Virus record (IMG/VR): IMGVR_UViG_3300045988_062993
Location: 1 to 52,879 of that record
Origin: a virus
Length of the DNA stretch: 52,879 bases
Strand: one strand, 5' to 3'
Shown: positions 1-52,879 of the stretch, in pieces
How positions within the stretch are numbered: position 1 is the stretch's first letter
How the letters are laid out: each line of letters opens with the position of its first letter
Translations under genes and position numbers: made by a program
The notes under the pieces: generated by a model
Database searches by the model: none
What the model was told of the DNA's origin: nothing
What the model saw: the letters and a program-made list of their open reading frames with translations, nothing else

Positions 1-40
1 GCAGCACCGCCAAGCCGCGCGGACACCGGACGCTGCCGGA
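1..40. repeat. Terminal direct repeat: nt 1..40 are identical to 52840..52879 (circular-contig overlap, or a shared VR/TR segment)
   Basis: Exact 40-nt match gcagcaccgccaagccgcgcggacaccggacgctgccgga at both window ends. Confidence 0.95.
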
Positions 41-1632
41 GAGACGTAGAGGCCAGCCTTAACGCCGGTGCCGCTGCCCGCACGGGTAGACACGGCAGCA
101 GGCCACAGCACCGCCGGGTCATTGCTGATTGCCGTATCTTCGATATACTGCCATGCGTTGGCTGTGCCTTCCGGGAAGGTCAGCGTCAGGTCTTCCTGCT
201 TCGTGTAGTCAGCAGAGATAGAACCATCGGTCGTCACCTTCGTCTGATCGTGGCAGGTGTAGATGTCAAAGGTGTAATTGCCGTCGCCGTCCTTGCCCCA
301 CTGCCACAGTTCATCCGCCACGATCAGGTATGCGCCGTTCTGGAACTCCGTCTTCTGGATCAAGCCAGGTTCCTTGCCGTTGGTGTAGTTGGTGCGGGAG
401 CCATCGTTGCCGCGCACGCTGTCGTTATAACCGCTGCCATAAGGCATAGTGGACAGCATCGTCTGCCCCTTGACCACATTCCAGGTATCGCCGGTATCAA
501 CGTAGACTGCTTTGTAGCCCGTTCCGTCCACGTTGATGTCTTTAATGCGGGTAATGCGGGCTTCGGTCTGGATGTCATGCATGGTGGCATCGTTACGGTC
601 GGTCGTGCTCTTCGTGTGGGTGCCAATGGCAACGTAGGAATCAATAAGCAGGTTTGCGGCCTGCTCGGTCGTCACCGGGAAGTAGTTCACGCCCTCTGCA
701 TCAATGGCGGCAGTGTACTGGTAGCTGTAGGAAGTGCAGCCCTCAATGGTGCCGCTGTTGCCCTTGCGTGCATACTTCAGCTGGATCATGCGCTCCTGCC
801 ATTTCAGCAGGTTGCCGGATGCACCGGCGTACTGGTTGCCACGAGCACGCCACAGCTGCACCAGCTGGGTGTGGCTCTTGTAGTTCACCGGTGCCAAACC
901 CGTGTGACCGCCGATCTTGCCGTCATCCTGCATACCGGCGAAATACTTCGGGTTTGCAATGTACGGATAGGTCTTGCCGGTACGGTCGGTGCCCTGCGGC
1001 CACTGCTCGTAACCGCCGGACGGGTGGCAGCGCATACGCAGGATGCGGTAGCCGCCCTCGTTGCGCTCACGCACATAGGTATTCTTCTGCAACACCCAGA
1101 CCAGATGATTGGTGCTGCGCACAAAGTCGTCATCGTCGATGTACTGACAAGCGTAGATCGTGTGGCTGCCGTCCTCGTTCTTTTCTGCCGCCACTTCCAC
1201 GCACCAGAACTGCGGCAGACCGGCAAAATCATCCTTGCCGGATTCTGCGGCGGTAGACGGGGTGCAGGACAGGCCCACGCTGTCGTCGGTCAGCTCACCG
1301 ATTGCGGTGTTGGATGTGCTGAACAGCGGGAACTTTACGCCATGCACGCGGCTGTCGTCCAGCACATTGCCGAACCAACGTTCCAGCATCCGGTTATAGG
1401 TGCTGGTGTTCGGATTCCAGTTCGCCGTCCACCAGTCTACGAACAGCACGTTCATTTCCCGTGCCGTGGTCACTTTCTGAGCCAGCGCGTTATAGTACCG
1501 GTCGATGGTATCTTCATTGCCGGTTGCCAGAACGGCAGTTCTGCCATCGCCCGCCGCCGCCATCGTGGTGCCAGATACCGCAGCGAAAATCTGCTGCAAG
1601 GATTCATCGGATGCCATGTGAGTTCTTGCCAT
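1..1632 (-). CDS. Large tail/receptor-binding-like protein and candidate DGR target. This is the 5' part, 544 codons. The ORF has no stop before the window edge and continues in frame at 52879..52681 if the contig is circular.
   Basis: ATG at 1632 follows a GGAGG RBS and sits right after the stop of the upstream gene (1635). The frame is open to nt 1, and the track ORF 250..1638(+) is its codon-aligned antisense shadow. The C-terminal part (...ADELWQWGKDG...GVRAAWRCC) runs into an Asn-codon-rich segment across the junction. Confidence 0.6.
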   Translation of the reverse strand, partial: MARTHMASDESLQQIFAAVSGTTMAAAGDGRTAVLATGNEDTIDRYYNALAQKVTTAREMNVLFVDWWTANWNPNTSTYNRMLERWFGNVLDDSRVHGVKFPLFSTSNTAIGELTDDSVGLSCTPSTAAESGKDDFAGLPQFWCVEVAAEKNEDGSHTIYACQYIDDDDFVRSTNHLVWVLQKNTYVRERNEGGYRILRMRCHPSGGYEQWPQGTDRTGKTYPYIANPKYFAGMQDDGKIGGHTGLAPVNYKSHTQLVQLWRARGNQYAGASGNLLKWQERMIQLKYARKGNSGTIEGCTSYSYQYTAAIDAEGVNYFPVTTEQAANLLIDSYVAIGTHTKSTTDRNDATMHDIQTEARITRIKDINVDGTGYKAVYVDTGDTWNVVKGQTMLSTMPYGSGYNDSVRGNDGSRTNYTNGKEPGLIQKTEFQNGAYLIVADELWQWGKDGDGNYTFDIYTCHDQTKVTTDGSISADYTKQEDLTLTFPEGTANAWQYIEDTAISNDPAVLWPAAVSTRAGSGTGVKAGLYVSPAASGVRAAWRCC

Positions 1633-1634
1633 GT

Positions 1635-1877
1635 TTAGTCCTCCTGTCCATCATCAAAGGTCAAGCGACCGGCTTCGTCATAAAAGAAGTACGGAAGCCC
1701 TTCCAGTTTTTCCAGTCTTTTTCCGGTGGCTGCCGCATCGGCGGCAGAGCCTTCCTTTTTCAGTGTCTTATCCGGCAACAGTTCCTTTGCCCAGTTCGGC
1801 ACATCTTCATCGATCAGCTTATAGGTTGTGCCGTCAATGACAAGGTAGGTGGCTCTTACGATTTTTACGTTTGCCAT
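1635..1877 (-). CDS. Hypothetical small tail-module protein (80 aa)
   Basis: Track ORF, co-directional and tightly packed with its neighbours. No motif recognised. Confidence 0.5.
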   Translation of the reverse strand: MANVKIVRATYLVIDGTTYKLIDEDVPNWAKELLPDKTLKKEGSAADAAATGKRLEKLEGLPYFFYDEAGRLTFDDGQED

Positions 1878-2125
1878 TCCGTCTTACCTCCCAGAGAGAG
1901 CGTCACCACGCCGCGCCCATCGTCCGAAGCGGTCAACTTCAAAGCGTTCAGGTTTGCTTTGATGCCCTGCACCTGCAAGGTTTCGCCCACCACTTTTGCG
2001 ATCTGTTCCGGGGTGGCGCGGTAGAGATCGTTCTTTCCGTCTGCTCGTTTCCGAACCACGATCACATAGTCCGCACTTGCAAACGTTTCTGCCAAGGCTT
2101 TGTCTGCCAGACTTACCATGCCCAT
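1865..2125 (-). CDS. Hypothetical small tail-module protein (86 aa)
   Basis: Track ORF with GAAGGAGG upstream of the ATG at 2125. It overlaps the stop of the radical SAM gene (2113). Confidence 0.5.
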   Translation of the reverse strand: MGMVSLADKALAETFASADYVIVVRKRADGKNDLYRATPEQIAKVVGETLQVQGIKANLNALKLTASDDGRGVVTLSLGGKTEWQT

Positions 2126-3441
2126 TTCTCTGCCGCCTCCTTCTCAATGGCTTTCAACTCTGCGGCTTCATCCTCACCGATCAGACGCGCCACTTCCTCG
2201 TAGGGAAGATTTACCTTCTTCGGTGCGGTATCGCCCAGAGCTATACTGCGCATATTGCAGTACCAGCACACAGCCAGCACACGCGCCTTGTGAACTTTGC
2301 AGATTCCGGTATATCTGCGGTTTGCAGTTCCGAACATTTCATAGTTCAAACCACTGCACCAGCCGCACCCGGAAGACACCGGGCAACGGATGCACTCTTC
2401 CGTGGACTGGGATTTCATGGTGATTGCATCCAGTTCTTCCTTCACCTGCCGCTGCTGATCCGTGGCATACAAACTGCCCGCCTGCACATTGCCCAGACAC
2501 ACCCGATTTGCCTTTTCTTTGCCAATAGAGATAGGCGCATACCGTATGCAGGGATACGCGGACCCGTCCGGGGCAAAACTTAGCATTGAGCCGGTTCCGC
2601 CGCAGAAGTTTCTGTCGTTCTGTTCTGCATCGCCAATCTGCTCATCCAGCATGGCAATCGCCACGTCCCAGCCGTTCTTGATAACGTACTGCGAAACCTC
2701 TTTCAGCTGTTTATACAGTGCCTTGCCGTCCTCGTCCGTGTACATCGGTTCGTAGGCGCAGTTCCCGGCAATGTGCCTGCACCCGGCATCCAGCATCATT
2801 TTCATACTGGATGCAATGTACTGGATGGAGCCGGGCACGAAGGTCATTTTGCTGTTGAGCCAGCCATACTTCCGCTTGCCGTCCTGGAATGCTGCCCACG
2901 CGGTAGAAAAGCTGCCGTTTCCGTCTTCGTCGATGCGGTAACGGTCGTGCAGCTCTTGCACGCCATCAATGGACACTGTAACCGACATAAGATCATGGTA
3001 CTTTTCCAGCAGGTGCTGCGCCGCCGGGGAGCGCCACAGTCGGCCATTCGTGGCAAAAGAAATGCGCGTGAACGGTCCCAGCGGGATTTCCCGCCGGTAG
3101 CACTCCGAAAACCAGTAGTCGCAGATATGCTCGATCAGTTCAGCTTCCAGCAGCGGTTCCCCGCCGATGAAGTCCAGGATCATGGCTTTGGTGTCCCGGT
3201 TCACAAAATCGGATGTGCTATCCTCGTACAGGTTCAGGATGTAGTCCACGATTTTCTTTCCGGTTTCCAGCGTCATTTTTTCGGTAGACTTGTGGTGCTC
3301 ATAGCAGTATGAGCACCGCAGGTTGCAGGCGTTTGTGATCTGGAACGTGATGTTTCGGCAGATGCTTCCACACTCCCGTCTGTCCCGGCCATATAAGCGC
3401 TGGACGGTATTCCCGTAGTCCTCATACTTTTTCGTTCTCAA
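2113..3441 (-). CDS. Radical SAM / SPASM-domain peptide-maturase-like enzyme
   Basis: CX3CX2C motif (ITNACNLRCSYCYE). C-terminal SPASM-like cysteines are CGGTGSMLSFAPDGSAYPC and CIRCPVSSGCGWC. The track start at 3471 is TTG. An internal TTG at 3441 has a GGGAGGAGG RBS 9 nt upstream and is preferred. Confidence 0.85.
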   Translation of the reverse strand: MRTKKYEDYGNTVQRLYGRDRRECGSICRNITFQITNACNLRCSYCYEHHKSTEKMTLETGKKIVDYILNLYEDSTSDFVNRDTKAMILDFIGGEPLLEAELIEHICDYWFSECYRREIPLGPFTRISFATNGRLWRSPAAQHLLEKYHDLMSVTVSIDGVQELHDRYRIDEDGNGSFSTAWAAFQDGKRKYGWLNSKMTFVPGSIQYIASSMKMMLDAGCRHIAGNCAYEPMYTDEDGKALYKQLKEVSQYVIKNGWDVAIAMLDEQIGDAEQNDRNFCGGTGSMLSFAPDGSAYPCIRYAPISIGKEKANRVCLGNVQAGSLYATDQQRQVKEELDAITMKSQSTEECIRCPVSSGCGWCSGLNYEMFGTANRRYTGICKVHKARVLAVCWYCNMRSIALGDTAPKKVNLPYEEVARLIGEDEAAELKAIEKEAAEKWAW

Positions 3442-3724
3442 CGGGGTGTACCTCCTCCCGCTCAAAGTCAAAGTGCACGATCAGGTTCGGGTTTTCTTCC
3501 GGGTCGATGTACCGCGCCAACACCTTGTCCTGCACCATCTTCAGCTTCATCTGCGCTTTCCGGCACAGTCCTGCGTAGTAGTGCAGCATATCAGCGATCA
3601 TCGTATTTGCGCCAGCGTTCAGCTGGCGGGACAGAATTGCCATCAGTGCTTCATAGGACTGTGCTTCGTAGTAGGCACGCTCCACAGCTTCACTTTCCTG
3701 TGTGGTGATTTTGATATTCTCCAT
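3422..3724 (-). CDS. Small helical protein (100 aa), candidate accessory protein of the CXXX-repeat modification system
   Basis: ATG at 3724 follows TAAGGAG. It lies between the repeat protein and the rSAM gene and overlaps the rSAM start. Confidence 0.6.
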   Translation of the reverse strand: MENIKITTQESEAVERAYYEAQSYEALMAILSRQLNAGANTMIADMLHYYAGLCRKAQMKLKMVQDKVLARYIDPEENPNLIVHFDFEREEVHPVENEKV

Positions 3725-3734
3725 GGTACACTCC

Positions 3735-4310
3735 TTACTGTGCATCCCGTTTCGGCAGCTTGTCCGCCGCCTGACGGTATCTTGTGCGAACCTGATTCAT
3801 CTTGACCATGGCCGAAACCATATCGTGCATATCTTCTGTTTCGCTCAACCGCAGCAGTTCGATCAGCACAACAAGCAGGTGCCACACGGAAAAGAAATCC
3901 ACATCGTCCTTGCACTCATACTGAGCCGCCTTGACGAACGGTGCAGGATTACACTCACCTCTTCGGACAGGGTGTGCCGCAAAGTTGAACGTCCGGGCTG
4001 CCAGACCATAGCCCATCAGGTAAACCCGGTCTTCGGCTGCTTCTTCGCCGCAGGCTGTCACTACAGACCGAGCTACAGTGATGCAGTATGCACACCACAC
4101 ATCGAACTCATCTTCCGTGTTCACCATGAACATACCGGCACATCCGATGCACCAGAAAGCTTTCTCCATGCCGGGCGGAGTATCAGCAAGAAGCCCCTGC
4201 CAGTCCTCCGGGTTTACTGTTTCGTGTGTCTGGATTTTCAGCAACGGAAGGTTTTTTGTGTACATCTTCTCGCTTCTTTCGTCATTGTTTTGCTCAAATG
4301 CTACGTTCAT
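3735..4310 (-). CDS. Hypothetical protein (191 aa), candidate accessory protein of the CXXX-repeat system
   Basis: ATG at 4310 follows AAAGGAG with a 7-nt spacer. It is located immediately downstream of the Cys-repeat gene. Confidence 0.6.
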   Translation of the reverse strand: MNVAFEQNNDERSEKMYTKNLPLLKIQTHETVNPEDWQGLLADTPPGMEKAFWCIGCAGMFMVNTEDEFDVWCAYCITVARSVVTACGEEAAEDRVYLMGYGLAARTFNFAAHPVRRGECNPAPFVKAAQYECKDDVDFFSVWHLLVVLIELLRLSETEDMHDMVSAMVKMNQVRTRYRQAADKLPKRDAQ

Positions 4311-4325
4311 TTCGCTGCTCCTTTC

Positions 4326-5240
4326 TTATTTCCACAGGAATCCAGAGCATGATGTGCATCCACCAGAACAGCTTCCGGAACACCCACTACAACCTCCGTC
4401 GCAGTTATCTGTGCATTGCGCTCCACAATGCGAATTGCAGTCTCCTTCGCAGCTGTTTACGCAAGACTGTTTACAGTTTGCGAAGCAAGCAACCCCTCTG
4501 CAACTATCCTGACAGCTTGACGCACAATACGAATCGCACTTATCAACGCACCGTCCTGTGCAATCATCTGCGCAAGTGGCGTCGCAGCTACCGGAGCAGC
4601 TACCGGAACAGCCATCACAGCCGCCTTTGCATCCTCCCTTGCAGCCCGTCTTGCAGCCATTGGTGCAGTCATTTGCACAGCTTGCCGTGCAGGTCGTGTT
4701 GCAGGTGTTGGTGCAGTTTCCTAAACAGGTGTTGCTGCACGACCCCTGGCAAGTTCCCCTGCAAGTAGCCGTGCAGTCATTCGCACAATTTGCCCGGCAA
4801 GTTCCTACACACCCTCCGCCACAGCTGCCGGTGCAGCTGGTACAGGACGTGTTGCAGCCATTGGAGCAAAGCCCCGTGCACTGCCCGCTGCACCCGGTCG
4901 CTGTTGCAGTTTCCGGGATATTGCTCAGTGTGCTTACCGTTGCCGCTGCTTGCGCAAGCCCCGATGCTGCAACTTGGTCTCCCCGCGCCGGTGTCGTTGC
5001 ACCGCCCTGAACGGCATCCACCAGACGGGTGATTTTCTGGATGTGTTCTGCATCCACGCTCACGCCATCCGCCGGGGTCACATTGTACTGGTACGCCGTT
5101 CCCCTATATGCCGCCATGCTGCCAACAGACTGTCCCTGTGCGGTGCCTTCTGTCTTGCCGCGCCGACCGATCTCTGCGTCTATCAGGCTTTTCAGAGCGA
5201 GAAAATCTTCGTTGGAAATGAACTGTCCTCTCTCCGGCAT
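4326..5240 (-). CDS. CXXX-repeat (Cys every 4th residue) tail-associated protein, the putative rSAM substrate
   Basis: The N-terminal ~115 aa contain no Cys. The C-terminal ~188 aa (about nt 4326..4895) carry 47 Cys, mostly with C-X3-C spacing (CTGLCSNGCNTSC...CANDCTNGCKTGCKGGC...). The RBS is AAGGGGG. The gene directly follows the tail fibre gene. Confidence 0.85.
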   Translation of the reverse strand: MPERGQFISNEDFLALKSLIDAEIGRRGKTEGTAQGQSVGSMAAYRGTAYQYNVTPADGVSVDAEHIQKITRLVDAVQGGATTPARGDQVAASGLAQAAATVSTLSNIPETATATGCSGQCTGLCSNGCNTSCTSCTGSCGGGCVGTCRANCANDCTATCRGTCQGSCSNTCLGNCTNTCNTTCTASCANDCTNGCKTGCKGGCKGGCDGCSGSCSGSCDATCADDCTGRCVDKCDSYCASSCQDSCRGVACFANCKQSCVNSCEGDCNSHCGAQCTDNCDGGCSGCSGSCSGGCTSCSGFLWK

Positions 5241-5244
5241 CCTC

Positions 5245-6642
5245 TCACCCCCTTACTCGGACACGGATGCGGCGTTCATCTGTCCGGTCATCGCCTTCCA
5301 CTGCATAGCCAACAATGCACTCTGCTGGAGCAAACTCCCCTGCGCAGGCTGCCCGGCCAACGCCTGGCGTGCCCGAAGGCAAAATTAAATCCCCAGTCTT
5401 CACTCTGCCGGTCACGCGCACTCTGACGCGCCCTGCAAGGGAAACGGGGATATACTTTTCTATGTTAGCTTTGAAGTTGTCGTCTTTCTCGTCCGGCGTA
5501 TCGCCGCCAATCAGGTATGCATATTCGTCCGTGTGCACGCCTACAACGCGATCCATCTTTCCAATCGCCTTGATATACCGTTCTGTCTGACTGCTCACAT
5601 CCAGCGCAATGATATCTCCCGGCTTGGTATCGCACCCACGGGGAAACCATTCGGCGTAGTCGTTATAGACCGCACCATACACTTTGCGGAAGTTCGCCGT
5701 GCCATCAGCGGTGATGTAGTAGGTGTTGTCGCCACCGAAGTATGTAGGCTGCTGGAACCGCACCGCGCCCGTAAAGGTGCCGCCAGACGTTGGCATTGCA
5801 CCCAGATTCGCCAGCGCCCGTGTTGCGGTCTGGGCACCGGTGCCGCCGCGAGAAATAGGGAACGTTCCGCTGGTCACATCATCCGCGCTGTGCTTGTGAT
5901 CCTTTGCTGCGGCTGAAATATCCGCAGCGGAAATGTTGTGCGGGTTCTTTGCTGAAAGGTGTGCGATGAAGGCAGCGATTGCCGTGCGAATCTTCCGCAG
6001 GATATTCCCCAGCTTTTCGCCGGAAGCGATATTCTGCACATCGTAGGAGCCATCCGTCTTCATAATGTAGTCATTTGAGAACACCGGCTGTTGGTTCGTC
6101 GGGGTAACATTGGGCACATTTCCCAAACCAACCTGCTCAGCCGTAACATGGTGCGGATTGTTGTGGTCAGTGATGTGGTCTTTCAGGTCTTGCTTGCTGG
6201 CATACCCGGAATACTCGCCCAGCGTTGCCGTCACCTGCTCTGCATCACCAACCGCAACTACCATGTGGAAGGTTTCCTGTACCGTCATGTCGCCGCTCTC
6301 CGGCGGCACAACGGCGGCTTCGTTTCCTGCATTGGCATACGCATACAGGATTTCTCCATCGTTCGGGTCGTTGGCGAAGATACCAATTTCCCGGGCAATC
6401 AGCTTTGATTTCAGACCGCTGTTCGTGTAGGTGGATTCCAGCACGGCGCAGTTTGCGGACAGCTCAATGCTGTTGATCTGCATATTGGCTACCAGATGCA
6501 CAAGATTTTTCAGGTCACGCGGTTTTTCCGGCGCAACGCCATCGCCCAGCGCAAATTTCGTGAAATTGATTGCGGTGCCATTCAGAGCTTTCACGATCAA
6601 AGCTCTGCCCGCATTGGTCAGGATCAAACTTGGAAAAAACAT
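5245..6642 (-). CDS. Tail fibre protein (P2 gpH-like N-terminus)
   Basis: The N-terminus MFFPSLILTNAGRALIVKALNG..FTKFALGDG is typical of the tail-collar/fibre N-domain. His-rich HxH-type segments are present (DHNNPHH, KDHKHS). The C-terminal beta-domain reads ...VYNDYAEWF...PVSLAGRVRVRVTG. Confidence 0.8.
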   Translation of the reverse strand: MFFPSLILTNAGRALIVKALNGTAINFTKFALGDGVAPEKPRDLKNLVHLVANMQINSIELSANCAVLESTYTNSGLKSKLIAREIGIFANDPNDGEILYAYANAGNEAAVVPPESGDMTVQETFHMVVAVGDAEQVTATLGEYSGYASKQDLKDHITDHNNPHHVTAEQVGLGNVPNVTPTNQQPVFSNDYIMKTDGSYDVQNIASGEKLGNILRKIRTAIAAFIAHLSAKNPHNISAADISAAAKDHKHSADDVTSGTFPISRGGTGAQTATRALANLGAMPTSGGTFTGAVRFQQPTYFGGDNTYYITADGTANFRKVYGAVYNDYAEWFPRGCDTKPGDIIALDVSSQTERYIKAIGKMDRVVGVHTDEYAYLIGGDTPDEKDDNFKANIEKYIPVSLAGRVRVRVTGRVKTGDLILPSGTPGVGRAACAGEFAPAECIVGYAVEGDDRTDERRIRVRVRG

Positions 6643-6654
6643 CGTTTCCCCCTT

Positions 6655-7290
6655 TTAGTCTGTCAGGATGTTCCCGTCTGCGTCCAGAAGGGCGTTTTCG
6701 TCTGCATCTACAAGCCAGCTGAATACGCTCTCTCCGTCTGCCGTCACGCCAGACCACTTTCCCACGGCAACCGATGCAAAACCAAAGAACAGCTTGTGCA
6801 TTTCCTCTGTGGAAAGCTGCAACATATCCAGATGGGCACTTGCCCGCTTTACATGGCTGAGAATGTCCAGCATCTCCTCAATGTCGATGGGGCCTTCTGC
6901 CTTGATTTTGATTCGGAAACACCCGGGCGTTCCTTGATACTCAAACCATTCCCGCACCGTCGCGTCGCCGTACAGGTCACGCATCACATCTTCCACCGCC
7001 GCTTTCGTGCCAACGGTCATATAATAAGGTAGCGATGCTTTTACAAGCCGCCGTTTCGTTTCAATGTCGTAGTCCTGCCTGTAGCGCGGTGCCCGGAACT
7101 GTGTTGCCAGAATATCCAGCAGTTCATCCGATGCCTGGTCGATACCTGTATAAACCTTCGCATTGTCTGCAAAATCTAAGATCAGAAGTGTCAGATCATG
7201 CCATGCATCCGATACAGACTGCACCCATTGCTGTTCTGCAACGCTTTTCGGTAGCAGGTCGGTCAGCTGGGCATTGCGAAGATCAGTCAT
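6655..7290 (-). CDS. Baseplate/tail protein I (P2 gpI-like)
   Basis: Its position follows Baseplate_J. The motif LLP.S.....W..... and the conserved gene order fit gpI. ATG at 7290 has a GGAGG RBS. Confidence 0.7.
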   Translation of the reverse strand: MTDLRNAQLTDLLPKSVAEQQWVQSVSDAWHDLTLLILDFADNAKVYTGIDQASDELLDILATQFRAPRYRQDYDIETKRRLVKASLPYYMTVGTKAAVEDVMRDLYGDATVREWFEYQGTPGCFRIKIKAEGPIDIEEMLDILSHVKRASAHLDMLQLSTEEMHKLFFGFASVAVGKWSGVTADGESVFSWLVDADENALLDADGNILTD

Positions 7291-8434
7291 CTTCCAATCC
7301 TCCGTAAACAACCTTGCAGGTGGTCAGCTTCGGAATCTCAGCGCTGCCAACCACAACGTCGGTCGGCGCGGTGATTTTCACTTTCTTTGCTCCGGCGTTT
7401 TTGATTTGTGCAATCAGTTCCGCCGGGTCAATGTCCCTGCCCATGGTGCGCTGCCACACCTTGTAGTTTTCAATGGCTTCATTTACTGCATTCTGTACCG
7501 TGACAGCGATTTTCGATTTGCTGCGAGCAATAGTATAGGTCACGTCAATGCTGTACTCGATCTCGGTCGGGGCTTTGCAGTTCACATAGTCCGTCATGGG
7601 GCGGCGTGCATCATCACGCAGATTTTCTTCCATGCTCTCACAATCGCTTTTGCTCGGCAGGGTTCCGTCCTGCAATGTAAAATAAATATCCACCACGCAA
7701 GGTGATGGACTTTCCACTGAAACATCTTTCACATCGTTCCGCCATGCCTTGGCGAAGTATTCATACGAATCCGGCGGACCGGCACAGCTGTATGTAGAGG
7801 GCACCAGATATGTTCTCTCCGTCAGCGAATCATCGCTTTCAATGTCGGTGCCGCCGCTGCTGGCGGTAATGTTCACCGCTGATGCAACATAGGGAATGGG
7901 GTCCACCAGCTGATTGATCTGCCCTTCCTCAATGCCAGACGATGCCGCGCCTTCCTCTGCGGCTTCTGCTTCCACGTCCGCATACTGCGAACCGGGCGCG
8001 ATTTCCGCATAGTCCATCGTGGCAAAATAAATACCGTCCTGCGTTCTAACGCGGGTCTTCGCCGGAATGCCTACGGCACCGGGTTGTTTTGCATCCGCCA
8101 GAGTAAACCGGATCGTCACCTTTGCTTTTTCTGCCGGCCGCCGGGTCAGGCCGTAGTTTCCGGCCAAATCGTCCAAATCATCGTGTGCCGAATATTTCAG
8201 CAACATCCGTTTCGGGCCAGCATCAACGTATTGCAGGATTTGATATCCAAGCAGCGTCATAGCTTTCAGCACCAGCGCTGGGACACTCGCGGGATAAATA
8301 ACCGGTGTCTGCCCGGTCGCGCCCTGCATGGATCGGCTGAATCCGTTCTTTGTCAGTTCTTCAACCTCCTTCATGGTCAGGTTGTCGATAAAACTGATAT
8401 CCGGCAGGTCTTTAAGCTGGGCAATTTCAGACAC
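7283..8434 (-). CDS. Baseplate protein J (P2 gpJ-like)
   Basis: Its size, its order between gpW and gpI, and Baseplate_J-like sequence support the call. GTG start at 8434 with a GAAGGTGG RBS. Confidence 0.8.
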   Translation of the reverse strand: MSEIAQLKDLPDISFIDNLTMKEVEELTKNGFSRSMQGATGQTPVIYPASVPALVLKAMTLLGYQILQYVDAGPKRMLLKYSAHDDLDDLAGNYGLTRRPAEKAKVTIRFTLADAKQPGAVGIPAKTRVRTQDGIYFATMDYAEIAPGSQYADVEAEAAEEGAASSGIEEGQINQLVDPIPYVASAVNITASSGGTDIESDDSLTERTYLVPSTYSCAGPPDSYEYFAKAWRNDVKDVSVESPSPCVVDIYFTLQDGTLPSKSDCESMEENLRDDARRPMTDYVNCKAPTEIEYSIDVTYTIARSKSKIAVTVQNAVNEAIENYKVWQRTMGRDIDPAELIAQIKNAGAKKVKITAPTDVVVGSAEIPKLTTCKVVYGGLEDD

Positions 8435-8732
8435 TTCGCAGCACCACCTTCGGAATTAAGATTCCCTGTCCCTCTTTTGGGGTGTCCCATTCCACATGGA
8501 CCACCTCAACGCGGGGTTCATACTTTTTTGTTTTGCGGACGATCTCTGCCGCCATCAGCGCTTTTGCGGCACCCATAGGCCGGTCTACGGCATCCATGGA
8601 AAGTCCGAAGTCCCGGTCAAGTCCCTGCTCTCCGGTTCTTGCAGAGTACAGCACTTTCAGGCATTCGCAGATATCCTCTGCATCATCCATGTTGGATGAT
8701 GCAAGTTCAATTTTTGCTTCTCCCAGTATCAT
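8427..8732 (-). CDS. Baseplate wedge protein (gpW / gp25-like)
   Basis: 101 aa with GPW_gp25-like sequence (...LSMDAVDRP...AAEIVRKTKKYEPRVEV) and the conserved position. Confidence 0.75.
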   Translation of the reverse strand: MILGEAKIELASSNMDDAEDICECLKVLYSARTGEQGLDRDFGLSMDAVDRPMGAAKALMAAEIVRKTKKYEPRVEVVHVEWDTPKEGQGILIPKVVLRSV

Positions 8733-9121
8733 GCGTATTCCTCAAATGATAAGTCGATCTTGCAGCGTACCAGCCGCCCACCGGATGTTACGCAATCCCA
8801 CTTGTCGGAAGCGTCCGTCAGCTTGAACAGGCACATCCCGACCGGTTCATTTCCGATGATGAGGTAATCAACCGTGCCGTTCTTGGCCATTTGCTGGATT
8901 GTGGTCAGCATTTCGCGGGGCTTCACTCCAAACTGGGCATCCAGCGTGACCGTAAACTTGTACGACATCAGCTTTTCCCCGGTCTTCTCGCTTTTTGGCT
9001 TTCCTCCGGTGGTGTTGTGGGTTGCCCATTCACTGCCGGTGCTGCCCTCAATATTTTCCAGCGTGAACACTTTTTTGCTGTTCACGGAGAAAACCAGATT
9101 GCCAAAGCACCCAACCTGCAT
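8729..9121 (-). CDS. Tail protein, P2 gpU-like
   Basis: 130 aa following the pattern FGNLVFSVNS..VFTLENIEGSTGSEWATH...KPKSEKTGEKL....VTLDAQFGV. Confidence 0.55.
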   Translation of the reverse strand: MQVGCFGNLVFSVNSKKVFTLENIEGSTGSEWATHNTTGGKPKSEKTGEKLMSYKFTVTLDAQFGVKPREMLTTIQQMAKNGTVDYLIIGNEPVGMCLFKLTDASDKWDCVTSGGRLVRCKIDLSFEEYA

Positions 9122-9139
9122 ACTGTGCCCTCCTGCGGT

Positions 9140-9784
9140 TTACGTCGGCTTTACTGTATCGCCCATGCCTCCGGCATGGAGCGGCAGCGTATACTTGTGC
9201 GTGTGGTTTACCAGACTGATCCCGCTGATTACCGCATCGCCGCCACTACCTGTGATGTTGACTGTTCCGCCATCAATGGTGATGGTGGGTGCATTCATAC
9301 TGATTTGAGAACCGCCCACGATCTGAACGGTGCCGCCCTGAATCGTGACGGTGCAGCTTCCCACTTTCACGGTCAGCTTCCCTTTCACTTCCAGTTCAGC
9401 ATTTCCGTCAACGGTTTCCGTTTTGTTCTTCTTGGTTTCCGACTTCGTGTCGCCCTCATTGTGGAAGGTGGCTTTCTTTCCGTCATAGCGGAAATAGCAC
9501 TTTCCCGGTTCGTCATCGAAGTCCTGCCGGTAAAGGTTTTTGTCACCCTCCGGGGGCTTTTCGTTTTCTCCAAAGACAGTGCCCATCACCACGCCTTCTT
9601 CTGATCCGTTGGAATTATGCGCCACTACAACGATATCTCCGACCTTCGGCATCTTGTACCTGGCATTTGCCAGCATCGGGATCATGTCCGTCACGCTGTC
9701 TTCCCGGTCTTCGTACACGATTTCCATACAGCCGGTTTCGTAGTTGATGTTTGACACCTTGCCGAAGCGGATCGTATCTGCCAT
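9140..9784 (-). CDS. Baseplate spike / assembly protein V-like
   Basis: The N-terminal OB-like region (FGKVSNINYETGCMEIVYED) plus a C-terminal beta-helical repeat (TVTIQGGTVQIVGG..TITIDGGTVNITG) fit gpV. The ATG at 9784 overlaps the gpD stop. Confidence 0.7.
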   Translation of the reverse strand: MADTIRFGKVSNINYETGCMEIVYEDREDSVTDMIPMLANARYKMPKVGDIVVVAHNSNGSEEGVVMGTVFGENEKPPEGDKNLYRQDFDDEPGKCYFRYDGKKATFHNEGDTKSETKKNKTETVDGNAELEVKGKLTVKVGSCTVTIQGGTVQIVGGSQISMNAPTITIDGGTVNITGSGGDAVISGISLVNHTHKYTLPLHAGGMGDTVKPT

Positions 9785-11022
9785 CAGGTAACACCCCCAA
9801 TGTCCTTTGCATCGACCCAACCGGTCACATTCTTCCCCACTGGCGTTTTGCCGCAGCGGGAAGCAAGGTTCGTGATCCGGTATCGCCCTGCCACATTGAT
9901 ACCGTCATACAGGAAATACTTTCCGCTCACCTTGCGGACCGGCTTCTTGTCCACGCTGGTGTAGTAGAGCGGGGCATTGTTCAGCGTGACCTCCTTGCCG
10001 TTGGTTTCGTCCTTGTCTTCCTCGGCTCCGGGGATTTTGCTGCATTCAAAGGACTGATCCATTCCTCCGCCCCTGCTATAATCCGGTGATACCTTGTCGA
10101 TGAAGTATTTACCGGACAGCTTTCCATATCCTGTAATCTCGATGGTCTGGCTCTCGCACAGTTCGATTTGCGCCAAAGCCAGTTTGAACTTGATTTTCGT
10201 TGCGCCGTGATTCGCATTGTCCATCGCGGCTTGCAGACGGCGTTCTGCGTCGGCAGGGCTGGACGCATATTTGGATATGCGTTTTGTCCTGCCGTTCTTG
10301 CCGATCTCCGCCCTGATTTTGATTTTCTTGGTCTGGTTGGAATACTCCCAGATACCATGCGTGTATGTCCCATCGAACCCATCACTAAAACTGAACGACC
10401 CCGGCACGATGTCCGCCCGGTCGATGGTCGCCACCGTCTTTTTCTGCTTGTAAGCTTCTCGGTCATAAATCCACAGCTTCTTTGAGTACGCTTTCAGGAT
10501 CAGGCCGTAGTCTTTGCAAAGCTCGTTCAGAAAAGCACTGTCTGTTGCCTTCTGCTCTCGCTTTACGATTTCTGCGTCCTTTCCATCAAACCCCAGTTCA
10601 AGCGAGTACCGCCCGGCAATCGTCTGAGCAATTTTCTTGACGCTGGTGTTTTTCCAGATATATTCCCGGTCTTCCTCCGAAAAATCGGTATCGTTTGGTT
10701 TCGCCGTGGCGCTGATGGTCATGGTACAAGGGGCATCGCTGTAGCTGATATCGTCCACCGTCATAACACCGCCGTTCATCTGCCCTTCCTGTCCTTCATC
10801 GGGCCAGTTGTGGGTAAAAAATGTTACATCCAGTGTTGAGCCTTTTGTGGGCATCCACTTATTCAGCCATTTGTCTTCCATCGCATTGATGGTCACACTC
10901 ACGCTGTTGCTGTTATCTGCCGCATTGCCTTCGTAGGAAATGCTTTCGATATCTGCCGAAATATCCTCTGTGATGTCCTGTTCGTTATAGATCAGCTTCA
11001 CGCTTGCGCTTCTCGGTTCCAT
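9784..11022 (-). CDS. Late control gene D-like tail/baseplate hub protein
   Basis: About 412 aa in the gpD-like position after tail protein X. The start overlaps the gpX stop (TGATG). Confidence 0.75.
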   Translation of the reverse strand: MEPRSASVKLIYNEQDITEDISADIESISYEGNAADNSNSVSVTINAMEDKWLNKWMPTKGSTLDVTFFTHNWPDEGQEGQMNGGVMTVDDISYSDAPCTMTISATAKPNDTDFSEEDREYIWKNTSVKKIAQTIAGRYSLELGFDGKDAEIVKREQKATDSAFLNELCKDYGLILKAYSKKLWIYDREAYKQKKTVATIDRADIVPGSFSFSDGFDGTYTHGIWEYSNQTKKIKIRAEIGKNGRTKRISKYASSPADAERRLQAAMDNANHGATKIKFKLALAQIELCESQTIEITGYGKLSGKYFIDKVSPDYSRGGGMDQSFECSKIPGAEEDKDETNGKEVTLNNAPLYYTSVDKKPVRKVSGKYFLYDGINVAGRYRITNLASRCGKTPVGKNVTGWVDAKDIGGVT

Positions 11023-11222
11023 CAACTCACCTTCCACGGCGGCAGGCTACCGCTCTGTTCCTCCGTAAGTGCCGGGGTTTTCAGAACGACCCCGGAATCA
11101 AATCGAAAAGTTCCGACCTGTTCCGGGTTTGCCTGCATCAGGATATCGGCGCAGTATTCATCGCCGTAAACTTTCTTGGCGATCACGTCAAACGTGTCAC
11201 CACTCACCGTTATGTACGGCAC
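11022..11222 (-). CDS. Tail protein X (LysM-like)
   Basis: 66 aa with the motif SGDTFDVIAKKVYGDEYCADILMQANP. GTG start with an AGGTGAGGTG RBS. Confidence 0.7.
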   Translation of the reverse strand: MPYITVSGDTFDVIAKKVYGDEYCADILMQANPEQVGTFRFDSGVVLKTPALTEEQSGSLPPWKVS

Positions 11223-11233
11223 TGTCCGTCACC

Positions 11234-13843
11234 TCACCTGCTGTATGCCACCTTGTTATGTTTTCTGAAATACTGATCCAAGAACTGCTCGAACAGCTTG
11301 AACAGTTCCTTTGTCTTTCGGGTCACTTCCGCCGGGTCAGCATCGCCAGAAATTGTGATGTTCGGCGAGAACACGATCTGCGGCATACTGCCGTCATTGT
11401 CCTGCACGCCCAGCATTTGTCCTGCCATGCGCCAGATATCAATGTTCTGCTGCCGCACACCGCGCTGGAAGGAAATAACCGCTTCGGTTCCAGCTTCACC
11501 TGCGATAGACGGTCCGTTGGTAAAGCCACCCTGCGCAAACTGCGGCATGGCAACTTCGGACAAGTTAAAGCCGAAAGTTTTTCCCGCGAACACCGGCGAC
11601 CAATCCGGCACCGTAAAACTTATCCTGTTTAGTGCGCCGATGATGCCATTGACGACCTTGATCGTCACAGAAACAATGCTCTGGATCAGACTGATAATTC
11701 CCATGATGACCGGTTCCACGATGGGCAGTAGCGTTTGCACGATGCCGACCACGACTTTCACTGCATTCACCAGCGCTGTGCCGACCAACGACACCACCGA
11801 TGCCAGCAGCGGGATCAGCGCAGGAAGTGCCTGCGTCGTCATAAAGTTAAAGACTTCCAGAATCAGCGGTTTCAGGTAGTTTACGCCCAAGTCTACCAGC
11901 TGACCTACAATGCCAGCCACCGACTGGATCAGCGGGATAAACATTCCGAAGGCGTTGCCTGCGCCCTCGCCAAATGTCTGCGTGATAAAATCTTTGATGC
12001 CTGCCAGTCCTTCCGGTGAAAGCGCCTGCTGAATCGTAGCGCCGACGTTCTGCACTGCGCCAACAAAGCCATCAAAAACCGCAACGCCCTGTTCGCCGAA
12101 GGTGTTCTGCACAAGTCCCCGGATGTTGTCCAAGTGGTCGCCCAGAATGCTGAACAACGCGATGATGGTGCCAATCGCCACGATGACCGGACCGGTGGAA
12201 CTAAGCATTCCAAGGAACACCTTGCCCATGCCTAGAAACGGCGAAGCAGCACCTTTTGCGATGCCGCCCACGTTCAGACCGCCTTTTCCAAATACCGATC
12301 CAGCGCCCGCACCTATTACCTTCAGCAGACTACCCGAACTGTTAATCTCATTCAGCACAGCCTGCTTTGCGTTTGCGGGAATATTTTTTACGTTGTGTGC
12401 CCATCCAAAGACAGGAAGCGATTTGATAAGACCCGGATTTGCGCGAAGGTCTTTGATACCTGCCAGCATTGAACCGCCAAATCCCTTTGCTTTTCCAAGG
12501 AGTTTTGCGCCACCTCCTTTTGCTTTTCCTAACCCAGAGGACAGGAAGCTGGCAACGCCTTTCACGCCTGTTTCAATTTTTGGAGCAGCGATCATGCCGC
12601 CCCATGCGGCAGCTACCGCCGAAGCGATACCCGCCACCTGCGGTCCATTTTGAGACAGGTACTTGAACAGTGCTTCTATTTTCGGCATGATTTTGTCAAT
12701 GCCTGCCAGCACCGTGTCCATCAGACCATCTATTTTTGGCATGGCATCCGACAAAAAATCTTTCGCGTAGGGCAACAGTTTCATGCCGACCTGCTGCGCA
12801 AAGACAGATACCTTGTTGGAAGCAATGCCGAACATATCATTCCAGTTGTTTATGCTGGTCATAAACGCCCGGTCTGTCGCGCCATCCGCATCCTGTAATT
12901 CCGAAAGTTTCTGCTCGTACACATCCATGGTGTTCAGGATGCCTTGTGCGGCTTTCAAATCACGCATGGAGAACAGGGCAGCAAACTTCGTTGCGTCACC
13001 GCCTGCGTACTGCCCCAGTTTCTTAATAGTTCCGCCCAAGCCTTCCTGCTGAACCATTGCATAGGCTGACTTGTAGCCCAGACTTTCCACGGCCTTTGAT
13101 AGTGCCTTGGACGGTTTCAGCATCTTTGTGTACAGGGTGTTCAGAGCTGTACCCACGGTATCGGTATTGCCGATAACACCGGTCAAGGTTGCGAATCCGG
13201 CATACAATTCCTCTTGTGAAACGTGAAGGGTAGCGGCGGAGCCAGACGCTTTCTGGATTCCGTTTGCCAGTTCCGGCATGGTTGTTTGTCCAAGTCGGAT
13301 CGTTTCAAAGGACAGATCGGAAACGTGGGTGACAGCCCGCGCAGAGGTGTCCCCGTATGCCTTCGTAACGGCAGCCAGTGCGTTTACCGTGTCCACGGTT
13401 TCCGCCTGACCTGCGATTGCCGCCTTCGTTGCGGTTTCCAGAATACTTGCCGTATCGGCTGTGTCCTGGAACGCAGAAATGACCTGATAGGAACCAGCAG
13501 CTATTTCGGTCGATACTCTGCCCGTTACGCGGGAAATGTTCATCACATCCTGCGTAAGTTCCGTCGTGCGGGCTTTCGTTTCGTCTGCGGTGCCGGTCAG
13601 CAGCGTTCTGGTCTGCGCCATTGCCTTTTCCACGTCCGCCGCCTGTTTCCCGCAGGTAGCAGCCACACCCACCACAGCCGCCGTCACGCCAACCAGCGCA
13701 GCGGCGGAAGTTTTCGCAAAGGTGCTCACGCCCCGCGCCAGCCCCGAAGTCTGATTTTTGGCAGTTTTGATTGCCGCTGTCAGCGAGTTATCGACTTTAC
13801 CCGCAATGCGGATGCTCAGTTCTAGCGCGTTGCTTTTTGCCAT
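11234..13843 (-). CDS. Tail tape measure protein
   Basis: 869 aa, Ala/Gly-rich and helical, with a TP901-type core (...TELTQDVMNISRVTG...AGQAETVDTVNALAAVTKAYG...). It follows the chaperone pair. Confidence 0.9.
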   Translation of the reverse strand: MAKSNALELSIRIAGKVDNSLTAAIKTAKNQTSGLARGVSTFAKTSAAALVGVTAAVVGVAATCGKQAADVEKAMAQTRTLLTGTADETKARTTELTQDVMNISRVTGRVSTEIAAGSYQVISAFQDTADTASILETATKAAIAGQAETVDTVNALAAVTKAYGDTSARAVTHVSDLSFETIRLGQTTMPELANGIQKASGSAATLHVSQEELYAGFATLTGVIGNTDTVGTALNTLYTKMLKPSKALSKAVESLGYKSAYAMVQQEGLGGTIKKLGQYAGGDATKFAALFSMRDLKAAQGILNTMDVYEQKLSELQDADGATDRAFMTSINNWNDMFGIASNKVSVFAQQVGMKLLPYAKDFLSDAMPKIDGLMDTVLAGIDKIMPKIEALFKYLSQNGPQVAGIASAVAAAWGGMIAAPKIETGVKGVASFLSSGLGKAKGGGAKLLGKAKGFGGSMLAGIKDLRANPGLIKSLPVFGWAHNVKNIPANAKQAVLNEINSSGSLLKVIGAGAGSVFGKGGLNVGGIAKGAASPFLGMGKVFLGMLSSTGPVIVAIGTIIALFSILGDHLDNIRGLVQNTFGEQGVAVFDGFVGAVQNVGATIQQALSPEGLAGIKDFITQTFGEGAGNAFGMFIPLIQSVAGIVGQLVDLGVNYLKPLILEVFNFMTTQALPALIPLLASVVSLVGTALVNAVKVVVGIVQTLLPIVEPVIMGIISLIQSIVSVTIKVVNGIIGALNRISFTVPDWSPVFAGKTFGFNLSEVAMPQFAQGGFTNGPSIAGEAGTEAVISFQRGVRQQNIDIWRMAGQMLGVQDNDGSMPQIVFSPNITISGDADPAEVTRKTKELFKLFEQFLDQYFRKHNKVAYSR

Positions 13844-14570
13844 TGCTCTTGCATCTCCTGTATGTCTTTGCAGGTTTCAAGAAATTCCGTGACCGGCATT
13901 CCCATAAAGAAGTCAATGCCCGTGTGTGTTGCGCTGGCTGCTGCAACGGCAAGTTTACGCAGCGATTTCGCGCTGGCGTTTACTCGAAAAAACTTGCAGC
14001 GTTCACCGTACCGCGAACCTTCACCGCTTCATGCAGCGGCAGACCCGTGAAAAACTCCATCGGCTTGCCGGATGCGCGGGCGGCCAGAGCGCAGGAGTAG
14101 GCAAAGAAGTTCTTCATGTTCACGGAGTAGATTCCGGTTTTCAGCACTTCGTTTTCCGCCTTGGAAACATCAATGCTGGTCAGCTCTTCTACACCGGACA
14201 GATCGATTTCACTTACAGTTTCGCCCTTGAAACTGTAAGGCTTATCCAGAACGACTACGCCGTCCTTTGCCTGATCTTTCACGGCAAAAGCTTCCTGAAC
14301 CGCTGTGCGCACTTTGGAACACATAGCGATGGGCATAGCGTTGAAGAACTCCACCGGCTTGCCGGATGCGCGGGCGGCCACCTCGTCCAGAAATGCCTGC
14401 GATGCTTCCGGCGCATACAAGATGACCTGATCTTCTCCGTTGCCGATGACTTCTTTCTGCGCATCAATGGCATCCTGCATGGTCAGACCGTCCAGACCGG
14501 ACAGGTCGATGCTGGTGTATTCTTCATCTTCAAAGACATACGGCTTTTTCAGTTCGATCACATTTTCCAT
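13822..14570 (-). CDS. Tail assembly chaperone, predicted -1 frameshift-extended product
   Basis: A slippery T_TTT_TTC heptamer sits 2 codons before the stop. The -1 frame stays open for ~50 codons (RVNASAKSLRKLAVAAASATHTGIDFFMGMPVTEFLETCKDIQEMQEQWQKATR) up to 13822, overlapping the tape-measure start. Confidence 0.5.
13980..14570 (-). CDS. Tail assembly chaperone (0-frame product) with an internal tandem duplication
   Basis: It lies between the tube and tape measure genes. It contains two ~95-aa repeats (LKKPYVFEDEEYTSIDLSG...ARASGKPVEFFNAMP and LDKPYSFKGETVSEIDLSG...ARASGKPMEFFTGLP). Confidence 0.7.
   Translation of the reverse strand: MENVIELKKPYVFEDEEYTSIDLSGLDGLTMQDAIDAQKEVIGNGEDQVILYAPEASQAFLDEVAARASGKPVEFFNAMPIAMCSKVRTAVQEAFAVKDQAKDGVVVLDKPYSFKGETVSEIDLSGVEELTSIDVSKAENEVLKTGIYSVNMKNFFAYSCALAARASGKPMEFFTGLPLHEAVKVRGTVNAASFFE
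13986..13992 (-). promoter_or_regulatory. Candidate -1 programmed ribosomal frameshift slippery site (T TTT TTC)
   Basis: The minus-sense sequence agt ttt ttc gag taa fits the X_XXY_YYZ pattern in the 0 frame. Confidence 0.5.
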
Positions 14571-14590
14571 TTCGGGTTATCCTTTCTTTT

Positions 14591-14625
14591 CAAAAAATCA
14601 GCCACCCCGAAAAAATCAGGGTGGC
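14591..14625 (-). terminator. Hairpin plus U-tract attenuator between the tube and chaperone genes
   Basis: Minus sense reads GCCACCC-tgattttttcg-GGGTGGC followed by TGATTTTTTG. Confidence 0.45.
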
Positions 14626-14631
14626 CGTTCA

Positions 14632-15150
14632 TCAGGTCATAAGTTTCAGGTCTGCCAGCATATCAACGCCATTTACGCGGTAAATGTCGTTGAGTTTGTC
14701 CACAGCGATCAACTCTTCACCGCCGCACTCCATCTTGTAGCGCGTGGTTTCAATGGTCACGCTTGCTTCCATCTGGCTGCCTGCTTCCAGCGAACCGCCC
14801 TTGAAGCCCTTGACCATGCCGCCTTCCACAATGCGCATCTGGCGCATTGCGGAACCGCCAGAACGAAGTGCCACCTGCTGTGCACCGCGATAGGTCAGGT
14901 TCACATTCATGCCCTGCTGCAGCAGGTAGGCCATATCGTTGTCCAGAAGAGCCAGCGGGATTTCATGCTCTGTTGCTTCCCACTGGCCCGGCGTCGGGCT
15001 ATCGATCTCGCCGCTCACGCCAGCGCCGGACATGGTGCTGGTCTTCATCTTGAACTCGGGCGTATCAACCTTGCTGGTCACGCCGATCTTGCGGCCGTTG
15101 GAGTATACATTGAACTTTGCGATTTTATCAGGAACGTAAAGGCTGCTCAT
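14632..15150 (-). CDS. Tail tube protein (P2 FII-like)
   Basis: 172 aa immediately after the sheath gene, with Phage_tube-like sequence and a GGAAGGAGGGG RBS. Confidence 0.8.
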   Translation of the reverse strand: MSSLYVPDKIAKFNVYSNGRKIGVTSKVDTPEFKMKTSTMSGAGVSGEIDSPTPGQWEATEHEIPLALLDNDMAYLLQQGMNVNLTYRGAQQVALRSGGSAMRQMRIVEGGMVKGFKGGSLEAGSQMEASVTIETTRYKMECGGEELIAVDKLNDIYRVNGVDMLADLKLMT

Positions 15151-15166
15151 AGTTTCCCCTCCTTCC

Positions 15167-16621
15167 TTATGCCGTCATCGCTTTGGTGATGGCGTTGATA
15201 TCAAACTCCGTGATGGATTCGATATCCTCTGCGGGCAGATACATTGCCAGATACTTGTGGAAGTACAGCTTGCCATCGGCAAGGGTCTGGTCGGTGTTCT
15301 CACTTGCAAGGAACATCATTTCATACCGGGCGCAAATCTCAGCGGAAATGTAGCTGGCGCCGATGGTGTTCTGCTGGTCAATCACCGCTTCACGCAGACG
15401 GGGATTGGCACGCATATCCACATTGCCAAAGTTCGTGAGGATGAAGTTGTTGTCATCATAGCTCATGAACCGCCGGGCAGAAATGAACCGGTCTTTCGGG
15501 TCCGTGTTGTTCGGATAGGCGACCGTGTTATTGCCCCACAGCCTGAACCCGTTAAAGTTCAGGAAGGTGACGATGCCATTGCCGTTCACCTCGTTTGCCT
15601 GATCCAGATCCAGCAGAATTTCCTTGCCGTCCTCCGTGCAGATCGACGTTGCGGCAACTGCAATGTTGGACTGCGGCGGCATGGGAATACCATCGTTCTC
15701 CGCATCCTGCCGGGCAATGTATGCCGCAGCAAATGCGGTCGGGCTGTACAGCACCTCGCCAACCTTCGGGCAGCCCCAAACAGCTGCACAGTTGGGTGAA
15801 GTAAGTGCCTGCTTCGTCTTCTGGGTCCGCACATCGGAATACTTCTGTGCGCCGGTGGCAGAGCTGTCCAGATCGACCCAGCAGAACAGCCGCCAAATGC
15901 CGTTGAGCATCGTGGTCTTCGCCTGCATGATAGCCGCGCAGGTCGGGTCCTTACTGAACCATGGAGCGATCAGGTTGCCGGGCACAATGCCCAGCTTGGG
16001 GAAAATCTGGCGCAGACATTCCATGCCGGTTTCCTTGCCCGCTGCGTCCACGCTGCCGATGATGTCAGCGCCCGTCACCTTTTCCGGGGCAATGCGCTTG
16101 CCAGAAACCGTGACCTGTGACTTGCCCGCGCCCTTGCCGGACGGCAGGATCACCAGTGTAACCGTGCCGTCATCATTGAATGCGGCGGTGTAGTCGGTGC
16201 CGCTTTTCAGCGCCACATCATCAGCCTTGACCACCAGCTTATCCAGCAGCAGGCCGATGGTATCAAGCTGAACGGAACCACTGTTCACCTGAAAAGAGCG
16301 CTCCACAACATCGGCGGTGTGCTCCGTTTTTGTGGGATCCAGAACGTTGATTACGATCACAGGGGACACATTCACGATCTGGAAGGATGCAGACAGAGCG
16401 CCGCAGATCGTGTAGCTTTTGAAGTCACTGCTGTAGCCAACAAGGCTTTTAGCTTCTGCCATCGTGTGGCACAGCAGCGGCACGTTGGATGCATTGTAAG
16501 GATCATCCGCCAAATTGACCGGAGCCACACCCACAACCACCTGAACGCCAGCATCGCTTTCCAGCGGTGCCTTTACGCTGGATGGGACTTCGCTTACATA
16601 TACGCCATGACGATATGCCAT
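15167..16621 (-). CDS. Contractile tail sheath protein
   Basis: 484 aa. The N-terminus MAYRHGVYVSEVPSS...VVVGVAP is typical of sheath proteins. RBS is TAAGGAGG. Confidence 0.9.
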   Translation of the reverse strand: MAYRHGVYVSEVPSSVKAPLESDAGVQVVVGVAPVNLADDPYNASNVPLLCHTMAEAKSLVGYSSDFKSYTICGALSASFQIVNVSPVIVINVLDPTKTEHTADVVERSFQVNSGSVQLDTIGLLLDKLVVKADDVALKSGTDYTAAFNDDGTVTLVILPSGKGAGKSQVTVSGKRIAPEKVTGADIIGSVDAAGKETGMECLRQIFPKLGIVPGNLIAPWFSKDPTCAAIMQAKTTMLNGIWRLFCWVDLDSSATGAQKYSDVRTQKTKQALTSPNCAAVWGCPKVGEVLYSPTAFAAAYIARQDAENDGIPMPPQSNIAVAATSICTEDGKEILLDLDQANEVNGNGIVTFLNFNGFRLWGNNTVAYPNNTDPKDRFISARRFMSYDDNNFILTNFGNVDMRANPRLREAVIDQQNTIGASYISAEICARYEMMFLASENTDQTLADGKLYFHKYLAMYLPAEDIESITEFDINAITKAMTA

Positions 16622-16633
16622 CGTTTATCCTCC

Positions 16634-16888
16634 TTACAGCTCTGCTTTGAGCTGCTCATAAATGACCCGCTCTGCCGTCTTGGGCTGGCCCTGAACTTCG
16701 GGCTGTTCCATCCGCGCACGGGTTTCCGCCACCTTGTCGTAAGGAACGATAAGGCTTTCTGCCATCGGGTGCTGCTCAATAAATCTCTTCATGGATTCAG
16801 GCAGTTCCCCGCTGAAACTTGTGTACTGCCGCGCCACGCCACGGACGGAAGGTCCGCAGTATACACGGGTTCTTGCTTCGTTTTTCAT
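16634..16888 (-). CDS. Hypothetical protein upstream of the sheath gene (84 aa)
   Basis: Internal ATG of track ORF 16634..17023, forming an ATGA overlap with the upstream stop. Confidence 0.5.
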   Translation of the reverse strand: MKNEARTRVYCGPSVRGVARQYTSFSGELPESMKRFIEQHPMAESLIVPYDKVAETRARMEQPEVQGQPKTAERVIYEQLKAEL

Positions 16889-17397
16889 ACCATATCCTCT
16901 ATCTCTGGGTCTGTTGCTGGGTCTGCATTCGGGACTGTGCAGGTCATTTGCACAGCACCAAAGTAGTACGGGTGATAGTCGTCCTTCGACATCTGTGCAC
17001 GGATTTTCCCCTGTACGGTACACGCCCTGCCGAACCTCGGCACCGCCCTGAATCCTTTCATGATATCCGTTGCAATGTTCAGAACATCTCGGTAGCCCTG
17101 CCGTTTTAGCCCGGTGTCATACGCGCAAATGTACATCGTCACATCAACTTCCATCGGCGTGTCGCCTTCCGGCGAATCCATATCACCAATTTCTGTAATG
17201 ATGTAGGGCGCAAATGCTGCTGGGGTATCAACAGCATCGTCCCGTCCTGTGTCGATGGGCAGGTCTTGTTCAAAGAAATTCAGTTCCTTTTCCCCGCCGG
17301 GTCCGCAGTATGTTTTTCCTTTGAAGATTTTTTGAAGCGTCTGGTTCAATGCAATCTGCATCATATAAGGGGTCATGGCAAGCATTTCTTCTGTCAT
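16885..17397 (-). CDS. Putative tail completion/terminator protein
   Basis: Called from position only (between the connector genes and the sheath). No motif recognised. Confidence 0.45.
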   Translation of the reverse strand: MTEEMLAMTPYMMQIALNQTLQKIFKGKTYCGPGGEKELNFFEQDLPIDTGRDDAVDTPAAFAPYIITEIGDMDSPEGDTPMEVDVTMYICAYDTGLKRQGYRDVLNIATDIMKGFRAVPRFGRACTVQGKIRAQMSKDDYHPYYFGAVQMTCTVPNADPATDPEIEDMV

Positions 17398-18119
17398 TAC
17401 CTCGCCCCCTTCTTCGCTGCCGCTCTGGCAAGCGTTTTCTGGATCGACGCTTCAAGCTTCTTCTCCAAGGTGTCCTGCACATCCGGCTCTACCTGTTCCC
17501 AGATTACATGATGCATAGCCGCTGCCGAAGGGCTTCCCATGGATTGCAGCGTTTCCACGTTGCCATCTTTGTTCCGCCAGCGCGGTGCGCCGGATTTCTT
17601 TGTGACCGTGTTATGGCTGCTGGAACCAATGACGCGCTGCACCATGCCAACGTGCCCGCTGGCAAACTCCACCAGAAAGCCTTTACTCAGGTTTCCCTTG
17701 CCGGTCAGCCGCTTCATGCTGCCAGATTTCAGAACTTTCGCTCTGAAATGTGCCGGGGCATTCGCCACATCCTGTCCGACATACGGTCTTGACGGGATAG
17801 TTTTGAAATAGCCCAGATCATTTTTCATTGCGTCTTTCTGTCCCGGTCCGCCAATGTGCAGCTCTGCGCCTAAATCGGATACCCTCGCCTTCTTCCTGAT
17901 TTTTAAATCATTCAGGTGGCGGCGGCCGGCGCTGTTTACTGCATACCGTGCTTTCGCTTCCCGGATCATCACCTTGCGGGCATCCTTTGCGGTTTCATTG
18001 ACCGCGTTTCGGATAACCAAAGGTGCTTTCTTTCCAAGGTTGCCCAGGGCGTTTGCAACGTCCTTTTCGCCGATCAGCTCAATTGTTAAGTTGTCGGCAT
18101 TGTACCGTGCGTAGCTCAT
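17397..18119 (-). CDS. Putative head-tail connector protein (HK97 gp10-like N-terminus)
   Basis: Position after the capsid module plus weak N-terminal similarity recognised by eye. Confidence 0.45.
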   Translation of the reverse strand: MSYARYNADNLTIELIGEKDVANALGNLGKKAPLVIRNAVNETAKDARKVMIREAKARYAVNSAGRRHLNDLKIRKKARVSDLGAELHIGGPGQKDAMKNDLGYFKTIPSRPYVGQDVANAPAHFRAKVLKSGSMKRLTGKGNLSKGFLVEFASGHVGMVQRVIGSSSHNTVTKKSGAPRWRNKDGNVETLQSMGSPSAAAMHHVIWEQVEPDVQDTLEKKLEASIQKTLARAAAKKGAR

Positions 18120-18457
18120 TGCCTTCTCCGGTCTATGGTTATCACATAAAGTCCCTGCTGCTCGTCAAAGTTCTGGATCGTCAAGTCTGCACCGTCTACC
18201 TGAATGGGATTTCCGATTTTCGGTTTCTTGCCAAAGTCCCCCGCCTTGACATATAGCTTTTTGCTTGTAGTGTAAATCTGCGTGCCGAAGCTCTGTCGGA
18301 CACCGCCCTCCCAATGTCCGCCACTTTCTTTCAGCGTATCATTGGAGATCACGGCCTTCATCTTCTGCCCATTGATGGTGTGTTCTTCTGCGAAGATATC
18401 ATCATCCAAAAAAACAGCGTCAATGTCTTCTGCAAGCAGTTTTTTGAAGTCTGACAT
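18116..18457 (-). CDS. Putative head-tail adaptor/head completion protein
   Basis: 113 aa, the first gene after the major capsid gene, with a GAGGAAAG RBS. Confidence 0.45.
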   Translation of the reverse strand: MSDFKKLLAEDIDAVFLDDDIFAEEHTINGQKMKAVISNDTLKESGGHWEGGVRQSFGTQIYTTSKKLYVKAGDFGKKPKIGNPIQVDGADLTIQNFDEQQGLYVITIDRRRQ

Positions 18458-18510
18458 TTTCTTTCCTCAAAAAGATGCTCCCCGCCGGGTATTGGCAGGG
18501 AGCATTTTCT

Positions 18511-19563
18511 TTAGCAGACCTCAGCCACCAGCCAGCTGTCCACCTTATCGGGGATGGGCAGCGGGTGAGACTGGACTTCCATCATGCGGCGGTCGGGATG
18601 ATGCTCAACATAGGAGCGCAGCAGACGGGCGGTCTGAGCGCTGACCCACTGCTGGGAAGCATCGTCGATGTAAGTGCACAGGCCATAGCCCAGCAGGTAG
18701 TTGGGTGCATGGTTGATGAGCAGCACCTTATTGTCTGCGACGAGGGGATGGGTAGCTGGGCGCTCCGGGTCGGTCCAGTCGTCCAGATAGTGCTCATCGT
18801 AGCAGTAGATGTCCAGAGCAGGGTCGTTCAGATGTCCGTAGTAGGTCAGACCGTTCGGGAGCTGCTTGACGTTGATTGCGCCGTAGCCGTAGTTCTTGGT
18901 GTCAAGGCGGCTGCGGATGTCAAGGTCGGCGAGGAACAGACCAAGCGCTTTCCAGCCCATGACGCACATATCGACATTGGCAAAGCCATTCACGGCAACC
19001 TCGTGCTTCCAATCACGGAGGTTGTCCGCGATTGCTGCCTTGTCACCGCCCCAGACTGCCGTGCCGGTCAGCTTCTTCTTGTTGGTGAATCCGAAGTCCA
19101 CGATCTCGTTGACACCCTCGCCGACAATGGGAATCTGCCCGGTCATAATGGCCTGTGCGCACATCCACTCTTCGCGGCGGATCACGGAATCATTCAGACG
19201 GTTATACTCTTCCACCTGCTTCTGCGCTGCCCGCTGTGCAGGAGTCATGCCGCTGTACATCTCTTCGCCAGGCAGACGGTTCATAAGCTGGTCCGCGGTC
19301 GTGATGTCATAGGGGTTGATGAGGGGTGGCTTATAGCTCATAGTCTCGTAGCCAGCCGAACTCAGCACCTTCGCGCCATTGCGAGGATGGACGAACGCAG
19401 CCATGCGACGGTCGCCCTTCACCAGATCGAAGTCGATGGCCTTGGTCGGGAAAACATGGACATTGGTGAAAAAGGTGTCACGGAAAAAGGTGTACACCGG
19501 AGGTGCAAGGCGCACGACTTCGGCGAGGTATCGCGGGGTATAGATGTTCACTTCGTTAGGCAT
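18511..19563 (-). CDS. Major capsid protein (lambda gpE family)
   Basis: 350 aa. The N-terminus ...YTPRYLAEVVRLAPPVYTFFRDTFF... and the gene order protease-decoration-capsid fit the lambda gpE family. RBS is GGAAAGGAGGG. Confidence 0.9.
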   Translation of the reverse strand: MPNEVNIYTPRYLAEVVRLAPPVYTFFRDTFFTNVHVFPTKAIDFDLVKGDRRMAAFVHPRNGAKVLSSAGYETMSYKPPLINPYDITTADQLMNRLPGEEMYSGMTPAQRAAQKQVEEYNRLNDSVIRREEWMCAQAIMTGQIPIVGEGVNEIVDFGFTNKKKLTGTAVWGGDKAAIADNLRDWKHEVAVNGFANVDMCVMGWKALGLFLADLDIRSRLDTKNYGYGAINVKQLPNGLTYYGHLNDPALDIYCYDEHYLDDWTDPERPATHPLVADNKVLLINHAPNYLLGYGLCTYIDDASQQWVSAQTARLLRSYVEHHPDRRMMEVQSHPLPIPDKVDSWLVAEVC

Positions 19564-19581
19564 ATCGTTTCCCTCCTTTCC

Positions 19582-19920
19582 TTACTTCAGGAAAATGCCG
19601 ATGTTACGGAACGCCACTTCGAGCGAAGCGGCGGTCACGCCAGTTTCCAGTGCCAGCCGGTCAGCGAAGAACTCGCCGGTCAGGTAAATCACAGCATCCT
19701 CGCCAGATTTGAAATCCTCGGTGGTGATGCCGTACAGGCCGGTCGTACCGTCTGCCTTTGCCACGGGGGCCGCCTTGCCGGAGCTGTCCAGCTTGACCGG
19801 CGCGCCTGCTTTCAGGGCTGCGGCAGCTTTCTTGATGGCAGTAGTAACTCGAATGTCCGTGCCTGCCAGCAGGTATTCCGGCTCACACGAAAACTTCTCA
19901 GGCGTAAGATTCATGCTCAT
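19582..19920 (-). CDS. Head decoration protein (gpD-like)
   Basis: 112 aa between the protease/scaffold and gpE-type capsid genes, with an AAGGAGG RBS. Confidence 0.65.
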   Translation of the reverse strand: MSMNLTPEKFSCEPEYLLAGTDIRVTTAIKKAAAALKAGAPVKLDSSGKAAPVAKADGTTGLYGITTEDFKSGEDAVIYLTGEFFADRLALETGVTAASLEVAFRNIGIFLK

Positions 19921-19932
19921 AACAATTCCTCC

Positions 19933-21090
19933 TTACTTCTTTTTGCCGATGGAGCGCAGGGCGTTCATGTACACGTCTTCCTTAGGATCACCGGTGCCGC
20001 CGGTTACATCGTTTGCGCCGCTGGTCTTGGCATCATCGTGAAGACCCTTGGCCTGATCCTGTGCCTTCTTGCGGGCAAACTTGGCAACTTCCTTCGCATA
20101 CGCGGTGGCATCCATGGGATGCTCACCATACAGGGCATCCTGCATGACCTGTTCCATGCCGGGCAGTGTCATATCCTGAATGTCCTTGATGCGGGCACGC
20201 TCACGGGTGATTGCGTCCACGGCAGCACTCTGTCTGACCTCGTTGACCATGACAGGGTACGCCTTTTCCAGATCGTTCTTGTCCTTGATATCCATGGTTT
20301 CTTCCTCCTGTGTTCCGGGCGTTCCCGGATTTTCTGCATTAGAAAAGCCGCCGGGTGCTTTTGCACCCATGCGGCTTTTAACAAAATCAGGGACCTTATC
20401 GAACAGCAGCCCCATACCAATGCTGTTGACGAACAGCTGGCCGTTCCGGTTCTCCACCACGGCATCCTCGCCTTCGCTGTCCACTTCATCGACAAATCCG
20501 TTTTCTTTGGCTTCGCTGGCTGTCCACCAGCTCGTTTCATCCATCCACTTCCCGCACTCGTCCACTGTCTTTCCGGTCTTCTTAGCGTACAGCGCAACAA
20601 TGTTGTCCCGGATGGTGTCCAGCGCTTTCAGGCAGTTCCGCATATCTGCGGCTGTCAGGAAGTCACAAATGCCCATGCTCGGCGGATGAACCATATAGCT
20701 GCCGTCTGCGGCAGAAACAACCTTGTCTGCATGGCAGGCAATGATGGTGGCTGCGCTTGCGCACAGACCGTCGATGTGAACGGTAACAGTAGCGCTGTTG
20801 CGTTCCAGCATATTGCCAATGGCTTGTGCGGCGAATACATCGCCACCGCCAGAGTTCACATAGACTGTGATCTCTTTTACATTGCCCAGATTGGCAAGGT
20901 CTTCTGCAAACTGCTTCGGGGTGACGGCATCGCCCCACCAGCTTTTTTCTGCGATATCGCCGTAAAGCAGAAGTTCCGCTTTCTGGTCATCATCGGCCAG
21001 ATTGCGGAACTTCCAGAAGTGCTTATTTACGGTTTTGGTCGGCGGTGTTTCCGCCTGATTCACGATTCGGAACATTTCCTTCTTTCGCAA
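19933..21090 (-). CDS. ClpP/S49-type head maturation protease fused to a scaffold region
   Basis: A ClpP-like core (VYVNSGGGDVFAAQAIGNML......IDGLCASAATIIA) is joined to an acidic helical C-terminal scaffold-like half. TTG at 21090 has a GGAGGTGG RBS. An alternative ATG lies at 21075. Confidence 0.8.
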   Translation of the reverse strand: MRKKEMFRIVNQAETPPTKTVNKHFWKFRNLADDDQKAELLLYGDIAEKSWWGDAVTPKQFAEDLANLGNVKEITVYVNSGGGDVFAAQAIGNMLERNSATVTVHIDGLCASAATIIACHADKVVSAADGSYMVHPPSMGICDFLTAADMRNCLKALDTIRDNIVALYAKKTGKTVDECGKWMDETSWWTASEAKENGFVDEVDSEGEDAVVENRNGQLFVNSIGMGLLFDKVPDFVKSRMGAKAPGGFSNAENPGTPGTQEEETMDIKDKNDLEKAYPVMVNEVRQSAAVDAITRERARIKDIQDMTLPGMEQVMQDALYGEHPMDATAYAKEVAKFARKKAQDQAKGLHDDAKTSGANDVTGGTGDPKEDVYMNALRSIGKKK

Positions 21091-22645
21091 TATCGTCCAC
21101 CTCCTTTTTCATCTTTGCTTCAATGACCCGCTGGCGAATGTTCATCGCATAGCTGCCGCCGTTCATGGTTGCGGTTTCCTGATCTGCTGTCGAGAAACCG
21201 TTATCCACACGCTTCACAGCTGCATCCACTTCCTGCACCGGGTTCAGGTTGGTTCTCGCCGGACCGTTCCAAGTACAGGACGTGTATGCTTTTCGGATTG
21301 CCGGGTCATCAAAAAATCCCGGTGCAGAAACGCGGCCGCTGGCAACGGCTTCTGTCAGCCATTCTTCATAGATTGGCTGGCAGAAATCATCCACGAACCA
21401 TGAGCGCATCATATCGCAGGTGCGCCAGAACTCGTTCAGGGCACCACGCGCTGCACTGTAACTTGCGGTAAATTGCTTCATCAGCACTTCGCTTGGGATT
21501 TCCAGCGCTGCCGCAATCTGTTTGATGATGGCGGCGGAGAAATTATCAAAGCCCGTGTTCGGGTGCTTTGGGTCTGCAAATTCCACCTTCTCTCCCTCGT
21601 TCAGGTCGATGATTGCGCCAGACCCCAGTTCAATGGTGCCCCGATCCGCCGCGTCGATTTGCTGGTTCGGCGGGATCACCTCACCCAGCGGACGGCCAAC
21701 GGACGGGTTGTCTTTCGTGATAAACACGGTGAACATCGCGCTGATGACCGCTGCTGTGATTTCGGCATCCGTATACCTTCCAAGCTGTTTCAGCGCTTCC
21801 AGTACCGGTGCCAGCAGCGGCACGCCGCGCCGCTGCCCGGAACGTTCCCGGTTCATGATGTGCAGGATATTCCTTCGCCCTGTGTTCGCACCGTATGCTT
21901 CCACCCTCTGCCACTTTAACGGCTCCGGTAAGGCGTACAGGCTTGACAACGGATGCTGGTTACAAATCCAGTAGGCGATCACCATGCCGTTGCTATCCGT
22001 TTCCACGCCCTGCACAATGCTTTCTACCGCCTTATCGTCTACGATGCAGGGAAACAGCCGGTCTTCCTGATCCGGGCTACACACCCGGTCAGCTTCGATC
22101 AGCTGCACACGCAGGTCATACGGTTGCCCCACGCTCTCCCGCATTGGCAACACGGCGAATGCATCACCGTTCATCATGTAGGCAAGGAAGGCAAGCTGCT
22201 GTAGCTTGTAGAAGTTATCCATCCGGTCAGCATCGCAAAGCGGGCTGTCTGCCCACAGCGAAAATTCCCGGATGATCTGCATCTGCAAATCGTTTGCCTG
22301 TTCCGGGGTCATCCCCAGAAAGTCCGCGTCGATTTGCGGCGATGGGGTCAAGCCGCCAGCCACAACATTTGTGCGCAGAGTTTTAAGTGCGCCGGTAGCA
22401 ATGGGCACACCCATATAAGCATCGCGGCTTCTTTCGCGCAGGGTTTTAAGGTTATCTTCGATATCCTCTTTCGCGCTGCCGCCAGCGAACTGCCAGCCGC
22501 GCATAGATTTTTTGGTCGTGGATGCGCCGTAGTTGCCATAGCCAGAATTGATAAAGCGCAGGCTTTCCCGCGCTACCGCCCGGCGCAGGGCGTGTTCCGG
22601 GGCAACGGCGGCAATCGCACGATCCATGAGGTTCATCTTACCCAT
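21023..22645 (-). CDS. Portal protein (lambda gpB family)
   Basis: 540 aa with Phage_portal_2-like sequence, positioned after gpW. ATG at 22645 has a GGAGG RBS. Confidence 0.9.
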   Translation of the reverse strand: MGKMNLMDRAIAAVAPEHALRRAVARESLRFINSGYGNYGASTTKKSMRGWQFAGGSAKEDIEDNLKTLRERSRDAYMGVPIATGALKTLRTNVVAGGLTPSPQIDADFLGMTPEQANDLQMQIIREFSLWADSPLCDADRMDNFYKLQQLAFLAYMMNGDAFAVLPMRESVGQPYDLRVQLIEADRVCSPDQEDRLFPCIVDDKAVESIVQGVETDSNGMVIAYWICNQHPLSSLYALPEPLKWQRVEAYGANTGRRNILHIMNRERSGQRRGVPLLAPVLEALKQLGRYTDAEITAAVISAMFTVFITKDNPSVGRPLGEVIPPNQQIDAADRGTIELGSGAIIDLNEGEKVEFADPKHPNTGFDNFSAAIIKQIAAALEIPSEVLMKQFTASYSAARGALNEFWRTCDMMRSWFVDDFCQPIYEEWLTEAVASGRVSAPGFFDDPAIRKAYTSCTWNGPARTNLNPVQEVDAAVKRVDNGFSTADQETATMNGGSYAMNIRQRVIEAKMKKEVDDIAKEGNVPNRESGGNTADQNRK

Positions 22646-22656
22646 GCCGTCCTCCG

Positions 22657-22890
22657 TCAAATATCACGCGCCACAAACCGGTACATCCGGTTTCTGCCTG
22701 CCGTTGCTGCCGTTTCCAACTCTTTTACCTTGTTGTTCCAAAATTCGATCTCACCGCGTACAGTGTAAAGGTCGGCACGGGTCAGGCGGCGGTCTCCGAT
22801 GGAATAGCCCTGCCCGCTGGCAATTTTTTCTTCGGCTTCCATCCAGGTTTGCAGCTTGGCTTCTGCCTGCTCCAATGTGATTCCAGCCAT
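22657..22890 (-). CDS. gpW-like head-tail joining protein
   Basis: 77 aa between the large terminase and portal genes, as in lambda. Confidence 0.55.
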   Translation of the reverse strand: MAGITLEQAEAKLQTWMEAEEKIASGQGYSIGDRRLTRADLYTVRGEIEFWNNKVKELETAATAGRNRMYRFVARDI

Positions 22891-24741
22891 TTATCCAATA
22901 CCTCCCGATACGATTCTTCGTCCCGCCGGATGCTGTACCACCGGCATTTCCGTTTCTGCATCCGGGTCTTCCAGCACAGGGTTTGCGATTTCCAGTGCTG
23001 CCAGCGCATAGTCCCGACAGTCCAGTGGTTCATTGCGGTGGTAGTTAGGGTCTTTCAGTTCCCATGCTGTCGTGGGTCTGCCCTTCTTCCAGCGCACGAC
23101 CTGCTTCTCTGCCGTTAAGCCTTTGAAGTAGGTTTCGTCATATCCTGCTGCTTCATCCAGCGGGAAATGACAGTAGTTCGGGCCGGGTGTCTGTACATTT
23201 AAGCGCTGGTACACCATGGTCTTGCCGTTATCAACGCCGATTGTATACAGTGGCACGCCCACGCGATTGCTGGTTGACGGCTTCGACACAAACACCGTTT
23301 CCACGCCGCCGCGTCCCTTGATGGCATAAAGGTGCCGCTGCCAGCGTTCCAGACAGAAACGATAAACTGCGTCCGTATGGTGTCCGCCGGTGTCCATTGC
23401 TGCTGCAAGGATGTTCAGCACCACTCCGTCTTCCCTTCGCCAGCGGGTTTGCAGGAACTTGTCAAGGTCTTCCCAAATCTGAGGTTTAAGTGGGTCGCCA
23501 TATATCTTCTGATATCGAATGCCCCAGCTTTCCTTTCCAACTCCCCAGCCCACAAGTTCCAGCTCGAAGCGATCATCCTGAACGTCGATGCCACAGGTCA
23601 GTACCAGCACGCCAGCCGGTACAGTCGCCGGGTACATTTCGCGGCGGCTGTACAGTGCCATATCGTCCGCGCTCTCGCCGCGCTCTTCCCAGGTTTCCCC
23701 AAGTTTGGTGTTGACCCATGCCTTCATCAACTCGGGGTTGCCATGGTCGAGTGCTTCTTTTGCGGAAAGAAATTCCGTAACGATGCCGGACCATGCACAG
23801 AACGACGATGCAAGGACATTCAGGTGAAAGCCGCGCACCTCCCGTTCCGGGTGTAGTGCAACGTACCTTCCCTTCCTGCCCTGTGCTTTCCAGCGATATT
23901 CACCAGCAATGCAGCCGCAGTATTCGCACCGGTACTGCACACCGCCATGCGGCCAGTTCTCCCGGTCAAAAACCACATTTGCCCAGACCAGCGGTTGATA
24001 CTCACCGCATTCCGGGCACGGCACCGTCCACTCTTCCATCGTGCTTTCCAGCCAGGCTTTTTCAATCCTGCTGGTGCCCTTTATGGTTGGCGTGGAGACA
24101 AGCACCGTTTTCTTGTCCCAGTATGTTGTCTGGCGGGTTCTTGCCAGCGTCAGCGGGTCGCCCTCGGTGCCAGCCGATGCCGGATATCGGTCCACCTCGT
24201 CTGCCAGAACAAACTTGATTGGTCGGGATGCAAGCCCCGCCGGGCTGTTTGCTCCAACGATGGTGACGTGTCCACCCGGAAATGCTTTCTGCATGATCGT
24301 ATTCCCGGAGAAGCGGCTCTTGGCATCGACCTTTCTTCGCAGTTCCGGGGTATCGCGGATCATTGGTGCCAGACGGTCTTTGGAAAATGTTTGTCCCATT
24401 TCTACCGTTGGCTGCATTACCAGCGTCGGTGCTGGGGTGTAGTCAATCGCATATCCTAGTGTGTTCAGGATGATTTCCGTCTTCCCGATCTGGGATGATG
24501 TCTTGACCACCACCATGCGGATATGTGGATCACCAATGGCATCCATCACGGCGCGCTGATACGGCGCATTGTCCGTGTGCCACCGCCCCGTTCCTGCGCT
24601 AGCTTCTGGGGACATTCTCCTGTATTTATCCGCCCACTCGCTGACCGTCAGCTTCGGCGGCGGTTTCAGTTTCAGCAGCACCCGGGCAAACAGTTCCTTC
24701 ACTTCCGGGGCTACCTCTACAGTCTTCCTTTTCTTTGTCAT
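22891..24741 (-). CDS. terL: Terminase large subunit (lambda GpA family)
   Basis: 616 aa with GpA-type motifs (...KTSSQIGKTEI...VLADEVDRYP...CPECGEYQP...). Confidence 0.9.
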   Translation of the reverse strand: MTKKRKTVEVAPEVKELFARVLLKLKPPPKLTVSEWADKYRRMSPEASAGTGRWHTDNAPYQRAVMDAIGDPHIRMVVVKTSSQIGKTEIILNTLGYAIDYTPAPTLVMQPTVEMGQTFSKDRLAPMIRDTPELRRKVDAKSRFSGNTIMQKAFPGGHVTIVGANSPAGLASRPIKFVLADEVDRYPASAGTEGDPLTLARTRQTTYWDKKTVLVSTPTIKGTSRIEKAWLESTMEEWTVPCPECGEYQPLVWANVVFDRENWPHGGVQYRCEYCGCIAGEYRWKAQGRKGRYVALHPEREVRGFHLNVLASSFCAWSGIVTEFLSAKEALDHGNPELMKAWVNTKLGETWEERGESADDMALYSRREMYPATVPAGVLVLTCGIDVQDDRFELELVGWGVGKESWGIRYQKIYGDPLKPQIWEDLDKFLQTRWRREDGVVLNILAAAMDTGGHHTDAVYRFCLERWQRHLYAIKGRGGVETVFVSKPSTSNRVGVPLYTIGVDNGKTMVYQRLNVQTPGPNYCHFPLDEAAGYDETYFKGLTAEKQVVRWKKGRPTTAWELKDPNYHRNEPLDCRDYALAALEIANPVLEDPDAETEMPVVQHPAGRRIVSGGIG

Positions 24742-24821
24742 GGTTCACGCACCTTGGCAGCGGGCAATACACCTGCTGCTCATTCAGTTCGTACCCCCAT
24801 TCACAGCCAGCGCACGGGTTT

Positions 24822-25319
24822 TTATCCCGTGTCTTTTTCTTCCGCTTCTTCATTTGCCCCATCCTCCGGTTCTGCCAATGCTTCTTCGGCGTGGCTCAGA
24901 GTTTCCAGAGCTTCTTCCAGCTCCGCTTGGATCAGGTCTTGCACCTGCTGTTCGTCGCCTTCCAGCGCCACAACTGCGGGTGCCAGTTTTTGCGGTAGCG
25001 CCAGAATGCGGGAACGAAAGTTCATCATCATAGCGGAGTAGGCTTTTTCCACATCGCCCACTTCCAGAAGTTCAGCCTTCCTTACCCGGTTTTCCGTTTC
25101 TGCCGCAATTCTTTTTTCTTTGGTCAGCTTGGCTCTTTCATCGTTCAGGTCAGCTTTGCTCCCTGCGCCAATGTACTTGATGTAGCGTGTCATGGTGTCC
25201 ACCAGATCATACAGCCCCGGTCTTTTTTCCCGGATCACGCCTTCATCCCTCAACTGCCGCACACGGCGTTCCGTGAGGTTCAGGTGTTGCGCCACAACCT
25301 TACTTGTGTAAAGGGTCAT
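24822..25319 (-). CDS. Nu1-like small terminase / MerR-type HTH DNA-packaging protein
   Basis: The N-terminal HTH is MTLYTSKVVAQHLNLTERRVRQLRDEGVI. It is followed by a coiled coil and an acidic tail, and lies directly upstream of terL. Confidence 0.55.
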   Translation of the reverse strand: MTLYTSKVVAQHLNLTERRVRQLRDEGVIREKRPGLYDLVDTMTRYIKYIGAGSKADLNDERAKLTKEKRIAAETENRVRKAELLEVGDVEKAYSAMMMNFRSRILALPQKLAPAVVALEGDEQQVQDLIQAELEEALETLSHAEEALAEPEDGANEEAEEKDTG

Positions 25320-26055
25320 TGTCTGCATCCTCTTCCGTTTCATCCGGCACATCGAATGCGCCAATTGCGCGGGCCTTTGCAAATTCTATCCGCTCACGTT
25401 CCAGCTTCATGCGGGCTTCGGTTTCTTCTGCCTGCTGTAGCTTTCCGATGATTGTTGCAATTCTGCCCTCCACCTTGTTCAAGGCTTCCTGCAAATGCAT
25501 CTTTCTGGTGAACGCGCTCTCCTTCGAGTACATACCCATGTTCTGGTTTGCACCGTCTTGTTTCGCGCCGTTTACCTTTCCCGGCACTCGCATATCAAGC
25601 AGCGTGCTGATGTACAGTTCATCTTGATCCGCGTTTTCCAGCACTGTGATTTGGCTGAGGATTCTTTTTTCCTGAACTTTCAGAATGCCCAGTTCTTCCC
25701 GAAGGGCTTTAACAGCGGTCTTCGGCGTTTTGTCCATGATGAACTTTTCATCATCCGTCAGCTGATCGAAAAACACCGCTGCATAGCCGCCGTGTTTCTG
25801 GGCGTTCTTATTTCTGGGCGGGGCACCGCCGCCGGGGTTTCCCTCTGCGTTCTGGTTCCCAGGCTGTCCGCCACGTTTCTTTTTGGGCGGCACTTCCAGC
25901 TCGTCCCACTTTTCCTTGGACTTCCACCGGCGCACCGTGTCATAGTTCACGCCGACATCTTCTGCCAACGCCGCAAGATTCACCGCGCCGTCTTCTCGCA
26001 TACGGCGTAGGTATTCTTCGCGGGCGGCATCTTTCTTGTCGCTCCGCCTGGGCAT
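25300..26055 (-). CDS. Terminase small subunit-like protein (HTH plus GGQPGNQNA motif)
   Basis: ATG at 26055 has a GGAGG RBS. The HTH is LAEDVGVNYDTVRRWKSKEKW. The basic G/N-rich motif KKKRGGQPGNQNAEGNPGGGAPPRNKNAQKHG is typical of Firmicutes phage TerS. Confidence 0.65.
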   Translation of the reverse strand: MPRRSDKKDAAREEYLRRMREDGAVNLAALAEDVGVNYDTVRRWKSKEKWDELEVPPKKKRGGQPGNQNAEGNPGGGAPPRNKNAQKHGGYAAVFFDQLTDDEKFIMDKTPKTAVKALREELGILKVQEKRILSQITVLENADQDELYISTLLDMRVPGKVNGAKQDGANQNMGMYSKESAFTRKMHLQEALNKVEGRIATIIGKLQQAEETEARMKLERERIEFAKARAIGAFDVPDETEEDADNDPLHK

Positions 26056-26258
26056 TGTGCATCCTCCAATAAAAAATGCCCCACCGGGCGCACCCGGCAG
26101 AGCATTATATTTTGTGGGTCGCTTACGAATTGTAAGCAGCTCTGTATAACAAAAGCCCCACGGCATTGCTGCCGCCGGGCTTTGTCAAAAATCCACTGTA
26201 CCAATTATAGCAGAAAATCAGTATCATGGAGTATCATCTTTGCCTTCCCGCCTTTTTT

Positions 26259-26287
26259 GACCCCCGGGGGACTTTTTTCCGGGGGTC
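26259..26287. repeat. GC palindrome pair (GACCCCCGG ... CCGGGGGTC) upstream of the terminase genes
   Basis: A perfect 9-bp inverted repeat surrounds an internal CCCCCGGGGG palindrome and is flanked by T/A runs. Confidence 0.6.
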
Positions 26288-26384
26288 TGCCGGAAATGGA
26301 AAATTTGCATTAAAATCTAGCGAACTTTTGCGCTGTTGGACCCGCTAATTAGCGCGGGCGCGCGCGCAGTACCTCGCGCCCGCG

Positions 26385-26690
26385 CGGGGCGGCCTCGTCG
26401 GGCGGGCGGCGGGCGGGCTGGTCAGGGCGGGCGGCGGGTGGCGGCGCTGGCTGCTGTTCTGTGTGCCAGGGCAGGAGAGCAGGCAGGGCGGGCGGGTACC
26501 TGCTGCCGGTGTGGATCAGGGCGGCGGCGTGGTCTGCTGTGCTATGGATCAGGCAGGCGGGCGGCGTGATCCGGTGCAGTCTGTGCAGCAGATCGGCAAC
26601 CAGCGCGGCGGATCAGGGCGGCGTGCTGGTGCCCGATGTGCTACGGATCAGGCAGGGCGGCGGGCGTGGATCAGGAAAAAAAGAAGCAGG
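26385..26690. repeat. Strand-asymmetric G-rich tract (C-rich on the transcribed minus strand) with five GGATCAGG iterons
   Basis: GGATCAGG occurs at 26523, 26556, 26620, 26655 and 26678. Dense GGG/GGCGG runs fill 26385..26460. Only Gly/Arg/Ala low-complexity ORFs are present. Confidence 0.7.
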
Positions 26691-26910
26691 CAGGGCGCGC
26701 CGTGTGTGGCGTGTTCCTGCCTGCTGTGCTGTGTGCTGCTGCGATCTTCCCGCCCCGGCACCGCTCCACGGAATGCCGCCGGGGTGCTTTTCACGCTTTC
26801 CCGGGGCGGTACTTTGTGCCGCGCCAGAGGGGTCAGATTCTCCACTTTACCGGGTAGTGCTTTATGTGTAGGGCTAGAACTTAGTGAGCTATAGCCTCCC
26901 CAGTAACCCC

Positions 26911-27144
26911 CTATAGTCCCCCTTCTTCCCCGTTTTTCTGCTCCGGGTCCAACTCTAACGGCTGCCCGTCCTGCTCCATCCGGGCGCGGACCGCCTGCAA
27001 AATGTAGCCTTGCAAGCTCTGGTTTGCAGCAGCCGCAGCCGCCTTTATCGCTGCTGCTTCTTTTGCCAGTGGTTTTATATTTATTTGCGTGCATTTTGCG
27101 TTGTATTTGTCGTTTGTCAGTCTTTTTTTTGCAGATATAGCCAT
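26911..27144 (-). CDS. Ribbon-helix-helix (Arc/CopG-like) DNA-binding protein
   Basis: 77 aa. ...KCTQINIKPLAKEAAAIKAAAAAANQSLQGYILQAVRARMEQDG matches the RHH beta-alpha-alpha pattern. RBS is AAGGGTGA. Confidence 0.65.
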   Translation of the reverse strand: MAISAKKRLTNDKYNAKCTQINIKPLAKEAAAIKAAAAAANQSLQGYILQAVRARMEQDGQPLELDPEQKNGEEGGL

Positions 27145-27196
27145 AATTTCACCCTTGCTTTTTATTTATAAATATAATATAGCACCCCTGCCGTCA

Positions 27197-27328
27197 CCCT
27201 GTACAGTGCCATTTTGCACAAAAGCACGGTACAGGATTTGTGCAAAAAGTAGATTGCACGGTACAGGGCTTGACAGTTGGCACGGTACAGTGCTATCATG
27301 TAGCCACGGCAAGCGGCACGGTACAGTG
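27197..27328. promoter_or_regulatory. Operator array: five copies of the near-palindrome GCACGGTACAGTGC in the divergent intergenic region
   Basis: Copies lie at about 27197 (inverted, GCACTGTACAGGG), 27224, 27256, 27280 and 27316. 12 of the 14 positions are self-complementary. Confidence 0.55.
27270..27299 (+). promoter_or_regulatory. Candidate sigma-70-type promoter of the plus-strand operon
   Basis: TTGACA (27270..27275), an 18-nt spacer, then TATCAT (27294..27299). Operator copy 27280 lies in the spacer. Confidence 0.45.
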
Positions 27329-27372
27329 CAACGCAAGCCGAACAAAACCAACGATTGCAGGAGGATTTTACC

Positions 27373-27723
27373 ATGCGTAAACTTAACAAGATCATCACCG
27401 CTGCCGCAATGGCTGCCGCCATTCTGGCAGGCACCGCACCGAAAGCCGCCGCCTGTCCCTACACCGTCGGCCCCCTTGGCCGCTACATCGCCCCGGCCAT
27501 TGTGCAGGGCATGACCGCCACCGATGACGGCGCGGTTGAAGTCTGGTGCACCGACGCGCTGGACGGCGACGACTGGTATTTTCTGGTGGATGCCGAAACC
27601 GATCTGCGAATTTATGACCGGGTGCAGCTGGTAGTTGATGCCAACGGCACCCCGGACAATTTCGCAGATGACAAAGTGATTGATGCACTTTACTGCCACG
27701 ACTGCGAGAACGTGGAAGATTGA
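27373..27723 (+). CDS. Small secreted or lipoprotein-like protein (116 aa)
   Basis: ATG follows CAGGAGG. The N-terminal signal-like sequence is MRKLNKIITAAAMAAAILAGTAPKAAAC. Confidence 0.6.
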   Translation: MRKLNKIITAAAMAAAILAGTAPKAAACPYTVGPLGRYIAPAIVQGMTATDDGAVEVWCTDALDGDDWYFLVDAETDLRIYDRVQLVVDANGTPDNFADDKVIDALYCHDCENVED

Positions 27724-27743
27724 ACCAAAAGGAGCACAACAAC

Positions 27744-27956
27744 ATGATGACACTTGAACAGATCCGCCAGCGCAACAAGGCAGAGAACGCCGCAGCCCGC
27801 CGCCTGCAGGCCGCCGGGTATCGGCTGGAAGGATGGGACCCCCGCACCGGGCAGCGGATTGCCGCCCAGATCACCGGCGAGAACACAAACGACGAGCGCC
27901 GCACGTTCTACAGCTTTCCCACCTGGCAGGATGCTGCCGCCGCTCTTTTGGACTGA
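27744..27956 (+). CDS. Hypothetical protein (70 aa)
   Basis: ATG at 27744 follows AAGGAG. The track start at 27720 is TTG. Confidence 0.5.
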   Translation: MMTLEQIRQRNKAENAAARRLQAAGYRLEGWDPRTGQRIAAQITGENTNDERRTFYSFPTWQDAAAALLD

Positions 27957-27963
27957 ATGCCCC

Positions 27964-28006
27964 GGATGCTCTAGCAGGGTTGCACCGTAAAGCAGCCCCG
28001 CCCCAG
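27964..28006 (+). repeat. Intergenic hairpin repeat, copy 1
   Basis: GGATGCTCTAGCA-GGGTTGC-ACCGTAAA-GCAGCCC-CGCCCCA, with a 7-bp stem containing one G-U pair. Confidence 0.7.
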
Positions 28007-28058
28007 CCGCAAGGCACACAACACCCACCGCCCAGGGTAAAGGGCAGAAAGAAAACAC

Positions 28059-28367
28059 ATGAAAAAAATCATCAATGGCCGGATGTACAACACCGACACG
28101 GCAAAGCGGCTGTGCAGTGCAGACAATGGCGGCAGTTGCCGCGACTTCTCCCACTGGGAAGAAGAGCTCTACCAGAAGAAAACGGGCGAGTTCTTCTTGT
28201 ACGGTGAGGGCGGCCCCGCAAGCAAGTATTCTCGCTCCTGTGGTCAAAACGAGTGGTGCGGCGGTTGCGATATTACCCCGATGACCGAACAGCAGGCCCG
28301 CGAGTGGATGGAGCAGAACGCCACCGCGGACGAATACGTTGAAGTTTTCGGAGAGCCGGAAGAGTAA
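28059..28367 (+). CDS. Hypothetical protein (102 aa)
   Basis: Track ORF. The pattern MKKIINGRMYNTDTAKRL...LYQKKTGEFFLYGEGG resembles small proteins of Firmicutes mobile elements, recognised by eye only. Confidence 0.6.
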   Translation: MKKIINGRMYNTDTAKRLCSADNGGSCRDFSHWEEELYQKKTGEFFLYGEGGPASKYSRSCGQNEWCGGCDITPMTEQQAREWMEQNATADEYVEVFGEPEE

Positions 28368-28378
28368 CGACCGGCGCG

Positions 28379-28421
28379 GACACTCTAGCCGGGTTGCACC
28401 GCACAAAGCAGCCCAGCCCCA
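28379..28421 (+). repeat. Intergenic hairpin repeat, copy 2
   Basis: GACACTCTAGCC-GGGTTGC-ACCGCACAAA-GCAGCCC-AGCCCCA. Confidence 0.7.
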
Positions 28422-28476
28422 TACCTGGCACACCGCCGGGACCATTTGAGAACTGAATAACAGGAGGTTTTACACC

Positions 28477-29328
28477 ATGAGAAACAACGATCTGATTGCA
28501 ACCGCCGTTTGTGCCCAGTACACCCCCGAACAGCTGCACAAGCTGGCCGCCCACTACTACACCGCCGACGAGATCGCCAGCGCCGCCGCAAAAATCATTG
28601 TGGAGCCGGGCGAAGACGGCACCGCACCCGATCCGGTGGAGATTGCAGAAGAAACCCTTTGCGCCGCTCTTTTCCACACGTTCGACGGCTGGAAAAGCCC
28701 CAGAAACGGCGGGCTGAGCGTCAAGCGCGGCGAAAAGGCCGTGATCCGCTGCAAGCTCTGGAAGTACAAGGACAGCCCCAAGCCCGAAGACCTGCCCGCC
28801 GACGCTGACCCGCTGACCCGGGCAGCCGCTGAGCAAGGCGGCGGTGACTACTACATGACCACCGCCTACCTTTTCGGACGTTGGCAGGTCGAGAAGCGCG
28901 ACCCGAAGAAACCCGCAGAAAAACGCTTTAAGTCCCTTGATGACATCCGGGCCTATAACAAGATGCTGGCCGACCAGCGCAAAGCCGCCAAGGCTGCCGC
29001 TGCCCAGCAGGACAAGCCCCAGACCGAACCGGCGACCGCCGAACAGCCCGCCCCGGCTCCCAATCAGGAAGCAGTGCCCAGCGTGGCCGCACTCAAGCAG
29101 GCAGAACGCAAGGCAAAGCGGGAATTTATGGCCGTGTCCGAAGAGGACCGCCCCGCCCAGGCGAAAGCGCTGGCAAAGTGGCGCGATACCCGGCAGGCCG
29201 TCGCAGACGCAGAGAGCGCACCGAAGACCGCCGCACCCGCACCCGAAGCAAAGCCCCAGACCAAAGCAGCCCCCGCCGCCAGCGCAGACAGCGCCCCGGC
29301 ATACTGCGAACAGACTTCTTTCTGCTGA
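28477..29328 (+). CDS. Hypothetical protein with a weak ArdC-N-like ssDNA-binding motif and a low-complexity Ala/Pro/Lys tail
   Basis: FDGWKSPRNGGLSVKRGEKAVI resembles the W...G..V+KGEK signature. RBS is CAGGAGG. Confidence 0.55.
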   Translation: MRNNDLIATAVCAQYTPEQLHKLAAHYYTADEIASAAAKIIVEPGEDGTAPDPVEIAEETLCAALFHTFDGWKSPRNGGLSVKRGEKAVIRCKLWKYKDSPKPEDLPADADPLTRAAAEQGGGDYYMTTAYLFGRWQVEKRDPKKPAEKRFKSLDDIRAYNKMLADQRKAAKAAAAQQDKPQTEPATAEQPAPAPNQEAVPSVAALKQAERKAKREFMAVSEEDRPAQAKALAKWRDTRQAVADAESAPKTAAPAPEAKPQTKAAPAASADSAPAYCEQTSFC

Positions 29329-29332
29329 ATGG

Positions 29333-29375
29333 GATACCCTAGCAGGGCCGCACCCAGAAAAGCGGCCCCGCCCCA
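29333..29375 (+). repeat. Intergenic hairpin repeat, copy 3 (compensatory stem changes)
   Basis: GATACCCTAGCA-GGGCCGC-ACCCAGAAAA-GCGGCCC-CGCCCCA. TT/AG in copies 1, 2 and 6 is replaced by CC/GG, which keeps the pairing. Confidence 0.7.
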
Positions 29376-29429
29376 CACCCGGCACCCCGCCGGGACGATT
29401 TGAAAATTGAATAGCAGGAGGATTATACC

Positions 29430-30014
29430 ATGAAACTTTCTACCAACTTCACCCTGTTCGGCCTCAATGTCAAGGCGATCCAAGCCTATCTCAAGGAGCA
29501 GGCAAAGGACCGGCGCGGGGTTCGCATCACCTGCCGTGGCGATCTGGTCTATATCATCACAGCATACACCGCGTTCAAGCTGCCCTCTGTCCTGTATGCC
29601 GACGTGATCCAGCCCGTGACATTCCGCGAATGCCCCGCCGACGGCGTGACCATCATTTCCGCCCAGTATGGTTTTGAGGTGGAAGAGAACGCGCCGGATC
29701 TGGTGGACATCTTCAAGCGCCACGCCCCCAACGAAAAGCCCGTGGAGCGCACGCCGTTCTTGCAGGACATTCCCACCGGCAAAAAGAAGAGCGGCCTTGC
29801 ACGGCTTTTCCACATCGGGACAACGCCCATCTTGATAAATGCCGACTACGACAGCATGGTGAACCCGGTGCAATTCACCTATCACGGCACGACGCGCGGC
29901 TATTCCCCCGTGTACGCTGTCAGCGCCAGCGATCCGACGATCTCCGTCATCATGCTGCCCATCAAGCCCACCGCAGAAGTGGAAACGCTCTGCAAGAAAA
30001 TGTTTTCCGAATGA
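29430..30014 (+). CDS. Hypothetical protein (194 aa)
   Basis: Track ORF with a CAGGAGG RBS. Confidence 0.6.
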   Translation: MKLSTNFTLFGLNVKAIQAYLKEQAKDRRGVRITCRGDLVYIITAYTAFKLPSVLYADVIQPVTFRECPADGVTIISAQYGFEVEENAPDLVDIFKRHAPNEKPVERTPFLQDIPTGKKKSGLARLFHIGTTPILINADYDSMVNPVQFTYHGTTRGYSPVYAVSASDPTISVIMLPIKPTAEVETLCKKMFSE

Positions 30015-30125
30015 CCCGCAAGGCCGACGGCATCCCGCCGCCGCTGGTGCAAGCCCAGCCGCCCCGCCGGGGCGGGCGCTCATGGGTCCACACCCAGACA
30101 CAACAGAATAACAGGAGGTTTTACC

Positions 30126-30626
30126 ATGTCTTGCATTCAACTTTCCGAAAAGCACATTGCCACCGTCGCTCACGGTCTGGCATTCATCCTCAACGGGGCC
30201 GGCGGTATGTGCCACCTTGCCGCATCCTACGAGCTGCCGGAGTTGTCCGACGCTCTGAGCGCCTGCCGATATCCGCACGACTTTCTCTTTGATGACCGCA
30301 AGATTTACGCCGTTCTCTACAAGCTGAACGATGCCGCATACACTGGCCGCTACCACTTGGAGACAGCCGACGCCGAAGATTTTCCCACCATGCCGGCCAT
30401 CTTTCCGCACCTGCTCCATCTTCTCGACTGGGATGCAGGGCGCTATACAATCGACCGCGATTTTTACGCATTCACAAAGCTGCTGGACAGTTTCATCTAC
30501 CAGTGCAACGAAGATGCAACCCGGAACAACCCCGTTCTAAAAGCTCTTTCCGGCACTTCCCGTGCACTGTATGCGTTCATTGTCCAGAATGCCGCCGAAT
30601 ACAACAACGCCGAATGGATCATCTGA
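30126..30626 (+). CDS. Hypothetical protein (166 aa)
   Basis: Track ORF with a CAGGAGG RBS. Confidence 0.6.
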   Translation: MSCIQLSEKHIATVAHGLAFILNGAGGMCHLAASYELPELSDALSACRYPHDFLFDDRKIYAVLYKLNDAAYTGRYHLETADAEDFPTMPAIFPHLLHLLDWDAGRYTIDRDFYAFTKLLDSFIYQCNEDATRNNPVLKALSGTSRALYAFIVQNAAEYNNAEWII

Positions 30627-30635
30627 CCCGCCCCG

Positions 30636-30676
30636 GACACCTCAGCAGGGCCGCACCGTAAAGCGACCCCGCCCCA
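30636..30676 (+). repeat. Intergenic hairpin repeat, copy 5
   Basis: GACACCTCAGCA-GGGCCGC-ACCGTAAA-GCGACCC-CGCCCCA, with one stem mismatch. Confidence 0.65.
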
Positions 30677-30760
30677 GCCCGCAAGGGCCACACGAAAACG
30701 CGAACCCCCTACCGGGGAGAGTGAAACGCTTTGAAAACTGAATATTTGGATGTTTACACA

Positions 30761-31690
30761 ATGGCTATTATCAACGAATCCGCCGCCCGTCTGGCAAAGC
30801 AAATGCGCTCTTTCGATGACTACAAGGAAGGCAGCGCCACCGCCAGTTACAACGCCCAGTGCGCCGAAGCCGCCGCGATTCTGGAAAAGGTCAAGGCAAA
30901 ATGTGCCACGGATGAACAGCGGGAGCGTGCCGAATACCTGTATAGCCGGTATTGTTCCGTTCTGGCTGAAGCCATCAACCGGGACAACGAGATCGGCACC
31001 CGGTGCCCGTCCGTGCTGGTCTGCGGCGCCAGCAACTTCCCGATCCGCAAAAAGGAAAAGCAGATTGCAGCGTGGGACAAGAACATGGAGAACTTCCGCA
31101 AGGCAGACCACTATTTGGATATGCTCAAGCGTGCCCACACGCTGGCTGTTAAATCCGATGATCCCGAAGTGCTTGATTTTCTCCGGTCAAAGCTGGCCGG
31201 ACTGGAGGAAGCGCACGCGCTCATGGTGTCCGCCAATGCCTACTACCGCAAGAACAAAACGCTAGAAGGCTTTGAAGGCATCCCCGCCGATACCATGGCA
31301 TGGATCACCCGCCCCGGCGTGTATCTGCCCGGTGGCCGCAACGGTGACGGTTCCCCCCTGGCTTTTTACGGCAAGCCCTTCCCGACCTACGAACTCACAA
31401 ACAGCAACGCCAACATCAAGCGAGTAAAGCAGCGTATTGAAACGCTGGAAGCTGTCAAAGCATCTCAACCGATTGAAGAGGAACACGACGGCTACACCTA
31501 CCGTGAGAACGCCGAAGCAATGCGTGTTCAATTCCAGTTCGACGGCAAACCGGACGACGAAACCAGGGCACTTCTCAAGCGCAACGGTTTCCGGTGGGCA
31601 CCGTCGCAGGGTGTCTGGCAGCGTCAGCTTAACGACAACGGCAAGTATGCCGCCCACCGCGTCATGGAAGCTCTGGACGGCCAGCAGTAA
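30761..31690 (+). CDS. DUF3560-like protein
   Basis: The C-terminal ...LLKRNGFRWAPSQGVWQRQL matches the DUF3560 signature as I remember it. ATG at 30761; the track start at 30731 is TTG. Confidence 0.6.
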   Translation: MAIINESAARLAKQMRSFDDYKEGSATASYNAQCAEAAAILEKVKAKCATDEQRERAEYLYSRYCSVLAEAINRDNEIGTRCPSVLVCGASNFPIRKKEKQIAAWDKNMENFRKADHYLDMLKRAHTLAVKSDDPEVLDFLRSKLAGLEEAHALMVSANAYYRKNKTLEGFEGIPADTMAWITRPGVYLPGGRNGDGSPLAFYGKPFPTYELTNSNANIKRVKQRIETLEAVKASQPIEEEHDGYTYRENAEAMRVQFQFDGKPDDETRALLKRNGFRWAPSQGVWQRQLNDNGKYAAHRVMEALDGQQ

Positions 31691-31693
31691 AAC

Positions 31694-31735
31694 GGATGCT
31701 CTGACGGGGTTGCACCGTAAAGCAGCCCCGCCCCA
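31694..31735 (+). repeat. Intergenic hairpin repeat, copy 6
   Basis: GGATGCTCTGAC-GGGGTTGC-ACCGTAAA-GCAGCCCC-GCCCCA. Confidence 0.7.
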
Positions 31736-31872
31736 CTACCCCGGTAGCCCGCCGGGGCATCTTGTGTTATACTATTGCTGTCTTGAATATGCGTTTTTCT
31801 GGTGCTTATGTGCTCAAACTGAGCATATTTGTATCAAAATCATGGTTAAGTGTTCGGAAATGAGGTGTTTTT

Positions 31873-32112
31873 GTGATTGAAGGTGAAGTTTTCGCCCCTT
31901 GGCGGCTTGTTGCCAGCTTTGCAGACGGTAGCCGTTTGTTATTCGATGGTTTGACCGAACAGCAGGCAAAAGCAGCCATGGAGAGCGCCCAGCGGGAGCA
32001 TGGGTGCATTTCGTGGTGGGATCATGTGACAGACCTGAATTATGAGGACGGACGCTATTACCGCACCACGCCAGAGCCGCCCACGATCCACGTCTTGAAA
32101 ATTGACGAATAA
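31873..32112 (+). CDS. Hypothetical protein (79 aa)
   Basis: GTG start after a GAGGTG RBS. It is the last gene before the bidirectional terminator. Confidence 0.45.
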   Translation: MIEGEVFAPWRLVASFADGSRLLFDGLTEQQAKAAMESAQREHGCISWWDHVTDLNYEDGRYYRTTPEPPTIHVLKIDE

Positions 32113-32154
32113 AGAAATACCCGGTAGGCCATACAGCCCGCCGGGTATTTCTTT
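32111..32154. terminator. Bidirectional intrinsic terminator at the convergent junction
   Basis: A perfect 14-bp inverted repeat, AAAGAAATACCCGG ... CCGGGTATTTCTTT, has A/T runs on both sides. Confidence 0.65.
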
Positions 32155-32349
32155 GCTCATTTTTCATTGTTTCGGGTATTCGTGTTTGTTTCCCAGCGGC
32201 GTTTTTGCGTTTCGCGGAAATGTTTCACATACGCGTAAGTTTTCCCGGCCTAATTTGCCTTTATATCATACGCGCGAAGGTGAAATGCTTTCACGTTTTC
32301 CTTTACCCCTTCCGGGGCGTAGCGTTTGCATTCTCTAAGCTGGTGCACT

Positions 32350-32832
32350 TTACTTACGCGCATTATACGCACGCGCACGGATTTCTTCCGCCTGCGGCAT
32401 ATCGTCAAGGCTTTCAGCAAGCCGCACCAACGCTTCTGCTTTTATCCGCTTTGTGTGTGATACGCTGTACCCGATTTTATGCGCCGTTTCCTCCGAACTG
32501 TGGCCACGCAGCCATAATTCCGAAATCACTGTTGTGTACACAGTCTTTAGTGACCAGATTTGTGCGCGGATCACGGCAAAGTCCCCACGCAGCACCACTT
32601 CTTGTACTTCCAGTTCCCGCAAACGGTCAAGGCTCCCCAGTTCTTCGGCTCTCTGGGCAATGTCTGCGGTGCTGTCGCTGTGTCCGCTTCCGTGCGGCAT
32701 TCCGCCGTACTCAATGCCGCGCAGACAGTTCAGATCGCCTTCCAGCAGGTCTTTTTCTGCCGCAATGGTGCGCAGCTTCTTTTGGATATCCGCCGCGTAG
32801 TCCAAAACCATTTTTGCATCTTCAATCCGCAT
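32350..32832 (-). CDS. Sigma-70 region-4-like phage transcriptional activator (RinA/ArpU-like late regulator)
   Basis: The C-terminal HTH is VISELWLRGHSSEETAHKIGYSVSHTKRIKAEALVRLA. It is the last gene of the early leftward operon. RBS is AGGAGGG. Confidence 0.55.
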   Translation of the reverse strand: MRIEDAKMVLDYAADIQKKLRTIAAEKDLLEGDLNCLRGIEYGGMPHGSGHSDSTADIAQRAEELGSLDRLRELEVQEVVLRGDFAVIRAQIWSLKTVYTTVISELWLRGHSSEETAHKIGYSVSHTKRIKAEALVRLAESLDDMPQAEEIRARAYNARK

Positions 32833-32859
32833 CTTCTGCGCCCTCCTGCGGCTCTGCCG

Positions 32860-32994
32860 TTACTGTTTTTTTGTGGTATCTGTCTTTTTGGCTTCCAGCG
32901 CCGCCTTTCGGCGGGCTGCCTGCTTTTGCCTGATCTGTAAACCCAGCGACTTTTTGAAATACGCCGGGAGCGGCTTTTTCTTAGGCTTCCCCAT
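32860..32994 (-). CDS. Small basic protein (44 aa, below the ORF-track cutoff)
   Basis: MGKPKKKPLPAYFKKSLGLQIRQKQAARRKAALEAKKTDTTKKQ, with an AAAGAGGTG RBS. Confidence 0.35.
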   Translation of the reverse strand: MGKPKKKPLPAYFKKSLGLQIRQKQAARRKAALEAKKTDTTKKQ

Positions 32995-33017
32995 GTTCTG
33001 CACCTCTTTTCTGCGGT

Positions 33018-33308
33018 TTATCTTCCCAGTTCGACAATAGCACCCAGACTTTCGATATCTGCCTTCGTTGCCCGGCGCTTTTTCAGTGCGGCAAAGATTA
33101 TGCTCTTGTTTTCTGCATAAAAGTTCGCCCCGACCGCAAAATACCGCAGTTCCGGGTTAAACTGCTGTCGAATGCGCAGGCAGAAGATCATGTGACCATC
33201 TACCGGCACATCCAGCTCATAGACCGCGATCTGACCGGTTTCTTTGCTGATTTCACGGCAAAGAAACACCGCGTTTGTCTCAAACCTTGCCTTTTCTTCA
33301 TCTGTCAC
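33018..33308 (-). CDS. Hypothetical protein (96 aa)
   Basis: Track ORF that overlaps the upstream stop. Confidence 0.5.
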   Translation of the reverse strand: MTDEEKARFETNAVFLCREISKETGQIAVYELDVPVDGHMIFCLRIRQQFNPELRYFAVGANFYAENKSIIFAALKKRRATKADIESLGAIVELGR

Positions 33309-33838
33309 AGCTTTTCACTCCTTCCTGCCTGTTTTGCAAGGCGTTTCCACTCCCGGATTTCATCCTTGCTGTCCGGCGTGATGATTTCCGTGAACTTATA
33401 GCCTTTTGGCTCTGCGATCAGGTCAATAAACAACCGGCGGCGGTAAATGTAGTCCCTCTGTTCCCGCCGGGTGAATTTCGACTTGATTTCTACCACTTCC
33501 ACCGCGCCATCAGCATACACCAACACATAGTCTGCCGTATATCGCGCCGCTGGCAGTTTGACATTGCCATACTCCTTTGCGGGCAGCAGAGGAAAGGCAA
33601 CGTGCGGCGTTGCCTTGATGATCCTGCCAGATTCAATGCCCGGCACCACCACGGATATGTAATACTCGTATTCGCCCCGGCTCTCGAAGGTTTTCCCGAT
33701 TTTCCCAGCAGACTTTGCCGCATCCGCCAACGTCTGCTGCGTTGTGGTGCACTTTCCCCTTGTTCGCCGTGCGATTTGTGCTTCTGCCTGCGCCCGGTAG
33801 CGCGGCGGCAGGTCTTCAAGGTTCAGCCTTGTGCTCAT
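33305..33838 (-). CDS. DUF1064-like protein (nuclease-fold)
   Basis: The pattern FESRGEYEYY......G.I........F.L.......YTADYVLVYADGAVEVVEIKS matches DUF1064 as I remember it. Confidence 0.6.
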   Translation of the reverse strand: MSTRLNLEDLPPRYRAQAEAQIARRTRGKCTTTQQTLADAAKSAGKIGKTFESRGEYEYYISVVVPGIESGRIIKATPHVAFPLLPAKEYGNVKLPAARYTADYVLVYADGAVEVVEIKSKFTRREQRDYIYRRRLFIDLIAEPKGYKFTEIITPDSKDEIREWKRLAKQAGRSEKL

Positions 33839-33848
33839 GTCTCCTCCT

Positions 33849-34721
33849 TTACCATTTCCGGCTCAGAATGGCATAGCATTGTGCTTCCGTTACTTCCCAG
33901 CCGTCTTCCCGGGTTTGGTCAGACTGGTGCAGTTCTCCCGGATCGTAAACAATGCTTTTTTCCAGCTTCCAGCCCGGGAAACGTTGGCTCCACCAATAGG
34001 CGTCATTCTGCATATCGCCGCAGGCGTCCCGAAGTTGTCTTCTACTCCACTTCGTGTCATTGGGTACCTGCTCTTCCGGCAAAATCAGGTTTTTGGTTTC
34101 GATGCAGACACGCTCTGTGTGGTTGTAGATATACCCGACCGTTCCGTACTTGCCTTGCGTTGTCTGGTCCGTTCCCAGAATTTTTTTCATGTCAATGCGA
34201 TCCGCATTCATGGTTCCCAGACTTTCATACTCGTTTGTTCCAGGAATACGGCGACGCCAGAGGTCTTCCAGCATTTCGCGCACTTCGCGGCGGTCGATCT
34301 GGTCAAGCCCGATGCACTCTACAAAGCCGTGCATATGTAACCGGCCATCTTTGCCCTTTCGCACAGCCCAGAGCATCATTTTGATTTTCTCCCGGGCAAT
34401 CTTGAACCGCTTGCAGATTGCGGCAATTACACGGCGCTTATAGTTCTTTGTTTCCCGGACGCATCCTAGAAAGTCGTCCGGCAAGAAAACTTCTTCAAAC
34501 GTCCCGGAAAGGAAGAACCCGTTCTTCGTGAAGTTCGCAACAACCTTTCTTTGCTTTTTCCGCAGGGAAGACATCTTGTTCCGGGCTTTCTGCCTTTCAC
34601 CAGACTTCTTCTGCTTCTTCCCTCTGGTATTTCGTTCCTGCGGGGTAATGGCGTAGAGACACACAGCCATATAACTATCACCACAGATAATCTTTTTTTC
34701 TCTGATATAGTTTCTGCGCAT
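33849..34721 (-). CDS. HUH-type rolling-circle replication initiator-like protein
   Basis: Motif 1-like FFLSGTF, the HUH motif GRLHMHGFVE and a Tyr motif VGYIYNH are present. ATG at 34721 follows AGGAGG. Confidence 0.55.
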   Translation of the reverse strand: MRRNYIREKKIICGDSYMAVCLYAITPQERNTRGKKQKKSGERQKARNKMSSLRKKQRKVVANFTKNGFFLSGTFEEVFLPDDFLGCVRETKNYKRRVIAAICKRFKIAREKIKMMLWAVRKGKDGRLHMHGFVECIGLDQIDRREVREMLEDLWRRRIPGTNEYESLGTMNADRIDMKKILGTDQTTQGKYGTVGYIYNHTERVCIETKNLILPEEQVPNDTKWSRRQLRDACGDMQNDAYWWSQRFPGWKLEKSIVYDPGELHQSDQTREDGWEVTEAQCYAILSRKW

Positions 34722-34868
34722 CCCTATCACCTCCTGTCCCGGTCAGCTTCCTGTGTTTATTTTTTCTTCTGTGGACCAGCACAGTCACAGAAATAACGGG
34801 TATACAAGCTCCCTAAAGAGGACTTTCGCCCCTTTAGGTTATGCTTTTGTTTTGCCAATTTCTGGCAG

Positions 34869-35276
34869 TCAGTCTTTCGGTGCCGCCGGGTAGTACATCC
34901 AGTGCGTCACGTTGCCGTGTTCACTGAACTTGTCGTCCTTCCCCTCAACAAACCACTGTCCGTTGCCATCGTGGATTTCATAGTGAGCATCGTGCTGGGT
35001 GCCATCTGCGCAGTATGCCCACACCTTCATGCTGGTTTCACCGGAGTAAACTTCATCGCCATCATGCCAGGTTTCATTGTGGGTGGGCGGTGGATCACTC
35101 GCCCGCCGCCATTCCGGTACTTCCACTACCGGTGCGCCGTCCAGTTCTTCGATGCAAGCTCTAAATGCGCTCTGGATCATCACATCCACAACCACGTTTC
35201 CCGTTTTTGTTTCCATGATTCCCAACAGAATATTATTTCTGACCGGCAGGGCATCAATTATCATTCTTTCGCTCAT
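34869..35276 (-). CDS. DUF551-like protein
   Basis: The C-terminal ...GNVTHWMYYPAAPKD resembles the DUF551 THWMPLP ending. Uses the internal ATG of track ORF 34869..35447. Confidence 0.5.
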   Translation of the reverse strand: MSERMIIDALPVRNNILLGIMETKTGNVVVDVMIQSAFRACIEELDGAPVVEVPEWRRASDPPPTHNETWHDGDEVYSGETSMKVWAYCADGTQHDAHYEIHDGNGQWFVEGKDDKFSEHGNVTHWMYYPAAPKD

Positions 35277-35430
35277 TTGCTTTTTCCTTTCTTGCAGCGT
35301 GTCCCATATCAGAAAGATTTCTCTTCTTTGCTGCCACGCTTCGGATTTCTTTTCTGCATTCCTTGCAGTAGTGGGTGTTCGGACCGGCTTCATAGGCCTT
35401 TCCGCACCTTTCGCAGATTTCTTTAACCAT
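35254..35430 (-). CDS. Small zinc-ribbon protein (58 aa, below the ORF-track cutoff)
   Basis: MVKEICERCGKAYEAGPNTHYCKECRKEIRS... has two CxxC pairs and follows a GGAGGG RBS. Confidence 0.45.
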   Translation of the reverse strand: MVKEICERCGKAYEAGPNTHYCKECRKEIRSVAAKKRNLSDMGHAARKEKANERKNDN

Positions 35431-35620
35431 TGTTTTCTGCCCTCCAAAATTTAGTCATGGTTTCGGAGTACAGCTTGTAGCACTCTGGGCAAAGGTCAGT
35501 GTCTTTGATTGGCCCTTCTTTCCACGCCCTGAGAGCTTCCGAATAGCCGCTTTTGTACCGATCCAGCATTATTTCTTTTTTGCAGCGATCGCAAATTCTT
35601 ATCTCGACATCTCTTCTCAC
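35423..35620 (-). CDS. Small zinc-ribbon protein (65 aa)
   Basis: The cysteine pairs are CDRC......CPEC. Confidence 0.5.
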   Translation of the reverse strand: MRRDVEIRICDRCKKEIMLDRYKSGYSEALRAWKEGPIKDTDLCPECYKLYSETMTKFWRAENNG

Positions 35621-36144
35621 TTTGACCTTTTTGTCCTCCCGCCTTTTGCTTTCTTTTCATCACGCTTCGGCTCATGATCTGCGGTGGTTGTCAGCTTCAC
35701 AGTGGGTTGCGGCTGATCCGACCGGTTCAGCGGCTTGTCAAAGCTCACATTCGTCCAGTCGCCCTCCGGCTTATCGTGCCACGCCAGCGCATGACGGATA
35801 CCAAGCCAGACCTGTTCTGCCCGGTACGGAATGCGCATACCGTCTTCGATAAGTGGGTGACAGGCAAACATCTGATAAGCTCTATCCATGTCGTCCTGCA
35901 TCATGTTCCGATTTTCCAGTGCCCGGTAAAAATCTTCTTTTTCGTCCTCTGCGTTTTTGAATCGCTTTGCATCCATATCGGCATAGTGCTTCACCATGCA
36001 GAGGTCTTCCGCAAGATCATTGAACTGTCCCATGTGCAGGCGCAGATACATCTCGCAAGCAGCCTGCACAGCTTCCGCCACCGGGCGGCTCATTGTCACC
36101 GTGACGGTTTCGACTTCCGCCGGGGTATCTTTTTTCTTGTCCAT
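35617..36144 (-). CDS. Hypothetical protein (175 aa)
   Basis: Track ORF in an operon context. Confidence 0.5.
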   Translation of the reverse strand: MDKKKDTPAEVETVTVTMSRPVAEAVQAACEMYLRLHMGQFNDLAEDLCMVKHYADMDAKRFKNAEDEKEDFYRALENRNMMQDDMDRAYQMFACHPLIEDGMRIPYRAEQVWLGIRHALAWHDKPEGDWTNVSFDKPLNRSDQPQPTVKLTTTADHEPKRDEKKAKGGRTKRSK

Positions 36145-36153
36145 GCTGTCACC

Positions 36154-36537
36154 TCAAATTCTTACAGGCTGCGCTCCGTACCCGTCGCGCACCACTATGC
36201 CGTCTTTTTCTGAAATGTACATCCACGTCTTGAATGGGAAATTTGCAGCCGGAATACCTGCTTCAAGAGCAGCCTGTTCCAACATCACGCATGGCCCATA
36301 GTCACACCCAACGGAGATTTTTGCCCACGCCTTTGCTTCTTTCTCAATCCTCATTGCCAGTTCTTTTTTGAAAACTTCAACCTGTTTCTTTGAGATTTTC
36401 TTTGCCGTAGAATCCGCAAGTAGACACGTCACAATAGACGTGTAGCCGTTATCCCCATTGCTATGCGGCTGGTTGGCAGTCACTTTTTCCACCCACCAGT
36501 TGACGGCCTTTTCAATGGTTTCTTTGGCCAAAGTCAT
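36154..36537 (-). CDS. Hypothetical protein (127 aa)
   Basis: Track ORF in an operon context. Confidence 0.5.
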   Translation of the reverse strand: MTLAKETIEKAVNWWVEKVTANQPHSNGDNGYTSIVTCLLADSTAKKISKKQVEVFKKELAMRIEKEAKAWAKISVGCDYGPCVMLEQAALEAGIPAANFPFKTWMYISEKDGIVVRDGYGAQPVRI

Positions 36538-36555
36538 GATGCTTTCCGCCTTTCT

Positions 36556-36894
36556 TTAGAAGAGTTCTCTTATCTTTTCCGGCCACCGGCGCTGGCTCCG
36601 TTCCAACTTGCAGATCATCGCGGCCAGCTGGATTGCTTCAACCGCCATGTGGACGGCGCGGTACTGCATTTCCTTCAGGTCTTCTTCCGGGATTTGTAAA
36701 TCTCCCTTAACTTCATTCCACAGGCGTTCTTCAATCCACCTGTCCAGCAGATAGCGTTCCGCTTCTGCCTCGCTCATTTCCTCCCGGATCACAGCCCACC
36801 CTTCATGTGCGCTATGGAACATCGGGAAATTCCGGTTTGCAGCTCTCAGTTCCTTTTTAACCAGCAAACGGACATCTTTTTCTACAGCATCCAT
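36556..36894 (-). CDS. Hypothetical helical protein (possibly MazG-like)
   Basis: SAHEGWAVIREEMSEAE resembles the HEG.AV..EE..E pattern of MazG-like NTP-PPases. The resemblance is weak. Confidence 0.45.
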   Translation of the reverse strand: MDAVEKDVRLLVKKELRAANRNFPMFHSAHEGWAVIREEMSEAEAERYLLDRWIEERLWNEVKGDLQIPEEDLKEMQYRAVHMAVEAIQLAAMICKLERSQRRWPEKIRELF

Positions 36895-36912
36895 TATTTT
36901 TTCTCCTGATTT

Positions 36913-37548
36913 TTATTTTTTAGCGGCTTTTTCAGCTGCTTCCTGGGCAGCCAAGTCCTGCAAGTCATCGTGCATCTTTTCGACGATCCTACTCTGCCGT
37001 CTTGACATCAGCTCTGCTATGATTTCGTCCAGATCATTCGCCACGTCATCTTTGATATTCATAGGCGCAATCAGCGCCCGAAGGATCATTCCGTCCTTCA
37101 CAGCATAGATAAACCTGCAATCCTGATTGGTAGGGCGCACACAAATCTGCGCAAATTCCTTGTTCAGCTCGCCTTCCACCGGTTTCAGCAGTTCTGACCG
37201 AATGAACCCGACGCTGCCGTCAGGATTTCGCAACGCGATAAGTTCTTCTCCGTTGATAACGATCCGCGTCTTGATTTCAGAGGTGGTTCCTTCATGTTCC
37301 GGCTCGTCATCCCACCTCACGCCGTACAGTTTTCCGTCGATGGTGTATTCTTCATGGTAGAAGATGTTCTTCATCTTCTTCTGCGGAATGCCCAGCATAG
37401 CGCCCAGCTCTCCCGCGTCCTGTGTTCTGGGGTAGCCATCCATGCAGTAAAAGGCGCTCCCCGTGCCGACAAAAATTCTGCCGCCGTTGTTGATTACCTC
37501 ACAATGACCGCAGTTCTTGATCTGGGCAGCCAGTGCAGAAAGTTTCAT
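36913..37548 (-). CDS. Hypothetical protein (211 aa)
   Basis: Track ORF. Confidence 0.55.
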   Translation of the reverse strand: MKLSALAAQIKNCGHCEVINNGGRIFVGTGSAFYCMDGYPRTQDAGELGAMLGIPQKKMKNIFYHEEYTIDGKLYGVRWDDEPEHEGTTSEIKTRIVINGEELIALRNPDGSVGFIRSELLKPVEGELNKEFAQICVRPTNQDCRFIYAVKDGMILRALIAPMNIKDDVANDLDEIIAELMSRRQSRIVEKMHDDLQDLAAQEAAEKAAKK

Positions 37549-37730
37549 CTTTTCACCACCTCCACGTCCGGCTCTCCATCTTCGATGAACTTAGGGTAGG
37601 CACTCTTTGCGTGTTTCCTTGCTTCGCGGACTGCTGCATTCGCATTTTTTGCTTCCAGCTTATACGGCAGATACAAATTTTCCTTCGTATAGCTGTCAAT
37701 GCCAAACAGCATGATACTGAACTTTGTCAT
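37545..37730 (-). CDS. Hypothetical protein (61 aa)
   Basis: Track ORF with an AGAAGGGAG RBS. Confidence 0.45.
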   Translation of the reverse strand: MTKFSIMLFGIDSYTKENLYLPYKLEAKNANAAVREARKHAKSAYPKFIEDGEPDVEVVKR

Positions 37731-37759
37731 CGTTTGCTCCCTTCTATTTATTTTTTCTG

Positions 37760-37806
37760 TCGGTGGGCACTTCCGGGCTTGAACCGGGCGGGGCCTGTCC
37801 CATGCT
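37760..37806 (-). ncRNA. Degenerate tRNA-3'-half-like element (T-arm mimic) following a terminator hairpin
   Basis: Minus sense reads GAGCATGGGACAGGCCCCGC-CCGG-TTCAAGC-CCGG-AAGTGCCCACCGA. It is preceded by the hairpin 37817..37846 and TTTTATAT. Confidence 0.2.
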
Positions 37807-37850
37807 CATATAAAAGGCAGCCGCCGCACCGGGCGGTTGCCTGCCAGAAT

Positions 37851-38231
37851 TTATGACTTCGCTTCGACCGACGGAAGAATGTCGGTGTGGAAATAAAGTT
37901 TGTAGTGGTACGGGTCAGTGTGCGTGCCCGTGATATCCTCCACGACATACATTGTGTAGTCGTTCAGATAGATATAGTTTTTGCGGTAGGTGTACGGCCC
38001 AATTTTCACAGTGCAGACCAACTCGTTGTTGCTGTTGTTGGAGATAGACATATAGCCTTCTGCTTCCAGAATGACTGTATCGGTTCTGGCATTGTAGACC
38101 GTGATCTTGCGCTCACTCTCGAAGTAATCTGCCTGCTTCGAGATATTGTAATTGGCCTTGTCCGCTTCGCTATCACAGCTGCATAACAGCAGTGATGCCA
38201 GCAGAGCAATGGTCAGAAAGAACTTTTTCAT
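37851..38231 (-). CDS. Lipoprotein (126 aa)
   Basis: MKKFFLTIALLASLLLCSCDSE is a signal peptide plus lipobox-like Cys. Uses the internal ATG of the track ORF. Confidence 0.6.
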   Translation of the reverse strand: MKKFFLTIALLASLLLCSCDSEADKANYNISKQADYFESERKITVYNARTDTVILEAEGYMSISNNSNNELVCTVKIGPYTYRKNYIYLNDYTMYVVEDITGTHTDPYHYKLYFHTDILPSVEAKS

Positions 38232-38310
38232 TTTTCGTCCTTTTGCTATGCGTTTATGTACGGACAGGCTACCGGTGTTATCAGATCGTGGCAAATATGG
38301 CTGTCTGTCT

Positions 38311-38727
38311 TTATTTCTCATTCTGCTTTTTCTTCCTTCTTTTCGACATTTCAAGAATTTCAGAAACCAACTCAACCAGCCGTTCCAGCTCACACCGCGC
38401 ATCATAAAATCCATGGACGTGCCCGCTCTCATACGCATAGGAAAAAATCTTTTCAGCGGCAGCGCGGGGCAAATCGTGCCCTATGTCTTCCTGTATTTTC
38501 TGGTATACCAATTCGTGAACCGCCAGGAAACCTTTATTTTTCAGCGTATTCAGGCGGGCCACTTCATCCTGAAATTTTTTGTTTTCCTCTGCCAATTTAT
38601 CCCGGTTCCATTTGACTGACATATTTTCGTCAAAGATATGCCCCGCCTTGTATTTCTGCATTCCCACCGGTTTACAAGACATTGCGTTTACCCGGTCAAA
38701 TTCTCTTTGGATGTCATCCCAATCCAT
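38311..38727 (-). CDS. Hypothetical protein (138 aa)
   Basis: Track ORF. Confidence 0.5.
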   Translation of the reverse strand: MDWDDIQREFDRVNAMSCKPVGMQKYKAGHIFDENMSVKWNRDKLAEENKKFQDEVARLNTLKNKGFLAVHELVYQKIQEDIGHDLPRAAAEKIFSYAYESGHVHGFYDARCELERLVELVSEILEMSKRRKKKQNEK

Positions 38728-38749
38728 TTCAACTTCTCCTTTTCTGTTC

Positions 38750-39631
38750 TCACCGTTCTTCCCCCATCAGATCGTCCATGCTCAACTGACCACTGACGTT
38801 GTCATCTTCCATCCACCAGCGGAACACGTCCATGCCGGTCTGCCAGTTGCACGGCAAGCCTTTTGCTTTTCTGACATCAAGCATTCGTTCAAACGCCGAG
38901 ATGTACATTTTCTCGTAGGCTGGCCAGCGCATAAACTCACGCTGTCTGCTCCCCCTACCGGCCATAGGACAGCCGATGCAGCCAACACGCTTCTGCCCTT
39001 CGCAATACAATGGATTGATAGGCAGGTGTTCGCTATGCGTGTAGTCCCACACATCATCGTCAGACCAATCCACGATCGGATTTACGGTCATCTTGCCCTT
39101 AAGGTTGCAAGTCTCGAACAGTTGTCGTTTTTCATCGTTGTCGCCCATTAAGACGATTCTTTTCGCATGGTCTTTGTGCATCAGTTCCATCACGCCACGA
39201 CTGTTTTTTCGCCGTGCAGATTCTGCCCACCGAACGCCTGTGGCGATAAACCGATTCTTTCCCGTGTTTTCCTTCAGAACATCACAGCAATACCGCACAA
39301 GTCTTGTCGGTGGCATCAGCTTTTGCGAAATCAGTGTCCACATGGACACTGGTTTGTCCTTGTATCGTGGCATGACGATGGAGCATTTGATTCCACGCTC
39401 TTCCATCGCCTTGAACTGCTCACGAATGAAATAGACCGTCTCCGGCGCATCTGCTGTGGTATGGCTGTTGACCGCCTCGAAGTTGATTCCAGCACGTTCA
39501 GCCAGCGCTACAAGCACCTGTGAATCCTTACCGCCAGAGTATGTGACCATGAGCGGTTTCTTGTACCGATGCTCAGACAGCCGTGCAGCGTCCTGCAACC
39601 TTGCGATAGCAAGCTGTTCTTTATCCATCAC
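38750..39631 (-). CDS. PAPS-reductase-family (adenine-nucleotide alpha-hydrolase) protein
   Basis: The PP-loop region is VTYSGGKDSQVLVAL. C-terminal Cys motifs are CEGQKRVGCIGCP. Confidence 0.75.
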   Translation of the reverse strand: MMDKEQLAIARLQDAARLSEHRYKKPLMVTYSGGKDSQVLVALAERAGINFEAVNSHTTADAPETVYFIREQFKAMEERGIKCSIVMPRYKDKPVSMWTLISQKLMPPTRLVRYCCDVLKENTGKNRFIATGVRWAESARRKNSRGVMELMHKDHAKRIVLMGDNDEKRQLFETCNLKGKMTVNPIVDWSDDDVWDYTHSEHLPINPLYCEGQKRVGCIGCPMAGRGSRQREFMRWPAYEKMYISAFERMLDVRKAKGLPCNWQTGMDVFRWWMEDDNVSGQLSMDDLMGEER

Positions 39632-40170
39632 TTGACCTCTCTTATAATCCAGACCCGGTGTTCACCGTATCCTTCCCAGTTCAGCGCATCCTCATGACTG
39701 TCAGAAACAGCCACGTCCAGCTTGTTGCCCTGAATAGCTGCACCGCGATCCTGCACAACGCGCACGCCAATGCCTTCTATGTACAGAACCGTTCCAAATG
39801 GCAGGCTTTCGTCTGCCGCAACGGTCAGCCCCGCCGTCACCGGTGCGCCACTGGCGGTGATGCCGTCGCCGGTGCCGCAAATGTGCGGGTATTCTTCTGT
39901 GCAGTACGCCGTACACAGAAATTCCCCGGCATATTCCTTTGTCAGCCCATCCGGCAGGGCATTTTCATTGGCGGCAGTCTGTAACTGGTCGATAACTTCT
40001 TCATCCTGAATTGCCCTGTCCTGCCAGTTTGCCAGACGGGCGGAATAGATAATACGCTGTCCTTCCAGATCGTTGATCCGATTCTCCAAAGCTGCATTCC
40101 TTGCACCTCCGATAAGCGTAGCCGTCAGGAGCGCGGCAAGCACCGCTTTATTGACTGTTGACATTTTCAC
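39628..40170 (-). CDS. 3D-domain (MltA-like) cell-wall-acting protein with an N-terminal membrane anchor
   Basis: FLCTAYCTEE...CGTGDGITASGAPV..GLTVAADESLPFGT.LYIEG.G.RVVQDRGAAIQGNKLDV matches the 3D domain. GTG at 40170 lies 7 nt after AGGAGG. Confidence 0.7.
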   Translation of the reverse strand: MKMSTVNKAVLAALLTATLIGGARNAALENRINDLEGQRIIYSARLANWQDRAIQDEEVIDQLQTAANENALPDGLTKEYAGEFLCTAYCTEEYPHICGTGDGITASGAPVTAGLTVAADESLPFGTVLYIEGIGVRVVQDRGAAIQGNKLDVAVSDSHEDALNWEGYGEHRVWIIREVK

Positions 40171-42013
40171 TTCCAAACCTCCTTTTCGTCACCGCGATTG
40201 GAAACTCTTCTATCTCACTTGCCCAGCGTGCCGTGCCTTTCCCGTATGTAGTCTCCCACACTAGAGGAAATCCGCCGATTCCGTCAAACAAGCTACCCAG
40301 CGTTGCGCCCGCCGGAAGGTATTGCTTCATTTTCTGGGCGATCCAGAACCACTGCGGCAGGGCAATGGAATTTCCAAGTGCTTTGTACCGCGGACTGTCT
40401 GCCGCCTTGTGCTTTTTCCCTTTGGTATCCGTCCACTCTCCAATGTCCGTCCACCCGTCCGGGTAGCCTTGCAGGCGTTCACATTCTGTTGGTGTCAGTC
40501 TGCGGACTATCCACCGAATTTTCGTTTCCGTTAGAACAGACTGCTGATTTTGCCCCGCTTTCTCTCTCGCCGACAGCGCTGGAAATGTTCCGTTCTCGCT
40601 ATATATCCGCCGAGCCTGATTATCCCACGGCGTCAAACAATCTTTCGGCTCTGTCACAATCGCTGTATAGTCCATGACCCTACTTTCATGATCTCCCGTA
40701 ATAGTTGGAACCGTCTTTCCGTTCCCATTACCTCTTGCGTCATATACCTCCACAACAGCAGATGGTGTATGTGCACTGGCTGCCAGAGGATGGCACGGGT
40801 CGCCCCAGCACGGACGGCTCCCGTTCTGTGGGCTTGTTATCTGTGTTGTGTCAAACGGCATCGCGTCAAGAATTCTGCATCTGACCAGCATATCGTTGTA
40901 AGCATCTTGTCCGTTGTAGCTTCCAGCGTGAGCGCCGGGCGAAAGAGTACCTGTTTTTTCCTGAATCGGCATCGGCTGAACTATAGCAAGTCCGCCCTGA
41001 TTCTTTGTTGGGTTTGCGTCAGAGCAGTCCAGTGTTTTGCTCACATTTGTTTCATTGAACCCGCTGTATGGATTTGCCGATTTCATGCTGTTGCTTGATA
41101 ACGGATTTATGGAATACGCAACTGCGTGACGGTCAATTGTGTTCAGTGTATATCCCACTTCTTCTTTTGCGCCCAAGCCGTTCGCCCCTGCCGTATCGGC
41201 GCAGTCAACGATGTTTCCCGCAATGCAATAGCACACGCCATGTTCATGCCGCGCCTGTAGAGTAAAGGCCGGGTCTCCATTCTTTCCAAGTCCAAGACCT
41301 GTTTTTTCTCCCATCGAGATGTGCCTTGTAGCAATTTGTGTGTTTATTGGGATCACTTCCCCAGCTTGCACTAGCTGGAAGAGCGTCTGGTCTTGGAGTG
41401 TCGATAGCGTCCCGACTTTTTCTGTTTGCACAAGTGCGCCCTTTCCGCCGCCTGCGCATCCTGAACGGATTTTAAGAGTGTACGCAGCTGCTTCTCCGCT
41501 TTCTCTCTTATCCGTTCTTTTCTCTCGGCTAGAGCAGCTAACTTCTCCCGTCTTATCCGCTTCTGCTCTTCCGCAATCAGCATCTCCATCGCCTTTGCAG
41601 CTGCACCCGGTTCCCACCACTCCATCATTTCCAGCAGGGCGGTTTGTAGCAAGTCCTGCAATTCCTTTCCACGCCGGGATGCACGAATCATAATGCCCAG
41701 GCACGCTTTCGCGCTCAAATAGTATTTCTCCGGCACGTCCACCTGCAAAATCCACGACAAGAGCGATACGTTTTCTTCTCTGGGGCACTCCCCAATATTG
41801 AGCGTCGAGCTGTCGCCAAGCCAGAGACCATCCGTTTCCGGCGATTGCTCCGGCTTTGCTCCATCTGCCCCCCCCTCGGAGGTCCAGGAACAGCAGCGTC
41901 CGCTTGTCCAATGCGGGCAAGTTCTTCCAGCACGGCACGGAAATCTCTTCCTCCGTTTGAACTGAATGCTCCGGGTACGTTTTCCCAAATAGCGAAAGTT
42001 GGATACAGTCCAT
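40148..42013 (-). CDS. DNA (cytosine-5) methyltransferase, distal frame: motifs VIII, TRD, IX and X, then motif I at the C-terminus
   Basis: The motifs are QYWGVPQRRKRIALV (VIII), RRLTPTECERLQGYPDGWT (IX), YKALGNSIALP (X), then LGSLFDGIGGFPL...WASEIEEFPIAVT (I). This frame is only joined to the upstream part if the G8 run at 41868..41875 were G7. Confidence 0.7.
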   Translation of the reverse strand: MDCIQLSLFGKTYPEHSVQTEEEISVPCWKNLPALDKRTLLFLDLRGGGRWSKAGAIAGNGWSLAWRQLDAQYWGVPQRRKRIALVVDFAGGRAGEILFERESVPGHYDSCIPAWKGIAGLATNRPAGNDGVVGTGCSCKGDGDADCGRAEADKTGEVSCSSREKRTDKRESGEAAAYTLKIRSGCAGGGKGALVQTEKVGTLSTLQDQTLFQLVQAGEVIPINTQIATRHISMGEKTGLGLGKNGDPAFTLQARHEHGVCYCIAGNIVDCADTAGANGLGAKEEVGYTLNTIDRHAVAYSINPLSSNSMKSANPYSGFNETNVSKTLDCSDANPTKNQGGLAIVQPMPIQEKTGTLSPGAHAGSYNGQDAYNDMLVRCRILDAMPFDTTQITSPQNGSRPCWGDPCHPLAASAHTPSAVVEVYDARGNGNGKTVPTITGDHESRVMDYTAIVTEPKDCLTPWDNQARRIYSENGTFPALSAREKAGQNQQSVLTETKIRWIVRRLTPTECERLQGYPDGWTDIGEWTDTKGKKHKAADSPRYKALGNSIALPQWFWIAQKMKQYLPAGATLGSLFDGIGGFPLVWETTYGKGTARWASEIEEFPIAVTKRRFGSENVNSQ

Positions 42014-42197
42014 TTGTGCTTGACCTCATTTCCTTTATGATCCGAACCGCCTCCATGAACAGTCCAGATCGTTTTCCCGCAAGTCCTGCCCTGCGGCCTG
42101 CAATGGACAAGTCTTGACACGGCGAACCAAAAGTGATGCAGTACACGGGTTCTATTTGGTCGCCATGTATCTTTGTGATATCTCCTAGATGAATCAT
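41715..42197 (-). CDS. DNA (cytosine-5) methyltransferase, proximal frame: motifs IV and VI, terminating out of frame after the G8 run
   Basis: The ATG at 42197 forms an ATGA overlap with the upstream ORF and has a GAGGTGGAG RBS. The motifs are MIHLGDITKI..., FGSPCQDLSIAG (IV) and FAIWENVPGAF (VI). Confidence 0.7.
   Translation of the reverse strand: MIHLGDITKIHGDQIEPVYCITFGSPCQDLSIAGRRAGLAGKRSGLFMEAVRIIKEMRSSTNGLYPTFAIWENVPGAFSSNGGRDFRAVLEELARIGQADAAVPGPPRGGQMEQSRSNRRKRMVSGLATARRSILGSAPEKKTYRSCRGFCRWTCRRNTI
41868..41875 (-). repeat. Homopolymer G8 (C8 on the plus strand) at the frame junction of the methyltransferase
   Basis: Minus sense reads ...cct ccg aGGGGGGGG cag... Confidence 0.9.
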
Positions 42198-42394
42198 TTC
42201 TCCACCTCTTTGGATTTGATTGCCAACCACCACAGTGCGGCGTGAAGCGCGAAGCCCGGGCAAGCCTGAACCGTCACCTGACTTGCAACGATTTTAATTG
42301 CTTCTTCGATTTCTTCTCGTGGCGGCATTGACGTATGAAGAAATCTTGCCTTTGCAATCTTCTCTAATGTTCTGATTGCATCAACATACAGCAC
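42194..42394 (-). CDS. Hypothetical protein (66 aa), translationally coupled to the methyltransferase
   Basis: GTG start follows ATAGGAGG. Its stop overlaps the MTase ATG. Confidence 0.45.
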   Translation of the reverse strand: MLYVDAIRTLEKIAKARFLHTSMPPREEIEEAIKIVASQVTVQACPGFALHAALWWLAIKSKEVEK

Positions 42395-42432
42395 GTTTTT
42401 GACCTCCTATTGGTTTCATCTCATAACTCTTG

Positions 42433-42509
42433 CACGGGTGGCCGGAATCGAACCGGCTTGTCTTCCGCTGGGGGATCAGGACGGCAGGCAACTTCCTTAC
42501 TACACCCGC
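42433..42509 (-). ncRNA. tRNA-like element (77 nt): 7-bp acceptor stem plus a canonical T-arm, but no foldable anticodon arm
   Basis: GCGGGTG...GCCGG-TTCGATT-CCGGC-CACCCGT-G. A short D-like stem GTAA/TTGC is present. I could not form a 5-bp/7-nt anticodon arm. Confidence 0.3.
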
Positions 42510-42512
42510 ATA

Positions 42513-42547
42513 TCAAAATCCACCGCGCAAGAGAGGTGGCGCGGTGG
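42513..42547 (-). terminator. Intrinsic terminator-like hairpin immediately 5' of the tRNA-like element
   Basis: CCACCGCGC-cacctctctt-GCGCGGTGG followed by ATTTTGATAT. Confidence 0.5.
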
Positions 42548-42801
42548 GGCGACCCGTTGCGGTCGGGTCTGCTGCCTTTTGCCTGGGCAATTGGGACAGG
42601 GCGTTTCTGCGCTCACGCTGCGACGTGCCATTCAGCTTATGCTGGACTGCCATGCGGGCACGGTTTAGGAAATACGGACAGGTCGGATTTTCACCGCCTT
42701 ATACGGAAGGTTAGCGCTGCTTTTTCAGCATCCGTATTTCCCTGCCAGTTTTGGAAGATGAACAAACCTTGACCGGCTTCCATGGAATATGCGAGCAAAG
42801 C

Positions 42802-42855
42802 GGCGCAGGCGGGGTTCGACCCCGCTCCCAGCGTGCTGTGGGCACACCCTGCGCC
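42802..42855 (-). ncRNA. Mini tRNA-like element (54 nt): perfect 7-bp acceptor-like stem and two hairpins
   Basis: GGCGCAG-G-GTGTGC.CCACA.GCACGC-TGGGA-GCGGGG.TCGAA.CCCCGC-CTGCGCC. Confidence 0.2.
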
Positions 42856-42924
42856 ATATAAAAACCGCCCGGCCTTCACACATGACAACTGCTGCTTATC
42901 TGCTGAAAACTCTGGCCGGGCGGT
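42856..42924 (-). terminator. Long-loop hairpin plus U-tract immediately 5' of the mini tRNA-like element
   Basis: ACCGCCCGGCC, a 39-nt loop, then GGCCGGGCGGT followed by TTTTTATAT. Confidence 0.4.
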
Positions 42925-42929
42925 TACAT

Positions 42930-43388
42930 TCAGTTTGTTTTGTGGTGTGTCACACTATATTCTTCGCATTCCTTGTTGTACCCATCGCAGGGCGCGCACC
43001 GCTGCGACGTGATACGGAACGTATGTTGACACTGTTCACTCTTCTGTTTGCCCTTCTTCGGGGCTGAATTGGTCTTTGTGGATCTAGCAAGGTTCTTCAT
43101 TTCTTTTGCCTTATATAAGTAGGTGCCAGTGCCCAGTGGCACCGCATTCAAGCGGAGCTTTGGTTGAACCCTGCGTGTCCGGTAACGGCGCTTGTTGTGA
43201 ACGGCCCATCCCGGTTTTTCTGGCGGTAAAAGCGTATGTGTCAGGTCGTCCAGTCCTTCATAGAATCGCTTGACGTCCTCTGTGATTTTCTCAAACGCAT
43301 CTTTGATCGTCTGATACATTTTCAGCAGGTCGCCCACCGGGTCTTCGGACCATTCCCGCGTGCCGTGTTCAGGATCGGTCGTCGTCAT
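42930..43388 (-). CDS. Hypothetical protein (152 aa)
   Basis: Internal ATG (MTTTDPEHG...) of track ORF 42930..43415. Confidence 0.5.
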   Translation of the reverse strand: MTTTDPEHGTREWSEDPVGDLLKMYQTIKDAFEKITEDVKRFYEGLDDLTHTLLPPEKPGWAVHNKRRYRTRRVQPKLRLNAVPLGTGTYLYKAKEMKNLARSTKTNSAPKKGKQKSEQCQHTFRITSQRCAPCDGYNKECEEYSVTHHKTN

Positions 43389-43533
43389 TGGCTTTCCGTT
43401 CCTTCCGCGCCGCAAACTGTGCAGCGCCTTCCGGGTATCTTGTGGGCTTCCCGGTCAGGTCTGCCGTTGCGGCAAACTCCCGCAGGATATGCAGCAGAGG
43501 GACAGCAACAACGCCGGTTACTTTCACGCTCAT
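43369..43533 (-). CDS. Hypothetical small protein (54 aa)
   Basis: ATG at 43533 follows ACGGGGG, directly after the upstream stop. Confidence 0.35.
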   Translation of the reverse strand: MSVKVTGVVAVPLLHILREFAATADLTGKPTRYPEGAAQFAARKERKANDDDRS

Positions 43534-43537
43534 AGGT

Positions 43538-44062
43538 TCAGCCCCCGTTCTGGTCTTTCCGTGCCTGCTTGTCCACCGCACTGATGATGTGCTTCACCAC
43601 TTCTTCCATGGGCATATCACCTGCCGGAACCTTGAACATCACGCCCTGCGCCTGACCCGGATTTTCCTTTGCCTGCTTCATTGCATCTGCAACAATTTTC
43701 TCCATCATGCTGTCCATGTTGCCGGGCTGGCTGGCAGAAGGATCATTCCGCTTTTCTGCCGTGGCGGCAGTGGCATGGTCATCCTGCTTCTCCGCTGTGT
43801 CGGCAGTGGCAACAGGTTCAGCAGCAGGCGCTTCGCCATACTCGCTCTTCCACGCGACTTCAAACACGCTGTCGATGATGTCCTTAGCCACCGTCATAAT
43901 GGCTTCCGCTTTCTTACGGTTACCTTTGCCGCTGTCCGCAACGGTGTGCGCCACCGCTGCTGCGGCCATAAATACCTGGTTCGCGCCGTCTCCCATCGTT
44001 TCTATGTCGATCAAACTTTTGCTCTTCATCTTCACGACCAGCTTTGCAATGTTCTTGCCCAT
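43538..44062 (-). CDS. Hypothetical protein (174 aa)
   Basis: Track ORF. Confidence 0.5.
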   Translation of the reverse strand: MGKNIAKLVVKMKSKSLIDIETMGDGANQVFMAAAAVAHTVADSGKGNRKKAEAIMTVAKDIIDSVFEVAWKSEYGEAPAAEPVATADTAEKQDDHATAATAEKRNDPSASQPGNMDSMMEKIVADAMKQAKENPGQAQGVMFKVPAGDMPMEEVVKHIISAVDKQARKDQNGG

Positions 44063-44076
44063 AACACGACTTCCTT

Positions 44077-44379
44077 TCAGGACGGCACATTTCCGCCCAC
44101 GTCACTAGTACCAGTGGCTTCATACGAATATTCTTTCAGCTCAATGTCCTGTACGCTGTCTTCATCCAGCCACTTGTTGATGATGTCAAACAGGTATTGC
44201 TTGCGCATCTGAATAATATTCTTGTTGGTGGTGCCCAGAGAAAACATCTTGATAGCAACGCTCGCTACAAGCCGGGTCAGTTCATCTCCCTGCCCGTTCA
44301 TTTCCACATAGACACTTTTCTTCTCCGGCGCATCATGGCCCGTGAAAAACGCCAGAATATGCGTTTTGCTCTTATCCAT
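44077..44379 (-). CDS. Hypothetical protein (100 aa)
   Basis: Internal ATG (MDKSKTHILAFF...) of the track ORF. Confidence 0.5.
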   Translation of the reverse strand: MDKSKTHILAFFTGHDAPEKKSVYVEMNGQGDELTRLVASVAIKMFSLGTTNKNIIQMRKQYLFDIINKWLDEDSVQDIELKEYSYEATGTSDVGGNVPS

Positions 44380-44392
44380 GTAGCCGTCCCCC

Positions 44393-44818
44393 TTACGAAG
44401 GCAGGCCGTCGTCTGCATCCTGTGGCCTGCTGCCGGTGCCCGCCCGGTCGTTCACAGCAGCGCCAGAGCAGGTAGCACAGTCACCGAAGCACCCGGTGCT
44501 CGTGTTCTCTTTCAGCTTTGCCATCGCTTCCTCGATAGCGGTATCCTTTTCACAGTGCCACCGGACGCTCTGCCGCTCACCGTATTCAATCTCGCTACTG
44601 CGGGCGTTCCATGCATCATCCAGCATACCGTCCAACCGGTTCTTCATGTCGTCCAGCATCTTAATCGCCTGTTCCTTTTCCGGGCTGGACTGCACGATTA
44701 CGTCAGCCAGCGCCATAGCCGCGATCTGCGCGATATCTCCCGCGTGGCCGTCAACCTGAATTTCGACATCATCGCCATCCAGAGCGACAGCCAAATAGGC
44801 ATCCCATCTTTTCTCCAT
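44393..44818 (-). CDS. Hypothetical protein (141 aa)
   Basis: Track ORF with an AGAAAGGA RBS. Confidence 0.5.
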   Translation of the reverse strand: MEKRWDAYLAVALDGDDVEIQVDGHAGDIAQIAAMALADVIVQSSPEKEQAIKMLDDMKNRLDGMLDDAWNARSSEIEYGERQSVRWHCEKDTAIEEAMAKLKENTSTGCFGDCATCSGAAVNDRAGTGSRPQDADDGLPS

Positions 44819-44852
44819 CTTTTGTCCTTTCTATTGGTGTGAATCTTCGGTC

Positions 44853-44916
44853 TGGTGGAGCATTCCGGGATTGAACCGGTTCCGGGGCTACACCCCCGGA
44901 CGCGCCTGCATACTCC
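44853..44916 (-). ncRNA. D-armless tRNA-like element (60 nt plus encoded ACCA)
   Basis: GGAGTAT-GCAGGCGCG-TCCGGGG.GTGTAG.CCCCGGA-ACCGG.TTCAATC.CCGGA-ATGCTCC-ACCA. The 7-bp acceptor stem contains one G-U pair. The T-loop fits TTCRANN. Confidence 0.3.
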
Positions 44917-44917
44917 A

Positions 44918-44947
44918 TAAAACGGGCGGCTTGACAGGCTGCCGCCC
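44918..44947 (-). terminator. Intrinsic terminator-like hairpin immediately 5' of the tRNA-like element
   Basis: GGGCGGC-agcctgtcaa-GCCGCCC followed by GTTTTAT. Confidence 0.5.
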
Positions 44948-45088
44948 ACCCATGCGGGCCGCCCTATGTATTCTTTCAGTCCTCAGTAGGTAGGACCCCC
45001 GACTGTCGGAATGGCCGGGGCAGCCGTCTGCGTCCCCACGTTTCCGGCTGCATGGTGGGCGTGATCCGGTGCGCCCAGACCTTTGCGG

Positions 45089-45265
45089 CTAATCTCGTGG
45101 GTCTCTGCCGCCGATCAGCACGCCGCCCAGCAGTAGGATCAGCCACAACGCCACCACGCCCATGCCAAACTCCGTTATTACTTTGACCCAGTACAGCAGT
45201 GCTGTCAGGATGACGGCCAGAACCAGCGTTCCCGCCAGAACGGCCACCAGAATAATCAGGTTCAT
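45089..45265 (-). CDS. Small hydrophobic (2-TM) protein (58 aa)
   Basis: MNLIILVAVLAGTLVLAVILTALLYWV...VVALWLILLLGGVLIGG. The start is uncertain; the track start at 45331 is GTG without an RBS. Confidence 0.35.
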   Translation of the reverse strand: MNLIILVAVLAGTLVLAVILTALLYWVKVITEFGMGVVALWLILLLGGVLIGGRDPRD

Positions 45266-45382
45266 TTCGCTTTTCGCCCTTTCTTCTGCTTGTGCTGCTG
45301 CGTCTGCCGGGACTTCCGGCGGTCTTTGCACGGGCGGCAGTACAGCGTGGTCATCGTGTCGAACCGGCGGTACGCCCCGCCG

Positions 45383-45678
45383 TCATGCCTTTTCTTGCTG
45401 TTGTTCATGTTCCTTCCGCTTCCTGTTCCTCTCGATCAGATTATCCAGCTCTTCCCGGGCCTTCTGCTCTTTCAGCAGTTCATCCAAGCGCCAGTACCCG
45501 TATGACTTGCCCGCCGCGTCCGCCTTGCGCACATCGGCGGTCAGTGGATCAGCGGGCGGGTTCTTATACTTCTTGCGTACCCGTTCCGCAAATCGTTCTG
45601 CGCAAACGGGGCACCTCCGGGCGGTGACGTTATTTGAAAGGATCACCGCCCCGCAGTCAACGCAGGTCTTGATTATCA
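45383..45678 (-). CDS. Zinc-ribbon protein (98 aa)
   Basis: GTG at 45678 follows AAGGGGG. The cysteine pairs are CVDC...CPVC. Confidence 0.45.
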
Positions 45679-45821
45679 CCGGTCCATTCCCCCTTGTGGT
45701 TCTGGATGTAGCGCCGGATATCCTCCGCAAACTTTTTGCGCTTCCTGCGCTCTATCACTTCAAAGATGGTGTACATCGCCGCACACACCACGACGACCGC
45801 CACCGCCGCCGCGCCCATCAT
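45657..45821 (-). CDS. Small membrane protein (54 aa)
   Basis: MMGAAAVAVVVVCAAMYTIFEVIERRKRKK... The ATG overlaps the upstream stop (TGATG). Confidence 0.4.
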   Translation of the reverse strand: MMGAAAVAVVVVCAAMYTIFEVIERRKRKKFAEDIRRYIQNHKGEWTGDNQDLR

Positions 45822-46063
45822 CTGGCACGCTCCCGCTTCAACTGCTTTTCCAGCTCCAAGCGTTCGCACTCCCAGCGATACCGCCGGACACGCTCTTCCA
45901 GCAGGTTCACCTTCTGTTCCAGCTTTGTGGTGTAGCTGATGCTGCACCAGCCCCATGTCAGCAGGGCGGCAATGGTGACGATCAGTGCGAACCATACAAC
46001 CGGTTCCCGTGCGGCTGCCTGGGCGGCATCCACGCCGTAGAACCACATAATAAAGTTCCTCAT
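45818..46063 (-). CDS. Membrane-anchored coiled-coil protein (81 aa)
   Basis: Track ORF with a TM segment (VVWFALIVTIAALLTWGW) followed by a charged helix. Confidence 0.5.
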   Translation of the reverse strand: MRNFIMWFYGVDAAQAAAREPVVWFALIVTIAALLTWGWCSISYTTKLEQKVNLLEERVRRYRWECERLELEKQLKRERAR

Positions 46064-46218
46064 GCCGGTTCACTCTCCTTTCCGTCTTCCTGTGCCTGTG
46101 CGCCAGCCTTTGCCAGCTTCATGCCCTGAACCACGCCTGCGATATAGGTTGCCGCTTCCGGGTTCTCTGCCAACAGTTCAGCCATTTCCTTACTCTGGCT
46201 CTTGTCCTTCTCGCTCAT
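46060..46218 (-). CDS. First small ORF of the early leftward operon (52 aa, below the track cutoff)
   Basis: MSEKDKSQSKEMAELLAENPEAATYIAGVVQGMKLAKAGAQAQEDGKESEPA. RBS is GGGGTGAAGAGG. It forms an ATGA overlap with the next gene. Confidence 0.4.
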   Translation of the reverse strand: MSEKDKSQSKEMAELLAENPEAATYIAGVVQGMKLAKAGAQAQEDGKESEPA

Positions 46219-46273
46219 CCTCTTCACCCCCTTTCCGTTGCTCTTGTGTTGCTTGTCGGAACTTTACAGTGCC

Positions 46274-46302
46274 ATTATAGTCAATTTTCGGAACGTTGTC
46301 AA
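46274..46302 (-). promoter_or_regulatory. Consensus sigma-70 promoter for the early leftward operon
   Basis: Minus sense reads TTGACA, a 17-nt spacer, then TATAAT. The spacer contains GTTCCGAAAA. Confidence 0.6.
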
Positions 46303-46323
46303 TGGTTTTTAGCAATTCTTTTG

Positions 46324-46352
46324 TTGATTTTCGGAACTTTATTTGCTATAAT
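46324..46352 (+). promoter_or_regulatory. Promoter for the repressor/lysogeny operon
   Basis: TTGATT, a 17-nt spacer, then TATAAT. The spacer contains TTTCGGAAC. Confidence 0.55.
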
Positions 46353-46382
46353 GGACTTACAGAAAGGTGGTGAAGGAAATAA

Positions 46383-46871
46383 ATGACCATCGGTGAAAGA
46401 ATTAAAATCCTCCGTAAAGAGAAATGTCTTTCAATGGAGGACTTCGGCGCTATAATCGGTATGGGTAAGTCTGCCGTCAGCCGTATCGAAAACGGAGTCA
46501 ACGGCACAACGGACCAGACCATCCGTTCCATCTGCCGGGAGTTTGGAGTAAACGAACAGTGGCTCCGCACTGGTGAGGGCGAAATGTTTGAGCAGACCCG
46601 GGCAAGCGTGCTGGATCGGCTGTCCACGGAATACGATCTGAGCAGGGAGCAGCGTTCCGTAATTGAAGCGTTCCTTGATCTGGACCCGCAGGAGCGGGAC
46701 GTGATTCTGAAGTATGTACATAACGTTTTTGACCGTTCCGCAGAATCCGCAGCCAAGAGCACAGCAATACCCGATAAGGAAGCCCAGCGCATTGCCGAAA
46801 GTGACGAGTTCAAAACCCTTCGGGAAAAGAACGAGCCGCCGGAGAGCGAATCGTGTACTACCGCCGGTTAG
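46383..46871 (+). CDS. XRE-family HTH repressor (CI-like)
   Basis: The N-terminal HTH is IGERIKILRKEKCLSMEDFGAIIGMGKSAVSRIENG. It is divergent from the early operon. Confidence 0.8.
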   Translation: MTIGERIKILRKEKCLSMEDFGAIIGMGKSAVSRIENGVNGTTDQTIRSICREFGVNEQWLRTGEGEMFEQTRASVLDRLSTEYDLSREQRSVIEAFLDLDPQERDVILKYVHNVFDRSAESAAKSTAIPDKEAQRIAESDEFKTLREKNEPPESESCTTAG

Positions 46872-46932
46872 TTCTTCAACGTGCCGCTTCTGAGTGGCTG
46901 AAGAATCACCAGTAAATCCGCACAAAAAGAAA

Positions 46933-46965
46933 AAGCCCACCGGGTGACAGGCCCGGTAGGCTTTT
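46933..46965 (+). terminator. Intrinsic terminator after the repressor gene
   Basis: AGCCCACCGGG-tgacagg-CCCGGTAGGCT followed by TTTTT. Confidence 0.55.
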
Positions 46966-46999
46966 TCGTGTATGCATATAATGAATGTGAGGTGTCTTT

Positions 47000-47554
47000 A
47001 TGGGTTTACGTTTTCGCAAAAGTATTAAGATTGCTCCCGGTGTGAAACTGAACTTGAACAAGAAAAGCACAAGCATCAGCTTCGGTGGAAAACACGGCGG
47101 CGTTACGGTCAACTCCAAGCGCGGTGCCAGCTACCGTGTTTCTGCACCCGGAACTGGTTTAAGTTATACCGGTAAGGTTGGCGGTTCCAGTAAGAAGAAA
47201 TCTAACTATTTGTATACGAACCACGATTACGATGATTCTTATGAAGATTGCGATGTCGATTCACCTTCCGCCGATTATTCTTCGTATCATAGTTTCTCTG
47301 TTGCTCCTGATCCCGATCTGGGGCCTACCCTTTTTCAGAGAATGTTCAACCCTGAATATTTTGTCCCTGAAACATGGTTTGGTGTTGTTGGCTACTGCCT
47401 TCGCTATGGCGTTCTGCCCATTCTCGTTTTTCTGTACCTTGTTATCTATGCGCAGCCCCTTTGGCTTGCAGTGATTTATGCAGCCATTCGCATTCTTCCT
47501 GTTCTTTCCTGTATTGAGATTGTCCAGAAACAAAAACTTCGTTCTGGTAAGTAG
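47000..47554 (+). CDS. DUF4236-like protein with a C-terminal transmembrane region
   Basis: The N-terminus is MGLRFRKSIKIAPGVKLNLNKKSTSISFGGKHGG. The C-terminal hydrophobic segments are WFGVVGYCLRYGVLPILVFLYLVIYAQPLWLAVIYAAIRILPVL. Confidence 0.7.
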   Translation: MGLRFRKSIKIAPGVKLNLNKKSTSISFGGKHGGVTVNSKRGASYRVSAPGTGLSYTGKVGGSSKKKSNYLYTNHDYDDSYEDCDVDSPSADYSSYHSFSVAPDPDLGPTLFQRMFNPEYFVPETWFGVVGYCLRYGVLPILVFLYLVIYAQPLWLAVIYAAIRILPVLSCIEIVQKQKLRSGK

Positions 47555-47578
47555 TGCTTATATTTCGTTTCGTTCCGT

Positions 47579-47631
47579 TATCGTCTAACAGCCTGCATCT
47601 TTCGTCTAAAAGCGCAGGTTGTTAGACGATA
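47579..47631. other. 53-bp imperfect palindrome upstream of the integrase gene (attP candidate)
   Basis: TATCGTCTAACAGCCTGC, a 17-nt centre, then GCAGGTTGTTAGACGATA. The arms are 18 bp with one mismatch, and no U-tract follows. Confidence 0.3.
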
Positions 47632-47689
47632 CTCAGGTATTCAACGTTTCAGCTGTGGAAGCATTCTAATTTTCTGAAAGGTGGTATTT

Positions 47690-49330
47690 ATGCCTCACAA
47701 AAAGAAACTACAAGAGGTAGGCGGTCGGCGTCTGGTGGCCTACTATCGCTACTCCGGCGGTAGTCATCAAACGGAGCAGTCCATTGAGGGCCAGCGCCGG
47801 GACTGTGAGACCTACGCCCGTATCCACGGCATGGTCATTCTGCATGAATATATTGACCGGCATATCTCCGGCAAGACGGACGACCGCCCGGAGTTCCAGC
47901 AGATGATTGCCGATGCCGGGAAAGGGATGTTCGACTATGTGATCTGCTGGAAAACAGACCGCATTGCCCGCTCCCGGTATGACAGCATCATCTATAAAAA
48001 GAAGCTCCGCGACAACGGCGTGGAGCTGCTCTATGCTGCAGAAGCCAACGTTGAAGGTTCCGGCGGTATCATCGTGGAGGGCTTGATGGAAGCCCTTGCC
48101 GAATACTACTCCGCCGAACTGGCCGAGAAGGTGCGGCGCGGTATGCGGGAAAGCGCCTTGAAAGGCAAGGCTATTGGCAGTTCCCGCCCCCTTGGCCTTA
48201 CCGTTGACAAGGACAAGAAGTATATCATCGACCCTGCCGGGGCTGCCGCCGTGCGGTATATCTTTGAGCAGTACGCCGCCGGGGCTGCGTCCTCTGCTAT
48301 CGTTGCACACCTGAATGAACAGGGCTTGTGCACCAGCCGGGGCAACCCGTTCAATAAGTCCAGCGTTGTGCGCATCATCCAAAACGAGGTTTATCGGGGC
48401 GTGTATGTCAGCCCCAAGTTTGACGTGCGCATTGAGGGCGCAGTACCGGCCATTATTGACGACGATCTATGGGAGAGGGCGCAGAAGATGTTTATTCGTA
48501 ACCGCCAGAGCCGTTCCCCGCGCAATGACCGCGCAGACTACATCCTGTCCGGCAAGCTGTTTTGCGGCGAGTGCGGCACTGCCATGAAGGGTGTGTCCGG
48601 CCACAGCAGCAACGGCGAGGTGTACTTCTACTACAACTGTCCGTGCAAGGACTGCCACCGCCGGAACATCCCGAAGGACGAGCTGGAAGGTCTGGTGATC
48701 CGCACCGTCTGTAACGACGTGTTGCAGCCGGACGTGATGGATCACATTGCAGACAGTGTGATCGAAGCCCAGACCGCCGAACTGAACCAGCCCAACCCGG
48801 AGAAGGAAGCATTGCAGCACGAGCTTGCCGACGTGCAGCGCAAGGCAAAGAACCTGCTGTCTGCATTGGAGAACGGCACCGCCGGGGCTATGCTGACCAA
48901 CCGCCTTGCCGAACTGGAACAGCAGGCAGACACGCTATCCTATCAGCTGTCGTCGCTGGAATCTGAGCCGAAGTTCCCGGTCTTCTCCAAGGAAGAAGTT
49001 CTGTACCTGCTGGAACAGTTCCTCATTGCCCCCAGCGAGAAAACCAAGGCATACCGCCGCCGCCTGATCGATACCTTTGTCAGCAAGATTGAGGTGAGCA
49101 ATACGGAACTGACCATCTATTTCAACATTGCCGAGGAAGATTGTGGAAAAATAAAAAAAGCTCCCCAGTCGAACCAGCCCGAAGGCTGTTCGACTGAGAA
49201 GCAAATGGTCCGCCTTTTGCTTCCCCAGTCGAACTTTTCTATTTTTATCCTTCCGACCTATTTTTACATCGCAATTCCCATTTTTCAGGCGAGAAAGACC
49301 ATTTCCGTTGAATCTGTAACCAGTTTGTAA
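47690..49330 (+). CDS. int: Large serine recombinase (integrase)
   Basis: The resolvase catalytic domain reads VAYYRYSGGSHQTEQSIEGQRRDC...GKTDDRPEFQQM. Recombinase and zinc-ribbon (CGECG...CPCKDC) regions and a coiled-coil follow. ATG at 47690 follows AAAGGTGG. Confidence 0.9.
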   Translation: MPHKKKLQEVGGRRLVAYYRYSGGSHQTEQSIEGQRRDCETYARIHGMVILHEYIDRHISGKTDDRPEFQQMIADAGKGMFDYVICWKTDRIARSRYDSIIYKKKLRDNGVELLYAAEANVEGSGGIIVEGLMEALAEYYSAELAEKVRRGMRESALKGKAIGSSRPLGLTVDKDKKYIIDPAGAAAVRYIFEQYAAGAASSAIVAHLNEQGLCTSRGNPFNKSSVVRIIQNEVYRGVYVSPKFDVRIEGAVPAIIDDDLWERAQKMFIRNRQSRSPRNDRADYILSGKLFCGECGTAMKGVSGHSSNGEVYFYYNCPCKDCHRRNIPKDELEGLVIRTVCNDVLQPDVMDHIADSVIEAQTAELNQPNPEKEALQHELADVQRKAKNLLSALENGTAGAMLTNRLAELEQQADTLSYQLSSLESEPKFPVFSKEEVLYLLEQFLIAPSEKTKAYRRRLIDTFVSKIEVSNTELTIYFNIAEEDCGKIKKAPQSNQPEGCSTEKQMVRLLLPQSNFSIFILPTYFYIAIPIFQARKTISVESVTSL

Positions 49331-49344
49331 TATTTGTGACAACA

Positions 49345-49392
49345 AAAAATCCCCCGCCAGCTTTCCTTTCGGATTGCCAGCGGGGGATTTTC
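49345..49392. terminator. Bidirectional terminator between the integrase and lysis cassette
   Basis: AAAAATCCCCCGC ... GCGGGGGATTTTC. Confidence 0.6.
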
Positions 49393-49395
49393 ATT

Positions 49396-49713
49396 TCAGT
49401 GCAGAAGCATCGTCAGTTCATAGGCCACAAGGCCGGAAACCAACGCCGCAATTACAGCCCACCAAAGTTTGTTCCCAAATGTTCCGGGGACTTTTTCCAG
49501 CGCGGTCAGGCGGTCGTCCTGCTTTTTGTTTTGAGCCGTTACAATTTCAAGGCTCTTGTTTGTGTTTTCGAGTTGCTGAATCGTCAGCTTGATGTTGGTG
49601 TTCATGCCATTCACCGCATCAGTCAGCTTTTCCAAGTCGTTTAGGCGGTGCGTATTGCTTCGGGCACGGTTTTCAACCGCTGTCAGGCGATGTTCCAGCT
49701 CCTCGTCAGTCAT
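49396..49713 (-). CDS. XhlA-like lysis-associated protein (coiled coil plus C-terminal TM)
   Basis: MTDEELEHRLTAVENRARSNTHRLNDLEK...LWWAVIAALVSGLVAY. The start overlaps the holin stop, and the RBS is GGGGGAGGA. Confidence 0.55.
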   Translation of the reverse strand: MTDEELEHRLTAVENRARSNTHRLNDLEKLTDAVNGMNTNIKLTIQQLENTNKSLEIVTAQNKKQDDRLTALEKVPGTFGNKLWWAVIAALVSGLVAYELTMLLH

Positions 49714-50101
49714 TCTTCTTGTCCTCCCCCGCCTTACCGAAACGGGCCACAGTGGTGGTTTCTGCGGATTTCTTTTCCATGTAGTCTTCCAGCTTGCTTT
49801 TGGTGACATTGAACACCATCTGCACGATCCAGTCCAGCGTCTTCTCATTGATTGCCCAGTCCAGCCAGTCCGGGGTGTAGCCGCGCAGCACTGCAATAAC
49901 GTGGGCTTTCTTTTCCGCACCCATTCCGCTGCCGAACTTCTCCTCTGCGTTGACGATCCACTTATAAACCGTCTTTGCCACGAACAGGCCGTAGCCCAGA
50001 CGGACCAGCCCCAGCGCAGTAACTACCGCGCCGACCGCCACAAGAATAGCTGCCAGCCATTCCGGGAAGATCATAAGAAACGATTTCAGAATATCCATCA
50101 T
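49706..50101 (-). CDS. Holin (LL-H-like)
   Basis: 131 aa with the N-terminal TM PEWLAAILVAVGAVVTALGLV. It sits between the endolysin and XhlA-like genes. RBS is TAGGAGG. Confidence 0.65.
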   Translation of the reverse strand: MMDILKSFLMIFPEWLAAILVAVGAVVTALGLVRLGYGLFVAKTVYKWIVNAEEKFGSGMGAEKKAHVIAVLRGYTPDWLDWAINEKTLDWIVQMVFNVTKSKLEDYMEKKSAETTTVARFGKAGEDKKND

Positions 50102-50129
50102 ATTGTTTTCCTCCTACTCTGCCGCCGGA

Positions 50130-50552
50130 TCAGCCCTTCCAGCGGCCCTTCGTGGCGCGAACATCCACATGAACAAAGGCACAGTTCCGCACGCCGGTCT
50201 TGATGGGATAGATGCCAATGCCGCCCTTGTTCGGCATCAGCGTTTCCACATACTCTGCCAGCTTCGTGATAAGAATGCCTTGGATGTAGATGTCGGCCGC
50301 CTTTCCGTACTGGTGCTGACTGAATTTTGCACCGCCCACCTTCTTGCTCAGATTGTAGGCGGCAGTCCGGTATGCCGAGTTGATGATTACCGGCTTGCCG
50401 AAGTGGTCACGGACATTCTGCAAAATCCTCACCAGTTCGCTGTCGATAAAGATAGGATCAGACCCATCTTTGCAGCGAAACTCCTTCACCTTGAAATTCT
50501 TGGACAGGCTTTTTTCGCCGTCCCGTTCGAGGGAATACACGTTCAGTGCCAT
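50130..50552 (-). CDS. Endolysin, peptidase M15A (D-Ala-D-Ala carboxypeptidase-like) family
   Basis: FKVKEFRCKDG...INSAYRTAAYN...SQHQYGKAADI...FVHVDV carries the H..D...H zinc-ligand pattern. Confidence 0.8.
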   Translation of the reverse strand: MALNVYSLERDGEKSLSKNFKVKEFRCKDGSDPIFIDSELVRILQNVRDHFGKPVIINSAYRTAAYNLSKKVGGAKFSQHQYGKAADIYIQGILITKLAEYVETLMPNKGGIGIYPIKTGVRNCAFVHVDVRATKGRWKG

Positions 50553-50568
50553 ACGATCACGCCCTTTC

Positions 50569-50601
50569 AAATAAAATGGGGCGCGGCTCCCGCCGCACCC
50601 C
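50569..50601 (-). terminator. Terminator-like hairpin upstream of the endolysin gene
   Basis: Minus sense reads GGGGTGCGGC-GGGA-GCCGCGCCCC followed by ATTTTATTT. Confidence 0.45.
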
Positions 50602-50610
50602 GCCGTTTCC

Positions 50611-50727
50611 TCAGACCTCAACTTCCAGGTCTTTCAGAATCTGCTTGACCTCATCCCGGATGATTGCCGGAACCTGGTCAATGGTCTTCCTGCCCTTGAT
50701 GATAAGGGTAGCATAGACAACTGCCAT
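50611..50727 (-). CDS. CD1375-like mini-protein (38 aa, below the track cutoff)
   Basis: MAVVYATLIIKGRKTIDQVPAIIRDEVKQILKDLEVEV, with an AAAGGAGGTGG RBS. Confidence 0.5.
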   Translation of the reverse strand: MAVVYATLIIKGRKTIDQVPAIIRDEVKQILKDLEVEV

Positions 50728-50780
50728 TACGTCCACCTCCTTTTTCAGCAAAATTTTAAGCATCAGCTCACGAAGAACGC

Positions 50781-50906
50781 TCACTTGTTGTCCTCCGCCA
50801 GCAGGGCTTTCACCTTTTTCTGCAAGCTCTTGGGCACCTGTGCCAGAGTTTTCTTGCCTTTGCGAATCAGGTCTGCGTAGACCGTTGCCATGTAGTCAGT
50901 GCTCAT
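50781..50906 (-). CDS. CD1375-like mini-protein (41 aa, below the track cutoff), paralog of 50611..50727
   Basis: MSTDYMATVYADLIRKGKKTLAQVPKSLQKKVKALLAEDNK, with an AGGGGG RBS. Confidence 0.5.
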   Translation of the reverse strand: MSTDYMATVYADLIRKGKKTLAQVPKSLQKKVKALLAEDNK

Positions 50907-50922
50907 AGTTCACACCCCCTGC

Positions 50923-51309
50923 TCATTCCGTGGCGGTGCTGGTCACGCTCAGCACCTGTTCGTACACATCACAAAGCGCCATCTGGGTGCTAGTGAGCTG
51001 GTCTGCCATGGTGGCGTTCTGGTTTTCCAGCTCCTTCACCCGGTCTTCCAGCTTCTTTTCTTCCGGCACCGGGACGGGTGTAGGCGGCGCATAGTCCCAC
51101 CATTTGTCAAAGTCCGTCTGAACTTCCTCGGCGGTCAGCACACCATCCACACGCTGCTGGCGTTCGTCGCAGGCGTATACGGTATACTTCTTGCCTTCGT
51201 CATCGGTCTGTTCCTGCTTTTTGATATCCTTCCGCAGGATCATGTCCGTTTTGCTGCCAACGCGAAACACCTCAACGGCGGCCGGCAGGAAGGGATAAAT
51301 CTCACTCAT
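50923..51309 (-). CDS. Hypothetical protein (128 aa), translationally coupled to the reverse transcriptase
   Basis: The ATG at 51309 overlaps the RT stop (ATGA). RBS is AGGAGGAAAG. The C-terminus is a coiled coil. Confidence 0.55.
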   Translation of the reverse strand: MSEIYPFLPAAVEVFRVGSKTDMILRKDIKKQEQTDDEGKKYTVYACDERQQRVDGVLTAEEVQTDFDKWWDYAPPTPVPVPEEKKLEDRVKELENQNATMADQLTSTQMALCDVYEQVLSVTSTATE

Positions 51310-52544
51310 GCTGCTTTCCTCCTGTTGTTCTGGATCATCGACCATCGGGCAACGCTCCACCGCGCTGCTTTCATGATCGTTTCGACCTGATATTTTTCTT
51401 CAAGGTTTGCGCTATCGCTGTTTGTAAACCAGCCGTTGTATGCGGTCAGCTTTGATGCACGCCAATGCGGAACATAGCCCAACATTGCAAGGTTACGCCC
51501 TGCGCGGATCAGCTGCCGCCTGATGCGGCGGAACACGCCTTTGCGGACGATGGTATATGTGCGGCGCACCGCGAATCCCATCATGTCCAGCGCCGGTGTA
51601 CGGTGTTTGCTTCCCTGCGCTCTGGCGGCTTTCGCACGCTTTTCTTCCTCGAATGATGCAAAGCGCACCTGCTGCCATGCCTGCTTTAACTCTAAGCCCA
51701 GTGTGGACTTTACCCAGCGGGTCGCCTTCTTCATCGCTTTCATCAGCTGTGATGCGTGCCCGATGATTACAAAATCATCCGCATAGCAGACGATCTCACG
51801 GACAAGCCGTGTCCCCGTGCCGCGCCGGACCTGCTTTAGGGATAGCAGGTATCGGAGAACATAGCTCATAACGTAGTTGAAAGCCCACGTTGAGAAATAC
51901 CCGCCGATTAACAGCACGCCGTCCGGGTAGTTTTCGGTCACAGCACCGGCATACCAGATCAGCTTTTTGTTCTTTCTGATGTCCCGCTTCAAAAGCGTTA
52001 TCACGCAGGCTATCGTTGTAGACGGATATGCTTTGTGCACATCGCCCTTGACTGCATCCAGTTTGCCAAGGATTTTCTTTCGGACGATCCGCTCAATCTG
52101 CCGCGTTCCCGCCACCTGTCCTTTGCCCGGGATGCTCCCGAACTGCATCGGCAGCAGCTTTGCATGGAGCAGCGGTTGCAGTGCATGGACAAGGATGTAC
52201 TCATGTACCTGCTGTTCCGGTGATTCCTGGCAAAGGTCCCGTTCCTTCATCTTGATGCCATCGATCCGCTTGAACTGCCGGACAGGTTTCAGGTCAAGGC
52301 ATTCGTCCCTAATCTTCTGTGTTTCCCGTTCGGCCACTGCGTCAATGGCATCAACGATCTTCCTGCACTCGTGGTTCTTTCGTTCATGAAACAGCTCCGG
52401 TTCAGAGATTTTTCCGGTCTTTGTTAGAACCGTTCTAAAATCCCTGCGCCGGAGTTTTCCGTTTCCAAACGCACAATGTACCGCTGACAGGTTGAAACCG
52501 ACATCCTCAATGTCAACGTCTTTTGGTTTACAAAATGTTTTCAT
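51306..52544 (-). CDS. Reverse transcriptase (DGR-type / group-II-like small RT)
   Basis: YxDD motif REIVCYADDFVIIG. Upstream motifs are FGSIPGKGQVAG, VKGDVHKAYPS and LLIGGYFSTWAFN. The thumb-like region is DMMGFAVRR. Confidence 0.85.
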   Translation of the reverse strand: MKTFCKPKDVDIEDVGFNLSAVHCAFGNGKLRRRDFRTVLTKTGKISEPELFHERKNHECRKIVDAIDAVAERETQKIRDECLDLKPVRQFKRIDGIKMKERDLCQESPEQQVHEYILVHALQPLLHAKLLPMQFGSIPGKGQVAGTRQIERIVRKKILGKLDAVKGDVHKAYPSTTIACVITLLKRDIRKNKKLIWYAGAVTENYPDGVLLIGGYFSTWAFNYVMSYVLRYLLSLKQVRRGTGTRLVREIVCYADDFVIIGHASQLMKAMKKATRWVKSTLGLELKQAWQQVRFASFEEEKRAKAARAQGSKHRTPALDMMGFAVRRTYTIVRKGVFRRIRRQLIRAGRNLAMLGYVPHWRASKLTAYNGWFTNSDSANLEEKYQVETIMKAARWSVARWSMIQNNRRKAA

Positions 52545-52680
52545 ATAAAAATCATCTGGTTCTTCAACGACTTTCGGGTTCAGGCTTTTGCCCTATGCTA
52601 CTAGCCGCCAGCAGGTTCCTTGTCCTGCCGCCACGGATGGACCCGCCCTTTCCTGCGGACGCAGCGCCGTGATGCTGGTT

Positions 52681-52879
52681 TCAAGAAATTTTCGCACATA
52701 AGCGCGGAATGCATGATGCAATGATTGATGATTTTTGGTGAACCAGTTGCACGCCAGCGCCGCCGTTCCAGTTCGCGTTACCGACCCAGTTGTTCGAGTT
52801 CGCCGCCGCCAAAGACGCATTGCCGCCGTTGTTCAAGTTGCAGCACCGCCAAGCCGCGCGGACACCGGACGCTGCCGGA
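52681..52879 (-). CDS. 3' end of the junction-spanning ORF begun at 1632, valid only if the circular join is real
   Basis: The frame is maintained across the 40-nt overlap: ...AAWRCC NLNNGGNASLAAANSNNWVGNANWNGGAGVQLVHQKSSIIASCIPRLCAKIS stop (TGA at 52683..52681). Confidence 0.4.
   Translation of the reverse strand, partial: PAASGVRAAWRCCNLNNGGNASLAAANSNNWVGNANWNGGAGVQLVHQKSSIIASCIPRLCAKIS
52765..52839 (-). repeat. DGR template-repeat-like segment (adenines confined to AAY codons)
   Basis: The 75 nt are aac ttg aac aac ggc ggc aat gcg tct ttg gcg gcg gcg aac tcg aac aac tgg gtc ggt aac gcg aac tgg aac. All 20 adenines lie in 9 AAC and 1 AAT codons. Confidence 0.6.
52840..52879. repeat. Terminal direct repeat (second copy of nt 1..40)
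   Basis: Exact 40-nt identity with the window start. Confidence 0.95.

Follow-up and report, generated by a model that had tools for sequence, protein, structure and literature searches.

The window, meaning the whole 52,879-nt stretch of virus record IMGVR_UViG_3300045988_062993 that was analyzed, comes from a very common Faecalibacterium prophage, a temperate phage of myovirus type whose host is the strict anaerobe F. prausnitzii (SL3/3 prophage). Its gene order is baseplate J, Tail_P2_I, fibre, a four-gene cassette, a DGR target gene and lysis genes. All four cassette ORFs, which a preliminary description of this DNA had listed as co-oriented and packed, were present on the minus strand at the positions given there, with gaps of -20 to +15 nt and a Shine-Dalgarno sequence on each. 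The features are as follows, in the direction of transcription.

6655..8434, minus strand: baseplate genes, Tail_P2_I-like (6655-7311) and Baseplate_J (7283-8434), which tie the cassette to the tail module; phrog_48 and phrog_6, with Pfam labels on identical loci
5245..6642, minus strand: tail fibre, 465 aa, directly upstream of the target; Pfam Phage_tail_fib, phrog_7037 (3e-36), R2-pyocin fibre motif
about 5248-5757, minus strand: C-terminal ~170 aa of the fibre, Peptidase_G2-type intramolecular chaperone domain (PF11962; phi29 gp12, 3gqh)
4326..5240, minus strand: target protein, 304 aa, with an N-terminal helical domain, a CXXX Cys-repeat domain and a short aromatic tail
4893..5240, minus strand: N-domain of the target, aa 1-116, helical and Cys-free, specific to phage-type CXXX targets
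4347..4892, minus strand: CXXX repeats of the target, aa 117-298, with 47 Cys spaced in C-X3-C register
4326..4346, minus strand: C-terminal tail SGFLWK and stop
3735..4310, minus strand: p191, 191 aa, lineage-specific accessory gene, no family match
3422..3724, minus strand: p100, helical, 100 aa, homologous to TIGR04116 (CXXX repeat peptide modification system protein) but diverged from it
2113..3441, minus strand: 442-aa maturase of radical SAM/SPASM type, in the phage clade of the CXXX-repeat maturases
3304..3327, minus strand: CX3CX2C radical-SAM cluster motif (C39, C43, C46), invariant in the alignment of phage relatives
2299..2604, minus strand: SPASM region, seven Cys (C280, C298, C350, C353, C359, C362, C381), invariant among phage relatives
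1635..2125, minus strand: two short ORFs of 86 and 80 aa, co-transcribed and lying between maturase and DGR target, with overlapping junctions; conserved in close relatives and in locus L031
1..1632, minus strand: DGR target gene next downstream (from translation), 5' part only, as the window edge cuts it; 579 aa in relatives

The maturase starts at a TTG codon with GGGAGGAGG just before it, and the radical SAM motif and C-terminal SPASM Cys cluster attributed to it earlier were both found complete, as C39-x3-C43-x2-C46 and seven SPASM Cys; the latter imply two auxiliary Fe-S clusters. Pfam matches were Radical_SAM, Fer4_12 and SPASM. The best family was TIGR04115, the CXXX-repeat maturase (3.2e-90, 303.2 bits, full length over model positions 2-359 of 359), as the preliminary description had anticipated, and the exact protein is named in nr as 'radical SAM peptide maturase, CXXX-repeat target family'. 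The score lies under the curated TIGR04115 cutoff of 350; with 475, 442 and 410 bits, three clade-mates (L052, L054 and L082) do exceed the trusted cutoff. PapB was the next-best family at 153 bits, and an identity as anaerobic sulfatase maturase was rejected, anSME reaching only 54 bits against 303 for TIGR04115.

The 47 cysteines of the target are confined to residues 117-298, with zero in residues 1-116, and 41 of the 46 inter-Cys gaps equal 4, that is, are exactly C-X3-C (four others are 3 and one is 5), a count that none of 10,000 shuffled versions of the C-terminal domain reached; the earlier figure of about 40 was thus borne out. The X positions are mainly G/S/T/N/D/A, close to the Gly/Ser/Thr/Asn/Asp composition first described, and one or more acceptor-type residues (S/T/N/D/E) occur in 93% of the repeat units. 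The CX3D/CX3N-type motif of ranthipeptides, which had also been invoked, does not fit here, since position i+4 holds the next Cys throughout. The target passed the CXXX-repeat model TIGR04114 (26.3 bits; cutoff 20), in line with the proposed NCBIfam assignment, and it matched TIGR04117 at 34.7 bits and phrog_6085 at 1e-17. Repeat number differs by lineage, from 13 to 65 Cys, with a maximum of 145 Cys in one 669-aa ORF; one relative (P0025) is a natural in-frame 68-aa deletion variant of the repeat domain, and the aromatic tail (FLW/FLF/FMW/WAVF) is common to most Faecalibacterium-lineage relatives. Synonymous to non-synonymous differences from three close relatives were 32:13, 48:14 and 20:1, and purifying selection acts on the repeat region. 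Among 17 unique close variants, 0 of 47 Cys positions varied, whereas of the 140 non-Cys positions 25 did (Fisher p = 8e-4); Cys positions stay constant, and X positions and repeat number change.

The cellular CXXX-repeat system, defined in silico, comprises TIGR04114/TIGR04117 targets, the maturase TIGR04115, a second maturase (TIGR04119) and the small protein TIGR04116; consistent with the preliminary description, neither published chemistry nor a phage role for it was found in the searchable literature. Both versions share tandem C-X-X-X repeats (X2 Gly-rich, X3 S/T/G-rich), a homologous rSAM/SPASM maturase and a homologous small accessory protein beside the enzyme gene. p100 is a remote homologue of the family's small system protein: comparing 43 phage small proteins with 30 cellular TIGR04116 members by hhalign gave 95.6% (E 1.3e-8, 92 columns) versus 0.5% for the reversed control, and two intermediates (L067 and L050) showed weak direct TIGR04116 matches. 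A p100 homologue or similar-sized ORF lies directly upstream of the rSAM gene in 58 of 73 phage-type loci, and here the two genes share a 20-nt overlap. Its start is an ATG with AAGGAG ahead; a longer ORF (107 aa from 3745) is possible but has no comparable ribosome-binding site. A target-p100 fusion, found in one contig only, supports direct binding. The p191 protein had no match in NCBIfam, Pfam, PHROGs or PDB. Faecalibacterium loci keep it, its conservation in Gemmiger is marginal (67.5%), and elsewhere it is replaced or absent; it does not belong to the general system as had been supposed. TIGR04119 was rejected as its identity (hhalign 0.1-0.3%).

Phage and cellular versions differ in several respects. 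In the tree, a single split places the 33 non-redundant phage-type maturases on one side and the 25 cellular ones on the other, with no exceptions. The second maturase TIGR04119 is absent from the phage version, which may therefore make a different product than the cellular one. A TAT signal is present on every cellular target of Bacteroidota type that was examined; phage-type targets have in its place a helical domain of ~110 aa that is unrelated to the TAT leaders; phage systems have one large target (158-669 aa), whereas cellular ones have short peptides, often tandemly duplicated; and the phage cassette lies inside tail operons. Target, small protein and rSAM stay together in 35 of 35 viral loci and in all phage-type genome loci with enough DNA. 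By sequence homology, the cassette is a phage-specific branch of this so far in silico modification system; it is new as a phage variant, the cellular system being already known in silico.

The placement between a tail fibre and a putative hypervariable gene was confirmed, the fibre lying on one side and a DGR-diversified gene on the other, the latter whole in a 98% relative (L003) together with VR, TR and reverse transcriptase. For the 89 upstream neighbours drawn from 33 non-redundant loci, the annotated PHROGs among the top 25 were all baseplate, fibre, tail or structural, and the tail context holds in siphovirus (TMP-Dit-Tal) and other myovirus-type architectures; it is general to the loci and to both tail types. 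We favor, at a probability of roughly 0.55, a phage-adapted CXXX-repeat rSAM modification cassette in a late tail operon, the product of which would be stapled and virion-borne. Counted against this reading are the sub-cutoff TIGR04115 score, the missing TIGR04119, the restriction of the target-p100 fusion to a single contig, the fact that AF2 gave no confident model for the repeat region, and the position itself, since the stretch after tail fibres is a classic and common site for non-structural cargo genes.

The cassette could itself be such prophage cargo, with a RiPP-like product that is secreted or released by lysis (a bacteriocin, signalling or protective factor) outside the virion, and with the N-domain as a large leader or follower peptide. 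The RiPP-maturase family of the enzyme and the frequent use of the post-fibre region for cargo fit this, as do the large protein-like leaders of other RiPP classes and an N-domain without structural-protein homology. However, phage targets have no signal peptide, and the cassettes examined showed no recognisable leader protease or exporter; no promoter- or terminator-like site lies inside the cassette stretch, the genes adjoin the tail genes directly or overlap them at the same GC content, and the tail context is invariant over myo- and siphovirus architectures. The repeat region also extends, at 145 Cys, far above known RiPP size. We therefore regard cargo as unlikely.

The N-domain bears on the same question. 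Its profile matched 276 representative clusters, and Cys repeats were present in 102 of the 113 N-domain clusters of at least 150 aa. Its AF2 model (pLDDT 66, pTM 0.59) has helices at 10-27, 42-46, 64-78 and 92-106 and no PDB fold match. The first ~115 residues had been described as Cys-free and as resembling a fibre-associated domain: the former was observed, and no known tail or fibre attachment domain was matched by sequence or fold, which counts against the virion-borne reading. Counting for it, two multi-domain relatives have fibre-like layouts: a CBM-like domain, N-domain and repeats in P0097, and N-domain, repeats and a C-terminal globular domain in P0160. In L082 the N-domain is C-terminal to the repeats, and both this order and the embedding in multi-domain, fibre-like proteins argue against the cargo reading.

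The Cys-repeat protein might instead be a transient tail-assembly factor, a fibre chaperone or scaffold that is modified, then discarded and absent from the mature particle. Genes right after the fibre often encode fibre assembly chaperones, and the cassette co-occurs strongly with a fibre ending in the intramolecular chaperone domain (PF11962 in 7 of 10 members, 1e-6; phi29 gp12 3gqh, 0.0065). Yet that fibre already carries its own chaperone, the cost of an rSAM enzyme of its own and of modifying up to 65-145 Cys would be hard to justify for a discarded protein, and the CBM-like and globular fusions resemble functional distal parts. In L130, moreover, the Cys-repeat protein is the final tail gene before the lysis genes, with only a 216-aa gene preceding it. 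A discarded factor thus seems quite improbable.

As to chemistry, the nearest characterised maturase relatives all form Cys thioethers (PMC11002830). PapB, of the freyrasin ranthipeptide system (NF047865), is an rSAM/SPASM enzyme colinear with the phage maturase over 4-328/330 and forms six S-C-beta Cys-Asp rings by serial cross-linking of short repeated Cys motifs (PMC11002830). Several such Cys-containing motifs occur in both substrates, but the phage enzyme's 153 bits are far under the PapB cutoff of 340, the motif is C-X3-C rather than C-X3-D, and the substrate is a ~300-aa, 47-Cys protein in a tail context rather than a short peptide. The best solved-structure relative is the SCIFF maturase CteB (PDB 5wgg, 3e-21, over residues 26-394; TIGR03974), which shares the rSAM and SPASM architecture and makes a Cys-Thr S-C-gamma thioether (PMC11002830). 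The alignment begins at CteB residue 94, so the phage enzyme lacks the N-terminal RRE domain (CteB residues 1-93); it scores 86 bits on TIGR03974 (cutoff 425), and the SCIFF substrate has six Cys rather than a long ladder. Homology to QhpD (quinohemoprotein amine dehydrogenase gamma-subunit maturation; TIGR03906) is detectable at 76 bits versus a cutoff of 453. This rSAM/SPASM enzyme introduces several Cys-to-Asp/Glu thioethers into a protein subunit retained in a larger assembly, not a free peptide (PMC11002830), although the substrates are unrelated and what results there is a subunit of an enzyme in the periplasm rather than a phage protein.

Alternatively, the ladder could be mainly a metal- or Fe-S-binding (metallothionein-like) or disulfide domain, the rSAM enzyme performing a non-cross-linking modification or having another substrate. 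The Gly/Ser-rich CX3C/CX2C arrays read like metal-binding sequences, TIGR04115 has no known chemistry, and the absence of TIGR04119 shows that the pathway differs from the cellular one. Against this stand the strict co-inheritance of target, small protein and enzyme over hundreds of lineages, the use of Cys thiols for thioethers by PapB, CteB and QhpD alike, and the lack of any other Cys-rich candidate substrate encoded nearby in the window; disulfides are also unlikely to arise or last in a strict anaerobe's cytoplasm and habitat. This explanation, too, seems quite improbable.

The favored reading of a stapled, virion-borne product draws directly on gene content, family membership, phage clade, tail-module context and Cys-register selection. 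The target, with its N-domain and 47-Cys ladder, would be expressed late in the anoxic, reducing host cytoplasm; a strict-anaerobe host suits an O2-labile enzyme and would explain the use of cross-links other than disulfides. The p100 protein, which would be translationally coupled to the enzyme, may be the recognition or chaperone partner presenting the target, a role proposed since no RRE domain is fused to the maturase. The rSAM/SPASM enzyme would then modify the Cys repeats processively, most probably converting thiols to intramolecular Cys-S-to-carbon thioethers onto neighbouring S/T/N/D/G; this is an analogy to PapB, CteB and QhpD, as the searchable literature yielded no experimental chemistry for any TIGR04115 member. 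The resulting thioether ladder would be a redox-insensitive, protease-resistant rod or spacer. The helical N-domain, substituting for a TAT export signal, may dock it onto the fibre or baseplate apparatus, although the autoproteolytic chaperone domain ending the upstream fibre makes a simple picture of binding to the fibre C-terminus uncertain. The product would leave the cell within the virion, as a rigid tail accessory fibre or adhesin, and not by export. In short, the phage-encoded radical-SAM enzyme may chemically staple a virus tail protein.

The four genes of the cassette encode the 304-aa Cys-repeat protein (the target), a 191-aa protein (p191), a 100-aa protein (p100) and a 442-aa radical SAM (rSAM)/SPASM enzyme (the maturase). 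They occupy window positions 2113-5240 on the minus strand and are encoded within a tail morphogenesis operon.

Genes of the cassette and its neighbours, in gene order (window positions)
7283-8434, minus strand: baseplate J
6655-7311, minus strand: Tail_P2_I-like protein
5245-6642, minus strand: tail fibre, 465 aa
4326-5240, minus strand: Cys-repeat target, 304 aa
3735-4310, minus strand: p191, 191 aa
3422-3724, minus strand: p100, 100 aa
2113-3441, minus strand: radical SAM maturase, 442 aa
1865-2125 and 1635-1877, minus strand: two overlapping small ORFs, 86 and 80 aa
1-1632, minus strand: 5' part only of a large gene running off the window start, the DGR (diversity-generating) target, 579 aa in relatives

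Residues 1-116 of the target (the N-domain) contain no Cys, and residues 117-298 contain 47. The 46 inter-Cys gaps comprise 41 of four, four of three, and one of five, and 41 gaps of four were not reached in any of 10,000 shuffles of the repeat domain. Synonymous to non-synonymous changes in the repeat region against three close relatives were 32:13, 48:14, and 20:1; across 17 unique close variants, none of the 47 Cys positions varied, versus 25 of 140 non-Cys positions (p = 8e-4). The repeat region is genuine coding sequence under constraint and its Cys register is under selection. The Cys-repeat target and rSAM cassette noticed in the preliminary description are confirmed. Elsewhere in the window, a positive AT-skew anomaly at 28400-31700 marks a plus-strand gene block, a strand switch in an otherwise minus-strand prophage; it is not a compositional oddity.

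The best NCBIfam model for the maturase was TIGR04115, 'radical SAM peptide maturase, CXXX-repeat target family' (E 3e-90, 303.2 bits, model 2-359/359), with a score below the curated cutoff of 350 bits and twice that of the next family. That second family was PapB (ranthipeptide, NF047865; 153 bits against a 340-bit cutoff), followed by CcpM, SCIFF/CteB (TIGR03974; 86 bits against a cutoff of 425), and QhpD. Three more distant members of the same phage clade, at loci L052, L054, and L082, reached 475, 442, and 410 TIGR04115 bits, above the cutoff, and in nr (GenBank) the exact maturase protein carries the TIGR04115 family name in a Caudoviricetes TPA record. Against the TIGR04114 repeat model the target scores 26.3 bits, above the cutoff of 20, and it partially matches TIGR04117. 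With TIGR04115 as the top full-length match and TIGR04114 passed by the target, the CXXX-family assignment first made from the sequence proved correct. The same description had named placement of the enzyme among anaerobic sulfatase maturases, with a substrate encoded elsewhere, as evidence that would count against it; that model (TIGR03942) scored 54 bits against a cutoff of 349, at rank 17, and the substrate gene adjoins the enzyme gene, so this identity was rejected.

The CX3CX2C rSAM motif (C39/C43/C46) and seven SPASM cysteines (C280/C298/C350/C353/C359/C362/C381) were invariant in the alignment. In Pfam, Radical_SAM and Fer4_12 scored above their cutoffs and SPASM was borderline (21.4 bits vs a gathering score of 21.5). 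The closest solved structure was the thioether synthase CteB (5wgg, E 3e-21), with an alignment starting at CteB residue 94, past the substrate-recognition (RRE) domain, and preceded by ∼25 residues in the phage enzyme; because it begins there, the phage maturase has no fused RRE, whereas CteB has one at its N-terminus. The CX3D/E motif of PapB-type substrates is lacking in the phage target, in which residue i+4 is always Cys.

Homologues of the target vary greatly in length and keep the repeat. Between viral lineages, Cys counts range from 13 to 65 with the register kept; most Faecalibacterium-lineage targets end in a short aromatic tail, and an in-frame 68-aa deletion variant is present in the window's own lineage. 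An N-domain profile recruited 276 clusters at E <= 1e-3, 96 of them at E <= 1e-10, from 1.84 billion representative proteins. At least six CX2-3C units were found in 102 of the 113 N-domain representatives of at least 150 aa, and the exceptions resemble fragments; the N-domain is thus accompanied essentially always by Cys repeats. Among these representatives, P0097 has a CBM-like N-terminal domain ahead of the N-domain and repeats, P0146 is a fusion of the target with a p100-like protein (one contig only), and P0160 places ∼230 aa of repeats and a ∼150-aa C-terminal globular domain after the N-domain, in a fibre-like layout. The order is inverted at the Brevibacillus locus L082 (9817-10716), with the repeats first and a helical domain C-terminal. 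Two further unusual targets were a 669-aa ORF with 145 Cys in a Tenericutes MAG (L081, 5120-7126) and a 394-aa ORF with 95 Cys (93 CX3C) that lacks the N-domain (L076, 4207-5388), next to a maturase that clusters phage-side in the tree.

AlphaFold2 (AF2) predicted a small helical bundle for the N-domain from 111 sequences (pLDDT 66, pTM 0.59), and the model of the full 304-aa target with 22 homologues was unusable (pLDDT 41.8). Foldseek of the N-domain model retrieved nothing from the PDB; its BFVD matches were all unannotated members of the N-domain family from viromes. One weak fold neighbour, short of significance, was the 200-aa BFVD entry A0A8S5UTL8 (Myoviridae sp. ctYA416), annotated 'Six-cysteine peptide SCIFF', which may be another mislabelled phage Cys-rich rSAM target. 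The target showed no likeness to known tail or structural proteins by sequence or by fold. Its role could be that of an assembly factor discarded before the virion is complete; this reading is disfavoured and we consider it quite improbable.

The small protein p100 matched nothing in direct searches of NCBIfam and other family libraries, and a single-sequence hhalign against one TIGR04116 protein was negative (1.6%). In distant phage loci, the maturase gene is directly preceded by a small gene whose product ends in the TIGR04116 motif W-x-[IL]-[DN]-F-x-T-x-E, and two such small proteins gave weak but full-length TIGR04116 matches. Profile-profile hhalign of 43 phage small proteins against 30 cellular TIGR04116 proteins reached 95.6% (E 1.3e-8, full length, 92 columns), with 0.5% for the reversed control; homology came to light only between family profiles, not single sequences, and supports p100 as a divergent, remote TIGR04116 homologue. 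For p191, searches of NCBIfam, Pfam, PHROGs, and PDB were all negative, and its candidacy as a TIGR04119 substitute was rejected (hhalign 0.1-0.3%). An Fe-S or Zn protein is ruled out by the lack of conservation of its Cys residues. It is limited to the Faecalibacterium lineage, with a marginal Gemmiger match, and its position in other phage loci holds zero to three unrelated genes. Because p191 is absent elsewhere, the minimal conserved set consists of target, small protein, and maturase.

To assess distribution, IMG/VR was scanned with the maturase, yielding 35 loci (59-98% identity); wherever a locus included upstream DNA, its genes ran in the order fibre (conserved C-terminal domain), N-domain/CXXX protein, p191 or a diverged counterpart, p100, and maturase. 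A genome-contig scan (one genome per species) with the maturase alignment as query recovered 192 relatives, of which the best 80 were sorted; an earlier scan with the single maturase protein as query had recovered none. The best 80 fell into two groups. Phage-type loci have an N-domain target and usually baseplate J or fibre neighbours, have neither TIGR04119 nor TIGR04116 by direct search, and occur in Faecalibacterium, Gemmiger, Oscillospiraceae, Lachnospiraceae, Vallitalea, Desulfosporosinus, Brevibacillus, and a Tenericutes MAG. Cellular-type loci, from Anaerococcus, Finegoldia, Peptoniphilus, Bacteroidota, Ignavibacteria, and Acidobacteria, combine TIGR04116 and TIGR04119 with targets that are short and often in tandem; TIGR04119 is either a separate gene or part of an rSAM fusion. 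One Slackia locus, which has a fibre-type neighbour and no N-domain match, was kept out of both groups. A neighbour-joining tree built from 70 non-redundant maturases contained a single split with 33/33 phage-type sequences on one side and 25/25 cellular-type sequences on the other.

The canonical cellular locus L002 encodes a TAT-signal CXXX peptide, TIGR04115 (630 bits), TIGR04119, and the small system protein TIGR04116 (91 aa), followed by genes called TatA/TatC-like from sequence resemblance. TIGR04119, the cellular system's own second, SPASM-type maturase, occurs in most of the cellular loci that include sufficient sequence, whereas no genuine homologue was found in the 33 non-redundant phage-type loci; the lone match, at phage-type locus L080, came from weak cross-matching of the SPASM part to the rSAM ORF. 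RRxF-type TAT leaders were found in all 21 cellular (Bacteroidota-type) targets examined, a set defined by 35 aa or more ahead of the repeats, whereas the phage target instead has an unrelated helical N-domain and no signal; a relationship of the N-domain to cellular target leaders was rejected (0.2%). In many Firmicutes cellular loci (L084-L123, e.g., L090, 7935-10127), the TIGR04115 rSAM and TIGR04119 are fused in a ∼730-aa ORF, and in Bacteroidota they are separate genes, with target arrays of up to five paralogues (L116). The rSAMs of jumbo Erwinia/Salmonella phages (∼25% identity to the maturase) belong to a distinct system without CXXX targets. In Erwinia phage Kwan (L129, 3984-7410), two adjacent rSAM proteins follow a 69-aa three-Cys peptide (…GTCNNTNN…YNCGGTCSW…), and the jumbo-phage rSAM pair may form a separate, undescribed phage RiPP-like system.

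The association with tail modules, which the preliminary description had drawn from this one window, is general. Across the 33 non-redundant phage-type loci, the products of the three genes preceding the cassette (89 proteins) were compared with PHROGs, and the annotated families among the 25 most frequent were all baseplate wedge, baseplate, tail fibre, tail collar fibre, tail, or virion structural. P0160 lies in a siphovirus module of TMP, Dit, Tal, a 650-aa gene, the target, and proteins of 109 and 445 aa, putatively the small protein and maturase by position and size, with a holin further downstream; P0146 follows Baseplate_J and Mu Gp48, shortly before a GH25 lysin. The upstream fibre in the window carries a C-terminal Peptidase_G2-type intramolecular, autoproteolytic chaperone domain (∼5248-5757, minus strand), with PF11962 in 7/10 members and the phi29 gp12 autochaperone as top PDB match, and across distant lineages the cassette co-occurs with this domain, not with the fibre N-terminus. 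Past the cassette, the two small ORFs at 1635-2125 (minus strand) are up to 100% identical in close relatives and gave no family match. The 'hypervariable receptor-binding gene' suspected there is real: 98%-identical relatives carry, after the two small ORFs, the 579-aa DGR target with its variable repeat, and next come a template repeat rich in Asn and a reverse transcriptase gene, although only the 5' part of the gene lies in the window. At the related locus L003 (9810-13230), the DGR target's variable repeat is C-terminal and the reverse transcriptase has a YADDF motif.

Within the cassette, gene junctions range from -20 to +15 nt, a Shine-Dalgarno sequence precedes every gene, GC content is that of the neighbouring genes, and no minus-strand promoter- or terminator-like site was found. 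With the tail neighbours, these features down-weight a 'moron' reading. That the cassette produces a RiPP cargo that is not part of the virion is likewise disfavoured, and we regard it as unlikely.

The window thus encodes a complete CXXX-family rSAM/SPASM enzyme with its cognate repeat target and small partner, and these three are strictly co-inherited. Universal adjacency, translational coupling, and the one fusion suggest that p100 would present the target to the enzyme, in place of an RRE. By analogy with its nearest characterised relatives, namely PapB (Cys-Asp S-C-beta), CteB (Cys-Thr S-C-gamma), an Asn-linked type, and QhpD (PMC11002830), the maturase would turn Cys thiols into thioether cross-links, a reading that also leans on the S/T/N/D/E residues in 93% of repeat units. 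The ranthipeptide CX3D motif invoked in the first description does not apply; because residue i+4 is always Cys, rings would run from i to i+1..3, or across repeats. As TIGR04119 is absent, the phage product may carry just a subset of the cellular modifications. A Cys array that binds metal, or is modified in another way, is disfavoured and seems very unlikely. For the thioether product, the N-domain would dock the modified ladder on the tail, so that it would exit as a virion part, with cellular versions leaving via TAT.

The host is strictly anaerobic, and the element is widespread. In the assembly collection, 7,918 blocks index the 80-aa protein whose gene is the second one downstream of the maturase. 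The contigs that carry it are large, bacterial, and laid out as in the window, with lysis genes and an integrase at the end; one such contig, FP929046.1, is F. prausnitzii SL3/3. Clusters at 90% hold 1,756 (maturase), 397 (p100), and 830 (p191) members, and the exact 304-aa target is absent from a collection of 15 billion proteins. The target gene is uncalled in FP929046.1 (L043, 6633-7568), and most database homologues (P0001-P0024 among them) are fragments or are frameshifted at the repeat start; the family is under-annotated because assemblers and gene callers systematically miss or break the repeat gene. Megablast of window 1-25000 matched no deposited phage genome, and the window is therefore not a named Faecalibacterium phage.

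We tentatively propose, with a probability of roughly 40%, that the cassette builds an rSAM-installed thioether 'cysteine ladder', which would serve as a tail rod or adhesin in phages whose hosts are strictly anaerobic gut Firmicutes. In this anoxic, reducing habitat, rich in proteases, the ladder would stand in for disulfides and would act together with a receptor-binding protein diversified by the DGR. Hundreds of lineages would carry it, among them one of the most prevalent F. prausnitzii prophages, and this would be the first case in which an rSAM enzyme cross-links a virion structural protein post-translationally. The searchable literature yielded no account of a phage CXXX system, and the phage-specific variant is new; the parent CXXX system, already known in silico, is biochemically uncharacterised and apparently has no published chemistry. 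The phage branch compacts it to three genes (target, small protein, and enzyme) with one large, readily detected substrate, which makes the chemistry directly testable. For engineering, a poly-thioether rod that is genetically encoded and can be tuned in length would make an attractive scaffold. The element is very common and its host, F. prausnitzii, is a keystone gut species. Covalent modification of a tail component by an rSAM enzyme would add a new type of virion maturation, and could explain how Cys-rich extracellular structures are stabilised without disulfides in the phages of strict anaerobes.

Follow-up and report, generated by a model that had tools for sequence, protein, structure and literature searches.

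A conserved non-coding RNA of human-gut phages, bounded on both sides by tRNA-shaped modules: predicted punctuation of an early operon

The window analyzed here, a 52,879-nt stretch of viral DNA (IMG/VR record IMGVR_UViG_3300045988_062993), has a gap between two early genes that holds a conserved, folded RNA of ~420 nt with one tRNA-shaped module at each end. A sigma-70-type promoter on the minus strand (46274-46302; TTGACA-17-TATAAT, 12/12 matches) likely starts a leftward early operon that has all four tRNA-like modules of the window downstream of it. Divergent from this promoter is an HTH repressor-like gene (46383-46871), and a large serine recombinase is encoded at 47681-49330. In prophage loci, the recombinase adjoins a host tRNA-Pro(GGG) at a distance of 6 kb from the modules; this tRNA borders the prophage in L044 and L046, and the modules are 3-10 kb away. 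The non-coding island (42428-42924, minus sense) is always preceded by the same small Cys-rich gene (42930-43388), and the genes that come after it are variable. The Cys-rich protein had no Pfam or PHROG match, and none of its 98 homologues is named. A proposed link between this gene and the Toutatis "YhaM exoribonuclease" (a RAST annotation) was discarded, as the latter is merely an HD-domain protein that is not homologous to the window's gene.

Read in the minus sense, the island consists of a terminator-like hairpin (T1), UUUUUAUAU, a tRNA-like module (TL1), a pseudoknotted core of ~290 nt, a second hairpin (T2), UUUUGAUAU, a second module (TL2), and GCAAGA. A sequence-only reading had described a 535-nt stretch at this site; all the elements that it listed were located on the minus strand where it had placed them, and the feature turned out to be larger than it had described. 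That reading had also seen no credible ORF, in agreement with sense frames of no more than 61 codons and many 1- and 2-nt indels between lineages, which together rule out a hidden small ORF. Because G.U cells outnumber A.C cells in the island alignment (169 versus 42), the RNA strand is the minus-sense strand. The island is best read as one non-coding unit, transcribed as part of the leftward early operon, in a gut phage that is temperate and of Faecalibacterium type.

T1 (42865-42924, minus strand; -29.6 kcal/mol, z = -4.8) lies directly 3' of the stop codon of the Cys-rich gene. Its outer stem of 10-11 bp, originally described as an 11-bp stem, is followed by TTTTTATAT, and T1 was found in every lineage, each time with a different sequence. 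The leader UUUUUAUAU (42856-42864, minus strand), which is UUUUAUAU or UUUUAUGU in all lineages, places a U at position -1 of TL1. The 54-nt TL1 (42802-42855, minus strand; z = -2.7) has the perfect 7-bp acceptor-like stem claimed for it, GGCGCAG/CTGCGCC, around two hairpins: one of variable length and then a GCGGGG/CCCCGC hairpin that abuts the acceptor 3' strand and does not have a canonical T loop. The acceptor-like stem covaries, occurring as GGCGCAG/CUGCGCC, GGCGCGG/CCGCGCC, GGUGCGG/CCGCACC, GACGCAG/CUGCGUC, and GGCACGG/CCGUGCC.

The core between the two modules contains a pseudoknot, in which the 5' strand CCAUG (42781-42785, minus strand), within the conserved linker UYCAUGRAAGC, pairs with a conserved CGCAUGR motif in the internal loop of hairpin H3 (3' strand, 42650-42654). 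Its outer pair is C-G in 13 and U-A in 10 of the 23 sequences of a curated alignment, and a further tally gave 35 C-G, 22 U-A, 2 U.G, and 0 mismatches. Hairpin H1 (42744-42777, minus strand; GCCGGU...ACUGGC; helix 6) has 93% of cells paired and 2 covarying pairs. It is followed by the H2 domain (42668-42741, minus strand; helices 7-9), where the perfect 11-bp long-range pairing reported earlier, GGAAATACGGA/TCCGTATTTCC, encloses hairpins H2a and H2b and covaries as GGAAAUACGG/CCGUAUUUCC, GGCAGAGGG/CCUUUCUGCC, and GGCGGAGCGG/CCGUUCUUGCC. This domain is variable and is reduced almost to nothing in the lineage of L166, L175, and L191. A proximal partner for the H2 5' strand, UUCCGUAU, was out of register across lineages, and the distal 11-bp partner was retained. 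H3 (42624-42662, minus strand; helix 10) is 98% paired with 3 covarying pairs; RNAalifold had suggested that CCCGCAU pairs at long range with the 5' strand of TL2, which was dropped in favor of this local, covarying helix. The remaining hairpins are H4 (42601-42618, minus strand; helix 11), with a 4-bp stem that is 100% paired and covaries at 3 of its 4 pairs, a conserved loop GAGCGMAGAA, and then CCYUGUYC; H5 (42572-42590, minus strand; UUGCC...GGCAG, helix 12), with the loop CCAGGCAAAAG, 100% pairing, and covariation at 4 of 5 pairs; and H6 (42551-42569, minus strand; GACCCG...CGGGUC, helix 13), with 3 covarying pairs. A kissing interaction between the H5 and TL2 loops was rejected, as covariation was absent. 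Over the curated structure of 23 sequences, 95% of cells are paired, compared with 37-43% in slid controls, and 28 pairs changed on both sides, compared with 4-9 in the controls; none of 500 shuffles reached the observed structure score. The comparison of homologous phages that the sequence-only reading had called for finds the island conserved and its helices covarying.

Directly before the second tRNA-like sequence is the 9-bp GC hairpin noted earlier, T2 (42520-42547, minus strand; z = -5.0), followed by ATTTTGATAT. Its pyrimidine loop CUCUCUU is conserved, its stem sequence varies among lineages, and its U tract is weak and variable (UUUUGAU, UUCUGAU, or CUUUGAU). In the leader between T2 and TL2, AUUUUGAUAU (42510-42519, minus strand), UAU at positions -3 to -1 stays the same throughout 34 diverse sequences. 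TL2 itself (42434-42509, minus strand; 76-77 nt) comprises a 7-bp acceptor stem (G1.U72), an 11-nt linker, a 10-bp arm, and a canonical T arm. The acceptor stem, the T arm GCCGG-TTCGATT-CCGGC, and the lack of an anticodon arm had all been recognized from the sequence. The linker contains an invariant G (G24 in the window) within a nearly invariant GG, and the long arm, with its nearly invariant C-rich loop, replaces the D and anticodon arms; the GG-containing linker and the T loop could form a tRNA elbow. Pairing reaches 99.6% in the acceptor stem and 97% in the T stem, 3 pairs covary in either stem, and the T loop is nearly invariant. The tRNA-like part of the module is, in short, a covariation-maintained 7-bp acceptor stem and 5-bp T arm with the loop UUCRANY. 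No CCA is encoded; the 3' tail is the trailer GCAAGA (42428-42433, minus strand), which is R-CAAGA in nearly all lineages, and homology between phages stops here. Possible alternative pairings of T2 with the TL2 acceptor strands and of the T2 loop with CAAGA would involve sequences that either do not vary or are just similar.

Phage tRNA-Gly(UCC) genes called by ARAGORN agree with TL2 in the 5' acceptor strand, the T arm, and 6 of the 7 nt of the 3' strand. The tRNA ancestry of TL2 is clear, with phage tRNA-Gly(UCC) as the closest likeness; a scan of genome contigs for a host origin gave no match. When window-like phages are compared with Toutatis-like ones, TL2 is nearly invariant in its acceptor stem and T arm (the rest of the island is only 63-73% identical); over the family at large, compensatory substitutions let the acceptor sequence vary freely.

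Two further modules of this type lie elsewhere in the operon. The recurrence noted earlier at 44853-44947 is real and consists of hairpin T3 (44924-44947, minus strand), then GUUUUAU, and TL3 (44853-44916, minus strand; z = -2.25), which has the acceptor stem GGAGUAU/AUGCUCC, a 9-nt linker, a 7-bp hairpin, the T arm CCGG-UUCAAUC-CCGG, and an encoded ACCA at its end. The TL3 acceptor stem covaries, and relatives carry a different hairpin at the T3 site. A ribozyme in place of TL3 was not found in relatives; Toutatis-like phages have a structurally equivalent tRNA-like module of different sequence. The degraded copy proposed at 37760-37846 also exists, as hairpin T4 (37816-37845, minus strand), then CUUUUAUAU, and the minimal module TL4 (37761-37807, minus strand). 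TL4 folds poorly (z = +1.0) and is made up of the stem GAGCAU/GUGCCC with a constant A.C mismatch, a small hairpin, and the T arm CCGG-UUCAAGC-CCGG followed by ACCG. It is conserved in window-like phages, in L046, and in Toutatis-like phages, with U.G, U-A, or C-G at stem position 6.

In a search of the whole window with a covariance model based solely on homologues of TL2, leader included, TL3 (44851-44925) ranked second (21.2 bits, E about 9e-5) and TL1 directly after it in third place (E about 7.5e-4); TL4 was not reached by this model. The T-loop motif GGTTCRANYCC occurs 4 times in the window, against 0.35 expected. Each of the four modules has a hairpin upstream, with U(-1) and G(+1), and retains an acceptor stem that stacks on a hairpin resembling a T arm; none has an anticodon arm. 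Acceptor-stem covariation was seen in TL1-TL4 and T-stem covariation in TL2 only. T1, T3, and T4 are strong hairpins followed by 4-5 U and AUAU, of which a simple terminator scan picked only T4. The next start codon follows 34-39 nt past TL2, TL3, and TL4, close to the ~35 nt estimated beforehand for three cases.

The same island layout was present in more than 200 human-gut phage and prophage contigs of at least 10 sequence lineages. A TL2 pattern search recovered 42 viral and 92 metagenome loci, and a search with the H4 core motif recovered 107 viral loci; L075 was left out as an apparently chimeric assembly. Island identity is 63-73% in FP_Toutatis, Lelie, and IMG/VR contigs, and the flanking genes differ. 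FP_Toutatis and Lelie are cultured Faecalibacterium phages.

The island is a structured RNA family with no Rfam entry. ARAGORN (tRNA and tmRNA modes) called 0 genes in the window and 0 in L001-L003, and Rfam gave no island match at the gathering threshold or at E <= 10 (42000-43300, RF00005 included), no match in six other lineages (E <= 0.5), and none in ten relatives (gathering threshold). The sole weak match in the island, to the T arm of a tmRNA model, scored 11.6 bits, where the gathering score is 70. These searches, among those first proposed from the sequence, leave the island without a tRNA, tmRNA, ROOL, GOLLD, or other known family. A tRNA gene was rejected because only the acceptor stem and T arm of a cloverleaf are present, with ARAGORN and RF00005 negative. 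The tRNA-like domain of tmRNA shares its plan with TL2 (an acceptor stem, a GG-bearing unpaired D-loop analogue, a long helix, and a T arm), but the acceptor strands of tmRNA are the two ends of a 350-nt RNA, whereas both are local in TL2 (76 nt). TL2 also differs in having no tag reading frame (1-2-nt indels leave no frame conserved), G3:C70 instead of G3.U70, and the tail GCAAGA in place of an encoded CCA; tmRNA, for which ARAGORN was negative, was rejected on these grounds. Covariance models for ROOL, GOLLD, RNase P RNA, T-box, HDV-like ribozymes, and other Rfam families were negative in both the window and other lineages. An earlier suggestion that the modules are fragments of a larger ornate phage RNA holds insofar as the island is one conserved, pseudoknotted RNA of ~420 nt, but not as to ROOL or GOLLD identity. 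GOLLD and ROOL are likewise long, multi-helix, pseudoknotted prophage RNAs of gut and Firmicutes-type bacteria near tRNA-related sequence, whereas the island has no similarity to their Rfam models, is smaller, and has its tRNA-like parts inside the conserved unit.

TL1-TL4 are closer in kind to t-elements and mascRNA, being non-decoding tRNA-shaped folds at intergenic sites of one operon. Plant mitochondrial t-elements are cut by RNase P and RNase Z, which defines mRNA 5' and 3' ends (Forner et al. 2007, PMC1920247). Like the phage modules, t-elements and the tRNA punctuation of mitochondria place non-decoding tRNA-like folds beside coding regions and keep the acceptor and T-arm mimicry; unlike them, they are organellar, have no upstream terminator-like hairpin, and flank no large structured RNA, and cleavage of t-elements has been demonstrated, whereas that of the phage modules is predicted. 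In the MALAT1/MEN-beta mascRNA system, the upstream RNA acquires its mature 3' end through RNase P cleavage, and the small tRNA-like product then passes to RNase Z and the CCA-adding enzyme. There, too, the tRNA-like fold lies directly downstream of a stabilizing structure, but the RNA is a eukaryotic nuclear lncRNA with a triple helix instead of a hairpin and U run, and no cistron follows. In phages P1 and P7, host RNase P acts on a tRNA-like structure in the precursor of the C4 antisense RNA, freeing a regulatory RNA; this RNA is a small (77-nt) antisense RNA of enterobacterial phages with no sequence or architectural similarity to the island.

Of the four roles that the sequence-only reading had offered, RNase P/Z punctuation best fits the findings. 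We give an even chance to the prediction, drawn from sequence and fold, that the TL modules punctuate the early operon and release a stable structured RNA. The modules retain those parts of a tRNA that are recognized by RNase P, RNase Z, and the CCA-adding enzyme, with the decoding parts absent. Bacterial RNase P prefers U(-1)/G(+1), and the occurrence of U(-1)/G(+1) in all four module classes, together with the invariant UAU before TL2, matches this preference. Under punctuation, transcription of the operon would proceed through the hairpins, and host RNase P would cut each module between U(-1) and G(+1). The upstream RNA would then keep its 3' hairpin as a block to 3' exonucleases, and the downstream RNA would begin with a compact tRNA-like fold. 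This fold may persist as a 5' stabilizer and insulator ~35 nt before the ribosome-binding site, or RNase Z may take it off in the modules that encode no CCA (TL1 and TL2). The two cuts in the island would free a discrete RNA of ~350 nt (TL1, core, and T2), and the core could, as a guess, be a trans-acting or an RNAP- or ribosome-directed early regulatory RNA. Cleavage, the enzymes involved, and the effects on stability are all inferred here.

The other operon of the same genome has a self-cleaving ribozyme (Twister-sister or RAGATH-5) in almost every gene gap, which suggests that transcript punctuation is already a habit of this phage. The ribozymes share with the modules their placement in gene gaps, their distance to the ribosome-binding site and start codon, and a presumed cutting between genes. 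They differ in autonomous cleavage and unrelated folds, no ribozyme family matches the island, and the analogy is imperfect in that no hairpin precedes the ribozymes. Other points also count against punctuation: (i) T1, T3, and T4 resemble true intrinsic terminators, which would limit read-through into the modules; (ii) TL2 is conserved far beyond the need of a simple processing signal; and (iii) the second hairpin of TL1 has no canonical T loop, and TL4 folds poorly and was missed by the TL2 model. With regard to (ii), the C-rich loop and GG linker of TL2, the CAAGA trailer, and the T2 loop are kept beyond what simple processing needs and indicate an additional, specific partner.

The hairpins could instead be terminators that split the early operon into temporal blocks, the island being a cis-acting antitermination or regulatory leader. 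The core and/or the modules would then act on RNAP, alone or with the Cys-rich protein, to pass T2 and later terminators, in a mode likened to put RNA, EAR RNA, and N-nut. This would suit the GC-rich hairpin and U run before every module, but each module comes after, not before, its nearest terminator. It would also suit a T2 loop that is conserved, unlike that of an ordinary terminator, although the T2 U tract is weak and variable. The island invariably follows the same small Cys-rich gene, yet the protein belongs to no known family; and the core is pseudoknotted like known antiterminator RNAs, whereas tRNA descent and the conserved T loop favor tRNA-binding factors over RNA polymerase. Taken together, we regard antitermination as unlikely.

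Alternatively, the modules could be tRNA mimics that engage a host tRNA-binding factor for its own sake, processing being merely the route of their production. Candidate targets of such decoys or sponges are defense toxins directed at the acceptor end, an aminoacyl-tRNA synthetase, EF-Tu, the CCA-adding enzyme, and T-box leaders; anticodon nucleases are not addressed, as there is no anticodon stem-loop. The near invariance of the TL2 acceptor stem and T arm in an otherwise 63-73% identical island, the ACCA encoded by TL3, and the conserved C-rich loop of the TL2 arm agree with mimicry. The freely compensating acceptor sequence speaks against a stem that is recognized by its sequence, neither G3.U70 nor other simple identity sets are present, and the modules are four single copies at fixed intergenic sites behind hairpins, not arrayed as phage tRNA genes are. 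Mimicry as the primary role is, in our view, quite unlikely, and nothing was found in support of the earlier proposal of decoys for tRNA-targeting defenses, given the missing anticodon loop and the fixed intergenic sites without arrays.

A related and improbable idea is that the core actively works on or with its flanking tRNA mimics and is not a passive passenger. It may be an RNA of a new type that processes itself or binds tRNA, docking onto the elbow and the acceptor end of TL2 in the manner of RNase P and T-box RNAs, or a tRNA-capped effector RNA that may enter host tRNA pathways (CCA addition, aminoacylation, and ribosome or EF-Tu binding) during early host takeover. In either form, contacts may be made through the near-invariant C-rich TL2 loop, the conserved T2 loop CUCUCUU, and the CAAGA trailer.

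The mosaic neighborhoods of the modules raise a further question, namely whether they are kept mainly as recombination linkers for homologous cassette exchange between related phages. Homology stops exactly at GCAAGA, at least 4 different genes follow this trailer among phages, TL3 precedes different genes in different phages, and L079 and L143 are recombinant, with the crossover inside TL2. Such junctions are, however, an expected by-product beside any strongly conserved element, and the compensatory changes, the excess of G.U over A.C, and the structure kept despite sequence divergence show that selection acts on how the RNA folds and not on identity of the DNA, which makes linkers distinctly improbable. 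Decaying phage tRNA genes without a present function, for which the clear tRNA descent of TL2 and the poor fold of TL4 might speak, are scarcely credible: the island occupies the same position in >200 contigs of at least 10 lineages, covariation falls exactly in the acceptor and T stems, and the region replacing the D and anticodon arms is itself conserved. A single decayed tRNA remnant, which the sequence-only reading had itself considered, is contradicted by recurrence, conservation, and covariation. Scars of tRNA-targeted integration were rejected because the serine recombinase and its attachment tRNA, tRNA-Pro(GGG), lie away from the modules, whose two stem strands are both present and kept by compensatory changes.

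Regardless of cleavage, the island represents a widespread RNA family of human-gut phages that is new to Rfam (~420 nt, >200 contigs, and at least 10 lineages). A literature search found no direct precedent for phage tRNA-like punctuation or RAGATH-5, and we know of no earlier mitochondrion-style tRNA punctuation in a bacterial virus. Because FP_Toutatis and Lelie are cultured, the predictions are directly checkable. The module (hairpin, UAU|G, and mini-tRNA) is a compact natural insulator design that may find use in synthetic operons of Firmicutes. If RNase P and RNase Z do cut the modules, they would, to our knowledge, provide the first such case in a virus of bacteria. A single phage would then solve the splitting of a long transcript into separately stable, separately translated messages twice, with tRNA-like modules in the early operon and with self-cleaving ribozymes in the other.

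The window is a temperate phage related to the Faecalibacterium phages FP_Toutatis and Lelie. One of its gene gaps (42395-42929, minus strand), bounded by the genes for a 152-aa Cys-rich protein (42930-43388) and a 66-aa protein (42194-42394), had been described in the sequence-only reading as a non-coding island with tRNA-like modules. In the minus sense, the island opens with the strong terminator-like hairpin T1 (42865-42924; z = -4.8), followed by UUUUUAUAU and by the tRNA-like module TL1, a 54-nt three-way junction (42802-42855; z = -2.7) with the 7-bp stem GGCGCAG/CUGCGCC. Between TL1 and the second hairpin, T2, lies a multi-helix core of ~290 nt that contains the 11-bp GGAAAUACGGA/UCCGUAUUUCC pairing pointed out earlier. 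T2 is a 9-bp GC hairpin (42520-42547; z = -5.0) followed by AUUUUGAUAU, and behind it stands TL2, a 76-nt tRNA-like element (42434-42509) whose acceptor stem is GCGGGUG/CACCCGU and whose T arm is GCCGG-UUCGAUU-CCGGC. Both proposed recurrences proved real, as did the observation as a whole: TL3 (44853-44916, minus), whose 3' end is ACCA, lies behind hairpin T3, and the minimal module TL4 (37761-37807, minus) lies behind hairpin T4. ARAGORN called no tRNA or tmRNA gene in the whole window, and Rfam 15 gave no match to the island, either at gathering thresholds or with the limit relaxed to E <= 10. Since lineages differ by many 1-2-nt indels, the island region is not coding.

By alignment, the island is ~63-73% identical to FP_Toutatis, Lelie, and an unverified gut phage scaffold. 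In IMG/VR, the TL2 loop plus T-loop pattern matched 25 loci, the TL2 T-arm/acceptor pattern 48 (the matches outside the island being real phage tRNA genes), and the core motif GAGCGMAGAANNNCCYTGTYC 107, of which ~60 were new and had strongly diverged TL1 and TL2. The TL2 3' pattern matched 92 loci in human-gut metagenomes, with GCAAGA coming next in all matches. Three metagenome loci lie in contigs of Mb size, hence in prophages. Element order is identical in each of at least 10 lineages: Cys-rich gene, T1, UUUUAU(A/G)U, TL1, the linker UYCAUGRAAGC, helix H1, and the H2 domain (which holds the 11-bp helix and is almost deleted in one lineage), then H3, H4 (loop GAGCGMAGAA), H5, H6, T2, a leader ending in UAU, TL2, and R-CAAGA. 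Among the related contigs, L075 appears to be an assembly chimera in which the island is fused to a CTP-synthase gene.

To evaluate the core, pairs were counted in a structure curated on an alignment (A2) of 23 sequences from four lineages, with slid 3' partners and 500 shuffles as controls. Standard pairs formed in 95% of cells (37-43% when slid), 28 pairs were changed on both sides (4-9 when slid), and the covariation score was 0.24 (0.05-0.09 when slid), a value equaled in 0/500 shuffles. Each of H3, H4, H5, and H6 contains three or four covarying pairs, and the 11-bp helix covaries to GGCAGAGGG/CCUUUCUGCC and GGCGGAGCGG/CCGUUCUUGCC. In addition, YCAUG of the linker pairs with CAUGR of the H3 loop as a pseudoknot; across every unique sequence examined, its outer pair is C-G in 35 and U-A in 22 with 0 mismatches, two further cases having been scored U.G through a mis-picked motif, and both states occur within one TL2 clade. 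Because G.U cells exceed A.C cells (169 versus 42), the RNA is the minus-sense strand. The motif CCCGCAUGG(G) of the H3 loop (42650-42658, minus) recurs just upstream of T3 (44950-44965, minus), the latter copy being found in window-like and Toutatis-like phages.

TL2 corresponds to ARAGORN-called tRNA-Gly(UCC) genes from the tRNA arrays of other phages (L030, L032, and L041) in its 5' acceptor strand, T arm, and 6/7 nt of its 3' acceptor strand, while an 11-nt linker and a ~10-bp arm stand in place of the D and anticodon arms. One G of the conserved linker GG is invariant and the other nearly so; the replacement arm, with its conserved C-rich loop, pairs throughout in L009 and L046, against two mismatches in the window. 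Among 34 diverse sequences, pairing reaches 99.6% in the acceptor stem and 97% in the T stem, with three covarying pairs each, and the T loop is nearly invariant. The stem of TL1 covaries at four positions, and its 3' hairpin GCGGGG-YCRNA-CCCCGY adjoins the 3' strand in the manner of a T arm, although the loop is not a canonical T loop. Toutatis-like phages have a TL3 counterpart of the same plan and different sequence behind a different hairpin, with three compensated acceptor positions; the leader after TL3 (44819-44852, minus) shares a conserved CCGAAKAUUYAC between these and window-like phages despite the differing TL3. TL4, on its own a weak fold, is kept in all lineages reaching its region; one of its pairs covaries, and an A.C mismatch is constant. 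A covariance model built from TL2 homologues only, run unfiltered across the whole window, ranked TL2 first (93.5 bits), TL3 second (21.2 bits, E ~9e-5), and TL1 third (18.6 bits, E ~7.5e-4), the latter two as full-length alignments on the strand of TL2 that take in their UUUUAUAU leaders. In each of the four module classes a U at -1 precedes a G at +1, and the UAU directly before TL2 is invariant. Separately, in several phage tRNA arrays (L033 at ~7365-7437, L039, L043, L045, and L051) a tRNA-Gly(UCC)-like sequence combines the T arm and acceptor stem of TL2 with a normal CUUCCAA anticodon loop; it is not called by ARAGORN and is possibly a variant whose D arm is atypical.

The island encodes a pseudoknotted RNA of ~420 nt, conserved and specific to one strand, that is framed by two tRNA-shaped modules, one at either end, and two more modules of the same class lie elsewhere in the same operon. 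The modules retain the stacked acceptor/T helix, the part of tRNA read by RNase P, RNase Z, and the CCA-adding enzyme, and TL2 additionally an elbow, but they have lost the parts that decoding requires. All four lie within a long minus-strand operon that probably starts at a perfect sigma-70 promoter (46302-46274, minus) facing an HTH repressor-like gene and includes genes for a C5 methylase, a PAPS-reductase-like protein, and an RDF-like protein. The methylase (40148-42263, minus) begins at 42196 (MIHLGDITK...), where it overlaps the 66-aa gene at its stop codon, and the same start directly follows TL2 in L046 and L150-type phages; its frame is apparently split (ORFs 41715-42263 and 40148-42013, minus), which suggests a frameshift or insertion. 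Another gap of this operon (147 nt; 34722-34868, minus) holds the hairpins CCUAAAGGGGC...GUCCUCUUUAGG and UUCUGUG...CACAGAA without a tRNA-like module. In the plus-strand operon (27.9-31.8 kb), Rfam identified five RAGATH-5 elements (27962, 28376, 29330, 30633, and 31692, plus) and one Twister-sister ribozyme (30011-30092, plus; 79 bits). Such self-cleaving-ribozyme-type elements occupy nearly every gene gap from 27962 to 31742 (plus), each beginning 1-3 nt past a stop codon and ending 30-45 nt ahead of the next start; L026 carries the same cluster.

The most economical mechanism, to which we give an even chance from the sequence context, is that host enzymes punctuate the early transcript. 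RNase P would cut at the U|G junction of a module; the upstream RNA would then end in a protective hairpin, and the downstream RNA would start with a compact fold or be freed by RNase Z where CCA is not encoded, the island giving a discrete RNA of ~350 nt. Processing fits the U(-1)/G(+1) junction, the hairpin immediately upstream, the constant distance of ~35 nt from the modules to the next ribosome-binding site, and the ribozymes at equivalent sites of the other operon. The original punctuation proposal is in part right, the cleavage itself being predicted. Some features exceed a mere cutting signal and suggest an additional specific partner: the loop and linker of TL2, both near-invariant; the CUCUCUU(G) loop of T2, conserved on a stem of varying sequence; and the CAAGA trailer. 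This invariant trailer (42428-42433, minus) is also complementary to UCUUG of the T2 loop (42520-42547), and the two may form a pseudoknot clamping TL2.

Three other roles are less likely: (i) the island may serve, together with the Cys-rich protein encoded upstream, as an antitermination or regulatory leader. (ii) The modules may mimic tRNA toward a host factor. (iii) The modules may be recombination linkers. Homology between phages breaks off exactly after CAAGA, where at least four different genes come next, and two contigs (L079 and L143) are natural recombinants with the crossover inside TL2, joining a window-like core to an L046-like TL2 5' half and downstream gene. A deletion or recombination within a Toutatis-type TL3 is seen in L108. 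The suggestion of decoys for tRNA-targeting defenses found no support, and that of a scar of tRNA-targeted integration is wrong: the window encodes a large serine recombinase (47681-49330, plus), and in two prophages its gene adjoins a host tRNA-Pro(GGG) (L044, 2563-2637; L046, 39-112), which has a promoter and a terminator of its own, so that attB is probably at tRNA-Pro and integration is unrelated to the modules. Dead tRNA genes are ruled out by the comparative data. Elsewhere in the window, a 412-aa ORF (51306-52544, minus) matches Pfam RVT_1 under the gathering score (E = 1.6e-5), and AAC/GGC codon-like repeats abound just upstream in the same sense (~52640-52879); together they resemble a diversity-generating retroelement, with a reverse transcriptase and a template repeat.

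Functionally, the modules are closest to plant mitochondrial t-elements and tRNA punctuation (PMC1920247) and to the MALAT1 mascRNA module, while TL2 resembles the tRNA-like domain of tmRNA in architecture. Among large phage RNAs, GOLLD and ROOL are the ones that the island brings to mind, and the idea of a larger ornate RNA is in part right, but ARAGORN and Rfam place it outside the tRNA, tmRNA, GOLLD/ROOL, RNase P RNA, and T-box families. We found no description in the literature of tRNA-like punctuation of phage operons or of this RNA. The observation thus holds, with statistical support and wide conservation: putative tRNA-like processing elements of a known kind, here in a bacterial virus, frame a new structured RNA family. 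This is unusual biology, and two cultured phages make it possible to test it directly.

Follow-up and report, generated by a model that had tools for sequence, protein, structure and literature searches.

Assembly collapse at a stretch shared by template and variable repeats conceals part of a probable Avd-less diversity-generating retroelement in a phage of gut Clostridia

The diversity-generating retroelement (DGR) of Bordetella phage BPP-1 is laid out as mtd-VR, avd, TR, Sp and brt. Fold-back of its Sp region onto the end of the template repeat (TR) is required for priming (PMC6182149), and a hairpin downstream of the variable repeat (VR) is a further requirement (PMC3240598). In its reverse transcriptase (bRT), the isoleucine I181 promotes adenine mutagenesis, and the substitution Q187P left the frequency of misincorporation unaltered (PMC7826257). 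The motif 4 sequence [I/V/L]GxxxSQ is a diagnostic signature for DGR reverse transcriptases (RTs) and not a functional definition of them. An accessory gene, avd (or HRDC), is present in most DGRs but not in all, and 29% of the DGRs in Wu et al. 2018 have no accessory genes (PMC5758913).

The window analysed here is a stretch of viral DNA of 52,879 nt, and a first-pass annotation had singled out one end of it as a DGR-like cassette. That reading is supported by VR/TR mismatches at adenines and by a VR that varies between near-identical phages. We are confident that a temperate tailed phage of gut Clostridia carries here a functional DGR without Avd, of which the region represents the 3′ half. 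The element is an ordinary DGR, and its Avd-less architecture has already been described. It looked odd mainly because the assembly lost 215 bases between the repeats. As annotated, the cassette lies between tail genes on one side and XkdX-like and endolysin genes on the other.

The RT gene (51306..52544, minus strand) is present as first described. It encodes 412 aa, with YADD inside the stretch CYADDFVIIG and a motif 4 region that reads IGGYFSTWAFN. The protein is a divergent RT: it matches phrog_1423, “Reverse transcriptase” (E 1.3e-40), and its match to Pfam RVT_1 (E 1.6e-5, 25.1 bits) falls below the gathering score of 29.6. Its top PDB match is the Bordetella phage bRT (8ub7, profile E 2.2e-6), and its relatives among GenBank phages include FP_Epona, Arawn, LBR48, cr50_1 and ANMV-1. 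YADD is kept in all 24 members of the family alignment, where A255, D256 and D257 are invariant and Y254 is conserved at 90% or more. In the sources, the family is labelled merely “hypothetical protein” or “reverse transcriptase”.

The odd motif 4 pointed out at first pass is real and is common to the whole RT family, which reads IGGY[FL][SP][TA]W in the alignment. Set against the diagnostic signature, the window RT (IGGYFST(W)) retains Ile, Gly and Ser and has Thr in place of Gln; related phage DGR RTs read G.Y.SQW at this motif. The Ile that is important in bRT is therefore among the residues retained. We treat the altered motif as a variant signature that does not exclude the RT from the DGRs, because the functional hallmarks of a DGR are found at the locus. 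That the deviation runs across an entire RT family is a mildly new point. A large, evidently active family of DGR RTs that lacks SQ yet keeps Ile supports the view that Ile, not SQ, matters for adenine mutagenesis, and motif-based DGR finders could miss this family.

Upstream of the RT, the TR was delimited as positions 9647-9796 of contig L001 and placed on the window via the RT start. Nucleotides 20-150 of its 150 nt lie at 52749..52879 (minus strand), and the first ~19 nt fall beyond the window end. Within it, the tract 52765..52839 (minus strand) was described correctly at first pass: it comprises 25 codons, nine AAC and one AAT among them, and AAY codons account for all 20 of its adenines. 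In 200,000 shuffles this count never reached 20 (maximum 14), and the tract is the sole stretch of its kind in the window. The tract is the non-coding template repeat of a DGR. Of the two readings first offered for it, TR stands and undiversified variable region falls. Its peptide had also been likened to the ends of C-type-lectin-fold targets; the frame is indeed open to the window end, but merely open, and no tail protein ends in the tract.

At first pass the repeat was described as fused to the terminus of a tail protein gene. The true target, cut short, occupies 1632..1 (minus strand) at the opposite end: its ORF, “MARTHMASDES...SGVRAAWRCC”, passes the window start, so that positions 1..1632 hold 544 of its 579 codons and the last 35 codons and stop lie outside. 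The complete 579-aa gene is called in contigs L001-L004 and L007. Its product matches phrog_17147 (E 2e-82) and has no Pfam match, and some homologues carry N-terminal collagen repeats. In contigs with an identical RT, the 150-nt VR forms the end of this tail-module protein and stops 17 nt ahead of the target stop codon; the TR starts 255 nt after the VR start, with 105 nt between the two repeats. Known targets typically display the VR on a C-type-lectin fold. Here, an AlphaFold2 model from a 35-sequence alignment had a mean pLDDT of 61, dropping below 35 over residues 540-579, and is thus poor over the VR. Searches of the PDB with the target gave no profile match to sequences at E ≤ 10 and, with this low-confidence model, no Foldseek match at E ≤ 0.001.

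Only one copy of the repeat had been found in the window. In fact, part of a second copy, the VR, is present: its first 59 nt occupy 59..1 (minus strand), where window positions 59-1 align with L001 9647-9705 of the TR; VR nucleotides 60-150 are outside. A search of the window with an A-to-N degenerate pattern, allowing up to three mismatches, returned the TR alone, and the partial VR came to light only through an apparent 40-nt terminal direct repeat. The left copy of this 40-mer (1..40) and the right copy (52840..52879, within the TR) are identical. The 40-mer adjoins the first AAC of the AAY tract and is bounded on either side by adenine-mutated positions. It is the exact stretch common to VR and TR and not a genome terminus. 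On the VR side the window continues as ...GTCTCTCCGG, against ...GTCAATCCGG in the TR of an identical phage, which amounts to two A-site changes.

Other contigs show what is missing. Two of them, L006 and the 53,235-bp MEGAHIT contig L002, match the window at 100.000% identity on each side of its junction (over 8,906 and 11,574 nt in L002), and between the bases that correspond to window positions 1 and 52879 they have another 215 nt. In L002 these nucleotides contain the remaining VR, a stop codon, two hairpins and the TR start, so the target there ends in its own VR and stop, 105 nt ahead of the TR. The lengths also agree, as arithmetic only and with a k = 141 overlap assumed for L002 (53,235 − 141 = 53,094 = 52,839 + 255). 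The single full repeat of the window is an assembly artefact: the assembly joined or broke at the 40 nt shared by VR and TR, which left one full repeat and a spurious terminal repeat and lost 215 nt. DGR repeats can therefore give false “direct terminal repeats”, with a contig that seems a complete circle and yet is without the VR end and the VR-TR interval. Such collapse also makes chimeric target-TR proteins, here with database clusters of more than 1,800 members.

The DGR reading is supported by adenine-specific VR/TR mismatches and by a VR that differs between samples while TR and flanks do not. The window alone holds only TR nucleotides 20-150 and VR nucleotides 1-59, whereas the identical L002 holds both repeats. 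Pairs of 150-nt repeats at a 255-nt offset occur in six contigs (L001-L004, L006 and L007), all with an RT identical to that of the window, and 95 of their 99 VR/TR mismatches fall at TR adenines (38 A>G, 30 A>C and 27 A>T). Between L002 and L003 there are 21 differences in the 150 nt of the VR, none in the 150 nt of the TR, one in 2000 nt of upstream flank and none in the 1239 nt of the RT gene; between samples generally, the TR differs at 0-2 positions. Of 90 loci with RTs 50-100% identical, 56 show a TR/VR pair with A-biased mismatches upstream of the RT; in nearly all of these pairs, TR adenines account for at least 80% of the mismatches. These 56 share a compact layout of target-VR, about 100-290 nt, TR, about 130-230 nt and RT. 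Most of the loci without a pair have their upstream sequence missing or collapsed.

If the window were instead a true circle, the AAY tract would be the translated C-terminus of the tail protein, giving a 596-aa product with a single TR-like coding repeat and no separate VR. The 40-nt terminal repeat does join the contig ends in frame, and 596-aa products are called on Logan contigs L005 and L008-L010, with protein clusters of up to 1,808 members. However, these forms occur mainly in short-k Logan assemblies with a single repeat copy, the 215 nt, including a diversified VR and stop, are present in contigs from other assemblers whose flanks are 100% identical, and the repeat boundary coincides to the base, on both sides, with adenine-mismatch sites. 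We consider a true circle very improbable. Another possibility is a phage RT of some other kind beside a coincidental repeat: a remnant of a group II intron, a retron-like RT or a defence RT of the UG/DRT or Abi type. The missing canonical SQ motif would fit, as would weak matches to PADLOC generic, Cas-associated and UG17 models (E 5.6e-6 to 0.012, with RT_UG17 at 0.012) and the sole NCBIfam match, a group II RT/maturase model (TIGR04416) at 28 bits against a cut-off of 300. Yet A-specific TR/VR pairs adjoin this RT family in 56 loci, and its closest PDB relative is bRT. No family profile for a group II, retron or UG/DRT system was matched above threshold, and no retron msr/msd-like element was seen. 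The 800 nt around TR/VR showed no intron RNA and no Rfam family at or near its gathering score, only chance matches below threshold, of which sraL was the best (20 bits against a cut-off of 39, E 0.036). It is hardly credible that this is not a DGR RT.

The first-pass annotation saw no Avd-like gene, and we agree: PF05635 is not among the 25 best of 30 Pfam families matched to 55 small window ORFs, the five remaining families all being weaker than E 0.003, and the 105 nt between VR and TR leave no room for avd. This is no bar to DGR membership because of the share of DGRs in Wu et al. that have no accessory genes. A 128-aa ORF (50923..51309, minus strand), a conserved neighbour whose ATG (51309..51307) overlaps the RT stop (TGA, 51308..51306) as ATGA, just as first reported, might be a new accessory protein in place of Avd in this lineage. 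In favour of this, besides the overlap, 14 of 18 diverse loci, with RTs only ~52-60% identical, keep its N-terminal domain of ~75 aa downstream of the RT, and ORFs overlapping the RT 3′ end also occur in FP_Epona and LBR48. There is a marginal match to FP_Epona gp60. Searches of Pfam, NCBIfam, the PDB and GenBank phages gave no match. As an obligatory accessory the ORF was rejected, since it is absent from three relatives (L049, L063 and L069) that nevertheless have A-specific TR/VR pairs, with 15-18 A-only mismatches. It lies directly ahead of XkdX-like ORFs (the next two, 50781..50906 and 50611..50784, match phrog_1382), the place that XkdW-type genes take in Firmicutes phage tail/lysis modules. 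It is also fused to 210-266-aa proteins in several relatives. Judged by eye it looks acidic, unlike the basic Avd (PMC5758913). An accessory role is thus unlikely, and the ORF is probably a syntenic phage gene in an XkdW-like position before XkdX-like genes, outside the DGR.

Between the TR and the RT, a conserved spacer (52545..52748, minus strand) is predicted to form a structured RNA comparable to the Sp region of BPP-1. Its helix P1 would pair CTGGT at the TR 3′ end (52746..52742) with ACCAG (52560..52556). Positions 52704..52693 form hairpin Hc (CGC-TTATGT-GCG). Within helix P3 (GGCGGC, 52609..52604, with GTCGTT, 52571..52566) lie an internal loop, UAGUA/GAA, and an inner hairpin module. 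The window carries a long form of the spacer, with a ~65-nt insert at about 52652..52611. Spacer sequence is strongly conserved across RTs only 51-60% identical. In the covariation analysis 95.2% of cells were paired, against 22-41% with partners slid, and six pairs had compensatory changes, a result as high as which was reached in none of 500 shuffles; short-form spacers gave 17 pairs, eight of them compensatory. A spacer RNA with covariation support, whose 3′ part appears from sequence to pair with the TR end, is a mildly new point. The first AACCAG copy (GAAACCAGC) could also serve as partner of the TR end, but this is less likely; we prefer the second copy because only that one covaries (CTGATT with AATCAA in L062 and L064; TTGG with CCAA in L073).

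A simple scan of the plus strand found no promoter for the TR RNA. The only “terminator” called in the scan is the spacer hairpin Hc followed by AAAATTT; we rejected it as a terminator, since the RT lies downstream, although attenuation may remain. On the target side, every VR is followed by a conserved GGGGTGAAT box, a GC-rich hairpin and a second hairpin. By inspection, the GC-rich hairpin (TTGCCCGG/CCGGGCAA in L001) lies ~25 nt past the stop in 15 family loci, and its stem varies in sequence between loci with pairing kept, a pattern that was seen by eye and left uncounted. This segment falls outside the window, in the lost 215 nt. The hairpins match the one required downstream of the VR in BPP-1.

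By analogy with BPP-1, a TR-spacer RNA would be transcribed, and the spacer would fold back so that the downstream ACCAG pairs with CUGGU at the TR 3′ end and sets the priming site. The RT would then copy the TR into cDNA, misincorporating opposite adenines, so that at 10-12 codons AAC/AAT could be turned into codons for up to 15 different amino acids. Replacement of the VR by this cDNA would be guided both by the homology of TR and VR and by the GC-rich hairpin that lies just past the VR, and phages with differing receptor-binding tips would be expected in the population. More tentatively, in this abundant gut-phage lineage the conserved spacer RNA of ~120-200 nt could fill the role that Avd has in BPP-1. 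The DGR would then be minimal, with two components only: the RT, whose motif 4 is altered, and the RNA would together make up a self-priming RNP that mutagenises adenines. We regard this as possible but doubtful. Three elements make up the RNA in that proposal: P1, which pairs it with the TR end; a small hairpin with AAAAU behind it; and a helix bearing a UAGUA/GAA bulged-G-like loop. The spacer RNA offers a concrete model for cDNA priming by Avd-independent DGRs and a possible small chassis for engineered mutagenesis. More broadly, the locus adds another tropism-diversifying DGR to the phages of gut Clostridia, as expected.

The element resembles the BPP-1 DGR in its tail-module target with a C-terminal VR, a TR upstream of the RT, adenine-specific differences, a GC-rich hairpin downstream of the VR and a TR-RT spacer RNA able to pair with the TR 3′ end, and bRT is its best solved homologue. 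It differs in having no avd and a VR-TR gap of only 105 nt, in an RT of 412 aa against 328 aa with motif 4 IGGYFSTW against IGSLTSQ, and in a target with no detectable similarity to Mtd. With group II intron RT/maturases (TIGR04416) the RT shares the common palm and fingers motifs, as the weak profile match reflects, but its motif is not QGxxxSP, no Rfam intron RNA accompanies it and it is tied to TR/VR repeats. Lactobacillus phage LBR48 has a similar arrangement of RT, overlapping small ORF and downstream holin/endolysin genes; a repeat scan of that locus, where the RT sits at the start of a linear record, found no pair.

The closest match in layout is the Avd-less “Architecture A1” of Wu et al. 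2018 (target-TR-RT), to which Faecalibacterium phage FP_Epona and Butyrivibrio phage Arawn conform. In both, a tail protein ending in a VR is followed at an offset of ~240-260 nt by the TR, then the RT, a small ORF, XkdX and lysis genes, with no avd and in phages of Firmicutes hosts; we found TR/VR pairs in both, with 13 of 13 mismatches at adenines in FP_Epona and 9 of 9 in Arawn. The window RT is only 22-32% identical to theirs, which keep the canonical G.Y.SQW where this family has GGY[FL][SP][TA]W. The target family also differs (phrog_17147 here), and by inspection the conserved spacer RNA sequence of the window’s family is not visibly shared. Gut-phage DGR clades 1, 4 and 6 of Roux et al. 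2021 are likewise virus-encoded, have tail targets and belong to phages predicted to infect gut Firmicutes; the relatives that we found come from Lachnospiraceae and Oscillospiraceae MAGs, Coprococcus and Lawsonibacter.

The adenine-restricted stretch reported in the first-pass annotation is correct as described. On the minus strand at 52839..52765, 25 codons include nine AAC and one AAT, with no adenines elsewhere. All 20 adenines thus fall in AAY codons, a count that never exceeded 14 in 200,000 shuffles. Scanning both strands yielded no second stretch with this property elsewhere in the window. However, the single repeat copy and the apparent fusion of this tract to a tail protein gene did not hold up. 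The first 40 nt of the window (1-40) exactly match the last 40 (52840-52879), and the end of this 40-mer abuts the first AAC of the tract exactly. A long minus-strand ORF (1632..1) leaves the window at its start, and its reading frame leads across the 40-mer into that of the AAY tract.

An exact look-up of the reverse transcriptase (RT) protein returned 23 contigs. In six MEGAHIT and scaffold assemblies (L001–L004, L006 and L007), the gene upstream encodes 579 aa and stops 442 nt before the RT, and two 150-nt repeats are present at an offset of 255 nt: a variable repeat (VR) at the 3′ end of the target gene and a template repeat (TR). In four Logan assemblies (L005, L008–L010), the upstream gene encodes 596 aa and stops 136 nt before the RT, just as it would if the window were circularised. 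Contigs L002 and L006 match the window on either side at 100.000% identity, and between window positions 1 and 52879 they have 215 bases more: VR nt 60–150, 17 nt of further coding sequence with the stop codon, a pair of hairpins, and TR nt 1–19. The window therefore carries only TR nt 20–150 (52879..52749, minus) and VR nt 1–59 (59..1, minus). VR and TR of this phage are exactly identical over 40 nt, bounded at one end by TCTC versus TCAA and at the other by the first AAC. This accounts for where the “terminal repeat” lies and how long it is. The apparent loss of the second copy is an artefact of assembly, and the 579-aa gene has its own stop. In the short-k Logan assemblies, VR and TR have merged into one copy, which gives a chimeric 596-aa “target-TR” protein. 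Database clusters of such chimeras (P0122–P0124) reach 1,808 members, so the artefact of the window is common across public protein collections.

Across six loci, 95 of 99 VR/TR mismatches were at TR adenines (38 A>G, 30 A>C, 27 A>T). When L002 was compared with L003, the VR differed at 21 of 150 positions, with 0/150 differences in the TR, 0/1239 in the RT gene and 1/2000 in the 2 kb of the target gene upstream. Adenine-biased repeat pairs were found in 56 of 90 loci from IMG/VR and other contigs, with RTs 50–100% identical to that of the window; most of the remaining loci had no upstream sequence or were collapsed. In the loci with such pairs, the TR precedes the RT by 126–233 nt, and the VR start precedes the TR start by 255–423 nt. 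Adenine-specific pairs beside an identical RT, with a VR that varies among near-identical phages, bear out the original reading of the cassette as a diversity-generating retroelement (DGR). It is a genuine and evidently active one, with a known architecture lacking the accessory protein Avd.

The 579-aa target belongs to phrog_17147 and had no match in Pfam or NCBIfam. Its homologues number in the hundreds (560–990 aa), some with N-terminal collagen repeats. Since the gene follows those for baseplate J/I, a tail-collar fibre and a CXXX-repeat protein, a receptor-binding role is likely. The VR encodes the peptide ...SGVRAAWRCC-x-L-xx-GG-x-A-S-LAAA-x-S-xx-WVG-x-A-x-W-x-GGAGVPGLAG followed by the stop. 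Structure prediction was poor across this part of the protein, and searches of the PDB by sequence (E ≤ 10) and by fold (Foldseek, E ≤ 0.001) found no matches.

By inspection, GGGGTGAAT lies 3′ of the VR in every family locus. It is followed by a GC-rich hairpin, which retains its pairing although the stem varies in sequence across loci, and after that by a GGGGC...GCCCC hairpin. These elements (L001 9541..9646 and equivalents) lie within the 215 nt absent from the window. The arrangement agrees with the hairpin/cruciform near the VR that Bordetella phage BPP-1 requires for retrohoming (PMC3240598). With its invariant GGGGTGAAT box and its GGGGC-loop-GCCCC hairpin, the VR flank is more strongly conserved in sequence than under the BPP-1 rule of “any GC-rich stem,” and it may be a lineage-specific recognition site.

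The spacer between TR and RT is conserved far above expectation from RTs that are about 52% identical. In the alignment, CUGGU at the TR 3′ end pairs with ACCAG shortly before the RT start (P1); there is also a 3-bp hairpin, Hc, followed by AAAAU, and a 3–7-bp helix around a UAGUA/GAA loop with a tetraloop hairpin (P3). Among 32 sequences, 95.2% of cells were paired versus 22–41% with slid partners, six pairs had compensatory changes, and none of 500 shuffles reached the observed score; these controls are lenient, since the related sequences used for them also gave the structure. The short forms (n = 17) gave 17 pairs, 91.5% of cells paired and eight compensatory pairs. Despite the lenient controls, the compensatory changes are direct: in P1, three sequences have A-U in place of G-C and one has U-A in place of C-G; in Hc, eight replace G-C by C-G and one by A-U; and in P4, seven carry G-C instead of C-G. 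In the TR/VR region, all Rfam hits were below the gathering threshold. The BPP-1 spacer folds back onto the TR end, with priming from the 2′-OH of Sp A56 (PMC6182149), and the spacer of this family would fold back in a similar way.

The RT ORF (51306..52544, minus; 412 aa) carries CYADDFVIIG and IGGYFSTWAFN as first described. It matched RVT_1 weakly (25 bits), a group II RT model at 28 bits (cut-off 300) and the PHROG RT family with E 1.3e-40. In family-profile searches, the BPP-1 RT (bRT, 8ub7) was the top solved relative (E 2.2e-6), followed by group II-type RTs (E 0.04). The unusual motif 4 is genuine and family-wide, reading IGGY[FL][SP][TA]W in 24 of 24 aligned members. In bRT, I181, the first signature-motif residue, promotes adenine misincorporation, and Q187P leaves its frequency unchanged (PMC7826257); this family retains the Ile and Gly, and its deviation is compatible with function. 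The 90%-identity RT cluster (3,775 members) is labelled only “hypothetical protein.” Many of its members (P0242, P0244 and others) are called at 465 aa, with 53 codons beyond the 412-aa form at one end, which we suspect is a gene-calling artefact; if N-terminal, the extension would span the conserved spacer RNA.

The lack of a visible Avd-like gene was also borne out, as PF05635 was not among the 25 best of 30 families from a Pfam scan of the window's 55 small ORFs. The VR-TR gap is only 105 nt, leaving no space for a gene between the repeats. The RT stop does overlap the start of a 128-aa ORF (ATGA), and the N-terminal domain of this ORF is conserved downstream of the RT in 14 of 18 diverse loci. 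We consider a role as a DGR accessory factor improbable, because three loci lacking the ORF (L049, L063 and L069) still have 15–18 adenine-only mismatches, and because it sits ahead of XkdX-like ORFs (phrog_1382) and an M15 endolysin. We read it as a syntenic gene of the tail/lysis module.

The phage (~53 kb, GC 54%) encodes a terminase, portal, sheath/tube and P2-like baseplate. A large serine recombinase (47681..49330, +) and a repressor-like HTH protein mark it as temperate; the lysogeny module also includes 46383..46871 (+), listed with the HTH protein and a DUF4236 protein. RT relatives occur in Lachnospiraceae and Oscillospiraceae MAGs, Coprococcus, Lawsonibacter and Butyricicoccus. A 621-aa ORF (40148..42013, minus) has an L002/L006 counterpart with only a faint DNA_methylase Pfam match. 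The tail-fibre module contains a CXXX-repeat radical-SAM system (2113..3471 and 4326..5240, both minus). Its 452-aa rSAM/SPASM enzyme matches TIGR04115, “radical SAM peptide maturase, CXXX-repeat target family” (E 3e-90, 303 bits, cut-off 350), and a 304-aa protein encoded directly after the tail-collar fibre gene ends in ~170 aa of C-x3-C repeats (TIGR04117/TIGR04114 matches). The latter could be a structural protein of the phage that a RiPP-type maturase cross-links. At 27959..31738 (+), four to five copies of a 50–93-nt direct repeat (GGATGCTCTAGCAGGGTTGCACCGTAAAGCAGCCCCGCCCC...AACAGGAGGTTTTAC) each lie directly 5′ of the ribosome-binding site of successive plus-strand ORFs, with 60–82% identity to the reference copy, rising to as much as 96% in the short segment nearest the RBS. 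This looks like a repeated regulatory or intergenic element of the early region.

The features that seemed exceptional are either assembly artefact or already-documented variation. According to Wu et al. (PMC5758913), 29% of DGRs have no accessory genes, and one lineage is entirely without avd. Phage-borne DGRs of gut Firmicutes with tail-protein targets are a well-described class (PMC8144416). RT identity is below 32% to every GenBank phage match, among them FP_Epona, LBR48, Arawn, a crAss-like phage and ANMV-1. FP_Epona and Arawn share the compact cassette, and all of their mismatches (13/13 and 9/9, respectively) fall on adenines, but their RTs have G.Y.SQW at motif 4. The altered motif and the conserved RNA spacer add modestly to what is known of DGRs.
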